In this document: positions 1 to 64,000 of the stretch, one piece after another | How the letters are laid out: each line of letters opens with the position of its first letter | Numbering within the stretch: the stretch's first letter is position 1 | Assembly (NCBI RefSeq): GCF_006345805.1 | Contig: NC_043000.1 | Coordinates: forward strand, 102,610,001 to 102,674,000 | DNA length: 64,000 nucleotides | Source: Octopus sinensis | Taxonomy: Eukaryota | Direction of reading: 5' to 3' | Notes under the pieces: model-generated | Database searches by the model: none | Told to the model about the DNA's origin: nothing | The model's input: the letters and a program-made list of their open reading frames with translations, nothing else | Translations under genes and position numbers: made by a program

Positions 1-61
1 ATTAATAAATTATAACTATATTAAAATAGGAAGTTACTTTTTCAATCACCCTGTAGATATA

Positions 62-495
62 CAGGCGCAGGCGTAACTGTGTGGTTAGTTGCTTTCTTCC
101 TGACGACATGGTTTCAGGTTCAGTCCAACTGCGTGGAACCTTGGGCAAGTGTCTTCTACTATAACCTCGGGCAGATTCTGGCCTTGTGAGTAGATTTAGT
201 AGATGGAAAGTGAAAGAAGCTTGTCGTATGTGCATGTGTGTGTGTGTGAGCGAGTGTGAGTGTGTGTGAGTGTGCACGCGTGCGTTTTTATGTCATTGAT
301 TGTCCCTCATCACCGCTTGACAACGGGTGCTGGTTTGTTTATGCCACCGTAACTTAGCGGTCTGGCAAAAAGAGACCAACAGAATAAGTATCAGGCTTAA
401 AAAACAAGTACTGGGGTCGATTCATATGAGTAAAATTTCTTCAAAGTGGTGCCCCAACATGGCCACTGTCTAATGACTGAAACAGGTAAAAGATA
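62..495 (+). mobile_element. tRNA-derived SINE family A, near full length, diverged
   Basis: tRNA-like head (ggcgcaggcgtaactgtgtggtt ... ggttcagtcc), ccttgggcaagtgtcttctactata body, internal (TG)n, 3' tail ...atgactgaaacaggtaaaag. The same layout recurs more than 15 times in the window. Confidence 0.85.
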
Positions 496-526
496 TACAT
501 ACATACATACATACTCTTTACTCTTT

Positions 527-938
527 TACTCTTTTACTTGTTTCAGTCTTTTGACTGCGGCCATGCTGGAGCACCGCCTTTAGTCGAGCAAATCGACCCC
601 GGGACTTATTCTTTTGTAAGCCCAGTACTTATTCTATCGGTCTCTTTTGCCGAACCGCTAAGTAACGGGGACATAAACACACCAGCATCGGTTGTCAAGC
701 AATGCTAGGGGGACAAACACAGACACACAAACACACACACGCATATATATATATATATATACATATATATATGTATATATATATATACATATATACGACG
801 GGCTTCTTTCAGTTTCCGTCTACCAAATCCACTCACAAGGCTTTGGTCGGCCCGAGGCTATAGTAGAAGACACTTACCCAAGGTGCCACGCAGTGGGACT
901 GAACCCAGAACCATGTGGTTGGTAAACAAGCTACTTAC

Positions 939-945
<7 letters not shown>
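527..945 (-). mobile_element. SINE family A, full length, tail-to-tail with the copy at 62-495
   Basis: Reverse complement matches the intact plus copy at 43574-43996; (TTTTACTC)n tail at 515-540. Confidence 0.9.
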
Positions 946-973
<28 letters not shown>

Positions 974-1302
974 ACACACACACACAGGAATGAGGGAAAG
1001 AGGAAACGGGTTAGTTTGATAAAGACAAATGCGGAGAAGGGGATTGAGGGTTTATTCTCAATGTAGACTAGACGGCTCCGAAGTCTATACTTGACAGAAA
1101 TGACGGCTTTTCATTGCTGTTTAATATTGACGATAGTGGTCAATTATTTTATGGATAGCAGTGACATCTACGGCAAACTTCCCGTCTGCATCAAACACAA
1201 GTCAGCCAACAGCTACAGACTGGAAGTCTCTCTCTAGTTGGAAAGGTAAATTCTTTTATGAATGCAGTCAAGTTGATGATAAGTACTCGTGTGTGTGTGT
1301 GT

Positions 1303-1340
<38 letters not shown>

Positions 1341-1439
1341 TACGTGACATGTGATTGTAAATCTCAATAGGTGAATTTTTTGTGCTACCAGAACACCCCT
1401 AATTAAAAATATATCAATCGATGTATTCTAAAGTGGCAT

Positions 1440-1780
<341 letters not shown>

Positions 1781-1789
1781 TGTGTTTAT

Positions 1790-2173
1790 CTTTTACTTGT
1801 TTCAGTCATTAGATTAAGGTCATGCTGGAGACACTGCCCTGAAGGATTTTAGTCAAGTGAATTAACCCACATTTCCAGTACTTTATTTTAAAAGCCCGGT
1901 ACTTATTCTCTCGACCATTATTGTCGAACACCTTAAGTTACTGGGACGTAAACACACCAACACCAGTTATCAAACGATGTTGGGGAGGACAAACACAGAC
2001 ACAAAGATACACAAATATACATATACACATATATTCGACGGGCTTCTTTCAGTTTCCGTCTACGAAATCCATTCCAAGGCTGTAGCAAAAAACCCTTCCC
2101 CAGGATGCTACGCAATGGGACTGAACCTCGAATCATGTGGTTAATAAACAAGCTCCTTACCACACAGCCACGA

Positions 2174-2175
<2 letters not shown>
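1790..2175 (-). mobile_element. SINE family A
   Basis: ttttacttgtttcagtcatt ... acaagctccttaccacacagccacg, reverse complement of the family A layout. Confidence 0.85.
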
Positions 2176-2229
<54 letters not shown>

Positions 2230-2239
2230 ACACACATAC

Positions 2240-2458
2240 ACAAGAGTTAAGGAATGGAACTACATATGTTTCGTAGGGAGCAGAAGTGTTGACATGTACC
2301 TTCTTACGACAATATAATCTTCATTTAATCAAGATACCTTTGGCCTGAAGAGTAGCCTGCTTTATACACCTCGCTTGGATATTTACCACTTCCGAGGTTC
2401 CGCTCGCTATGAAACATATGTAGACTGGATCTTATCAACTCCATTCCTTAACTCTTGT
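2240..2458. repeat. foldback element: 19-bp perfect outer inverted repeat plus a 22-bp inner inverted repeat (2 mismatches); probable inverted partial PLE terminal repeat
   Basis: acaagagttaaggaatgga (2240-2258) vs tccattccttaactcttgt (2440-2458); ctacatatgtttcgtagggagc (2260-2281) vs gctcgctatgaaacatatgtag (2402-2423). Confidence 0.85.
2331..2433 (+). ncRNA. candidate type I hammerhead ribozyme with palindromic helix III
   Basis: CTGAAGA 2345-2351; stem II GTAGC/GCTAT (G.U closing pair); GAAA 2411-2414; ACATATGT palindrome; GUA site with predicted cut after 2422; interrupted helix I (aagat-cc/ggatctt). Confidence 0.6.
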
Positions 2459-2494
2459 ATTCTTATTCGCATACCTTGTTACCCTACCGTGAAA

Positions 2495-3064
2495 TCTATA
2501 TTCATAAATGTGTAATGGTGTCAGTCTGTGTGTGTGTTTGGGGTTACTTTAACTTCCCCCACACCGTCCAACCGATTTTAATGATTTTTGGCTCACAGGT
2601 AGATCACATGCCCTGAAGTTCAAATAAGCCTGCAATTTATCGAAAACTCGATAATGCTCAGCTGGCATCGATTTTTGTGAGCTCAATCGGCCGTTTGAAT
2701 GGCAATTCCCATAACGATGTTATTTTTCCTGCAGCTTTTGCATTTTTTGTCCGATTTTTTAATGAAAATCGATGAGTGAGTGAGGCTCATGGCAGTGAGT
2801 TGATGTCAGTATATGGCTGCACCACTGAACACGTCGTCGTCGGTTGCAAAAACTCCGCTTCGTCAACAAAACTTCGTCGCCTACTCTGGCCATTTTCCCT
2901 CTGCCTGCCACACATCTACTCATCCTTCAACAGCCTGCCGAACCAGATATAACATCTTAATGGTTTATAGTTGGTACGGGGAACGCAGAAGATTTCAATA
3001 AAAGGTCACAGGTGGGCTTAACTTCAATATGGAAAACATGAGCAATAGCTAGTTCAATAGCTAG
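2495..3064 (+). mobile_element. Helitron-like non-autonomous element
   Basis: a|TCtatattcataaa start followed by gtctgtgtgt and ccaaccgattttaatga; ends agCTAG|t. The 3' hairpin is not clear. Confidence 0.5.
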
Positions 3065-3210
3065 TATAAAACATTGTTTTTTTTTTCCAGCTTACTATAC
3101 TTCGATACGGAAACACTCCACAACCTTCCGCCTCAGTAAACAACTATTGTTCTTGAAAGTTGTCTTTTATATATTTTACTGTTTACTTGAAGCTAATCTA
3201 TATATATATA

Positions 3211-3266
<56 letters not shown>

Positions 3267-3354
3267 GAAATTTACAGAAAAACAAATGATGAAGACAGGT
3301 GTATAAACAACAAGCAAGTGTATTAGTTCAACGCCCGGGAAAGTGAGAAAGTTT

Positions 3355-3388
3355 TTTTACGTTTCGAGCCTACGCTCTTCAGCAGAAA
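3355..3388 (-). ncRNA. hammerhead-like motif with variant core (CUGCUGA)
   Basis: ttt CTGCTGA A GAGC-gtag-GCTC GAAAC GTA aaa; A6 is not conserved. Confidence 0.4.
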
Positions 3389-3948
3389 GGAACATGAGGA
3401 AATAAACAGAAAGAATAAAAAAAGCAACTTTGGGAGCTAGTGGTCAATCATAGTGGCTGACTGGACAGAGGTAGCTAGACAGGAGAGCTAGGAAGAAGGG
3501 GAGATAATAAAGTACTGGTGATCCCAAAACGAAGGTCCGCGTACGTGTGTATGTGACAGTGTGTAAGTGTGTGCGTGTGAATAGGGGCTGGTGACTTCGA
3601 CGTGTAGATGTCTGCGTATATGTGTGCGTCTATAATATGATGGTGTGTGGATGATGGTGTGGGTGCTGGGAAGTGGTCAGTGCTAGTGTAGTGTGATGTA
3701 GTGTGGTGGTGTGTGGTGTGGCATGATGTAGTGTGGTGATACGAAGGTGGGGTATGGGGATGTGTGGGTGGAGTGGGGTGGTGGGGTTGGGATGTGTAGG
3801 GGTGGGCTATGGATGGAGGGGTAACGATTAAGGGAGAAGGTGGGTAGGAGTGAAGAGAGGAATTAGTTGTCAGGGCAAAAGAGGAGAGGTGGGTGGCAAT
3901 GCAGAGAGGAAGTAGGTGTGAGATGAAGAGAGGAGAGGAGGGGAGTCA

Positions 3949-4327
3949 GATGAAGCGGGGAGGGGAATTGAGTCCATGTGGCGCAAAAGAATGAAGAGAG
4001 AAGATTAATTTTTGTTCACGGCGAAGGCGGGAGTCAGGATGGCCCCTGTGCAAAAGACAATCCAAACACAGACAAGTTTTGTAATGAATGACTGGTAGAG
4101 CGGAAATGGCGTGAGACCAGGGTGTCGTTGACGAGTCTAATGTTTCGGAGGTGCTCCGTGAACCGGTCAACCAAACGGTGTCCTGTTTGACCGATGTGCA
4201 GAGAAGGACAGAAAGAGCAGGAGATGCAGTAAATGACGTTGCTAAAAGTGCGTGTAAAGGAGTCAGTAATGGGTACCTGTGAGGATGGTGGTGTCGGAAA
4301 GGTAGGGGCAAGTGCGGCAGCGTGGGC
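3949..4327 (-). pseudogene. frameshifted PLE GIY-YIG endonuclease domain
   Basis: Manual translation across frames: RPRCRTCP / FSNVIYCISCSFCPSLHIGQTGHRLVDRFTEHLRNI...VSRHFRSTSHSLQNLSVFGL / RLRREQKLIFSLHSFAPHGLN. Confidence 0.85.
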
Positions 4328-4472
4328 GGATGCATGTATGCGCGCGTGTGTGTTTGTGTCAATATCGGTGTGTATGTATATGGCCAGACTTGAACAATCA
4401 ACCTGAGTGAACGAAGCATATTAGCTACTTCATTGCGCTGTGGTTTCTAAAACAAGTACTGGTAATATAATC

Positions 4473-5040
4473 ACAGGCGTGGCTGTATGGTCAAACGGTT
4501 CACATAGTAATCGTTTGCTTCGAGGTTCGGTTCCATTTCGAAGCACCTCGGACAAGTGTCTTCTACTACAGCCACGAGCTGAGCGAAATTTAGTAAGCAG
4601 AGACAATATGAAAAGACATAGATAGCTTTATAAACTATTGATAAATTTCTCACTAACTGCTTTATCTTTTACTCGCTTCAGTCATTAGATTGCGGCCATA
4701 CTGAAGCATCGCCTTCAAATGAATCGACCTCAGTATATAGGCTTGGAAACAGGGAATGCAACGCACCCCCAACAATTTTGAAGGTGCAGTGAAAACGCTG
4801 GGTTCCTGGACCTGGACTTGCACTTCCAAAGCAAACTTCGTTCCCGCACTCATGCCCAAGTACTTATTTTTTAAAACCTGATACTTAGTCTATCGGTCAC
4901 TTTTGCCGAACCGCGATATTATGGGGACGTAAACACCAACACTGATTGTCAATTAGATGGCGGCCATACTGGGCACCCCCTTAAATGGTTTTTAATCGAG
5001 CAAATCAACTCCCGGTACTTATTTTTAAGCCTGGTCTTTA
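4473..5040. mobile_element. fragments of SINE family A in both orientations
   Basis: Plus-strand head 4473-4590; minus-strand 3' parts 4660-5040. Confidence 0.7.
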
Positions 5041-5127
5041 CTTGATTATATGTGGTGTGCACTTGGTCTTCAAATCCCGTACGTGCTTAACCAGCTTTGT
5101 GGCTTTGCTTTTGTCGGATCTAGTTCG

Positions 5128-7400
5128 TTTCATTCGCAGAAATGAGTCCCCTTTAATTTTGCTCAGATTGCTTTCAATTTTGGTGTATCGAGACAACTCT
5201 GAATTTTGATTACGATCAACCAATTACTTTATCTCGTAAATTAAAGAATCCGATGTTATTTGAAATTAAAGTTGGAAAATTTCGGTAATTTTAGCCAAGC
5301 AAAAGATAGCGTGGCATGAGGAGCTTGTTACAATGACAATTGCATGCTGTGTTGTGTTTCACTTCCCTCGTGTCTGTGTCGCACATTGTCCTGTGTTGAT
5401 TCTTCATACCACAAGATTCTTTTCGCTCGCGTGTATTGTTTTAATTTTTCTGTGCTAGTATAGCACATATTTTTCTGTGCTTCTGTATGTTAGTCCTTTT
5501 ACATATTGTTCATTTCATATATTTTGGGGACAAATTTTTTGTTGACCAGCGTTATTGTTATCGTAGTTTAAAAATCCAAGCATGAAAACGTTACTCAACT
5601 TTAGAGTTTTGGAGACCAACGTCTCCCCACCACATGCACTTATTTAATGATGTACACAAATACATGACAGGTATACATAATACTGAAATACTCATAAGGT
5701 AAACATGCAGAAAAATATATTAATATAACAAATTCAAAACAAATAATAAAAACATACAATCAATGAAGAAACAAAAGAAGCAGTAAGATGATACATGTTG
5801 ATTCTAATAAGTATTTCTGTTTATTTAGAAACCTACAAGGAACAGGTCATTTCAAAGACGCTAAACTATAAATTTCACAGGGTACAACATAAAAGTTGAT
5901 ACAGCTCCGCTAAACGCAGAAAATTTCTCTTTCGCTATTGGCTAAAAATACACAGTTTTGATCTAGCCTTTCTCATTCGCAAAATGAGCTCCTCTTAATT
6001 TTGTTCAGATTGCATCCAATTTTGGTGTATCAATGCAACTCTGAATTTTGATTACGATCTTGTGGTATGAAGAATCAACACTTTATCTCGTAAATTAAAG
6101 AATCTGATGTTATTTGGAATTAAAGTTGGAAAATTCGGGTAATTTTAGCCAATGAACAGACAGCGTGGCATTAGCAGCTTGTTACCATGATAACCGCACG
6201 CTGAGTTGTGGTTCATTGTTGTTTGTGTCGCTGTTGTCTATGTTGATTTCACCCACGTGTTTTGTTTTAATTTTTCTGTGTGTTAGTATATTACATATTT
6301 TTCTGTGCTTTTGTGTGTTAGTATTTTTACATATTTTTCATTTCATATATTTTGGGATTCATTGACTCAGATAGCTGGATTTATGATTTCATTAGGTTAA
6401 TTCTATTCATAAAAATTTAAATTAGGAGTAGGGATATCGTGGAACAGAGAAACTGTGGGTGATACAGATAATTTGACATTATTTTTGAATTTTACATGTA
6501 AAAACATATAAGATACAGGTATTCTTTTCCTTGGGACAAATTCTTTGCTGACCAGTGTTATTCTTATCGTAGTTTACAAATCTAAGCATGAAAACATTAC
6601 TCAACTTTGGAGTTTGGGAGATAGACGCATCCCTTTCACACATATACACACACACATGCACTTATATATTAATGATGTACATAAATACATGGCAGGTATG
6701 CATAAAACTGAAGTACGCATAAAGTAAACACATGCAAACAAATATATTAATATAACCAATTTAGAAAAATGATTAAAATATACAGTCAATGAAGAGACAA
6801 AAGAAACAGTAAGATGATACCTGTTGATTTTATTAGGTATTTCTGTTTATTTAGAAACCTACAATGAAATTAAGTATTTCTGCTTATATAGAAGCCTGCA
6901 ACGAACTGGTCAGACGCTAAACTATAAATTCCACAGGATACAGCATTAAAGTTGACACCGCTCCACTAAACGCAGAAAAATTCTGTCTGGGTATTGGCTA
7001 AAAATACAGTTTTTTCGAATTATAAACCTCTGTAACTTTTTTCTCCACTTTTTTTCTCCACATCATACCTTCAAAGCAATAAGACTGAAAGGCTACATTA
7101 TTATAGCCGATTTTCAAATTTTTTACTTCTTTTTAAAAAATGCATATTTTGCGAATGAAAATTCTAGATCCCACAGTTTTTTCGATTTTTAAACCTCTAT
7201 AACTTTTTCCAAATTTTTTCTCCACAATCTCATACCTTCGTAGCAATAAGACTGGAAAACTACATTATTAGAGCCAATTTTCAGATTTTTTACTTCCTTT
7301 TAAAAAAATAGTTCAGCGTCTGACCTGTTCATTGCAGATTTCTAAGTAAACAGAAATACCTAATTTTAAAAAATGCATATTTTGTGAATCAGTTTAACTA
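5128..7400. repeat. degenerate tandem duplication (units of ~840-1050 bp) followed by two ~160-200 bp units and an inverted segment
   Basis: cattcgca(g)aaatgag...ttttgattacgatc starts at ~5130 and ~5972; both units end gctaaaaatac(ac)agttttt; 7310-7365 is an inverted copy of 6868-6925. Confidence 0.8.
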
Positions 7401-7681
7401 GATCCCTTTTATCGATATACCGGTAAGAAAACTAGTGGTCTGCATAACAATCAACCTTTTCGTTTTTGTTTGTGGTTTCTCATGTAACAAGCGTCCGGTT
7501 TTTCAAAAAACCATGTGCCCAGGGCCTTAAGATTACTTGGAGATACAAGGCGCGTTATAAAATCCTGTCTAGCTACGTGTCTTAATGGCAAGAAACTATT
7601 AGTAACTCGTAAATACAGTGTACATTAAATAATACACACATAGACACACACACACATGTATACACACATACGCACACACGT

Positions 7682-7726
<45 letters not shown>

Positions 7727-8159
7727 TAAACAGACTATGTGTGTATTTAGCTTTTATTTTGTATTCATGCAATAAGAAAAATATATCACCGAAAACAGTT
7801 TAGAGGCCATCACGAAGTAAATACGTTCACATGAGAAGGAAGGGTGGTTGGCTGGCTGGCTGGTTGGGTGGCTGGTTATTATCCGCCATACATACTGGAC
7901 ACTTATAATGTTCCTTCCCCCCCCCTTCTTTCAATTTATTTTTTGTTTTTCTTTTTACTAAATTCTCTCTTTATCAATGAAGCAGGGGATCGGGACTCAA
8001 AAGGTCACTGGAGATTGGTTTTCACTAATGTTGCTGAGAGGGAGTGAAGGGGGGGAGGTAAAGTATAACAGTAATGGTCGCTTGAATTTGAAGTTGAGTG
8101 GCTCCTAAAGGGAATTTATAGAGCCTCCACTCACACCCTTAACCGAAAGTAAGTGCATG

Positions 8160-8605
8160 GCAGCTGAACAACAACAACAACAACAACAATAACAATAACA
8201 ATAAAAACGGCGATGAATACTACTACCCCTGCCACCACAATTGCTGTTGCTCCCACTACTACTACTACTACTATTACCACTAGCACCACCCACCACCATC
8301 ACCATCACTGTTACCAGAACTACCACCACCACCACCACCACACCATCACCACCAGAATCACCCCCACCACCACCACTACTACTACTACTAGCATCACCAC
8401 TACGAACTACCAACATCCCATCTCCACCCCCACCGCTACCACTGCCACCGTCGCCGTCACTGCTACTACTACGACTACTACATCACTACCACTATCACCA
8501 TCACCACCACTATCAATATTACTACTACAACTATCAGTACTACTGCTGCTGTTGCTACAACTACTACTCCTGCTACTACCACCACCACCACCACCACCAC
8601 AGTAA
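8160..8605. repeat. compound trinucleotide microsatellite (CAA, CTA, CAC)
   Basis: Directly visible; explains the poly-T/H/P/L ORFs. Confidence 0.95.
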
Positions 8606-9122
8606 ATGCTAAAGTGGGGTTAGAAGGTCATGTCATCCTGACTCGTGGTTTAATTATACCAGAATCGAGCCACCGAGGGAGCCTTTACATCCATAGTCAT
8701 TCAACCTGCTAGAGATGACAGGAAAATCACACTCCCCAACATTTTCACTACTGCCAAGAACCCCTTTTATTTAAGGAAATTTTCCCACGGACCCATTTCT
8801 TTTTTGGGGATGTGGTACTGGAGAGGAAGGTTTATCTACTTAATAAGCCGATTTTATTTACTAACAACAAACTCGTTTTATCTAGTTTCTGATCTCAGTT
8901 AAAAGATATACGTAAACTGAATAATGCTATATCGATGAGTAATTATTCATTTTACGCATTTACAACCTTATAAAATTTTGAACAGAGCTCATGGACAGCA
9001 AGGACGACCTTGGTAACATTAGCAGAACTGAGGGTACTGTAGATCTCAGGTTGGAAACCGTTACTGTAATACCTCAAAAAAGACGCGTCGCATAATACCA
9101 TCCTGTAAATATATATATTTAA

Positions 9123-9513
9123 AGGGAATAATTAATAATTTGGATCTTTTCTTTTTGAAAGCCAGATTTTCCTAGTTAACTAAACAATTTGAAACTTCGT
9201 ATACTGGTAGAATGTGTCAAAAGAAAACATAATTGTAAACCAAAATGAAAACGGAATTGTAATTTCTAAGTTTAACGTTGTTTAAAAATTCGAATTTTAA
9301 CCAATGGTATTCTTTCTTTCGGCCTCATATTATTTACTGCTTCTCGAAATATTGTTACTGTGACGTAAACAGCTATTTTGTGACGTAGTTAACGTAAACA
9401 TGTAAATAGCTAACTAAAATATAAACATCTCCGCTTATCATAAACTTCGTGGAGTATATATAAAATTTGTGTAGATCCAAAATAGCTACACACACATGTA
9501 TACAAACATATGC

Positions 9514-9545
<32 letters not shown>

Positions 9546-10055
9546 CACCTATACACACATATTCTAATGCATATGCATATATGTGTATATATTTATAATG
9601 TGTGTGTATTATAGATGCATACATTATATATATACATAAAAGATGTTTACATACAATATATATATGTTATATACATCTACATGTATATGTATGTATGAAT
9701 ATATAAGTACCACAGAATTTGGATCAAACTGTTTTGATCCATACATACACCCACACACACACTACTACCATCCATGAGACATCCTAACATAATCAATGCT
9801 ACTACTACTATCATCATCATTCATCATCATCCACTGCCGCCACCACCACCACCACCTCTAAAAAAAACACCAACACTATAATTGCTGCCATCATACACAT
9901 CCACTGTCACCACTACCACCACTGCCATGATAACCACATCTACCACAGCTGTTTGCTTACTGCTTACCCACTCACAAAATAGCTATCTACGTCACATTAA
10001 CACTATGCAGCTAATAATTTCAAATGAAAACAGACAATATGATTGGTTAAGGATA
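9123..10055 (+). mobile_element. non-autonomous element with inverted arms and an internal CAC/CAT-rich core
   Basis: 9290-9390 recurs inverted (about 70% identical) at 9972-10050; starts ttaa|aggg; a second copy lies inverted at 16300-17405. Confidence 0.6.
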
Positions 10056-10914
10056 GAATAAGTACTGGGCTTACAAAAAGAATAAGTCCCGGGGTCGAGT
10101 TGCTCGATTAAAGGCAATGCCCCCGCATGGCCGCGGTCAAGAGTAACATTAAAAGTAAAATATGTTTTATATGACACATTAGGGTTAGGGTTAGTGTCCG
10201 AAGGTTGAAAGTGTTTAGTTACAAAAAATATATTTCTCGATCTGCCGTTGAAAGGGTAAAGATCCCTTATATTATTTATTTAAACCCTTTACAAACTAGA
10301 AGGGTTATGGGTCAAGAGGAAAATACATCAATCAAATGTTGGGAAGGCCATCGGTTGAATAAAACAACATTGTTCCTCAACAGAACAATAAGGCTCTATA
10401 GTTAGGGGGAAATTTACCCATTCAGTTTCAAAACTCAGGTGGAGCCAAAAGAGGTCTCTACACATACATACGTATACACACACACACATACATATATCCA
10501 GACAACTTCAGCTTTATATATATATATATATATATATACACCGCTTGGATCGCTTTCAATGCCACTACGTCCCGTCCGATTCGCTCCAAAATTTACAGAG
10601 ACATGTAGAAATAGGTGACAAAGCTCGTGGGCTACCTTAGAAATCCCTATCTTAAAAAGGTGTGGTTGCCAAGGGCCATCTTCCTCATTCACGGTATTTC
10701 CTCCAGTACCCTCTCACTCCCCTCCATTTATAACTTTGAGAATTCCACTACCGTTATTTAAAGTATCTGTCACTCTCGCTATTTCCTCTCTTTTTCACTC
10801 ACTCTGTTTCTTACCTTCCCATTACATCGGCGTTCTTTTACGTATCTGTCTGTCACCAACAACACACGAGCATGAGAACAAATATTATGAATCAGATATT
10901 CTTGCGTTCATTTA

Positions 10915-11090
10915 TATGTATGTGTGTGTTCTATATATAAATATGTATATATAATGTATGTGTGTGTGTGTGTTCTATATATAAATATGTATATATAATG
11001 TATGTGTGTGTGTGTGTGTTCTATATATAAATATGTATATATAATGTATGTGTGTGTGTGTTCTATATATAAATATGTATATATAATGTA
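10915..11090. repeat. ~40-44 bp minisatellite, 4-5 units
   Basis: tatgtatgtgtg(tg)nttctatatataaatatgtatatataa repeated. Confidence 0.9.
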
Positions 11091-11729
11091 TATATATACA
11101 AAGTGTATATATCTGTATTTATGTATATTAAACTTTTTCATACTTTTTCATAGTTATATATATTTTTAAACAAATTATAAATATAATTTAATAATTTTTA
11201 TTTTCAATTTAATTTAAATTTTTCAATTTTATATTTTCTATATTTTCTATATTATATTTTTTTTAATGATTTTGTTTTTTCACTGTTTGATTTGCCTAAA
11301 AATTCCATTTTTCACTTTTATGATTATACCCAGAGTGCTCTAATCGAATATGAACTGTCTTCCCATTGGCGGACGTTTGTCTTTTTTATTTTTGAAACGA
11401 ACACATTGCCTCTTTCGTTTTAAAACAATAAAACAATACTACCTAAATACATTGGTCCAACAAACAAAACATCACCCACTCTCATTCTTTTATGTATCTG
11501 AGAATGTGTGTCTGTCTGTCTGTGTGTTTCCCTAAAACTTGAGAACTACACAACCAATTTCATTAAAATTTTACACATGACTTACTTAGGGTATAAGGAG
11601 TGTGTTGAGCTGGGCTCTAGGCGCCATTGGGCTCACTGTCCACGGCTACGAGACCACAGCGAGCGCTATGGCTTTGGTCTTACCACTATGAAAACTTGGC
11701 TTGGCTTGGCTTGGCTTGGCTTATATAAA

Positions 11730-11947
11730 CCGAGCGAAAATGCATTAAAAATGCGGAAAAAATTATGGTAATTTTTTTTTAAATCGTAAACTCATCGTAG
11801 ACGTGCGCTAATACCCAGAAGGGCTCGATATGAATCACGACTATAAGATACCCGCTTTTGGTTAAACTGCACCGCAAAATGAGGGAGTAGTTAGGAATCT
11901 AAATCGTAGGAGACAGACACACAAACTTCACTTTTATATATAAAAGA
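11730..11947 (-). mobile_element. 5' part of a Helitron-like element (same family as 15826-16221)
   Basis: Near-identical to 16010-16221. Confidence 0.75.
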
Positions 11948-11983
11948 TATATATATATATATATACACACATACACACATATA

Positions 11984-12042
<59 letters not shown>

Positions 12043-12057
12043 ATATATATATATACA

Positions 12058-12132
<75 letters not shown>

Positions 12133-12432
12133 CATATATATATACAGTGTATATAATTTGAGGGAATATTATTCATAACTTACAGGGAAAAATTCAATTT
12201 AGAAATACTAATTCAAATTCACGAAATATAATATATATATATATATAACATTAGAAAAAAACACCTTTTATCAATTCAAAATGAACAATTAAATTACACC
12301 ATCTAGAAAATTACATATAATAGAATATTAAATATAAAATAATAATACCGATGATTAAGTAATGTGCAAAATAATAATAATAAATCGTTTATATCATGAA
12401 TGATAAAAGGTGTTTTTTTTCTAATTTATATA

Positions 12433-12463
<31 letters not shown>

Positions 12464-12850
12464 CAGTCTTTTCTGTTGCTTGACCATTAATACCTGCTAT
12501 ATCTCTCTCTCTTGCTGCCTTCGAAACACACTTCCACACATACATAGACGCACACACACATACATGAAAGCAATTTCTCACATTCAAACACTCTAGCACT
12601 CATTCTTAAAATAATTCAAATATAAACACCAGTCATACAGAATACATTCACACTCTTTGATTTTCCTGTACACCCCTTCTCCTAACCGGATTCTGACCTT
12701 GAACTATCTTAACGGACATTCTCGTCTGCTTTCACCCAGCGTGGCGTCAACGCATATAGATAGACAGTTTGTGCCATTTATTCCATGGGCTCCTCGTGAG
12801 CGTTTGTCGAAAAGCTTGCTGTGCATTTTGTTGAAGAATTAAGTTCCTGG

Positions 12851-12936
12851 ATTTTCCTGAAGAGAAGGCTGCAAAATGGACTCCTTATTCAATCCGAATT
12901 AGGGACTTTGCAGCCTTTGAAACATATGTAGAAAAT
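12851..12936 (+). ncRNA. candidate type I hammerhead ribozyme (31-nt loop II family, copy 1)
   Basis: attttc CTGAAGA GAAGGCTGCAAA [31 nt] TTTGCAGCCTTT GAAA CATATG T A gaaaat: 6-bp helix I, 12-bp stem II (G.U closing pair), ACATATGT palindrome, GUA cut after 12930, AATAAA just downstream. Confidence 0.8.
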
Positions 12937-13080
12937 AATAAAAAGGAATTTTGTTAAATCTTCGTTTCTTCCTACACTAAATATATATATATGAGGGCTT
13001 CGAATGTCCTGTCTGTGTTTGTTGTATCGTCTTCTAAGTTTTTATGCGTTCTTGTCTCAGTTTGTATTTTTCTACATATC

Positions 13081-13120
<40 letters not shown>

Positions 13121-13121
<1 letters not shown>

Positions 13122-13490
13122 CACACATGTGAGTGAGAACACTTTGAGATATTTTTGGTATCTAACATATGTCAGATACTGCGAGCGCTGCTTCTGATTG
13201 GTCAATCCATGGTCATGACCCGAGGTCACGGTGACAGCGCTGCTTCTGATTTGTCAATCCATGGTGATGACCCGACGTCACGGTGACGGCACTACTTTTG
13301 TCATTCATAAGTTACAACTAAACGTGAAGAATTTAGTTATCGGGTTAATAAAATATGGTCGTTTATTCGTGTGTAATAAATAAAATAAATACCAAACTCA
13401 TTCCCTATGGATACCGTATTTATTACAACTCGTTTACAAGCCACTCGTTGTAATAAATACGGTATCCATAGGGAACTCGTTTAGTATTCT
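13121..13490. mobile_element. non-autonomous repeat with a 52-bp tandem duplication and a terminal perfect 29-bp hairpin
   Basis: Tandem units 13184-13235 and 13236-13287; inverted repeat 13401-13429/13447-13475. Confidence 0.55.
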
Positions 13491-13746
13491 CTCTATATAT
13501 TCAGTCAAACTAATGCACCTGCTTGTTATTCCTGCACCTGTCTTCGTCTTTTGTTGTTTTCTGTAAATATATCCTTTTATATATGTGTGCTGCAAGATTC
13601 TTGATGTGAAACCGTGCGTTGAAACAGATATTGTTGTATTTCGAGATAGTTATTTTTTCCCTCTTTTTGCCAAATAAACAGGCGCACTATATAATTCCCT
13701 TTTCACTCATTTATTACTGTTCTTATTCTAATTTATGTTTATCGTC

Positions 13747-13785
13747 CGGAAATCTTTCGTCACACCTCTGTGAACTCTTCATCCG
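13747..13785 (-). ncRNA. degenerate hammerhead-like relic
   Basis: cgg ATGAAGA GT(T)CAC-agaggt-GTGAC GAAA GATTT ccg; C3 is lost and helix III is weak. Confidence 0.3.
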
Positions 13786-14446
13786 TCTTCGTATGTACTC
13801 TTGCTCCGCTTTTATACATATACACACATACGCGAGTAAATATACGGGTAAAACCCTTGTGGTATGCTATATAAAGCTCGTATAAAGTCTTACTCAAAGA
13901 AGGTGCATTTCACACCTTGAATTGGTGATAATGATTACACAACACCTCACCAATGAACAAGTGTAAAAATGTGTCGAAACAATTGTAATGTTTATAGATG
14001 CATGTATGTATGTATGTATGTATGTATGTGTGTATGTATATACTTACATATATATGTATATACATATGCATATATGAGTTCAGGACGTCACAGAAGGTAA
14101 ACAACAGGAAATACGAAATACGAAAATATGGAATACGAACTTTTTTGCGAACAGCGAAAGAAACAATATTATCGATAATGCCCGAAATTGCGTTTGACTC
14201 CTCTTGCTGATAACTGATGAAGAATTTGTGACCTTGTGTGTTTTCTGTTCGCCTGTGCATTTAGTATGTGTTCGTTTGTTTATTTACAATACGTTTATTT
14301 TTAATTATATATATATAGATATGTCATATTTTCCGTTTGTTGTCTTTTTATTTAATCCTGAAGATATTATTTATGTAACGCACGCACTCATTAATCTTTT
14401 ACCTATATATATATGTGTGTGCGTGTGTATGTGTGCGTGTGTGTGT

Positions 14447-14479
<33 letters not shown>

Positions 14480-14674
14480 TAGTTCAAATTTACAGAAAAC
14501 AAACGACGAAGACAGGTGAAAGAACAACAAGCAGAGTTTGAAGGTTTTTTAGTTATAGAAATCGACCCCAGGACTTACTCTTTGGAACCCTAGCACTTAT
14601 TCTATCGGTTTCTTTTTCCAAAACGCTAAGCTACGGGGACGTGTGTATATATATACATATATATACATATATAT

Positions 14675-14720
<46 letters not shown>

Positions 14721-15193
14721 CGTAAGGAGTGACTGTGTGACAAGAAGTTTGCTGCCTGGTCACTAGGTCAAATAGATTTGGACGATGGAAACTGAAAAAA
14801 GCCCGTCGTATATACGTGTTTGTGGGCCGGAGGGGGCTAGCTTCGTGCTTGTCCCAGACAACCGCTTGTTGACTTCCTTTCCATCCCCGCAACTTAGAAG
14901 TTCGACGAAATTAACCGATAGAATATGTCGAATGACTGAGACAAGTAAATGTTTTTTTTAGATATATCGTAGTAATATCTAATGTAGTTGTGGTTTACGA
15001 CCAGTCAGGACGTTACCATTGGTTTCACACTTTTTATACTCTTAGCAATATAGACGTCTCCCACGGCTAAGAAGGTAAAAGGCGCGAAAGCAATGGTGAC
15101 TCCCTGACAGGCCATACCAGCCACATAGTTTCGGGTTCATTCACACTGCGTGGCACCTTAGAACCTAGGGTTGGATTCAAAATTCTACCAGGA

Positions 15194-15235
15194 CACCTGA
15201 TGAAGGCTGGAGAGTAAATCAGCCGAAATTTTGTG
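15194..15235 (+). ncRNA. minimal PLE-type hammerhead with damaged helix III
   Basis: cac CTGATGA A GGCTG-gagagtaaat-CAGCC GAAA TTTT gtg; TTTT stands where CGTH is expected. Confidence 0.45.
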
Positions 15236-15825
15236 GTAGCAACAAACAAGATGAGGACAAATATCCGTCCAATGTAAAAAATGTAAATATTGTACAGAAT
15301 TCCTCATCTCTAAAATATAGAACAATTTATGATTGTTTCAAAAATTCCATGTTGACTTAATCTTGCATCGTGTTTTTAAACGACTCCACAATTAATGATG
15401 TAGTCATATCCGTTGTACAGATACCCCGTTCATAGAAATGATCCCTCGCAACTCTCTACAAAAAATAATATGCTGAAGTGTTTGTCTACCGCTTAAATAT
15501 AGGACATTAATCAATGTTTATAGTGGACGGCACAGCGGTCACGTTTATAAACATGATTGAAGATAAGTCAAGATGAATTTGTAGAAATAATTGTAAACTA
15601 TGAAACAAAAATAATAACGCAAACTCCACTTTTCAGTGCTTATTACTTCTGTAACCCCTCAGAGGAAACATGACTTCCTTCACTCCTCTCCACCCTTCAT
15701 TTATGGTTTGAGATATAATCATAATTGTTGTAAACTGGAATGGAACTTACTCTCTTTCTGCTCACATCCATTCACCATTTAATGCTACTTGCTTTGCATC
15801 TTTTAGAGAGATAGATTAGATATAA

Positions 15826-16221
15826 CTAGTAGTATCGCCCGGCGTTGCTCGGGTTTGTAAGGGAAATAACTATATAAACATTTTTAGAGAGTTATAGCCA
15901 AAAAATAGCAAAAAAATGCATTAAGAATGGAAAAAAATGATGGTAATTTTTTTTTAAATCGTTGACTCATCGTAGACATTTTTAGAGAGTTACTTCCCTT
16001 ATATAATATCGAAAAAATGCATTAAAATGGAAAAAAATGATGGTAATTTTTTTTTCAAATCGTAGACTCATCGTAGACGCGCGCTAATACCCAGAAGGGC
16101 TCGATATGAATCACGACTATAAGATACCCGGTTTTGGTTAAACTGCACCGCAAAGTGTGGGAGTAATTAGGAATCTAAATCGTAGGAGACAGACACACAA
16201 CTTCACTTTTATATATAAAGA
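15826..16221 (-). mobile_element. complete Helitron-like non-autonomous element (396 bp)
   Basis: On minus: a|TCtttatatataaaagtgaag ... CCCGagcaacgcCGGG hairpin ... actaCTAG|t, inserted between A and T. Confidence 0.8.
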
Positions 16222-16299
16222 TAAACTCAAAGAGCAACTAGAAAGTGAAAGTAGTTTCTAACTTAGGATGTCTCATAGATAGTGGTGGCAATGGTGTTG

Positions 16300-17405
16300 G
16301 AGGTGGTAGATGTGGTTATCATGGCAGTGGTGGTGTAGTGGATGTGTATGATGGCAGCAATTATAGTGTTGGTGTTTTTGTAGAGGTGGTGGTGGTGGTG
16401 GCGGCAGTGGATGATGATGATAATGATGATGATAGTAGTAGTAGCATTGATTATGTTAGGATGTCTCATGGATAGTAGAGTTGAAGACATTGCAGAGTGT
16501 AGTGGTGGTGAAATTAGTGATTTTGAATATGATGCTGGTATTGATCTTGGGGTTGTGGTTGCAGAAGATGGTTGTGGTGGTGGCATTCGAGGTTGTAGTA
16601 ATGGTTGTAGTGGTGGTTGTGAAGATGATTCTGATATTGATAGTCTTTGCATTGAGGTGGTGGCAGAGTCAGAGTAAATAATAAGAGCCCAGTTAACACA
16701 AGATTCTTAAATTTCGGAGTTCATAAGATAGAGAGCAAGAAGTTAAAAGTTCCAATACTGGCCCGATACCTATACCCCATATTCTTCAACTATTTTATAA
16801 GAAAGGGGTTAATGGCAGGATAGGGATTCAGCTTTAAAATAAATTGTATAACAAAAAATACATAAATAAATTACTGCTCCAACAATGTAATTTTAGTATG
16901 TGTGTATGTATGTATGTGTGTGTTTAAGCAATGCAAACAATGGAAAATAATTTAAACACTCATTTTCTGATGTCTAAGGATGGATATTTATGCGTATGAA
17001 TCTTTTTATTTTTATTTTCTTTGAAATATAATTCTAGGGAACTGAAAAAGCTATGTACGATGCCAAGTGAATTTAGCTATTTACGATGAGCGGATGTTTA
17101 CGTTACAAACGAATCTGTAGGTCTAGTTACATGTTTACGTTAACTACGTCACAAAATAGCTGTTTACGTCACAGTAACAATATTTTGAGAGGCAGTAAAT
17201 AATATGAGGTCGAAAGAAAGAATATCATTGGTTACAATTCGAATTATTAAACAACGTTAAACTTAGAAATTACAATTCCGTTTTCATTTTGGGTTACAAT
17301 TATGTCTTCTTTTGACACATTCTACCAGTATACGAAGTTTCAAATTGTTTAGTTAACTAAGAAAATCTGGCCTTCAAACTGAAAAGATCCAATAATTTTC
17401 CCTTA
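16300..17405 (-). mobile_element. second, inverted copy of the 9123-10055 element
   Basis: 17125-17370 vs 9160-9405: 9 mismatches in ~245 bp by manual comparison; 16306-16478 matches 9762-9945. Confidence 0.7.
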
Positions 17406-17473
17406 TGAGGTTTTTCACGCTAGCTACTTGATAAATTCTTATAAAGATTTTACCCTATTTTTAAATATATATA

Positions 17474-17507
<34 letters not shown>

Positions 17508-17519
<12 letters not shown>

Positions 17520-20500
17520 GCATCCTTTTTGTCTCGGGAGACAATGGAGTTGCGCATAAAATAATCTAGTCCGGCTTTTACATTTCATGTCCTAATACAT
17601 CTCCTGCTCTGGCTGTGTAGTCCTATCCTGGACAAACACTCCCTCTGGCAGGTACCGCAAATGTAGCGAAGACTGTTCCTGGCTAGTTGTAATGCCATAG
17701 TTTCTTGTTGACGTCTCTTCTTGTCTTTCCATTTTTCCTCTCTCTCTCTCTCTGTCACTCCTTTGTATTCCCTCTTTTACGATGCGTCGCCAATCTCCAC
17801 GGTTGGCGGCAACTGCCTCTCAACCGCTAATATTGATGTTGCAGGCCTTCATGTCCCTTTTGCAAACATCCTTGTAACGTAAGAACGGTCTACCCACAGA
17901 CCTAGTACCCCAAGCAAGCTCTCCGTAGAGTATGTCCTTGGGGATTCTGCCATCTTTCATACGGCTAACATGCCCAAGCCATCTCATACGTCTTTGTGTG
18001 AGGAGTGCAAACATGCTTGGTATTCCTGCTTGCCTGAGGACATCTTTGTTGGGGATATGATTCTGCCATTTGATGCGGAAGATTTTCCGGAGGCAGCGCA
18101 GGTGAAAGATGTTTAGGCGACGCTCTTGGCGTGTGTATAGCGTCCAAGTCTCACTTCCATACAGTAGAGTGCTAAGTACACATGCCTGGTAGATCTTCAT
18201 TTTCGTGGTCTTGGTCAGCTAATTGTTGTCCCAAGCCCGTTTGGAGAGTTGGGCCATCGCAGCAGCTGCCTTGCCAATGCGTATATTGAGCTCAGCGTCA
18301 AGGGATAGGTTGTAGGTGACGGTAGAGCCAAGATAGGTAAACTTCTCCACCTCTTGTAATCTGTGGTCTCCAATATGTATGTTTGGGATGTCCGATGTAG
18401 CCTGACCCATGATGTTGGTCTTCTTAAGGCTGATAGCTAAGCCAAAGTCGTTACATGCTTGCTCAAAACAGTTAATGAGCCTTTAGAGGGCTTCTTCTGT
18501 GTGTGATACCAGAGCGGCATCATCAGCAAATAGCATCTCCTTGATCAGGACGTTTCTGATTTTGGTCTTGGCACGCAGGCGCGAGAGATTGAACAGTTTC
18601 CCGTCACTTCTACTGTGCAGAAACACTCCATCATCTGATGTCTGAAAGGCATGTGAGAGTAAGAGCGAGAAGAAGATGCCAAAAAATGTAGGAGCGAGGA
18701 CACAACCTTGCTTTACCCCGTTTTTTATTTGGAAGGCGACTGATGTTGAACCATTGTGCTGTATGGTGCCTTGCATGTCTTCATGGAAAGACTTGATGAT
18801 CCTCAGCAGCTTTGGTGGACATCCGATCTTTTGGAGCAGGATGAAGAGGCCTGTTCTGCTTACCGAGTCAAAAGCATTTGTTAGATCGATGAAGGCCATA
18901 TATAATGGCATTTTCTGCTCTCTGGACTTCTCATGAAGTTGGCGTATGGAGAATATCATATCGATAGTTGATCTGCTTCTTCTAAAGCCACACTGCGATT
19001 CCGGATAGATTCGAGAATCAAGTAGTTGTAGCCTGGCCAGGATAACGCGGGCAAAGGTCTTTCCAACAGTGCTTAGAAGAGATATTCCACGGTAATTGTT
19101 ACAATCACCACGGTCACCTTTGTTTTTGTAAAGCGTAATGATGTTGGCATCCCGCATATCCTGAGGGACTGTACCCTCTTCCCAGCACTGACACAGAAGC
19201 TCATGAAGGTGCCGAAGCAGGATGGTGTTTTTGCCGGCTTTGATGATCTCTGAGGGGATGCCGTCTTTTCCCGGAGCCTTGTTTCTTGCTAGGGAGTCAA
19301 CAGCCTTGGTGAGCTCTGCTATAGATGGCGGACTGTCAAGTTCGCACATGACTGGCAAGATCTTGACACTCTCGACTGCAGCCTCAGCCACTGTAATCTC
19401 TCGTGAGTAGAGATCCTGGTAGTGCTCCACCCATCTATCCCTTTGCTTGCTTTGATCCCTGGTGAGATCTCCAGTAGTTGATTTCAGAGGGGCTGACTTG
19501 GTTGCGGATGGACCGAGGGCCTTCTTCAAACCGGCATACATCCCACGGGTGTCGCCCCTGTCAGCAGCTGACTGGATACTCTGACAGATTTCCTGCCAAT
19601 ACCTGTTTGCACAGCGTCTCGCTGTCAGTTGGGTTTTATTTCGTGCTTTTCTGAGTTCTTCGAGTGACTGTGTAGAAGAGTCACTCTTGTATTGCATCAG
19701 AGCTGCACGCTTTGCTTCGATAACTGGCTCCAGCTCTGAGAGCCCAGCATTGAACCAATCTGGGTTTTGCCCTTCTCTCATGCCGAAAGTATCTATTGAT
19801 GTCGTATACAAAGCTTCCCTGATATGGTTCCACCTACTTTCAGCAGAGGAGGTTGGGCAGTTACTGAGGGCAACCTTGATAAAAGCAGCAAAACATTTTC
19901 GCAGTGTAGGGTCCGAGGTTCTGGCAGTGTTAATGCGTGGTCGGCCCACTTCCTTGGAGCGATGGACTTTTTTAGGCAGAATCCTCACCCTACTTCTAAT
20001 TAGTAAGTGGTCTGTGTCACAATCCACGCTGTGGTAACTGCGGGTTAATAGAATAGAATTCAGAAAGGATCTCCGTGTAATTATGAGATCCAGCTGATGC
20101 CAGTGGTGAGATCTTGGATGTCTCCAAGATGCCTTGTGGGATGGCTTGTTGGTAAAGAATGTGTTTGTGATGCACAGGTTATGGTATGTGCAGAATTCGA
20201 GTAGTCTCTGACCATTGTCATTCATGTTGCCAATACCAAAGTGTCCAACACAAATGGGCCACGAATCATGGTCAGATCCCACGCGAGCGTTAAAATCCCC
20301 TAGAAGGTAGATATTTTCAGTCGTTGGTATATTTTCTATGACACAGTTGAGATCTTTGTAGAACTGGTCCTTGGTCTCCTCTGAGCTGTAGAGAGTGGGA
20401 ACATAGATGCTGAGTAGATGTACTGAGACAGAAGAAGTCGAGAGGTGCAGTGAGAGGATACGCTCAGTGCCTCCTGATGGTGGTTCTATTGAGGAGAGTA

Positions 20501-20885
20501 ATGAGTTTCTCACTGCAAAGCCAACGCCATGTTGACAAGGTTCTTCTGGATCGCTTCCCTGCCAAAAGAAGGTGAAATCCTGCTCTTTGAGTTTGCCGTT
20601 TGAGGGAAGTCTTGTTTCCTGTAGCCCAGCAATGTCTATGTTGAGCCTCTTTAGTTCACGGTCAATGATGGCCGTTTTCCTTGTGTCTTCAACCCTGAGT
20701 AGATCATCAGATATTCCAGGGAACATGGTCCTGACATTCCAGCTTGCCAACCGCAGGACTGGTGGTTTCTTGACTTTTAGTTGTTTGCCTGGTGCAGAGG
20801 TTGCAGGCCGCTTTTCAAGTCATACTCTTAGCTCCAAGCACCCAATGAAGCAGGCGGCCTGTGGCGGGTCATCACCTTATTAACT
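17508..20885 (-). mobile_element. near-full-length RTE-clade LINE
   Basis: APE endonuclease plus RT ORF, C-terminal Cys/His motif, 3' end ccattgtctcccgagacaaaaaggatgcc(aac)n abutting (TA)n; no clear TSD. Confidence 0.95.
17585..20750 (-). pseudogene. RTE APE endonuclease-reverse transcriptase ORF (~1050 codons), disabled
   Basis: Motifs WNVRT, GLQETR, GDFNARVG, DTDH, YRGISLL, QCGFR, FIDLTNAFDSV, GVKQGCVLAP, LFADD, YLGS, WLGHV, CGTCQRECLSRIGLHSQSRRC. In-frame stops at 18483-85, 18219-21 and 17820-22; frameshift in the (GA)n tract at ~17738-17752. Confidence 0.95.
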
Positions 20886-20964
20886 ACTATACATAAATGC
20901 CTCATTTTACACCTCCCCCCCACACACACACAAAAGCACACATACATATATAATAGATATATAT

Positions 20965-21167
20965 AAGGGACAACTGACGAAGGGAATGTTCTTTTTGTTG
21001 CCTGTCTCGTTTCCCTATTTGTTTCTTTCGTTGTTCGAAAAAGAAGTTCGTTTTCCATGTTTTTGTTTTTTATGTTCCCGTTTCTCATTTTGTTCAAGTT
21101 TTTTTTGACGTACTGTACCCATATATGCATGTATACATACATGTATATGTATATATATATGCATACA

Positions 21168-21203
<36 letters not shown>

Positions 21204-21214
21204 TATATATTATA

Positions 21215-21276
<62 letters not shown>

Positions 21277-21810
21277 TATTATATGATCGAACGCCACGCA
21301 TCCATTTCCGGATCAGTTTTATCTTAATTTAGATGCGCACTCTACAGCCTATCTCTATTCTATCTCCTTCTCTTGTTCTTCTTCCTTTCTGTTTTTCTCT
21401 CCCACCCTTTCTCTAATTCTTCTCCTTTCCCCTTCACCGTTCCCTCTCTCTCCCTCACTCTACCGCTTTGACTCTCTCGTTGCTCACACGTGACCAACGG
21501 TTATCTATCTTTCTTCCACTTCCTAAAGACAAGAGATGCCTTTGCCTGTCTCTTCCCAAAGCTCTTCCTTCGCAAAAATTTGCTTTGCGAGAAGGACTGT
21601 TTTAAGGAAGTCGCGTCTTGTCCCTACGTTCGAAACGCGGAGTAGATAAAACAGGAGAAAATAGATGACGGAAATGTTCTTTATGTTGCATGTCTCGTTT
21701 CTTTATTTGTTTCTTTCGTTGTTCGGAAAGAAAAGTTCGTTTCCATGTTTTTGCTTTTTATGTTCTCGTTTCTCATTTTGTTCACGATTTTTTACGTCCT
21801 ATACCCATAT
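20965..21810 (+). repeat. two copies of a T-rich dispersed repeat (20965-21120, 21660-21810) with a pyrimidine-rich spacer; possibly PLE terminal-repeat derived
   Basis: tgtctcgtttc...tttctttcgtt(g)ttcg...gttcgtttt?ccatg...gacgt(a/c)ct(g/a)tacccatat in both; inverted partial copies at ~14065-14170 and ~27020-27100. Confidence 0.5.
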
Positions 21811-21893
21811 ATGCCTGCATATATATGCATATATATGTAGGTATGTACATATATGTATGTATATATGCATGTATGTATGTATTTATATATATA

Positions 21894-21972
<79 letters not shown>

Positions 21973-22019
21973 GTGAATTGAAGAAATGGAGCTGAACGAA
22001 GATTGAACAGAAATCGTTT

Positions 22020-22112
22020 TATTTCATTCTACACGTGTTTCGAAAGGCACAATTTACCAAAATCCGATTGAATAATGAGACCATATTGTGTCTTTCTCTT
22101 CAGGAAGAAATA
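22020..22112 (-). ncRNA. candidate type I hammerhead ribozyme (31-nt loop II family, copy 2), fully canonical core
   Basis: tatttcttc CTGAAGA GAAAGACACAAT [31 nt] ATTGTGCCTTTC GAAA CACGTG T A gaa(t)gaaata: 9-bp helix I with one bulge, stem II 11/12 bp with G-C closing pair, ACACGTGT palindrome, GUA cut between 22030 and 22029. Confidence 0.85.
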
Positions 22113-22525
22113 GGAAATCCGTTGGAAAAAACAAAAACAGAACAGAGGCGGAGCAAAACAAATCAAACTAGGCTCCTAAGAGCCCATGGCAAAACTGTTT
22201 ATCAGTGCATGTTGAGAACCGGTGGTTGAAGATTTTAACGGGTCAGGCAGCGGTCATTCCTGTGGGTGAGGGTGTGTAGATGTTCTTAGTGACCGAGAAT
22301 AAAGTTCTGAATAAAGTTCTGACTATGGGGGCACCAAAATCTTTTAAGTGCTTAGGACCTCGATGGGTCTTAATCTGGAACTGAACGCGCACTTCATATT
22401 CGAGGCTTTGATGAAGCTAAATGATGTTATTGAGGCACTCTGAAGTTCACTGCATCATATAGCAGAAACAACTGGAAGCTAATGAAGTTCATGATACAAC
22501 CCTTGTTTTTCTTGCATCATCTCTT

Positions 22526-22559
<34 letters not shown>

Positions 22560-22572
22560 TGTGTGTGTGTGT

Positions 22573-22626
<54 letters not shown>

Positions 22627-24097
22627 TGTGTGTGTGTGTTTGAATTTGACACCTACCACCATTTGACTAGTGTTGCTTTGTTTATGTCCCCGAAACCTAC
22701 GCAGTAAGGCAAAAGGGGTCGACAGAATAAGTATGACACCTAAAGAAACAACAACAACAACAAAAATAACTATTAAAATCTTCAAAGTTATGCCCCAGCA
22801 TGGTCGCAGTTCGTTAATTGAAATAAATAAAACATGAAAAATAAAAGATATCTGAAAAAAATAAAGATAAAAAAAACAAACAGCCATAGCTAGAACACTG
22901 TTTAGAACACCACCAGAAATGAAAATATTCAAGCCTTTACCACCGACTGCAGTTCAGACTGAACGTTGTTTTTTTTTTTGTTTTTTTAGGGGGTGGATTA
23001 AAAAAAAGCCTATAAATTATATAGCACCAGTGGTTTCTCCATATTTTCACTGTCAAATGACACATAATGTGTTCAAATTAAACTGTCTCAGTTTACAAAC
23101 AAAATCATGCAAACACACACACACATACCACATACATACATACATACATACATACATACATACATACATACATACATACATACATACATACATACATGCA
23201 CTGCAAAAACACAGACTCACACAAGGTCATACACATTACTTCTCTTTATTTCTTCCCAGCTTCTCATTCACTCGCACTGAGTTACAGAAATTCACACACA
23301 TACACACACTCTCACACGCACATACATGTATGTATGTATGTATGATTGTATGTATGTATGTATGTATGTATGTATGTATGCATGTATGTAGGTATGTATG
23401 TATGTATGCATGCATAGTCATACCTACACATGTGTGCCCCCAACCCGAACTTGTTTCGTCATACCTTTCAGAAAAAGAGATATTTTTTGATGAAATTTTC
23501 CACAAATACGCGTTCGATGGTACAGATTACGACCATATCGGAATCTAATATGAAAATATTTACTACCACTGGTGTGGGGAATTTCGGAAAATCCACACGA
23601 ACCGGCTTTGTTTTCTTCATATGTTTCAGAAAAATGGGTGATTTTTTAAATGAAATTTTCAACAAATAATTTTCAGAGTGTGTAGAATAAGGATTATATC
23701 AGAATTTGGTATGGAGGTAATTTATGGACTCCTATACGTACATACTGACACACGTAACAATTTCTCTTCGAAATTTTGTAGATATATGTCTTGTGTGTTT
23801 GATGAAAGAGACTGGTAGGATAAATATCGGGCTATAAAATGTACAGGGGTCAATTAATCTAACAAAAATTCTTCAGTCGAATGAATGAAACAAGTAAAAA
23901 CTAAAAGACAATGGCCGCAATCAAATGACTGAAACAAGTAAAAGAATATAATATATACATATATATATATATATATATGTGTATATATTATATTCGTTTA
24001 CTTGTTTCAGTCAAATGACTGAAACAAGTAAAAGAATATAATATATACGACGGGCTTAACAAGTAAAAGAATATAATATATACATATATATATATAT

Positions 24098-24145
<48 letters not shown>

Positions 24146-24159
24146 GTGTATATATTATA

Positions 24160-24690
24160 TTCTTTTACTTGTTCAGTCATTTGATTGCGGCCATGCTGGA
24201 GCACCGCCTTTAGTCCAACAAATCGACTCCAGGACTTATTCTTTGTAAGCCTAGTACTTATTGTATCGGTTTCTTTTGCTGAACCGCCAAGTCACAGGGA
24301 CGTAAACACACCAACATGGGTTGTCAAGCGATGGTGAGGGACAAAAGCAGACACACACAAATATAACGAGTGGTTGTGAGGTAAGAAGCTTGCTTCTCAA
24401 CCACATGGTTCCGGGTTCACTCCCACTGCGTAGCACGTTGGGCAAGTGTCTTCTACTATAGCCTCGGGCCGACCAAAGCCTTGTGAGTGGATTTGGTAGA
24501 CGGAAACTGAAAAAAGCCTGTCGTATATATATATATATATATATACGAGTGTGTTTGTTATTTGTATCTGCATTTGTCCCCCTACCCATCATACTTGACA
24601 ACCGATGCTGGTGTGTTTGCGTCCCCGTAACTTAGCGGTTCGGTAAAAGAGACCGATAGAATAAGTAGTCGGATTATAAAGAATAAGTCT
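24160..24690. mobile_element. SINE A 3' half (minus, 24160-24360) fused to a SINE A copy (plus, 24365-24690)
   Basis: Both segments match family A; the arrangement creates a ~150-bp inverted repeat. Confidence 0.8.
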
Positions 24691-24699
24691 TGGGGTCAA

Positions 24700-24965
24700 A
24701 TTTGAACTCAGAACGTAAAGATAGACGAAATACCTGTTTCTATTTCTTTACTACCCATAAGGGGCTAAACACAGAGAGGACAAACAAACGGATTAAGTCG
24801 ATTATATCGACTCCAGTGCGTAACTGGTACTTATTTAATCGACCTCGAAGGGATGGAAGGCAAAGTCGACCCCGGCGGAATTTGAACTCAGAGCGTAGCG
24901 GCAGGCGAAATACCGCTAAGCATTTCGCCCGGCGTGCTAACGATTCTGCCAGCTCGCTCACCGCC
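24700..24965 (-). mobile_element. tRNA-derived SINE family C
   Basis: Reverse complement of ggcggtgagctggcagaa(t/a)cgttagcacgccgggcg...gttcaaattccgccg...gcctttcatcctttcggggtcgataaa. Confidence 0.85.
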
Positions 24966-25533
24966 CTTTTGTCATCGAAAGATATTGTTCGTTCTTTTGC
25001 TGACAGGTGGTTCTATTTGACGGCACTCCGTCGGTTACGACGACAAGAGTTTCAACAGAATAGCCTACTCATGAAATTAATGTGCAAATGGTTGAGTACT
25101 CCACAGACACGTTTTTTTGCCAGCTGAGTGGACTGGAGTGGCGTGCAATGAAGTGTCTTGCCCAAAGGCACAACGAGCCACCTATTTTCGAACTCACAAC
25201 CTTACGATCGTGTGCCGAATGCTCTAACCACTGAGTCACACACTTTCTATTATTCACAGATGAAACTCACTCCAAAAAGTGACCACCGATTTTTTAAAAA
25301 ATTTCGGATATCATTATCCAATGTATCTTCGCTTAGTTTTTAGAGCTAGCTGGGCGAGATTAGTAACATTTTGGGTAATATTTCTTGCAAATCGATAAAC
25401 TGTTTCGAAGTAGCATGATTTGACTGCTTATAGATTAGTTATAGTGAATGAAGGATGAGTCGGTGCGTTGTAACATTTTAATCTATTCTCCAAATTCAGT
25501 TATTTCTACGTTTTTCTTATTTTTTGCTTTTCC

Positions 25534-25569
<36 letters not shown>

Positions 25570-26035
25570 TTATTTATTTTGAATAACTGAATGTTCTATT
25601 TTTAGTCTTCAGCATGTTTATCTGAATAAAGTCACAGACTTGCAGTCTTCTCTCTGCTAATTATTAGTTTATCACTAGAATTCTGGCAACATATATCTAT
25701 TGTGTATATATATACCTATATATACATGATTGCATATGCATGTGTTTGTGTGCATGTCTATGTTTGCATATGTACTTAAACATGCATGCATACAATTATA
25801 TTGCCTATGTATTTATAGTACATAAGCATATGTATATACACATATGTAAATGTATGCATGTCATTATTCAGTTTATTTCAAGGTTTCTTGCCAACAGAGT
25901 AAGAACCGGTTTCTAACCTAGATCCAAGGCTCCTTCATTGTAGGTATGTATGTATGTATGTATATGTATATGTGTATTTGTGAGTGTGTTTGTGTGTGCG
26001 TGTATATATCTATGCTATACATAGATATGTATGAA

Positions 26036-26232
26036 GGCGGTGAGCTGGCAGAAACGTTAGCGCGCCGGGCGAAATGCTTAGCGGTATTTCGTCTGTCGTT
26101 ATTACGTTCTGAGTTCAAATTCCGCCGACGTCGACTTTGCCTTTCATCCTTTCGGGGTCGATAAATAAAGTACCAGTTTCCCACTGGGGTCGATGGTATC
26201 GACTTAATCCCTTTGTCTGTCCTTGTTTGTCA
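26036..26232 (+). mobile_element. SINE family C
   Basis: Head ggcggtgagctggcagaaacgttag (A-box-like), gttcaaattcc (B-box-like). Confidence 0.85.
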
Positions 26233-26611
26233 ATGAAGAAATATATACATAGATATGTACGAATATCAATGTATGTACATATATATATGTGTTTGCATTG
26301 TGTTTATGTGTTTGAGTGTGTGCGCATTGACTTATAGTGATCAAATGGTTAAGTTCACTTCATAGCCACGATGTTCTGCGAACTATCCCACAGCCTGGCG
26401 AATAAGGCAAATATCAATGCATACCATGAAAATGAAAACGAATCGATAGAAGGCCTCAGGGTGGACCGTATTTCATATGAAATAGTACAGCTTTGTTGCA
26501 CTAACTCTGATTGAAAATTATGTTAGAGTACATCATGTACTCAACCACTAATGCAGTAATTCAATGAGAGGGTAATTTAGTTAATTAAAAAAACTGAATC
26601 TGCTTCGCTAG

Positions 26612-26656
<45 letters not shown>

Positions 26657-26674
26657 GTCTATCTATCTATCTAA

Positions 26675-26870
26675 CGGGAAAGTTTACGAAAATAAACAAA
26701 AGACGAAGGCAGGTGGAGTACAAACAAATAAATGTATTAGTATAGCACTCAGGAATAGAAATAGAAAAAGCCTTTTACGTTTCGAGCCTACGCTCTTCGA
26801 CAGAAAGATACACAGAAAAAAAACAAGAAGAGAAAAAAATGCGTGTAGGAGCTAACGATCTATCATGGCG
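26675..26870 (-). mobile_element. solo PLE terminal repeat with hammerhead-like motif (26772-26807)
   Basis: Homologous to 3262-3460; cttt CTGTCGA A GAGC-gtag-GCTC GAAAC GTA aaag. Confidence 0.7.
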
Positions 26871-27102
26871 GTTCGGCAAAAGAGACCAATAGGATAAGTA
26901 TTAGGCTCACAAAGAATAAGTCCCGGGATAGATTTGTTTGACTAAAGGCGGTGCCCCAACATGGTCGCAGCCAAATGACTGAAACCAATAGAAAATAATA
27001 TATATATATACACATGCATATATGGGTACAGGACGTCACCAACGGTTCAAACAACATGAAATACGTGAGCAAACGGGTTAAATACGTAAATAACGAAAAA
27101 AA

Positions 27103-27183
<81 letters not shown>

Positions 27184-27289
27184 CTATCAATTTATCTGTC
27201 TGTCAGCCTGTTTGTATGTATGTATATCTATCTATCTATCTATCTATCTATATATATGTCTGTCTGTCTTCTGTCTGTCTATCTGTTTG

Positions 27290-27388
<99 letters not shown>

Positions 27389-27808
27389 GTCTGCCTGTCT
27401 GTCTGTCTGTCTGTCTATCTATCTTTCTCAGACCAGTTTAACATCTGTTAACATGTCTCTCGCAAGATTATTCTAGATTTTCTTCTCCTATCCCTAATAT
27501 CGTTTTTCGCGGCGTTGATCTTGAGTAGTGGGAGTGAAGAAGTAATAATAGTTTGGATGTATAAAATCCATTTATTCGTTTCTCTCTCTCTCTCTCTCTC
27601 TCTCTGTATATCCTTTCCCGCCATTCCTATGGAACTTCTGTTCTGCTCATCGCAATCTGTCATATGGAAAACATTTTGAAGTGAAAAAACAAAAAAATTA
27701 AAAGAAAGACGAAACCTATAAGTAAATAGATAAGTATCATTGAGGTGAGGGGAAGAGATGACTTGAGAGTGTCAAGAGATACTGCTGCTACTACTACTAC
27801 TACTACTA

Positions 27809-27845
<37 letters not shown>

Positions 27846-27902
27846 GCTACTACTGCTACTGCTGCTACTGCTGCTGCTACTGCTGCTAACTGTTGTTTCT
27901 GT

Positions 27903-28280
27903 GGAGGCGCAATGGCCCAGTGGTTAGGGCAGCGGACTCGCGGTCGTAGGATCGCGGTTTCGATTCCCAGCCCGGGCGTTGTGAGTGTTTATTGAGCGAA
28001 AAACACCTAACAGCTCCACGAGGCTCCGGCAGGGATGGTGGTGATCCCTGCTGTACTCTTTCACCACAACTTTCTCTCACTCTTACTTCCTGTTTCTGTT
28101 TTACCTGTATTTCAAAGGGCCGGCCTTGTCACTCTCTGTGTCACGCTGAATATCCCCGAGAACTACGTTAAGGGTACACGTGTCTGTGGAGTGCTCAGCC
28201 ATTTGTACGTTAATTTCACGAGCAGGCTGTTCCGTTGATCGGATCAACCGGAACCCTCGTCGTCGTAACCGACGGAGTGC
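27903..28280 (+). mobile_element. tRNA-derived SINE family B, full length
   Basis: ggaggcgcaatggcccagtggttagggcagcggactcgcgg...ggtttcgattccc head; a 5' part recurs at 38542. Confidence 0.85.
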
Positions 28281-28539
28281 TTCCATCCACTGTTGTTTCT
28301 ATTACTGGTACTACAACTTAAAAAAACTTAAAGCGGAAAAATAACGAGCGCACGCGCGTGCACACACACACACACACACACACAACACACACACACACAT
28401 ACACATGCACATACACACACAGAGCATGGAAAGAGAAAAAAATGTAAGGTCAGTTTGCAACAGATCCGAACGCCAAGACGGATACAGAGAACTGGTGGCT
28501 ATGGCTGGAGAAGAGTGACCAGAAGATAAGAGACACAAG

Positions 28540-29288
28540 CATTTAATATGCGCAGCTCAGGTACAAGAGTTGACGAATAACTATGTGAAATGCAGAATCG
28601 ACAACATTACCGACAGCAACATATACACAACAGAATGTGTGATGAGAGGGGTGAAAAATCACCCCTCTCACCGTACAACGGTATGGCACATCCCTTGCTA
28701 ATGCCCAAAATACAAAAGACGACATGACAATGTAGCAAGAGTGATCCATTTGGGAGTTCTGTGGAAATCACGGCCTACAAAGAGTAAAGATGTGGTATGA
28801 CCAAACTCCGGAAGGAATCACTAACAATAAAAACTGCAAAATATTGTAGGATGTAATGATTCAGTGCGATCACCTGACCTGGCATCGGAAACCAGACACT
28901 GTTGTGGTGAAAAAAACCCCAGAAACATGCATGATTATTAACATAGCATGTCCAGGTGACAACATGATCAAAGAGAAAGAAAAAGAAAAACTGAACAACT
29001 TCGACGATTTGAAGTGGGAAATACGAAGGCTGTGGTCAATGAGGAGAGCAGATGCGGTACAAATAGTAATTGGTGCACTTGGAAGTATCAGCATTCAACT
29101 ACCAACAAAAAGAGTGGTACAAATGTAAAGTTAGAACACCTACAAATGTCAGCATTGCTTGGAACTGCAAGAATTCTTCGCAGGGTTCTTGAAGCATGAC
29201 TAGTAAACAAGTGTCACCTTAATCTGCTGGCTGTGGACAGCTAACACTTTCTATCATACTCAGCAAAATAGGCTGTGAGTTTTCATCA

Positions 29289-29369
<81 letters not shown>

Positions 29370-29370
29370 A
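28540..29370 (+). mobile_element. R4/Dong-type non-LTR retrotransposon 3' fragment (restriction-like endonuclease) with (TAA)n tail
   Basis: KYKRRHDNVARVIH, RKPDTVVV, INIACPGD, KEKEKL, LKWEIRRLW, VIGALG, LQMSALLGTARILRRVLEA* (stop 29197-29199). Confidence 0.85.
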
Positions 29371-29374
29371 CTCT

Positions 29375-29585
29375 TCTCTACTATAGGTACAAGGTCTGAA
29401 ATTTCGGAGGAGGGGACTAGTCGATTACATCGACCCCAGTGTTTCACTCGTACTTAATTTATCGATCCCGAAAGGATGAAAGGCAAAGTCGACCTCGCCG
29501 GATTTCGAACTCAGAACGTAGCGACGGGAGAAATACTGCTAAACATTTCGCCCGGCATGCTAATGATTCTGCCAGCTCACCGCCT

Positions 29586-29648
<63 letters not shown>

Positions 29649-30110
29649 CCTTTTTACTATAGGCACAAGGCCTGCAATTCAGGGGAGAGGACCAGTCGAT
29701 TACAGCGACCCCAACATTTGTCTAGTACTTATTTCCTCGACCCCAAAAGTATGAAAGGTAAAGTCGACCTCGCCGGAATTTGAACTCAAAATGGAGCGAG
29801 GGGCGAAATGCCCCTAAGCATTTTGCCCGGCGTGGATTCAAATGTTGGCATAATTTGGCCAGATTATATCGACCTCAGTACTTGACTGGTATTTATTTTA
29901 TCGACCCCGAAAGGAGGAAAAGGAAAGTCGATCTCAGAACAGAAAGACGGACGAAAAGCCGCTAAGCACGCCGGACAAAATGTTTAGCAGCATTTCTTCC
30001 GGCTTTTCAAATTCTGAGTTCAAGTACAGCAGTGTTCGACATTACCTTTCATCCTTTCGGAATTGGTATAAAAAGTACCAGTCAAGTACTGAGGATCAAT
30101 GTAATCAACT
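29375..30110. mobile_element. tandem SINE C copies separated by (TAA)n
   Basis: Minus copies 29380-29585 and 29650-29830, further fragments to ~30110. Confidence 0.8.
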
Positions 30111-31384
30111 CCCCACCACCACCACCACAACCACCACCACCACTACCACCACCACTCAAAACTGCTGGACCTGTGCCAAAACCTAAAGTCATTACTCTAT
30201 TTATTTATTTATTAACCATTATCATTAAATGTATTTGAAAATAAAGATTTTTCTTAATGAAACTGAATAAAATATAGAAATAATCTCAAAAGCATATTTT
30301 AAGAGAACACACTGCTTTCTTTAAATCCTCTTACCTGGCTTGTGAATTTCAGTTTTAAGACGCTAAAGAGAAATATGAGAAACATTAAAAACCTCTAAAA
30401 TTAATGATGGTGTGGTATGTAAATTGAAACAGTAAAAAGTTTGTGAAGTGAAATAAATTCTTTTGTAGTAAGGAAAGGGAGGGTCTAACGTTCCAAACGG
30501 AGCTCTTAGTCGAAGAAATATTAGTATACACCAATTCTTCTATGTGGTTTTTATGTGGACTATGTGGACTTGGTGGGACTGGTGGAGAGGTAAAGGCTGA
30601 TGTAAAATAAACTAGAAGTTGTAATATATCTAAGAAGGATGATAAAATCTAAGTGTTTTTTTAATTTAAAAAAGAAAAAAATGTCCGGTCGGTAGTTGAA
30701 ACTGGAAAAAGCCATACGAATCGGAAAGAAAAGGACCAACAAATGAAGTTCTCGGAGGAATCAGAGTAGCTGACATAGGGCCGCCAGCGATGGTGAACAC
30801 TGGTGGACCTGGTCGACTCTACGCGTGATAATGCCTCTGAGACCATTAACTTGGGATGGCCTCAGCCCTGTCAAACAAGAGCATGAAGAAGCAAGTGACT
30901 CAGTCAGCAAGATATAAAAACCATTTCTCCCCCAAATCAATTTTTACTGTCTTAAAAGGGAATATGTCTATGTAGCATAAAGGCGTTATTTCCTAATATA
31001 CTAAGCGAAAAGTTCTGTTGTTCTTCAGGTTTTGGAGTACCCTTGTCAGTCGGTGATCCTTTAACTGTATACATTTCTATTGCATAATATAATTTGTAAC
31101 AACACACATACACATACACACACACGCACGCACACGTGCACACACACGCGCACACACGTGTACGCGCGCGTGAAACATACTTTGGACAAGCAGTAATGAA
31201 TTGAAATGAATATAGTAAATATTTCCTGCAGATTAACGGTGGGATGAAAAGGATTTTCGAAGCTGGCTGACAAGATTTGTACTTGGTTTTAATCAGCAAA
31301 ACTAATTGCAGTTCAGCGCATTACCATCTGTGCTACTCTTACAGACCTGACAACAATATCACAATAAATTTGGTTAAGATTCTT

Positions 31385-31799
31385 CCTTTCTTTTACTTTC
31401 TTTTATTCTTTTACTTGTTTCAGTCATTTGACTGCGGCCATGCTGGAGCACCGCCTTTAGTCGAGCAAATCGAACCCGGGACTTATTCTTTGTAAGCCCA
31501 GTACTTATTCTATCGGTCTCTTTTGCCGAACCGCTAAGTGACGGGGACGTAAACACACCAGCATCTGTTGTCAAGCAATGCTAGGGGGACAAACACAGAC
31601 ATACAAACACACACACACACACACATATATATATACATATATACGACAGGCTTCTTTCAGTTTCCGTCTACCAAATCCACTCACAAGGCATTGGTCGGCC
31701 CGGGGCTATAGCCGAAGACATTTGCCCAAGATGCCACGCAGTGGGGCTGAACCCGGAACCATTTGGTTGGTTAGCAAGCTACTTACCACACAGCCACTC
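31385..31799 (-). mobile_element. SINE family A, full length, young
   Basis: Close reverse-complement match to 43574-43996. Confidence 0.9.
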
Positions 31800-32043
31800 A
31801 TGATGATGATGATGATGGTAATAATAATAATAATCCTTTCTACTAGAGGCACAAGGCCTTAAATTTTGGGGATGGGGACTAGTCGGTTATCTCGACCCCA
31901 GAGTTTAAATGGTACTTATTTTATCGACCTCAAAAGGACGAAAGGCAAAGTCAACCCCCGCAGAATTTGAACTCAGGGCGTAAAAACAAGAAATGTCGCT
32001 AAGTATTTTGCCTGGGTTGCTAACAATTTTGCCAGCACACCTC

Positions 32044-32044
<1 letters not shown>

Positions 32045-32108
<64 letters not shown>

Positions 32109-32109
32109 C

Positions 32110-32153
<44 letters not shown>

Positions 32154-32625
32154 TATTACTTTTGATCCGCATCTTTGTTACAGTCACTAGACAAGACACA
32201 CCCAGCATCCTGGGACGAGTGAAGGATAAGAGATGTTGCAATATAACTGAATGCTTTGGAAGGGGAGGTAGTGAGATATCTTTATGTAATATAACACAGA
32301 CATTTAAATGGATAGGGTTTTTCTAAGGATGTAGGCAGTATTTGTCAGTACAATTTTTTGGATTTCTCTGAGACATGGTTATCTTGGGATGTTATCGAGA
32401 TATTCTGACATCCCGTTTTTATCATACTTATGGCACCTACAATAACAGGAACAGTTCTCGTTTTAAGATGCCCACATCTTTTGAATTTCAATTTCCAGGT
32501 CCTTATATTTAGTTTGTCAAATTCCTTGACAGATGTATTTTTATCAGTGGGAACACTTACATCTATTAGTGTACAAATATTTTCTTTACTTATTATGTCT
32601 GGTTGGATGGAAGAGGCTTAATAGC
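32045..32625 (-). mobile_element. R4/Dong-type LINE 3' fragment with (TAA)n tail
   Basis: QPDII..CTLIDVSVPTDKN.SVKEFDKL / YKDLEIEIQKMW / TVPVIVGAI / LREIQKIVLTNTAYILRKTLSI* (stop 32304-32306). Confidence 0.8.
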
Positions 32626-32639
32626 AGTAGAAGAATGCA

Positions 32640-33580
32640 TACAGATGGAAAGAAAAAGCCTAGTAGAGTATTTACAGAGCAGCACAGAAAAACTACTAAA
32701 GACTGAATAAAGAAAAGGGGATCAAGCGTGTAATAGGAGAAAAGGACGAGAATGAGAGGCAAATCGAAGAGAAACTTCTACATGGTCAATTTTAGAGAGC
32801 CATTGAAGACGTATGTGGAACAAAATCCTGGGCTTGGTTAAAAAAAGAGCCTCTTAAAAAAAGAAACAGAGAGCCTAATAGTAGCATCCTATGATCAAGC
32901 GATAAAAACAAACAACTTGAGAAAAAATATATGGAGATAATGTATCAGAAAAATGTAGAGCCTATAGAACTTGGAACGAGACGGTGGTACACATTGTAAC
33001 AGAATGCCCCAAGCTGGCACAGGAAGAATATAGGAAATGGAGGCACAACCAGGTTGTAAAAGTTTTACACTGGAAACTTTGCCAGAAATAGGGATTTGAA
33101 ACTGAAAACACATGGTGCAATCCTTGAGTAGAAAGAGTACTGGAGTTGGAAAAATGTAAGATTTTGTGAGACATGCTTATTCAAATGGACAGGAAGTTAG
33201 AAAATAATCAACCCATCATGCCCGTTTGATTCCAGGATCAAAAAGAAACAGGACGATAAAGAAAAATACAATCCATTTTAGATAAGAATAATTTGGAGTA
33301 TGAGAAATGTATAGGTTGTGTCTATAATAATTGGTGCGTTGAGAACAGTAGGCAAATTTATAGACAAATAGCTGAAGGAGATTGAAATAGAATGCCCAGT
33401 AGAGCTCCTACAGAAAGTTTGTCACTTAGGGACACCAAGGATTATCAGGAGAGTGCTAAGCACTTGAAAGACGACTGAAAACTTGTGGATACCTAAGGTT
33501 ACAGGCAGTAAACCTGCTATCCACATAAATCCTTCCAGGAATAAGATAGAACCTGATTCAAACTAAATAATAATAATAAA
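32640..33580 (+). mobile_element. R4/Dong-type LINE 3' fragment, head-to-head with the previous one
   Basis: KLLHGQF, SWAWLKK, KKETESLIVA, DQAIKTN, ECPKLAQEEYRKWRHNQV, CKIL*DMLIQ across frames; short (TAA)n tail at ~33565. Confidence 0.8.
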
Positions 33581-33904
33581 TATGATTTTAAATTTTAGCA
33601 CAAGGGCCATTATTTTAGGGAGTGGAGTCAGTTGTATGATTATTAATTTTAAACTAACTAAGGATTGTAGTTGAGCAAACTTTCACGCTATGTATTTGAA
33701 TGGAGGGTTAATATAGTTCGTTGACAAATTTTCATTAGTTGTGTTCATGCAGCATTTTGCAAGAAACAAATAAATTCTATAAAGTTTCCCCATTGCAGCG
33801 TAACAAGCAAGCTTGTTAGTAGTAAATATGTAATTTCTATAAAATGATAGGATCATCACTGGATCACAACACATTAATTCACTGCAACACAATCTATTTT
33901 CCTT

Positions 33905-34140
33905 AACAGGCTCTGCTCAAAACAAATCAAAGAAGAAAAAGATCACGTCACCTTCAAATGAAACCTGGACAAATTTCTTCAAGGGATACCTGATAAGCCA
34001 CCCATGCCTAGATACATATCAGCCAACAACAACTCCTTACTTAAATGGGCCATGATACCACAAAATTTGACTTTAAAATAACTTAACATATCCTATCAGG
34101 TGCTGATATTAAGTTAGACATAGGCTAAGTTAAATAAATT
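33905..34140 (+). mobile_element. CR1/L2-group LINE extreme 3' end
   Basis: KQIKEEKDHVTFK*NLDKFLQGIPDKPPMPRYISANNNSLLKW resembles the C-terminus of such RT ORFs. Confidence 0.55.
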
Positions 34141-36202
34141 GGAATACTTTCGATCAAAGGTCTGCGCAATAAGGACAAACCCAGGGCTAAACTATAGAAA
34201 AATCGTAACGCAACAACAGCAACAACAACAACTGGGAGTTGCCGAAAGTGAGTGAAGTGAAATGAGTATTGTCTCATAGCAGTGTCTAAAATTTCGTTTA
34301 TTGTCGATCTTTATCTTGGATTGAGGAATTTCATGCTAACGTCAGTGAACCTTATACTACATGTGAGATGGAGATAACAGTTTAGAGGTCAATCTGATAT
34401 ATATATATATATATATATATATCAGATAGAACTCTAAACTATATATACATACATACATATATATAATATATATATATATATAAGCAACGGTTTCGGTTAC
34501 ATAATCTTCTCGATTGTTACGTTAAACCTTAACTCCAAACGACTGGTGTCTTTTTTCATTCGTGCGTGCACGAGTATATTATTCTCATATATCATAATGG
34601 ATTTTTACCTTTTTCAAAATAGATATATCTCTCCCCAAGGAACTTCTTTTTTTATTTTTTATTTTTATTTTTATTTTTTGTGATAATCAGGGTGGGTGGC
34701 TTATGACCGAGGTCTTTTCCTTTTAATTTTAAGATTTGGAAGACATGTACCAAAAGGGCTTGTAATTATTAAAAAATATGTCGAGCTAAAGAACAAACTC
34801 TACCAGATCAGACATGCTGCTAGAAATAATAGTCAAAATTTCCTTGAAATTACATGTAATATCTTTAAAGAAAGGAAGGATACACAACAATGTAATCCTA
34901 GAGATTCTATGATGAAATAAAGACGTTATGATTGCCTTTGTAACTTCCTTTGACCGTGGGTCTGTTCGATCAGGTTTTTTAACTGCTTATATTATTTTAT
35001 TGGATATAACTTTCTATGTGTATTCTATACAATAAGGTTATCCTGAAATAAGAGTTGCAGTTCTATTAGTAAAATCCCAAATTTGTAATAATATTATATA
35101 TATATATATAAATATATATATATATAGCGAGAGAGAGTGAGAGAGAGAGAGATTTATATACTTGCATACACACACAGACACATCATTATATGCTTGGCTA
35201 ACATCGAGATTTGAAACGATGACCTGCATATTTATTCTTAATATGTTTTAGCAGATTCGAACTCAAATATTATAATTGGTGTTGTGTTTGTTAGGACAAT
35301 ATGCTCGCCTTTACGACGACTATGTGTTATTAACACATTCGATTCATTAGTTCACTATATTTACTTTTCTTTTTTCCTTTTTTCACAAAAGTGGGCAATC
35401 AGGGTATTCTTTCTATTTTTTGTTTCAGTAACTCTGGTGATATGACGGAAGTGTTGAGTAGAAGCGCAGTGATACTTTTTGCATTATTGAAACGGATGTA
35501 GGAAGTGAACCCATAGATGTTTTTACTGACACACATGCACACACATACTCTCTCTCACTCTCTCTCTCTCTCACACACATATTATGTATCTTTGGTGTAT
35601 AAATAGATGTACAACTGCTTCTGTTAAGTTTGAAGATTCACCTCGCTCATCATTTGTTGTCTGTAATTATAATGCAAATTAAATGTTCATTCCTGATCCA
35701 TTCTGTTTAAGCAGCCAATTGTATTTTGGAACATCCAATGCAGGGTTCCAAACAACTGCAATGGAGAAACGTGCGTAGGAGCTAATAACATAAACTTGTA
35801 TCAGCTGAGTAGATTGGTGTAACGTAAAGTGCCTTGCTTAAGGATGAGGAACACATTTGTTGCTTGGGCCTAGAATTGAACCCATCATAAACATGAAGCA
35901 CCTTTGACTTTTTCTACTCGAAGAGTTTTTAAACCAATATTTATAACTTTATTTGCTTTGAGTTTCATTGCTCCAAAAAGAATTATTTCACGTTCGCTCG
36001 AAGTTTCTACATTCCTATGACGTTAGCAATATACAACTCTCATTGATAAGAATAATGTTTCTAAAGGGTCTAGGGAAATTCAAAGGATTGCTTACGTCTA
36101 ATGGTTACAGATGTTATGAGCTCGAGTCCTAAGGGCAACCTTCGATTTTTCCTTTCCAAAGGGTTTTATTTTTATTTCTATATATGTACGTATGCGTGTG
36201 CA

Positions 36203-36376
<174 letters not shown>

Positions 36377-36845
36377 TACGTTCTTCTGCGCAATGGAGCC
36401 GAACCCAGTACCATGTTGCCCTGAACCAAACGTTTTAACGTAACAATCATATCTGCCCTTTATTATCTGGTTATTTCAATTATCAGACATTATAGACTTT
36501 ATAATCCTGTACAGAAAATTATAGTTCCAGTGTAGGGTGTGATCGGATTTGATGTTACAACCAGCAAAAGAAATCGGTTTGTAATACAAAGCAACCTTTT
36601 TATTTTGTCATCTATATAACAGCATTTCTAATTCTTATTTTTTTTATTTCATTTTAATCTCAGTGACCAAGCAATGCAAAGAAATAAATGTCAAGCTATG
36701 TAATAAAGCACGTTTATGTATTTATGTGTGTTTCTAACTGTGCATAACACACACACACACGTGTGTGTGAGTGCGGATGTGTGAGCGCAACTTTTTCTCC
36801 ATGTGTTTGATCAAAAATGCCACATATATATGGCACACACACACA

Positions 36846-36876
<31 letters not shown>

Positions 36877-37170
36877 CGTTGTTATTATGTTAAACTGGCG
36901 TATGTCAAAATTTGGTCAAATACTTTTTTTTTTAATATTTATTTTTGCTTGCAATATCCAGTTCTTTTGGTCAAACTATTGTATCTCCAGCTGCTCCAGA
37001 TGCCAAGATATGAAAAATTGTCTAAGTGTGGTAAAACGGTTTTGCTAGGAATAGGGAAACAAATTTTTTGTTTACTGAAAAAGCAACGTTTTGGACTTAC
37101 GACACTTTTGCATATACATATATATATATAATTTTATTATATATATATATATAATATATATATATATATA

Positions 37171-37331
37171 AAATATTATTTGAGACAAAACCACTATTTT
37201 GCAAAACAAACAAGGAAAGACTTAATCAATACATAAAATTTAATAAATAGTCAAAAAAAAAAATTTTATGTATTGATTAAGTCTTTCCTTGTTTGTTTTG
37301 CAAAATAGTGGTTTTGTCTCAAATAATATTT
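37171..37331. repeat. perfect 71-bp inverted repeat, 19-nt spacer
   Basis: 37171-37241 is the exact reverse complement of 37261-37331. Confidence 0.92.
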
Positions 37332-38460
37332 ATAATATTTTACTATAAAATTGGATTTAATCCTAAATCTGATTTTTTCCCTGTAAATTTGGATATATTC
37401 CCTAATATTTATTATATATATATATATATATAATTATCAAGTTTGAAAATGAAGAGATCCAATGGATGTAAATTATTTTATTAATTAATAAATTAATTTA
37501 TATCCATTGAATCCCTTCATTTTCAAACTTAATAATAATATTTTATATTTTATAATATCTTTATTGAAGAAATATCTCTTCAAAATACACTATATTAACT
37601 AATTAAGTCCCAGAGTACTTAAATTTCTGAATATTACTTTCGAATTTTTACAGATGATTGAAAATAGGTTAAAATGAAAAAAATAATTATTAAAACTCCT
37701 TTATTTCAAGTAGAAAGGAAAATACTTGGTGTCCTATAAATAGGACACTTAGACAATGTGATATAGCTTTTTAATGTTCTCATTTAGGGTCCTATTTATA
37801 GGACAGTGGGACTGAATGTGTTAAACCAGTGCATCGTGGATCAAAATATCCCTATAAGAGGTCTAAACATCCATTAGTGACTATATATATGTGTGTGAGT
37901 ATGTGTGTGTATGTGTGTATATATATCACTGTGTCTGTGCGTGTCTGTGTGTGTGTCCTCACGAATTGTAAATAGCAATGAACAATGTGTCCTTCATAAT
38001 TTCTTGAGCAGCATTGAGTTTTTGAGGTTCAATCCTCATTGCAAGCAGCGGAAAGAGCTGCTTAGTGGATAATTTCAAGCGACATTTAGTACATAGAGAT
38101 ATCTTATTGCTTGTATATTTGTATTCACGTGTTTTGAGTTGTTGTGTATTTATTTCTTAGCACTGAAATAGCGTTATTTTCATGTATATACTTTTGATAT
38201 CTCATACACACGCACGGACACATACACACAACACATGCGCTCATACTAACACATGCATACATACATATACTTGAGCACAATATGCATATGTTTGTGTATG
38301 TGTGTGTGTATCAATACACGCACAAATACATGGATAAATACATGAATAGATAGATAGATAAATAGATAGAGATAAATAGATGGTTAGACATTAATAAAAC
38401 TGTATATACATATGCATATATGTGTATATATGTATATATAAATACAAACCTACGTATATA

Positions 38461-38498
<38 letters not shown>

Positions 38499-38541
38499 TG
38501 AATATATATATTAATATGTATATATATATATATATATATAT

Positions 38542-38757
38542 GGAGGCGCAATGGCCTAGTGGTTAGGGCAGCGGACTTGCGGTCGGAGGATCGCGGTTTC
38601 GATTCCCAGACCGGGCGTTGTGTGTGTTTATTGAGCGAAAACACCTAAAAAGCTCCACGAGGCTCCGGCAGGAGGTGGTGATCCCTGCTGTACTATTTCA
38701 CCACTCTAAAAGGCGGTGCTCCAGCATGGCCGCAGTCAATGACTGAAACAAGTACAA

Positions 38758-38760
<3 letters not shown>
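38542..38760 (+). mobile_element. chimeric SINE: family B 5' part joined to a family A 3' tail
   Basis: Matches 27903-28065 up to tttcaccac, then aaaggcggtgctccagcatggccgcagtcaatgactgaaacaagta. Confidence 0.75.
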
Positions 38761-38788
<28 letters not shown>

Positions 38789-38815
38789 TATATATATTAT
38801 ATATATATTATATAT

Positions 38816-38933
38816 ATATTGTTGTATTTAGGAATGATCATTTTGCCAGTTTAGCCAATAAAAACACACGCACTATAAATTTGGTTTTTATTGGCTAAAC
38901 TGGCAAAATGACCATTCCTAAATACAACAATAT
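38816..38933. repeat. 50-bp inverted repeat (1 mismatch), 18-nt spacer
   Basis: 38816-38865 vs 38884-38933. Confidence 0.92.
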
Positions 38934-39011
38934 CTGTTTCAACACACGATTTCACATCAAAAATCTTGCAAAACAAATATGTAAGCGTAATATGTGTAAT
39001 ATATGTAAACG

Positions 39012-39074
<63 letters not shown>

Positions 39075-39180
39075 CAATTGAGGATAGAATCTTTAAAAGA
39101 AATTATCAGTAGTTAGCGTGAAAAACCTCAGAAGAGAAAAAATCCGTAAATTTTCCACTTTGAAAATATTTATTTATATT

Positions 39181-39249
39181 ATATTGAGGGTACTACTATT
39201 CGTAGATACCACCCTCTTAGCGTGTGGTATCTACGAATAGGAGTACCCT

Positions 39250-39255
<6 letters not shown>
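39181..39255. repeat. 32-bp inverted repeat (1 mismatch), 11-nt loop
   Basis: 39181-39212 vs 39224-39255. Confidence 0.92.
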
Positions 39256-39287
<32 letters not shown>

Positions 39288-39291
<4 letters not shown>

Positions 39292-39475
39292 AGAATTCAA
39301 GAAAAAAACAAAAGACGAAGACAGGTTGTGTAGACAACAAACAGATGTATTAGTGTTACGCTTGGGAACTGAAAATGTCTTTAACGTTTCGCGCCTACGC
39401 TCTCCCACCGAAAGGAACACAGAAAGAAACAAAGAGAGAAAATAAAGAATGTGTAGTGGCTAGCGATCTATCATA
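39288..39475 (-). mobile_element. solo PLE terminal repeat with decayed hammerhead-like motif (39379-39414)
   Basis: Homologous to 26675-26870; cttt CGGTGGG A GAGC-gtag-GCGC GAAAC GTT aaag. Confidence 0.7.
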
Positions 39476-39862
39476 GCTAATATATGTATGTATATATGTA
39501 TATGGGTGGGTGTATGCACGTATATGTATGTGCATATATTTACATATGTATACATACACACACATATATAGATGTATGCATGTATGTATGTTATCGTGCA
39601 TGTTTCAGCCCACTTTTCGGTCTTCTCATCTATCTTCATTGTTCATATATATGCATGTTTGTTTGTATTTATATATGAATTTTGCGCTTAATTCATAATG
39701 TCGACACCCAGATTCCCAAGTGTGTCTGTGTATTTAGAAAGAAAATATATTCGCTGACTATTTACCCGCCTATACACACATGCGAACACACACGCACATA
39801 TGCACACACACACACACACACATTAAGGGGGGTGTATATATATATATATTATATATTATATA

Positions 39863-39935
<73 letters not shown>

Positions 39936-40008
39936 ATATATATACATACATACATATATATATACATATATATGTATGTATATATATATATATGCACACA
40001 TACATTTG

Positions 40009-40043
<35 letters not shown>

Positions 40044-40748
40044 GTATATATGTATATATATGTGTGTGTGTACGTACATATATACATACATATATTATAT
40101 TATATATATATATATAATATTATATAATATATATAATATATATTATATATATATATAATATATAATATATTATATATAATATATATATTATATATATATA
40201 TATATACATATACATATACATATACATATATACACATATACATATACATATATACACACACACACAGATATACATGCATGTTTCTGTGTATACACTGTTT
40301 GGATTTGTGTAGGCTGTCTTTTTTTCTGATTTTGTACCTGCACATAACTGCACGTAAACGCTATATCTTCAAATATCTTCAAATATAGATGTATATTTAG
40401 AAGCATATACCCAAGCATGAAAACGACTGTGATGATCTATTTCTGTTGAGATCAAAGTGCAAATGTATCCTTTATTAATTTTCCCTAAGTAAAAGAAATT
40501 TGTCTTATGATATTTGAAATTTAATCTATATTTAAACTCTACATCTTTCTGCATTGAAATAAATCAGTGGCAGAATCTCAAGATATGGTGGTCATAATAT
40601 CTAAATATTAATGTGAAAATATGTATATGATGTCGAATTGTTGTGTTGGAATCGAAATACACACATACACACGCACACACACACACAAACACACACATAC
40701 ACACAAACACACACACACACGTAAACGCGTAGGCTTGCACACATATAC

Positions 40749-40813
<65 letters not shown>

Positions 40814-40948
40814 ATATATATATACAAATATATATATATGTATGTATGTATACATATATAGAAAATAAAAAAACACATATCAGAAAGAAGCACACTCTAA
40901 ACATATAGAGTAGTAATTATTAAAACAATTTTTTTTTATCTTAGCCAT

Positions 40949-41009
40949 AGAGTTACCCAAGGTTTCGCAGTCACAAAGCTAAAGCTCTGTGGACAGCTTG
41001 TCCGACTCT
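40949..41009 (-). ncRNA. degenerate type I hammerhead downstream of a PLE endonuclease
   Basis: AGAGT CGGACAA GCTGT(C)CACAGAGC-ttta-GCTTTGTGACTGC GAAAC CTTGG GTA ACTCT: helices I and II intact, two core substitutions. Confidence 0.5.
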
Positions 41010-41124
41010 ATATAAGTACAAAACTTTAAAACGCACAGACTCGAGGATTACGAAAAAACGTTAATGAGTACGGGTTATTTCCCCTTAAACAGAGGGATTT
41101 TAAAAAAAACAAAAACAAAACGGA

Positions 41125-41508
41125 TTAATGATCAAACGAGTAGATCCAATTTTCTAGTAAGTAGCGCTTGAAGTGGATACATTTAGAAAATACTTCTTTA
41201 TGGCTGTTTAATGCGCCAGGCTTCTTAAAATCCTTTAAAATTTTGGCTCTCTCCGCAATACAGATCTTGCAACGGCTACTTCCATTAATATACAGGCCCG
41301 GAAAATCAATTAATTTCTACTTGACATGATACGGAGTCCCTTGGTGTTTTAGGTGCCACGCATGGCGGGTCAGGAAAGTGATAAACTGTCTTTCTGGGAT
41401 TCTGAAGGATGACTGGTGGTTAAGAAAACGTTTCTTTAACGAAGTACTCGCCGAACCAATATATTTATAAACATGGTATGTGGCCCTATTTGCACTCCTG
41501 GTAACATA
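41125..41508 (-). pseudogene. PLE GIY-YIG endonuclease domain (second PLE type), one internal stop; not in the ORF track
   Basis: YKYIGSASTSLKKRFLNHQSSFR...FLTRHAWHLKHQGTPYHVK*KLI...YINGSSRCKICIAERAKIL...LNSHKEVFSKCIHFKRY; TAG at 41317-41319 falls at the usual Trp position. Confidence 0.85.
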
Positions 41509-41700
41509 TTACTCAGGGCTGGTCATCCCATCGGTGTCGAAGATGAATGCTTGGTCTTCATCTGAAGTGGCGGAACAGGGAATGGCAGATACTTCCTCCA
41601 ATTCGTTGGTTATGGATAGGTCATTATTTCCAGGTGCGACGTTTGTACTGGTCACTCTATCTGCATCTATTAGTATCGGGATCTTCGGTGACGCTCTCTG

Positions 41701-41932
41701 TGATGCTAGTCCCGGCTTGGTTATTATCTCTGGGCGTGGCAACCGTATTGGCGAGAAACGTGGTTAATCTGCTGTTCGATGTTACATTGAATGTGTCATA
41801 TATGAGGCTACAGTGATACTTAGACCTAATATCTGTAATAACAGTAATGTAACATCGAACAGCAGATTAACACGCCTTACGCCAATATAGTCACCACGCC
41901 CAGAGATAATAACCAAATCGGGACCAGCATCA
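41701..41932. repeat. foldback with ~88-bp arms, including perfect 26-bp and 23-bp blocks
   Basis: 41763-41788/41846-41871 and 41717-41739/41894-41916 are exact inverted pairs. Confidence 0.88.
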
Positions 41933-41970
41933 CCGAAAATCTAGGAGCCCCAATGCAGAGCTTTCTTTAC

Positions 41971-42042
41971 TTGAGGTTTATACTTTCCAAGATGACTGCC
42001 ATGTGGACTACACCGTTGACCTTCTATATCACTTCCCAGATG
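41971..42042 (-). CDS. candidate host-gene exon (phase 0-0), HLGSDIEGQRCSPHGSHLGKYKPQ
   Basis: Acceptor tttgatttatctcag|; only the phase-0 frame is open; donor CAA|gtaaag (alternative AA|gtataa at 41984). Confidence 0.3.
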
Positions 42043-42499
42043 CTGAGATAAATCAAAATATTTAGTGTTGTTGTAGTTATTGTTGTTTATCAGTATTGAG
42101 TAGACTTATGCTGAAAGGTGTTCCAGCCGTGGTTATCGTATAAATGCTCTTTAATAGTGACTATGTGAATTTTAATAAATATCTCAGTTACATATCTTAC
42201 TTTCATGCAACCGACATTTTGTCAAGTCAAAAATTCTATATAAGCTCAAAAATCTATTGTACCACTCATTGATGTTATCCTTATTACCTACAAAATTATC
42301 TGCCATACCGCTCTTAATGATACAAGCAACAAGGCAGCCACAAAATTAAATATCAATAACAAATTATATTGGCGGGTTATACAGAGACGGCGAATTGCTC
42401 TCACTCTGCAACTTTAATTGTCAATTGACAGATATATTCAGGAATTTGCTCCATAACTTCTTCGGAAATTTTGCTTCCTCCGTTAGCGCTCAAGCATGC

Positions 42500-42900
42500 T
42501 TAGAAGCCGCCAACTTTTTTTAGCGTAACATTGGACTAAGAAATTCCCTTATATAAGCCGTTTATGAAACATGCTGAAAACCTATAATATATACACAAAC
42601 TCGAATCATCTCCGAGTACTAACAGAACGTTAGTGAAGGTCACCTTTCTCATACTCTCAATCCTTTCATCAAATGAAAATCTTCCATAGAATAATGAAGT
42701 ACTCAAGAATACTAGGTTACCTAAAAGAAAAACGAAAGGAAAGGAAAACGAACAGAAGAATGGTCTGGTTTAACCCTCCACTGAATCAACGGGTCTCGAC
42801 CTTTATGGCGAAAATTTTTTTAAACTGTTACAAAAATACTTCCACCCTTCGCATTAATACCATAAACTACTCAACCAAAGAAGCGTTAAATTTCCATACT
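42500..42900 (+). pseudogene. PLE reverse-transcriptase C-terminal/linker relic
   Basis: NFFSVTLD*...YKPFMK...YIHK, LSILSSNENL, RKTNRRMVWFNPPLNQRVSTFMAKIFL; WFNPP is typical of the PLE RT-EN linker. Confidence 0.65.
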
Positions 42901-43573
42901 TTACAAGTGAATTTTTATAGACACATATTAGCTAATATTAACCAACCTAAACTTTCTACTCAACACAAGTTTAAACTCAACCAATCCTAAAACTTGTATT
43001 TCTTTTAACATTAACACTTAACATCTCGCAGAGAACTGCTGGATGACGAACTACTTTATTACTCAGTGGTCCAGATCAGCTCTAGTAGCATGTCCATTAT
43101 ACGTTTAACAGCTAAAACATTCAATAGATTTTATAAATATATCCACTCGGTTCATAATTTTAATTGAAAACAGATAACTCTTACCGAGTTTTAACTAGTC
43201 CTTAAAAACTTGTAGTACATCTTTAAAAATTAAATGCAAACGTCCGTCTTTTGTTTAATCCAACCTCAGTAATAAAACTCCTGTCAACTTTATAATTTTA
43301 GATCTCTTGAGATCCACATCACTAACTTAAACAAGCATAACAAACGCACTGGGTTAATATCTGAATGTAAACATAAAACTTCCCAAACCCTTAGATATTT
43401 TATGTCGATACTCTTTCCAAATAGGTTATACTGTTTCCAAATGAGTAAGAAAGAGGGTTAATTTCTTTAGATTACATTCTATAGACCATAATTCTAACTT
43501 TAATTATATTGAATTGAATGTCACTTCTTAATGTCTAAGTTGAAAAAATAACATTAAGAAAGCCTAGTAAATA

Positions 43574-43996
43574 GGCGCAGGAGTGGCTGTGTGGTAAGTA
43601 GCTTGCTAACCAACCACATGACTCCGGGTTCAGTCCCACTGCGTGGCATCTTGGGCAAGTGTCTTCTGCTATAGCCCCGGGCCGACCAATGCCTTGTGAG
43701 TGGATTTGGTAGACGGAAACTGAAAGAAGCCTGTCGTATATATGTATATATATATATATGTGTGTGTGTATGTGTGTTTGTGTGTCTGTGTTTGTCCCCC
43801 TAGCATTGCTTGACCACCGATGCTGGTGTGTTTACGTCCCCGTCACTTAGCGGCTCGGCAAAAGAGACCGATAGAATAAGTACTGGGCTTACAAAGAATA
43901 AGTCCTGGGGTCGATTTGCTCGACTAAAGGTGGTGCTCCAGCATGGCCGCAGTCAAATGACTGAAACAAGTAAAAGAGTAAAGAGTAAAGAGTAAA
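43574..43996 (+). mobile_element. SINE family A, full length, best-preserved copy
   Basis: ggcgcaggagtggctgtgtggtaag (A-box-like) ... ggttcagtccc (B-box-like) ... tail (GAGTAAA)n. Confidence 0.92.
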
Positions 43997-45149
43997 TTAC
44001 TGTTTATGTCTTAACAACGAAACAACTTCAAAATTAATACAACGCTAAATCACTAACCACGTGTAAAATTAGTGCTTAATTCCCCTGCCAAAACCACGAC
44101 TTCAACCCATTTAAAATACCTTAGGATAATCCCACTTATAATTTAGTCTAACTATCCGGTTTAATGTATCTCAGTTATTTCATCATTTTCTCTCCAGACT
44201 CCTTCTACAACTGATTTCCTATCAGTTGGCATACATTTAGAGAATTACTTCACTGATATCAAGACATACTCTACAACTTTAAATTTTCTCTCTTTTAAAA
44301 TAAATCTTAACCCCTCGACAAGCTATAAATAATTACCTAATCTTCACAACTTGACACCACTTTATTTATTTCCTACCATCAACAAAGACCCTAAATCTGG
44401 ACAGTTTACCGAATAACTCTTAACATTAGCACTTGATCCCACTCGTGTACAAGAGAGAAAATTAAATTATTTACACCTTCAGACACCAATACAAATCTGG
44501 GGATATGTAAGTACAACTTCTGGAGGATATATCATACAAATGTGAGGTTAATAGAGATAAGAACCTATTCATACCTATTTACAGAATCTGTCACTGCACC
44601 GTTTTCCCCCTCTCTTATTACCTTCACAACATAATACTTTAACGCTCACACTGTCGATCTTCTGATAACGATTTCAATCCGTGTTGTTCCTTTTTGATTT
44701 ATTAATCCAGTCGAGGTTCAGTGTAATTAATAACCTTAGTATTTTAATTTAGCATTTTAATTTTAATAAAAAGCAATTCATCTTCCACCCACTGAAAACT
44801 TGCAATTAAACACGCTCTGTTATTAATTTAATATTAATGTCATATAATTACACTAAACTCAAATCATTTACCACCCAAATCTATTTTCTTCTTTCAAATA
44901 CATACATACATACATACATACATACATACATACATACATACATGCATACACACATACATACATGCATACATACATACACACGCACACATACGTGCATAAA
45001 TACATATATGCATGCATGCATACATATGTGCCAAAATTTGAAACCAGTATTTTAAAAATGTGATTTCTTTTTTACATGTCCTATTTATCTAAATATTTTG
45101 GTGCACTATAACTTCTAATAGTGTGCTAACAGTAAACTGGAGATAAATA

Positions 45150-46756
45150 TTAGTTGACTGGCACTTATTTTATCGACCTAAGAAATATAAAAACAGAATT
45201 GACCTTGACGAGTTTCGAACTAAGTACAATAAAAAATTTTGGCTAAATAACGCAGTTCATTTTGTTCAAATCTTCTAATGATTCTGCAAATCAACCGTGA
45301 ATTTCTTGAAAATTTGTTTGTTTCAAATATAGGCAGAAAGATAGTAATTTGGAGGGGGTGAGGGTCTAACTGATATCATCTAATACAGTAGTCCAAAACT
45401 ATTTTATGTTATCGACCCAGAAAGGATGAAAGTTAATAATCGACTTCGGTGGGGTTTGAACGTAGAACGTAAAAACCCGGAACAAATTTAGTGAAACATT
45501 TTGTTCGATTCTCTAACTATGCAGCAAATCTGCTATTACTTACTTTAATATTGGTTTCAAATCTTGGTACAAGGCCAGCATTTTCGGTGGAGTAAGTTGA
45601 TTACATCTACTCCAGTGCTCACCAGGTACTTATTTTATCGACCTCCGAAAGGACGAAAGGTAAAGTCGACCTCAGAGGAATATGAACTCAGAACTTCATG
45701 ACGAACGAAATATCGCTGAACATTTTGCCCGGCGTGCTAACGATTCTGCCAACTCGCCGCCTATTAAAAAGTAAAGACCCCCTTCGGTCATGAATGACCA
45801 TAAGATTGCACCTAAAAAGTTCCCTTCCGAGGCACAAGTCCGGGAAGGTTGTTTATAGAAGACCAGCAGTCGCCCATGCATACCAGCCTCCCCTCTCCAC
45901 ACCGCCAGTGTCATCCAAAGGAAAAGCAAAAGCCGATATACTTTGCACTTTTGACGTCGCAAGTCATTTCTACAGCTGAGTGAATTGGAAATTCACTCAG
46001 CTGTAGAAATAAAGTGAAATAAAGTGTCATTCTCAAGAACACAACACAGCCCGGTCCAGGGATCAAACACGCTACCTCATGATTGTTAGCCCGACTCTCT
46101 AACCACTGAGCCATGCGTCTACTACTATCTTTAATACTGGTTTCAAATTTTGGTACAAGGCCAGCAATTTCGGGAAAGTGGATAAGTCAATTACATCGAC
46201 CCCAGTGCTCTCTACTAGTACTTATTTTATCGACCCTGAAAGGATAAACAGCAAAGCCAACCTCGGTAAAATTTGAACTCAGAACGTAAAAAGCAGACGA
46301 AATGCCGTTAAGCATTTAACTCAGTATATTGATGATTCTGACAGTTCACCGCTTTCTCTACTTTCTTTTCTACTCTAGGCACAAGGCCCGAAATTTTGGG
46401 GAGGGAGGCCAGTCAATTAGATCGACTCCAGTACGCAACTATTACTTAATTAATCGACCCCGAAAGGATGAAAGGCAAAGTCGACCTCCGCGGAATTTGA
46501 ACTCAGAAAAGACAGACAAAGTACCTATTTCTTTACTACCCACAAGGGGCTAAACACAGAGAGGACAAACAAGGACAGACAAACGGATTAAGTTGATTAT
46601 ATCGACTCCAGTGCGTAACTGGTACTTATTTAATCGACCCCAAAAGGGTGAAAGGTAAAGTTGACCTCGACGGAATTTGAACTCAGAACGTAGCGGTAGA
46701 CGAAATACTGCTAAGCATTTCGCCCGGCGTGCTAACGTTTCTGCCAGCTCGCCACC
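45150..46756 (-). mobile_element. cluster of at least five SINE C copies or fragments with a nested SINE D
   Basis: Repeated atcgacccc(g)aaaggatgaaaggcaaagtcgacc...tttgaactcagaac blocks. Confidence 0.85.
45775..46120 (-). mobile_element. tRNA-derived SINE family D
   Basis: Head gcatggctcagtggttagagagtcgggc; tail ...gtgcaatc..atggtcattcatgaccgaagggggtc, which also occurs on plus at ~55030-55087. Confidence 0.8.
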
Positions 46757-47318
46757 TACTTTCTTTATTATTAGAAAAGATTTTAGTTGTTGATGGGAAT
46801 GCATTATTGAACAAAAAGTGATTAGTATACCTGTTGTTGATCAATTAAGGGACAATAATCATTCAGACATTAAACGCCGAGCTTGCTTATATGCTGCAAA
46901 AACAAATTTAGATATATTCTTCCTCCCCACTTCCAGCATTCCAAAATCTATTTATCCCTTTCTTGTTCCATGATTCTATTTCCGGTTTCAGTTGTAAAGC
47001 CCTATCTTCGTATTTATATCGCACCTAAATCCATTTAAAATGATTTTCTTTCCTCACTCAATTTTTTTTTCAGCCTGTTTCCTTGTATTGTATTTCTTTT
47101 TTTAAACTTTATGAAGAATGAAATTTCACTGTTTGAAGGAGACAGCTCTCATGTTTCAAACTGTGCACTAATATTCTAACAAATAGCTAGACCTGAATTT
47201 ATTGAGGCGGTTAAGCTACTTTAACTGCACATTTACTATACGCTCAAGTAAGCCAACATTTGGTGTGGGTAGGTTAAGGTCAAGATCGCTAACTTTCAAA
47301 TTGATGTATCTCACGTAC

Positions 47319-47380
47319 ATAATGCACAACCATCCACAGCCGTGTCACATCAAATGAAGTAACTCCTGTCGCCATCATAG
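47319..47380 (-). CDS. candidate host-gene exon (phase 1-0), (A)MMATGVTSFDVTRLWMVVHY
   Basis: Acceptor aaattccag|, donor TAT|gtacgt, open frame, non-repetitive context; phase matches the exon at 55567-55679. Confidence 0.45.
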
Positions 47381-48156
47381 CTGGAATTTCATGTAAGGAA
47401 TGACAAATTATCTTAATCAATGATTATAAAACCTAACTAGACTTACAAACACATTTTACAGAACGTGTATCGTAATGGAAAAAGAATTTTAAAAGCAGCA
47501 TCTGGCAGAAGCAGGAAAAGTTTAATATGTTTTTTACTGAATTCTCTCAGATAAGAACAGTCAGGATCAAGCAGACTGAAGAATTTTCGTGGAGTGGAAG
47601 AATTTCAGGTGATGATAAAGTAGGTTTAGTTTCGTTTAGTAAATAATTCTTTAAATTCAAATTATTATTATTAATTGAAGATACTTCCAGTCGCGAACAT
47701 TTTATGTGAGAAAACATAAATCATTAAGTTTTGGTTATCATTCGAAAATACTAATAAAATTTATTTCCAGCACTAATTTTTCCATGAATTATTGATAAAA
47801 ATGCAATATCTTCGCAAACTGACATTCCGGTAAAAAGTTATTATTTATGACAAAATCTACATATGTTATATGTTCTTAGTTGTTGCTTTAGATGTATTAC
47901 TAAGTAATAGTATAATATTACGGTTATATATAAGTCCCGTTATGCTGTAAGGTAAGATTTGGTATACTCTGAAAAATATTTGCACTGAGTTTTAATTGCA
48001 AAGCTTATTTTGAATTTTGAAGAGTGCTGAATAAAAACTCGTATGTTGCTGTATCGTTTTTTCTACAAATCTGCTAATATAAATAATATTCCGAAGATGA
48101 ATACAAGCGTGTAAAAACATCTATCTGTCTATCCATCCCTCCATCCCTCCATTCAT

Positions 48157-48214
<58 letters not shown>

Positions 48215-48221
48215 CTATCTA

Positions 48222-48261
<40 letters not shown>

Positions 48262-48300
48262 CCTGTTTATCTACCTATCCATCCCTCCATCCTTCCATCC

Positions 48301-48360
<60 letters not shown>

Positions 48361-48607
48361 GTTTGTCTGTCTGTCAGTCTATTTATCTACCTATCCATCC
48401 CTCCATCCAGCTATCTATCTATCTCTCTCTATCTATCTATCTCTCCTTTCTCCCCCTCTCTCTCTCTCCATCTGTCTACGTATGTGCGTGTGTGTGTGTG
48501 CATGTTGAGGAATTTATATTAAACAGTGAAGAGCATACATTTCTATATAATTGTTTTATTTACATTTTTTTTATTTCTTTGACATAAAGTACTTAATGTC
48601 GGTTGCG

Positions 48608-48655
48608 GTCGTGAATAGCACTATTTCGTTCTCCTTTTAGATTCATCAGCACGAC
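48608..48655 (-). ncRNA. candidate type I hammerhead ribozyme, isolated
   Basis: GTCGTG CTGATGA ATCT-aaaagg-AGAAC GAAA TAG tg CTA T T CACGAC: 6-bp helix I, 4-bp helix III, AUU site cut between 48614 and 48613; weak stem II with an A.C closing pair. Confidence 0.6.
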
Positions 48656-49352
48656 ATAACTCGGAACTTTAAATTAATTAAGCTTCTTCTTCTACTAGTA
48701 GAGAAGAGAGAGAGAGATAGAGAGTTGAAATTATGTCTGTCACATAAATGAATAATTAGAACACATAAACTATTATCCAACCACATGATTTATACATTTT
48801 CTGGAAACAGAAAAAACTACTATCTGCTGACTTATTGTTTTATGCATATCATTTCCTCTATTCATCTTCATATGTATTGACCGGTGGATTAAAGTAGTGG
48901 TTTTTCTGCATTTATTATCTATTACATTTTCTTTCTTGGTTTTACTTGTGACATGCAACTGTGTTCATATAAACACGCCTACTGGCTATAGGTATGCATT
49001 CATGATAATAGAAGTCTTCTGTGGTAAATGTATTATATACAGGATTCTGATGAGTTGATATTCGATTACGTTAATATAATGATGCACCTTAAATCTCTAG
49101 TTGCGTATATTATATGATAATATAGCAACACACTTGAGTTCGAACGACGACGAAAAATTTATAAATTTATGTAATAAAACAATTTACATACTCAACTCCC
49201 CTTGTTAATAATTGTGTCAATTCTACGGATATTATAGCATTTCGGAAATATGATCCATAAATAACTGACCTATTTATAATCATATCCAATAACCTGTATC
49301 CGTTGATGGGTATAAAAGAGTAAACTCCTGCGTTAACTCCGGAATAAAATTG

Positions 49353-49459
<107 letters not shown>

Positions 49460-50014
49460 CACATTTTTGCTTCTGAATGAGGGAAAAATACTCATTACAT
49501 ATTGTAAGCCAGAATTTTATTTTATTGTACACAGCTTGAACTTTTCTTCCTTGGTACCAAGAGAGAGTTTCCCTCGTTTTTTCATTCCTGAACGAACGTT
49601 GAAAACGGGAAAAATCTCAGAAGCGACGGAGGGAAATACCAGCTGCATAAAATATGTATGTGTGTATGCGGTGTGGAGTGGCGTAGTATGGTGAGTGTGT
49701 GTACGTGTGCGTGTATATTCATGCGTGTACGTATATGTATGTTTTCTGACACGAAAGTTTTTCCAAATTAGAAAACTTGTGCGTTAGTTTTGCACACCAG
49801 TAAATCAGTGTGTCTGGCAAACACCGTAAATTTCAAAGCAAACACCTATTAGAACACCTGTCGAGATGAATATTTGTTATAGCCATGTAATTAAAAGTTT
49901 TAACATTTTCCACCATTTATTTCTGGTTTCTTAAATGTATTCACAAGCATAACATCTTGCTGCTTGGAAGAAAGTTTGGGTTAAGTAATCAACACTAAAT
50001 AAATAACTTCCAGA

Positions 50015-50070
<56 letters not shown>

Positions 50071-50165
50071 GGGATATTACCTGCTCCTTTTAAAGGCTGA
50101 CATACACACACACATAGAGACACATATACATACATACATACATACATACTACATACATACATACA

Positions 50166-50201
<36 letters not shown>

Positions 50202-50218
50202 CATATATATATATTATA

Positions 50219-50258
<40 letters not shown>

Positions 50259-50498
50259 TATATATTATCTAATATATAATATACATATATATATATATAT
50301 ATATCTATATAATATAGTGCTTGCCCCTCTCATTGTACAGCCTTTAACGATATATTTTTTCGGTAGTTAGCAGAGTTCTCATTCCTCCGTTCTAGATCCC
50401 CTTGTTCATTTTATTCATTTCATTGCTTAGGCACGAATTCTCCTTACACAGGCGACTACTTCCGTCGCTACTACTATCACCTCCTAGGTTGCCGTCCC

Positions 50499-50640
<142 letters not shown>

Positions 50641-51040
50641 TAATAATAGTAATAATCCATTTTAAGCACACGGTCTGAAATCTTTGGGAAGGTGTAAGTT
50701 AATTACATCGACTCCACTACTTGCTGCTTGCTTGGCACTTTATTTTATAGATAACAAAATGATGAAAAGCAAAGTCGACCTCGGGCGCGTTAGGACCCAG
50801 AATGTAAAGACGAACGAAATGCTGCAGAGTATTTTGTCGGTCCACACACACATCTCAAACACAAATGTACTCTCTCTCTCTCGTTCGCTCTATCTTTTCC
50901 TTCAACTATTTAATTACATAACATAATAGCAATCCCTTTCTCCTAACTCTCACCGCTAACGCTCTTCTCACTCACTCTGTTCACCTCCCGTTTCAACTCA
51001 CCACATGACAGCGTCACACGTTTGGCCCTAACATATTAAA

Positions 51041-51452
51041 GATGGCGAGCTGGCAGACACGTTAGCGCGCCGGGCGAAATGCTTAGCGGTATTTCGTCTG
51101 CTGTTACGTTCTGAGTTTTAAATTCCGCCGAGGTCGACTTTGCCTTTCATCCTTTCAGGGTCGATAAATTAAGTACCAGTTACGCACTGGAGTCGATGTA
51201 ATCGACTTAATACCTATGTCTGTTCTTGTTTGTCCCCTCTGTGTTTAGCCCCTTGTGGGTAATAAAGAAATAGGTATTTCATCTGCGTTACGTTCTGAAT
51301 TCAAATTCCGCCGAGTTCGACTTTGCCTTTCATCCTTTCGGGATCGATAAATTAAGTACCAGTTACGCACTGGGGTCGAGGTAATCGACTTAATGCCTTT
51401 GTCTGTCCTTGTTTGTCCCCTCTATGTTTAGCCCATTGTGCGTAATCAAGAA
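51041..51452 (+). mobile_element. SINE C with tandemly duplicated 3' half
   Basis: Full copy 51041-51275, then the 3' half repeated to ~51452. Confidence 0.85.
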
Positions 51453-51860
51453 GTATATTAATATACGCCTTTTAAGTCATCACATTTTCATTTACAAATT
51501 ATATTTATTTATAACTTGTTCAATTAATTCTCATAAACCTACAATAATATATGTTAATCAATTCATAGTTGCTTAACATATTCATTTTGTTTTAGTTTAT
51601 TTTCTCTCTAATTTTATTCAGAAGTAATTAATGCATTGTTAATTTTGAGCTACTCCGCAATGTTTATTGCTGAATCATACTTAATACTCGCGTCATTCAC
51701 GCGTAGTCCAACCCAGCCAATGCCACATTCCTTATCTTTTCCCGTCATTTGCTAATTGTCGTTTCCTGCAATATGTGTGTGTGTGTGTGGTCTGTATACA
51801 CATATATGAATGTATGTATGTATAATATATATACATGTGTATATATGTAGCATATATATG

Positions 51861-51897
<37 letters not shown>

Positions 51898-52204
51898 AAT
51901 ATATATAGAGATAGATACATACATACTTACATATATATATATATATATGCATACATATTTATATATAATTTTTACATACATCTAGCATATTGACTGTCCA
52001 CTTTTAGTGGTCAGTCCTTTAAATTTTGCATGTAAAAAATATTTTAATCTTCGGATTTTTTTAATATGCTAGGCCACTGGTTTTAATTGATTAATATCAA
52101 TTTCTACCCTTATTCAAATTTATATATATATATATACATATACATACACACACACACACACCACACATATATATATATATATATTATATATATATATATA
52201 TATA

Positions 52205-52448
52205 TAGTGGGTCCTCCCATAAATAATGCGGTTCTTTCAATTGCATGAACTAAAACTTGGAGGCTTGGGTGGGGATGGGATAAACTACCTACAATAGCAG
52301 GTAGTAATTTTAGCTCGTACTTATTCTTAGTGTACGTTTTGAAGAGTGCAGTACGATTTTAACAGTGCATTCTGGAAGAGGGGGGGACCTTGCAAGTCTA
52401 TCAGATAGGTGGAAGAGCATTGTAGAAAATGAAGGAGAGTATATTTTG

Positions 52449-52450
<2 letters not shown>
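52205..52450 (+). mobile_element. internally deleted mariner-type DNA transposon relic
   Basis: LASLSDRWKSIVENEGEYIL resembles the mariner transposase C-terminus; TA-flanked start. Confidence 0.5.
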
Positions 52451-52481
<31 letters not shown>

Positions 52482-53429
52482 TGTATGTATGTATACGTGA
52501 AGATATTTATGTGTTGTTTTATGTACGTCTTCTCATGTATATATTTGTATATCTAGACATGCTCATATATATTTAAATAATAAACTTCTGGAGAGTTTTA
52601 CAGGTTTTTACAGTTTCAATGATAGCTTGCATCTGTAGTCTTCGGATCGGCTTTCTTCTTTCTGGTTTTGAGAAGCCAAATTTCTCAAGATTGGTATGTC
52701 TGTCTGTCTGTCTGTATGTATGTATGTATGCATGCATGCGTGTATGTATGAGCGTATGTATGTATGTATGTATGTATATGTATGTATGTATGTATGTATG
52801 TGTGTATGTATGTATGTATGTATGTTTCGGATCAGTTAATTGATAATATTCTAAAACATGTTTTGTGTACTCTATCTCCTGGTCTTTATAACATCAACAT
52901 ACAAGCGTTTTTTTACAAAGGCACAAACTTCCAACGGAAGCGGTTTACCTTATACAATCGAGTGCTGCTATTTGTGTGGTACTTTATTTTATCATGCAGA
53001 AGAGAGGTAAAACATATTTGACCGCGGTCGGGTTGTCTTTTCTATTTCACCTTTTACTTGTTTCAGTTATAAGGCGCGGCTATGTTGGGTTACCACCTAG
53101 AAGAATTTTAGTCGAACGAATCAACTACAGTGCTTATATTTACTAAACCTGGTACTCATACTATCGGTCTCTTTTGGCCGAGCCGCTAAGTTACGGGGAT
53201 GTAAACCCACCAACACCGATAGTCAAACGTTGGTGAAGGCACAACCATAGACACAAAACACTCACACACATACACATACTCACGCACACACATTCACACA
53301 CACACACACGATGGGCTTCTTACAGTTTCCCTCTACAATCTGCTAATTCGAACGGCTTGGTTGTATGGGGAGAGGACTACGATGTATCTTTTTAATAAAA
53401 TTCCGTTCACATTCGTTTAGCTTCTGTTT

Positions 53430-53529
53430 NNNNNNNNNNNNNNNNNNNNNNNNNNNNNNNNNNNNNNNNNNNNNNNNNNNNNNNNNNNNNNNNNNNNNNN
53501 NNNNNNNNNNNNNNNNNNNNNNNNNNNNN
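53430..53529. other. assembly gap (100 N)
   Basis: Run of n; true length unknown. Confidence 0.99.
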
Positions 53530-54117
53530 ACATCCCTCAACATCATGGGTTTGGAGTGATCGCTAGTGATGGCAAAATTATGCATCCATTCATCTTCCCA
53601 CATGGCCCCAGCCACACATGGAGGCACACATCAAGTGCCTGGAAGAGGTACTGCTGCCCGGGTCAAGGAGTGGCTGCTGGAAGACTTTATGTCTTCAACA
53701 GAACTCTGTACCATGCCACACAAGCAGGAGAAGCCAGTCATGGCTGTCAGACAATTTCTACGACTACATCACCCCTAACATCTGGTCACCAACTCCCCAG
53801 ACTGCAACCCGCTTGCTTATTATGTGTGGAGCGGAGTTGAGCGGGAGACCAACAAAACTCCTTGAAATACCAAAGATGAACTGAAGGCAAGGACTATGCC
53901 AACTTAAACAAGGAGACCGTCCAGAGGAGTTGCAGGAGATTCTGAAGTCGTCCGGAGGCCGTAATTGAAGCCAATGGCGATTTTATTGAATAAATTTACT
54001 ATTTAGTATTTCAAGATGTTTTTATGTAATTTAGGTAAATATAACTGTTAAAATGAGATGTCAGTGTTATTTTTCACTTTTGTGGTATTTAGACGACAAT
54101 TTATTCACCGCACCCTG
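53530..54117 (+). pseudogene. Tc1/mariner-superfamily maT-like (DD37D) transposase 3' half with right terminus
   Basis: GVIASDG..MHPFIFPHG / LEEVLLP / QQNSVPCHTSRRSQSWLSDNF..ITPNIW / NSPDCNPLAYYVW...EANGDFIE*; 37-residue spacing between the (mutated) second and third Asp positions; ends ...caccgcaccctg. Confidence 0.85.
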
Positions 54118-54137
54118 CGCGCGTGTGTGTGTGTGTG

Positions 54138-54226
<89 letters not shown>

Positions 54227-54297
54227 TTGTGTGTGTGTGTGTGTGTGTGTATCCACGCCTGCACGTACGCTAAATAGATAAAGAACGTCTTTGTAAG

Positions 54298-54332
<35 letters not shown>

Positions 54333-55343
54333 ATAGTATGTATGTATATATATCTGTTTATAAATATATATAATGTATGTACATATATATATATGTATAA
54401 ATATATGTATGTATATATACATTTATGTATGTATATATGTATGCATATATACATACACACATATATATACATATATATGCATATATATACATATATATAC
54501 ATATATATGCATATATATACATATATATATATATAAATATATATATGCGCACATACATACCTACATATATATGTGTGTATGTATGTATACTTGTGCGTAC
54601 AGACGTGTAATTTTGATTGCTTAGACTGGCGCACGGCCAGACAAAGTACAGTTGATAAATGCTCCATACTGTGGTGTAGTACTGTTGGATATTTAAATCG
54701 ACCCAATCATTATCACTCACAGGATAAAAGGTAACGTTAACCACGATGGAATTTATACTCAGAACGTAAAGAACCGTTACTAAACAAGTATTATATTCTA
54801 CTTACTAAATTTACGACACCGACTTTCTGGACACTATTGGTCCGTAGCCTCTTATAATCCGTACTCATTTTCTAGTAAGGACTTCAAATTCTCTCGGGCG
54901 CCAGACTAGTTTTCAGGTACCTTGTACAATACAGTAATAAATAAATTTATATCATTTATGCGGATGTTCAGAGACCTGCATTTCAGTACTGCTAGTTTTC
55001 CGTAAACAACATTGCTAGGACTTGTACCTAGGAGAGCAACTTTCTAAGTGCAATCCCATGGTCATTCGTGACCAAAGGCGGTCTTTCCTATATAGACCTG
55101 CATTTTATTAATTATTGAAGTCAATTAAATATTTGCTTAAATTAGAATGTATTGACGAACGTGGCCGACTCTAAGTCAGAAAAATCAGGCATGGCTGTGT
55201 GGCAAGAAGCTTGCTTTCCAGCGACATGGTTCCGGGTTCAGTCTCACTGCATGGCACCTTAGGCAAGGGTTTTCGACTATAGCCTTGGGCCGACCAAAGC
55301 CTTGTGAGTGGATTTGGTAAACGGAAACTGAAAGAAGATCGTC

Positions 55344-55376
<33 letters not shown>

Positions 55377-55566
55377 TGCCAAAATTAGAAACCGATATTT
55401 TGTCTAATTCCAGGATTAAACTAACCAATTTTCCTTCGTTTTAAGATGATAGGATATAATTTGCTTTTATTGCTTACCTGCTGTTATAATGTAGGTGCAG
55501 TATAGTCGAATGTTTAAGAATTTCGTTTCGAAATTCCGAGGCTTCGGTTTCGAACCTCGGACTCAC

Positions 55567-55679
55567 CTATATCTTGCGAGTGAAATTGAAAACGGAAACT
55601 GTATAGAAGCGCGTCGATTGAATTGTACTCGTAATTTAATGGTACAGCCTTATCGCACTCTGTGTCAAGACGATTCTGC
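55567..55679 (-). CDS. candidate host-gene exon (phase 2-1), QNRLDTECDKAVPLNYEYNSIDALLYSFRFQFHSQDI
   Basis: Acceptor ctttacataattcctag|G, consensus donor ATAG|gtgagt, 113-nt open frame with protein-like composition in unique sequence. Confidence 0.6.
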
Positions 55680-55711
55680 CTAGGAATTATGTAAAGAGCA
55701 CATGTTATTGG

Positions 55712-56060
55712 ATGAAGGTGCGTGGTCGAGTGCTTAAAGTGTTGCACTCACGATTGCAAGATTGTGGTTTCGATTCCCGGACTAGGCAGTTCATTGTGCT
55801 CATGAGCAAAACAATTTGTTTCTATTTTATCCAGTCCACTCAATTTCAAATGAGTAACTTTGCAACGGACTGGCGTCCCGTCCAGGAGCAATGTTGTAAT
55901 GACAATCACTTATACGCCATGAAATGCGGTAATGTCTAGGAATTAATAATGATAATGATGATGATGATGACGTCATGTTTTCTTTGGAATGCTCAGCCAC
56001 TTACATGTAATTCAGGAGCAGGTAATTCGGTTGACTGGACAACTGAATCTTCATTGGTGA
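55712..56060 (+). mobile_element. old tRNA-derived SINE with a gcaacggactggcgtcccgtccagg central motif and a family-B-like tail
   Basis: tRNA-like head gaaggtgcgtggtcgagtgcttaaag...ggtttcgattcccgg; tail ctcagccacttacatg shared with family B. Confidence 0.6.
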
Positions 56061-56795
56061 ACAACGGAGAACTATCCATTCATTCATTCATTTATTCAGT
56101 ATTTTTACCAGATTGTTGTCAAAAGATAATACGGTCTTCGCCCAATGTTTCTGGCTAATAATATTCATACCTTTGTAACGGCTTCACCAGAAAGCAAAAA
56201 TAAATAAATAGATAGATAAATAAATATACATGCCAGTGGGGAAAAATCTCTTATTAAATATATACCTGGTGTTACTCGGATAGAAAATTCCAAGCATATC
56301 GTAAAAGGTTAAAACACCGTGAATTTCATAATAATATATTCCATTTGTTGGAAAAATTGCTCGGCCATATAAATCTAATATTAAAATAAAAATGAAACGA
56401 TGACGACGATGATGATGGTGGTGGTGGTGGTGGTGGTGGTGGTGGTGGTAGTGGTGTTTATGACGATGGTAATGACTGACGATGACGATGGTGATTTACA
56501 ACCGATGTTGGTGTGTTTACGTTTCATAACTTGGTGGTTCAGCAGAGGAGATCGATAGAATAAGCACCAAGCTTACAAAGAATAAGTCCAGGGATCGATT
56601 TCTTCGACCAAAAGGTGGTGCTCCAGCATGGTTACAGGTAAATGACAGAAACAAATAAAACAATAAAAGTTTAAACCCGAAATATGATATGTTTCAACAT
56701 TCGATTTCACATCAAACGTATTTATATATATATATTTTTTGTTTGGCCCAAACATCGAAGTCACTGTCAACAACATTCTCGTTTAAGAATAATGC

Positions 56796-56829
<34 letters not shown>

Positions 56830-57407
56830 TGAGTGTGTCTTTGTTTGTGTGTGTGTTTGTGAGTGTGTGTGTATTTCTGTGTGTGAGTGTGTGTGTGTGA
56901 GTGTGTGTGCGTGCACGTACGTGTATGAGTGTGCGCGCGCACGCGTATGTGTATAATAGGCCATTTCGGTCAAACTCCTTTCTTTTGGCAGTCAGTTATT
57001 GTAGCTTCGAGGAAGAAAAAGATGTGGGACTATTCTCTAATTTTCAATCGTTCGACTATGGATAGATTAACCAATATGATTGATCTATGGGATTAGACCA
57101 TTCCGAAATTTATCGAAACATGTGTAGGCCTTTTAAAAAAATCCATTATGTGTGTGTATTTTATATGTGGGAGTGTGTCTGTGTGTGCATGTGTGTTGGA
57201 ATGGTGACTCTCGAAACAGATAAAGTTGCCCATAGGCAGCCTTCAACGTTTTCTATCCAATGTATTTTAAACCCAGTAATTGTACATGTTATTTATAGCT
57301 TCATCTGCGTCGAGATCCACCGTTCCCAATAAGATTTATTTCACATATAGATTGTCGAAGCTGCAAAATTCTTATGACGTCAGCAGCGCACACACACACA
57401 CATATAC

Positions 57408-57440
<33 letters not shown>

Positions 57441-57769
57441 TGTATGTATGTATGTATGTATGTATGTATGTATTTATATAACTTATTTACGTGTAATATA
57501 AACACAGATTATATTTCTGAGCCGCATTTTCGTTCAGCAGACATTTTGGGTTATATATACATACATATACGGCTCCTTCGTTTTTAAGTGACCACGTCAT
57601 TTCTGATTAATCCATGAATGTGCACAGTCAGAGAAATTATCAAATGAACGAAACCGTGGTTCCAACGTGGATTCAGTGATTTTCATACAAATACAACAAG
57701 CATATAACAAAGCGTGCACGCTTCTAACACAAAATCTTATTGTGCACTTCTAAGCTTTGTACTTCAAAA

Positions 57770-57865
57770 AAACACTAACACCCAAACGCACATACGTACT
57801 TCACAAACGTAAATGTATATATAATATATATATATATACATATATACATATATATATATAAATAT

Positions 57866-57896
<31 letters not shown>

Positions 57897-57922
57897 TAGA
57901 TATATATATATATACTACATAC

Positions 57923-57957
<35 letters not shown>

Positions 57958-58160
57958 CATACATAAATATAATAAAAATGTGTGTGTATGTATGTATGTA
58001 TACAAATATATAAATGCATATATACATTTTACAAATGTGCGCGCGTGCGTGTATAGGTGAGTGTGTGAGTATGGTAGGAGGTGGCACGTTTGTGAGTGAA
58101 CATGCCCATCTTCTGTTTGTAAGTTCAGTTCAATTATGAAAGATAAACGGAACGTAAGTT

Positions 58161-58220
<60 letters not shown>

Positions 58221-58665
58221 ACACACACATGCCCAAACATACACACAAACAAAGACACAAACGTACATATACGTAAACAAATATTCATAATATATGTATA
58301 AATAAATATATATATATGTATGTATATACGCATATACGCATAAATTCATATACATAGATGCTTGTAGATATATATATATGTGTGTGTATGTGTATGTGTG
58401 TATGCGTATGTGTATGCACACATATACACATATATATATACATATATATACAAATGTATAAGCATACATAGACACAAAATATATATATATATATATATAT
58501 ATAATACATATATCTGCATACATGCAGCCACAAGCCTATATATGTGTGTGAGCATGTTGTGTGTGTGTGTGGTGTTTGTGTGTGTTTGTATGTGTGTGCA
58601 TAATATATGTCATTATACGAATACATATATAAAAATATGCATCTGTATGTGTGCATACTCTTATC

Positions 58666-58699
<34 letters not shown>

Positions 58700-59898
58700 C
58701 TTTAGCCTACTTGCATTACGCCGAAACGGATTAAAAACAGAAGTCATGACGTCATTAGCTGTTGTTTGGCTTTTATGCAACTTTATATAGTTTACTTCGA
58801 GTATATTACAGATATGGCTTTATATCTCAATGCTGGGTAGGCAATTACTTGCATTTTCTGAGATTTATGTGGTTTTGGGTGCAAGTGTTGCATTTGTTAA
58901 TACGTGCTTGAGTGTGTGTCTGTGTGTACGCATGCGTATTGGTTTATATATACATTGATACATACGGATGTATATGTGTATGTATATACATACATATATC
59001 TTATATATATATATGTATAAATATTTATATATATATACATATGTATAAATATATATGAACATATGAAAGTATGCACATATATATATATATATATATATGT
59101 GTGTTGTGTGTGTGTGTGTGTAATCATATAAACGTGTGTGTGTGTATATATATATATGTATATATATATATCTACATACACATATACATGTATATGTATA
59201 TGTGAATATATTTATATATTTTTACATGTACACATATATATGCACATATATATATGTGTATATATATATGCATATATATGCATATATATATACATACATG
59301 CATATGTATATCTGAATATATATATATTTACATATATACGCTCATATATATATGCATATAAGTATATATATATATATTATATATATATATATATGTATAT
59401 GTAACCATATAAACGTGTGAGGGCTATATATATATGTGTGTGTTTGTATATGTACATACATTCATATATACATGTATATATGTATATGTATATATGAATA
59501 TATATATATATTATATTTACATGTACACATATATATATGCATATATATGTGTGTATATATATGTATATATATACATGCATATATATATGCATACATGCAT
59601 ATGTATATCTGAATATATATATATATTTACATATATACGCATATATATATGCATATAAGTATATATGCATATAAGTATATATATACATACACACGCACAC
59701 ACACACACACACACACAAACACATATTATGTACACGCACAAAAGAAATTAGGATAAACATATTAAATAGAAGTATATATGCATATCTATATATACACACA
59801 GACACAAACATACACACAAACAGAAACACGTACAAACACACACACATATATACACACATACATACATACATACATACATACATACATACATACATACA

Positions 59899-59930
<32 letters not shown>

Positions 59931-60916
59931 CTTACACCTGTGCGTGTATGTGTTACCTGTGAGTGTACGTGTCCCAGGTGTTTGAGAATGTAGAACGGAA
60001 AGAATATAGATGCTTCTATCTGCGAATGCGTTAATATACGTACATACATTATGTGTATAACTGTATCAACCTGTCACATAAGTATATGCTTAGTTCGTAT
60101 ATATAACTATATACACACACACACATATATATTATTTATATATACATATGTGTGTGTGTGAGAGAGCGTGCGTGTATGTATATATCTAATTATATATGTG
60201 TGCTTACGTATATATAAACACATATATATCTATAGATACACACGAAGGTGTATACATAGCATATATTTGAGTGTGTGTGTGTTTTATTTATTTACCTATG
60301 TGTGTGTCTATAGATTTATATGTATGTAAATGTATGTTTATATATATGTATATACACAAACACATATACATAATCATATATATATGAGTGATAATATTAT
60401 ATATATATTATATCTATATATATATATAGCTTATAATACTCTACTTACAAATGCATGTCTATATATAGTCAGCTTTAAGGGTGCAGTGTACCTTTACGAT
60501 CTTAGCTGCGTATATATACATATCTATATTGTGCTTTATGTCTATGCATTCTGTAGTTGATTTACGCTTATATCTCTAGGTGTGTATATATACCACCTCA
60601 TAAATAAGTGAACACATTTGTGTGTATATATTAAGCACATTCAATGTTTGTAAAATGCATGCGTCTGTAATGCATGCACCTACACAAATATATGTAGGTA
60701 CATGCAAATGATGATGCACGCGTTTCGTGTTCGCCTTTAAACAGATATCTGATGTTGCGAACATGCACACATACGTGTGTAATGCATTTGCGTGCACATA
60801 TACACGTATGGCGATTTACGCTCGCATGCACTTATACAGGTATAACCATTCACCCACTTACACACACGCAAAAGCACGTACATATACACATACATACATC
60901 TCTCTCGCACTCTCTC

Positions 60917-60952
<36 letters not shown>

Positions 60953-61144
60953 AGTCTCTTTCTTAAACATGAATGAATATAGGTGTGTATGTATGTGTGC
61001 GGTATGTGCGGGTATATGTATGTGTGTGTGTGTGTGTGTGTGTGTACATCTCTCTCTCTTACTGTTTGTCTGTTCGTCTCTTTTTCGATATATATATGCA
61101 CACCACACACACATATATTTATCTACTGATTCATATATGCATAT

Positions 61145-61213
<69 letters not shown>

Positions 61214-61537
61214 TATATTATACATGCATACATATATATATGTATATATGTGCATAATAAACATATATATATATACATATGCACATATACATACATATAT
61301 ATGTATGCATGTATTTAAATATATATATATATATATATATAACATATAAATATGCATATATAAATCAGTATATAATATATATATGCGGGTGTGTGATGTG
61401 TATATATATATATATGTGTGTATGTGTATATATATGTATATATATATATATAATATATATATTCACACATGCACACATACACAAATCACACACACATATC
61501 ATGAACGTTATACATACATGCACACCACATACATGCA

Positions 61538-61582
<45 letters not shown>

Positions 61583-61748
61583 ATATATTATATATACATA
61601 CATACATACATACATACATACATAATATTATATATACACATACACACACACATATACCTATACATGCATATATATTTGTATATGTATGTCTATATATGTG
61701 TATTATATAGACATATCTTACGAGTGTTTGCGCTCGCGCATGTGCGTG

Positions 61749-61802
<54 letters not shown>

Positions 61803-62171
61803 TACGAGTTTATTTCCATCCAGCATGAAACATTGTCTTTCTGCTTGTAAATTAAAATTGACAAGTTGACAATCATATCTGAAGACTTGGAAATAAAACG
61901 GTATATTTCTTTAAAACACACTTCTTGCTATACAGCTTGTATTCAATATTTTACCAGATTCCAACCGATTAAACACTGTAGTAATTATGTGAATACAAGA
62001 AAAATACTATGAAAAACAAAAGAAAAAGGAGGAAAGAAAGAAAAGGTACAGTGTCACCAACAACAAATGCATAATAAGACGGAAATTAACACAAAATAGA
62101 ATACATACGCACACACACACATATATATATACATACGTATGCATATATATATATATATGTATATATCTAGA

Positions 62172-62202
<31 letters not shown>

Positions 62203-62360
62203 GGTATATATATACCTATATATATATATGTAATATATATATATATATATACGTATGCATATATATATATATATACACCACACACACACACACCCACACA
62301 CCACATATATATATATATATTATATGTATGTATATGTACATATATATAAACACAATAATA
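57770..62360. repeat. ~4.6-kb field of degenerate (TA)n/(CA)n/(TATG)n simple repeats
   Basis: Directly visible; nearly all ORFs here are low-complexity artefacts. Confidence 0.95.
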
Positions 62361-62653
62361 TATAATTAAAAAATATTAAAATGGAAGAATAGATATGCAT
62401 ATTTAGAATTTTGAATGTGAATATTGTATAAAAATAAAAGAACTGCAGCAACCGAAAGATGTATTTAATTGTAATGTGAGAGTATTGGAAGAATTTCTAT
62501 GTATAGATATATATTTCGATGCAAAGTCACATGTATGTGTGAGTATGTGTAACAATATAGAGATTTTTGTATAAGTTCATATCTGTATTGTAACCTTGTA
62601 TAATGTGGTGTGTTGCGTTGTTTGTGTGTATGAATGTATGTACTTACACCACG

Positions 62654-62698
<45 letters not shown>

Positions 62699-62802
62699 AT
62701 ATTAGGGAATAAATCCAAATTTACAGGGAAAAAATCAGATTTAGGATTAAATCCAATTTTATAGTAAAATTTTGCAAAATAGTGGTTTTGTCTCTATAAT
62801 AT

Positions 62803-62879
<77 letters not shown>

Positions 62880-62888
62880 ATATTATAT

Positions 62889-63032
<144 letters not shown>

Positions 63033-63889
63033 ATAGGCGTGGCTGTGTGGTAAGAAGTTTGCTTTGCAATCACATGGATTCAGTTTCACTTCCATTGTGT
63101 GGCACCTTGGGCAAGCGTCTTCTGCTCTAGCCTAGGGCCGACCAAAGGTTTGTGAGTGGATATGGCAGACGCAAACTGAAAGAAGCCCGTCGTGTGAATA
63201 TATCTATATATCTATGTGCGTGTCTTGTGGCTTTAATTAGTTTAAATGTACACAAATGCATAAAAATAATTTTTAATTCCATTAGACATTCTAAAATACT
63301 ATTAAATTTCATTCAATTTTATAAAAGGTAAAATCGGAAAGAACTTATGGGATGACCTCATAAAAATTTCATTTAACTCGAAGTGATTTGAAGGGCCGAT
63401 ACCAAAACAGAAGACATACCACGCCACTGGGAAAACACCTGTTTGATTTTGCAGGTAGTATTTCTAAATAATCTAATCCCTTATCCTGCCGGCTGGTTAA
63501 CTGAGGTAATATAAAATAAAGATTACGATCCAAGAACACAACAGAACGCCTGAAGCGCTTTTGTGACACGCAACATATGAGCTCTCAGTTATCTTGCTTT
63601 TACATACCGAACCAATTGCTGTCATTAGATAAACAGTTCTTCTCCCCCGCTACTTTCCAATCATATAATCTAACAAGGTCAACAATTGTCCCTATTCTTG
63701 TATACTTCATTAGTACGAAAATGTTTTATTTAACGGATATATGTTTGATTTTTAAAAATCCCTGTCGTCTCATTTTAGTAAAATGTAAGTCACCATCATG
63801 ACAAACAATACAAAGCATTGTATTAGATGGCATGACAAACTGTCACAATAACCGATCCATTTTGCCAAACATGGATCTTGTATCGTACA

Positions 63890-64000
63890 GCTAATTATGC
63901 GGTAATTGTTTCTATGCCTGCGTTTGGAAAACGACTCTAGTCTTTTTTTTAGTATCCCATAGGTCTGTGTTAATATATTCAATTTATCCGCCAAACACAC
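63890..64000 (-). pseudogene. C-terminal tail of a PLE GIY-YIG endonuclease, continuing beyond the window edge
   Basis: CLADKLNILT....LKKRLESFSKRRHRNNY parallels CIAERAKIL...LNSHKEVFSKCIH at 41125-41260. Confidence 0.6.

What the first reader, a model, noticed from the sequence alone, without database searches (positions are those of the whole stretch)
12851..22112. A hammerhead-ribozyme family with compensatory covariation: two copies (12851-12936 plus, 22020-22112 minus)
Seen in sequence: both copies have the same architecture, helix I / CUGAAGA / 12-bp stem II / exactly 31-nt loop (atggactccttattcaatccgaattagggac vs atggtctcattattcaatcggattttggtaa) / GAAA / 8-nt perfect palindrome / GUA / helix I / AATAAA. 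The paired bases differ but pairing is kept: stem II GAAGGCTGCAAA:TTTGCAGCCTTT vs GAAAGACACAAT:ATTGTGCCTTTC; helix III ACATATGT vs ACACGTGT. Both share upstream sequence (acagttt..tgcc..ccatgggctc) and end in (TA)n. Established: PLE terminal repeats and retrozymes carry type I hammerheads with short palindromic helix III that can work as dimers. Inference: a structurally constrained, non-coding, self-cleaving element family with an unusually long stem II and large loop II that may supply tertiary contacts. I do not know whether it has been described in cephalopods.
Basis: partly seen in the sequence, partly recalled or inferred. Interest (0 to 1): 0.88.

Follow-up and report, generated by a model that had tools for sequence, protein, structure and literature searches.

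The report
Hammerhead ribozyme motifs in retrotransposon tails
Three scattered relics of a mobile-element family each carry a hammerhead self-cleaving RNA motif of the kind known from Penelope-like retrotransposons, unusual only in its very long second helix; this is a fairly ordinary find.

Summary
Both copies have a complete type I hammerhead layout at the stated coordinates. My descriptor scan finds exactly these two; none of 200 shuffled windows gave a motif as good.

I found a third, more diverged copy outside the finding (2339-2428 +). Next to it lies an inverted, 5'-truncated partial copy (about 2300-2240 -).

Across the three copies 86% of proposed pairs form, against 30-46% when partners are slid. 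Nine pairs change on both sides, six of them in helix II.

Rfam Hammerhead_1 aligns full length only when about 100 nt is searched, at 20.2 and 14.8 bits against a cutoff of 34. The 51-nt insertion in helix II explains the low scores.

The self-complementary 8-nt helix III, the position 50-62 nt from the 3' junction, the (TA)n flanks and the inverted truncated partner all match published Penelope-like element (PLE) or retrozyme hammerheads that act as dimers. A canonical PLE endonuclease remnant lies in the same window.

Best reading: solo, probably inactive relics of a PLE or PLE-mobilised element. Cleavage is untested. The tertiary-contact idea has no support. I could retrieve no copies from outside the window. 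This is a new member of a known kind, of modest interest.

The parts
12759..12980 (+). Copy 1: element body homologous to copy 2 (upstream block GATAGACAGTTTGTGCCAT, hammerhead, 3' tail). The whole insertion may be 12464-12980, bounded by (TA)n tracts at 12427-12463 and 12981-12992.
12851..12856 (+). Copy 1 helix I, 5' strand AUUUUC; pairs with 12931-12936.
12857..12863 (+). Copy 1 core box CUGAAGA (C3-A9).
12864..12918 (+). Copy 1 helix II domain, 55 nt: a 12-bp stem (12864-12875 with 12907-12918) closed by a 31-nt apical segment (12876-12906) that folds further.
12919..12930 (+). Copy 1: GAA (G12-A14), self-complementary helix III ACAUAUGU (12922-12929), and A17 at 12930. The predicted cut is after 12930.
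12931..12980 (+). Copy 1: helix I 3' strand GAAAAU (12931-12936), AATAAA (12937-12942), and the 3' tail up to the (TA)n junction.
21968..22203 (-). Copy 2: element body homologous to copy 1. It ends at the (TA)n tract 21884-21967. A (CA)n tract at 22525-22640 lies upstream.
22020..22112 (-). Copy 2 hammerhead. Helix I: 22112-22104 with 22029-22020 (one bulged U) or 22109-22104 with 22029-22024. CUGAAGA: 22103-22097. Stem II: 22096-22085 with 22053-22042 (one A.C). Apical 31 nt: 22084-22054. GAA: 22041-22039. Palindrome ACACGUGU: 22038-22031. A17: 22030.
2339..2428 (+). Copy 3, not in the finding. Helix I: 2339-2344 with 2423-2428, weak (4 of 6 pairs, two of them G.U). CUGAAGA: 2345-2351. Helix II domain: 2352-2410, 59 nt (basal GUAGC/GCUAU, internal loops, ACCUCG/CGAGGU). 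GAA: 2411-2413. Palindrome ACAUAUGU: 2414-2421. A17: 2422. The tail runs to about 2458.
2240..2300 (-). Copy 3': an inverted, 5'-truncated partial copy lying head to head with copy 3. It has the 3' half of the helix II domain, GAAACAUAUGUA (2272-2261), and a tail GUUCCAUUCCUUAACUCUUGU that ends in (TG)n. It lacks 15 nt that are present in the tail of copy 3.

Best explanation
These are old, solo 3'-terminal fragments of one retroelement family. The family is either a Penelope-like element (PLE) or a short non-autonomous element that PLEs mobilise (a retrozyme-like element). Each fragment was integrated into a microsatellite: (TA)n for copies 1 and 2, and (CA)n/(TG)n for the partial copy 3'. 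Each carries a type I hammerhead motif 50-62 nt upstream of its 3' junction.

Shown here:
- The full hammerhead core (CUGAAGA, GAA, A15.1-U16.1, A17) is intact in all three copies.
- Helices I and II are kept by compensatory changes.
- Helix III is an 8-nt self-complementary tract that cannot close as a hairpin. It changed from UA to CG in its centre without losing self-complementarity.
- The predicted lowest-energy dimer of copy 1 and of copy 2 is a double hammerhead with an 8-bp intermolecular helix III.

Inferred:
- In a transcript that holds two units, or in trans, two motifs pair through helix III and cut after GUA. That is after 12930, 22030 and 2422, leaving a 5'-OH on the following G. 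This would process the element RNA as proposed for PLE and retrozyme hammerheads.
- The long helix II domain (12 bp plus a conserved apical segment) most likely serves as a stable scaffold. It may also be a binding site for the element's protein, because the one PLE hammerhead tested with its own protein needed that protein to cleave. A loop-loop tertiary contact is less likely.
- At these three loci no same-strand partner is nearby, so the copies are probably inactive relics. The covariation then reflects selection on the active master copies.
For: Motif and statistics:
- Descriptor scan and shuffles.
- Rfam Hammerhead_1 aligns full length: 20.2 bits, E 0.006 for copy 1 and 14.8 bits, E 0.38 for copy 2.
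- Between copies 1 and 2, read by me from the invariant columns: core 13 of 13 identical, apical segment 24 of 31, stem II only 13 of 24.
- All 5 changed positions on the 5' strand of stem II face changed partners, and 4 of those pairs are compensatory.
- Three-copy count: 86.4% of cells paired against 30-46% slid; 9 pairs changed on both sides; 0 of 500 shuffles reach this.
- Dimer folds: -56.0 against 2 x -23.7 kcal/mol for copy 1, and -42.7 against 2 x -14.9 for copy 2. Both adopt the double-hammerhead topology.

PLE hallmarks:
- The 3' ends of copies 1 and 2 abut (TA)n. The chance for one random oriented end is 0.0099.
- An inverted 5'-truncated copy with a tail indel sits next to copy 3.
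- A canonical PLE endonuclease remnant lies at 4037-4420 (-). It has 1683 homologues, among them an 891-aa protein with RVT_1 followed by a C-terminal GIY-YIG domain.

Literature:
- PLE hammerheads are type I with a palindromic, minimal helix III and a longer helix II. They act as dimers and cleave poorly in vitro (PMC4209133, PMC6765202).
- PLEs carry the hammerhead near the 3' end, prefer (TA)n targets, and have inverted truncated copies and 30-40 bp tails (PMC8557442).
- The hammerhead of the Anolis element is protein-assisted, and reverse transcription starts just downstream of it (PMC11167929).
- Animal retrozymes derive from PLE terminal repeats (bioRxiv 10.64898/2026.07.22.740005).
Against: - No RT or endonuclease reading frame adjoins any of the three copies.
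- There is no tandem or same-strand partner hammerhead.
- The PLE remnant in the window has a different 3' region with no similarity to this family.
- Rfam scores are below the gathering cutoff, and nothing is reported when the whole window or 300 nt is searched.
- Pair 10.1-11.1 is G.U in copies 1 and 3.
- Copy 3 has a weak helix I, and its predicted homodimer is not a double hammerhead.
- There are only three copies, all from one window. No external copies could be retrieved.
- Cleavage is untested.
Confidence: 0.7

Rival explanations
1. The conserved long hairpin is mainly a 3'-end recognition structure for a reverse transcriptase, as in stringent LINE/SINE 3' tails that end in short repeats. 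The hammerhead core is then a non-catalytic relic or a coincidence, and selection acts on the stem-loop rather than on cleavage.
For: - The strongest covariation is in helix II (6 of the 9 covarying pairs).
- The apical segment is more conserved than the stem between copies 1 and 2.
- The motif lies 50-62 nt from a 3' end that abuts a simple repeat.
- PLE hammerhead cleavage was not needed for insertion in vitro, and cleaved ends were not seen in RNA-seq (PMC11167929).
- A LINE is present in the window.
Against: - All 13 core positions are intact in three copies that otherwise differ by about 30%.
- Helix I, which a simple 3' hairpin does not need, is complementary and covaries.
- Helix III keeps its self-complementarity through a double change.
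- Rfam Hammerhead_1 aligns end to end.
- The LINE in the window shares no sequence with the family.
Confidence: 0.2
2. The region is the C-terminal coding end of a transposon or host protein. Both copies are open in one frame (FLKRRLQNGLLIQSELGTLQPLKHM* and FLKRKTQYGLIIQSDFGKLCLSKHV*), stop at the same TAG, and are followed by AATAAA.
For: - The frame is shared and open, and several substitutions are conservative.
- Within the apical segment 6 of 9 substitutions fall on codon position 3. By my count the binomial probability is about 0.04 before correcting for three frames.
Against: - Upstream of FLKR the two frames are unrelated, and each is closed by a stop within 20-25 codons.
- Overall substitutions by codon position are 5/6/9, which is not significant.
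- Another frame is also open in copy 1.
- A search of 5.8 billion proteins found no sequence sharing words with either peptide.
- Coding selection does not explain compensatory changes in three helices.
- Copy 3 differs throughout the apical segment.
Confidence: 0.03
3. It is a chance resemblance in an AT-rich, repeat-rich genome.
For: - The core boxes are short.
- 22 CTGANGA sites occur in the window.
- Rfam scores are below the cutoff.
Against: - None of 200 shuffled windows gives a motif as good.
- Three homologous copies keep the motif and covary.
Confidence: 0.01

Closest known systems
Hammerhead ribozymes of Penelope-like elements (minimal or short-helix-III type I hammerheads; Cervera and de la Pena 2014, PMC4209133; Lunse, Weinberg and Breaker, RNA Biol, as cited in PMC6765202)
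   Same: Type I topology. Palindromic 15.x-16.x / loop 3 that implies dimer action. Helix II longer than canonical and helix I short. Many compensatory changes between copies. Found mostly as dispersed solo motifs from truncated elements, sometimes as close pairs on opposite strands.
   Different: The helix II domain is far longer: 12 bp plus a 31-nt apical segment, 55-59 nt in all, against 7-8 bp. [quoted passage not shown] G10.1 pairs with U in two of three copies. No RT/endonuclease reading frame or second terminal repeat is seen at these loci.
PLE insertion architecture (Craig et al. 2021, PMC8557442; Anolis Poseidon element, PMC11167929)
   Same: The hammerhead lies near the 3' end. (TA)n or other microsatellite targets. 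An inverted 5'-truncated copy adjacent to the element. Variable short tails at the end. A PLE endonuclease remnant is present in the same window.
   Different: Only terminal fragments are present. The PLE remnant in the window (3266-4446, minus strand) has an unrelated 3' region with only a core-like CUGAAGAG..GAAACGUA motif that no hammerhead model scores.
Animal non-LTR retrozymes (Cervera and de la Pena 2020, PMC7229834; Li, Clavereau and Pollet 2026 preprint)
   Same: Short, low-GC, non-coding elements carrying a type I hammerhead with a weak palindromic helix III. They are thought to be PLE-derived and PLE-mobilised.
   Different: Retrozymes are defined by tandem repeats of 170-400 bp. 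No tandem repeat is found here.
Rfam RF00163 Hammerhead_1
   Same: Full-length alignment of core, helix I and the zero-loop palindromic helix III.
   Different: Scores of 20.2 and 14.8 bits against a gathering score of 34. A 51-nt insertion sits where the model expects about 10 nt.

Membership tests
Hammerhead ribozyme, type I | Conserved core: C3 U4 G5 A6 N7 G8 A9, then G12 A13 A14, then A15.1-U16.1, then H17 (not G) | tested here: met
   Present and identical in copies 1, 2 and 3. H17 is A; GUA sites occur in natural hammerheads (PMC1636495).
Hammerhead ribozyme, type I | Three helices around the core in type I order, with helix I open | tested here: met
   Helix I has 6 bp in copy 1, 9 bp with a bulge in copy 2, and 4 of 6 pairs in copy 3. 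Helix III can form only between two molecules.
Hammerhead ribozyme, type I | G10.1-C11.1 pair closing helix II | tested here: inconclusive
   G-C in copy 2; G.U in copies 1 and 3 (pair 59-117).
Hammerhead ribozyme, type I | Helices supported by covariation | tested here: met
   Nine pairs changed on both sides; 86.4% of cells paired against 30-46% for slid partners; 0 of 500 shuffles reach this. Only three sequences, so power is limited.
Hammerhead ribozyme, type I | Reaches the Rfam RF00163 gathering score | tested here: not met
   No hit at gathering. 20.2 and 14.8 bits against 34. The long helix II insertion explains the shortfall.
Hammerhead ribozyme, type I | Mg-dependent self-cleavage 3' of H17 | not testable with these tools
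   Needs in vitro transcription of monomer and dimer constructs.
PLE-type dimeric hammerhead (PMC4209133) | Palindromic positions 15.2-16.2 and loop 3 | tested here: met
   ACAUAUGU in copies 1 and 3, and ACACGUGU in copy 2. The central pair changed UA to CG. The dimer fold forms an 8-bp helix III.
PLE-type dimeric hammerhead (PMC4209133) | [quoted passage not shown] | tested here: not met
   The G after CUGAAGA pairs with the base preceding GAAA in all copies.
PLE-type dimeric hammerhead (PMC4209133) | Lies in the terminal repeat of an element encoding RT plus a GIY-YIG endonuclease | tested here: inconclusive
   No such reading frame next to any copy. A PLE endonuclease remnant exists elsewhere in the window, but its 3' region is unrelated. 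Full-length family members could not be retrieved.
PLE insertion architecture (PMC8557442) | Microsatellite target, often (TA)n | tested here: met
   Copies 1 and 2 end at (TA)n. The chance per random end is 0.0099. Copy 3' ends at (TG)n.
PLE insertion architecture (PMC8557442) | Adjacent inverted 5'-truncated copy and a variable 30-40 bp tail | tested here: met
   Copies 3' and 3 lie head to head, with a 15-nt tail difference. Nothing comparable is seen at copies 1 and 2, although the tail of copy 2 has an 11-nt insertion relative to copy 1.
Non-LTR retrozyme (PMC7229834) | Tandem repeats of 170-400 bp, each with a hammerhead | tested here: not met
   No tandem or nearby same-strand second motif was found by BLAST, descriptor scan or covariance models.
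LINE/SINE 3' tail | 3' region shared with a partner LINE | tested here: not met
   No similarity to the LINE at 17595-20819 or to anything else in the window. LINEs elsewhere in the genome could not be tested.

The most novel reading that the evidence does not exclude
The 55-59 nt helix II domain may define a distinct hammerhead subclass that standard descriptors and the Rfam cutoff miss. If so, PLE lineages reported to lack canonical hammerheads could in fact carry working long-helix-II hammerheads. One example is the (TA)n-targeting Naiads, where 'half-core' cases with the two core boxes 35-50 nt apart were noted (PMC8557442). The conserved apical segment would then dock the element's own protein.
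Probability: 0.12. Interest if true: 0.55.

Novelty: new member of a known kind. Interest (0 to 1): 0.33.

Why it matters
It adds a covariation-supported hammerhead family, probably PLE-derived, in what looks like a SINE-rich and microsatellite-rich invertebrate genome.

The practical lesson is that hammerheads with a long helix II fall below Rfam's cutoff and outside common descriptors. Genome surveys may therefore undercount them and misjudge which retroelement lineages carry them.

If the apical domain proved to be a protein-binding site, it would bear on how protein-assisted PLE hammerheads work. As it stands, the find is an expected kind of element and the copies here are probably dead.

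Tried and rejected
- **Rfam:** at the gathering cutoff on the whole window, and at E<=10 on 300-nt stretches, there was no hammerhead hit. A hit appears only when about 100 nt is searched.
- **Public DNA collections:** a pattern scan of viral contigs found nothing. The metagenome scan gave 2 hits, both chance matches with no stem II.
- **Peptide search:** the open frame across the motif shares no words with any protein in the collection.
- **Harvesting more of the same genome through the LINE:** its best relatives are only about 70% identical. The two long contigs fetched share no DNA with the window and hold no motif.
- **PLE endonuclease remnant:** the word-index search found nothing. The full HMMER scan did find homologues, but those proteins cannot be used to fetch DNA.
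- **Sequence upstream of the motif:** the local alignment between copies 1 and 2 is not significant on score alone (26 against 19.3 +/- 2.4), though it lies at the same distance, 91-92 nt.
- **Possible upstream direct partial copy in copy 1** (TTGCTGCCTTCGAAACA, 12512-12528): not significant.
- **PLE remnant 3' region against copies 1 and 2:** only CA-rich low-complexity matches.
- **Covariance models from 2 and 3 copies:** no further copies in the window.
- **Supplementary files of the two key PLE papers:** not held.
- **Lunse et al.:** could not be read.
Full report
**Observation.** Copy 1 (plus strand) runs: helix I AUUUUC (12851-12856), CUGAAGA (12857-12863), a 12-bp stem II (12864-12875 with 12907-12918) enclosing 31 nt, GAA (12919-12921), the self-complementary octamer ACAUAUGU (12922-12929), A17 (12930), and helix I GAAAAU (12931-12936). 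AATAAA follows, and a 50-nt tail ends at a (TA)n tract. Copy 2 (minus strand, 22112-22020) has the same layout, with ACACGUGU as the octamer. Small corrections: stem II of copy 2 has one A.C mismatch; the core-proximal pair is G.U in copy 1; and the 31-nt 'loop' folds into a further stem whose register differs between the copies.

**Is it more than chance?** A permissive hammerhead descriptor requires the CUGANGA and GAA boxes and minimum helix lengths of I >= 3, II >= 3 and III >= 2. It finds exactly these two sites on both strands of the window. In 200 dinucleotide-preserving shuffles the loose motif occurs 0.27 times per window, and a motif as good as the weaker copy never occurs. Rfam reports nothing at the gathering score or when 300 nt is searched. 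When only about 100 nt is searched, Hammerhead_1 (RF00163) aligns end to end to both copies, at 20.2 bits (E 0.006) and 14.8 bits (E 0.38) against a cutoff of 34. The model has to absorb a 51-nt insertion in helix II.

**More copies.** BLAST and a covariance model built from the two copies found no further strong match. A relaxed core pattern then revealed a third copy at 2339-2428 (+): CUGAAGAG, a 59-nt helix II domain, then GAAAC AUAU GUA. Its upstream sequence and tail align with copies 1 and 2. An inverted, 5'-truncated partial copy lies head to head with it at about 2300-2240 (-). That partial copy keeps GAAACAUAUGUAG and the tail end CCAUUCCUUAACUCUUGU, lacks 15 nt of the tail of copy 3, and runs into a (TG)n tract. 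A three-copy model finds nothing else in the window.

**Covariation.** Between copies 1 and 2 the 13 core positions are identical and the apical segment is 24 of 31 identical, but stem II is only 13 of 24 identical (my count from the invariant columns). All five changed positions on the 5' strand of stem II face changed partners, and four of those pairs are compensatory. By my hand calculation, the coincidence of positions alone has a hypergeometric probability of 7/924. With three copies, 86.4% of cells form standard pairs, against 30-46% when the 3' partners are slid by 1-3 columns. Nine of 22 pairs change on both sides: six in helix II, two in helix I and one in helix III. None of 500 column shuffles reaches these values. 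Three sequences is a small sample, and the tool's own caveats about related sequences apply. Even so, the slid controls and the concentration of changes at paired positions make a structural constraint the straightforward reading.

**Helix III and dimers.** The octamer cannot close on itself as a hairpin. In copy 2 its central UA became CG, which preserves self-complementarity. A monomeric tetraloop would not need that; an intermolecular helix would. Co-folding two molecules gives a double hammerhead as the minimum-energy structure for copy 1 (-56.0 against 2 x -23.7 kcal/mol) and for copy 2 (-42.7 against 2 x -14.9), with intramolecular helix II and an 8-bp intermolecular helix III. Copy 3 does not behave this way and has a weak helix I, so it looks decayed.

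**What element is it?** The published picture of Penelope-like elements matches in several ways.
- Their hammerheads are type I, with a minimal palindromic helix III, a longer helix II and a short helix I. They are full of compensatory changes and are mostly found as dispersed solo motifs from truncated copies. They are thought to act as dimers and cleave poorly in vitro (PMC4209133, PMC6765202).
- The motif sits near the 3' end of the element. (TA)n is a preferred target. Inverted 5'-truncated copies and optional 30-40 bp tails are typical (PMC8557442).
- In the one element reconstituted in vitro, reverse transcription starts just downstream of the hammerhead, and cleavage needed the element's protein (PMC11167929).

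In this window the motifs lie 50-62 nt from their 3' junctions. Copies 1 and 2 both end at (TA)n. The window holds 127 tracts of (TA)>=5, covering 5.1% of it, and the chance that one random oriented end abuts a tract is 0.0099. Copy 3 has the inverted truncated partner with a tail indel.

PLEs are present in this genome. The reading frame at 4037-4420 (-) has 1683 homologues, including an 891-aa protein with RVT_1 followed by a C-terminal GIY-YIG domain. However, that remnant's 3' region is unrelated to the family studied here, and no RT or endonuclease frame adjoins any of the three copies. I therefore cannot say whether they are 5'-truncated PLEs or short non-autonomous derivatives. They are not retrozymes in the strict sense, because there is no tandem repeat.

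**Mechanism.** The hammerhead architecture and its evolutionary maintenance are shown. The rest is inferred. In transcripts that hold two units, or in trans, two motifs would pair through helix III and cut after GUA, processing the element RNA. The long helix II domain probably stabilises the fold and may bind the element's protein.

The apical segment starts 12 bp from the core while helix I is 6-9 bp long. From my own knowledge of the Schistosoma hammerhead structure, known type I contacts sit about 5-6 bp out on both helices. The apical sequence and fold of copy 3 also differ.

At these loci each motif lacks a same-strand partner. Copies 1 and 2 are 9 kb apart on opposite strands with a LINE between them. 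They are therefore most likely inactive relics.

**Rivals.**
- The hairpin could be chiefly a reverse-transcriptase recognition structure with a non-catalytic core. This cannot be excluded without a cleavage assay. The intact core in three copies that differ by about 30%, the covarying helix I and the maintained palindrome all argue against it.
- A coding reading arose because both copies are open in one frame and stop at the same TAG. The frames are unrelated upstream, codon-position bias is not significant (5/6/9), no protein shares words with the peptides, and coding selection would not produce the compensatory changes.
- Chance is excluded.

**Limits.** I could not identify the organism or retrieve any copy from outside the window. 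The covariation therefore rests on three sequences, and the autonomous partner is unknown.

**Verdict.** This is a new member of a known kind, the PLE/retrozyme-type dimeric hammerhead, notable for a helix II long enough to escape Rfam's cutoff and the usual descriptors. Interest is modest.

Noticed in passing
window 3266-4446, minus strand: Remnant of a canonical Penelope-like element. The GIY-YIG endonuclease frame at 4037-4420 reads ..VIYCISCSFCPSLHIGQTGHRLVDRFTEHL.., then a frameshift, with the stop near 3949. A roughly 680-nt CA-rich 3' region ends at the (TA)n tract 3199-3263. Pfam did not call the domain directly, but homologues have RVT_1 plus a C-terminal GIY-YIG. A SINE lies just upstream.
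   Followed up: yes
window 3382-3358 (-), about 26799-26776 (-), about 39397-39383 (-): A second 3'-region family, the one belonging to the PLE remnant, with a hammerhead-core-like string CUGAAGAGCGUAGGCUCGAAACGUA about 95 nt before its 3' junction. The CUGA box is intact only in the first copy (UCGAAGAG and GGGAGAG in the others). GAGC/GCUC would pair using G8 and A9, there is no convincing helix I or II, and no Rfam hammerhead model scores it.
   Followed up: partly
window 17595-20819, minus strand: A LINE with an AP-endonuclease and an RT (778-aa open frame, then further RT pieces in other frames). It lies between copies 1 and 2. Its best relatives in 5.8 billion proteins are only about 70% identical and come from amphioxus, gastropod and oyster records and from many unnamed ones.
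   Followed up: partly
for example window 5-292, 709-990, 1952-2165, 4480-4600, 14629-14910, 24254-24631, 31542-31859, 43557-43799, 55174-55440: Many copies, on both strands, of a SINE-like repeat. It is recognisable by the translated signature ..RRASFSFRLPNPLTRLWSARGYSRRHLPKVPRSGTEP..MWL..KLLTTQP.
   Followed up: no
window 24743-25012, 25922-26161, 29421-29600, 45699-45800, 46553-46840: A second repeated short element, with the translated signature ..GELAE.LARRAKCLAVFRLPLRSEFKFRRGRL...
   Followed up: no
whole window: Very rich in microsatellites: 127 tracts of (TA)>=5 cover 5.1% of the window. There are also long (CA)n, (ATAC)n-like and (GTAT)n-like arrays. The window is 65% A+T.
   Followed up: partly
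window 12512-12528, plus strand: TTGCTGCCTTCGAAACA lies inside the 5' part of the copy 1 insertion. It resembles the 3' strand of stem II plus GAAAC, about 400 nt upstream of the real one. It could be a trace of a partial tandem copy, but the score is within the shuffle range.
   Followed up: partly
window 28850-29125 (+) and 32348-32617 (-): Two open-frame fragments that look like pieces of one transposon protein family (..NIACPGDNMIKEKEKEKLNNFDDLKWEIRRLW..VIGALGSIS.. and ..IDVSVPTDKNTSVKEFDKL..VPVIVGAISMI..). Pfam gave no hit.
   Followed up: no
window 53430-53529: A run of 100 N, presumably an assembly gap.
   Followed up: no
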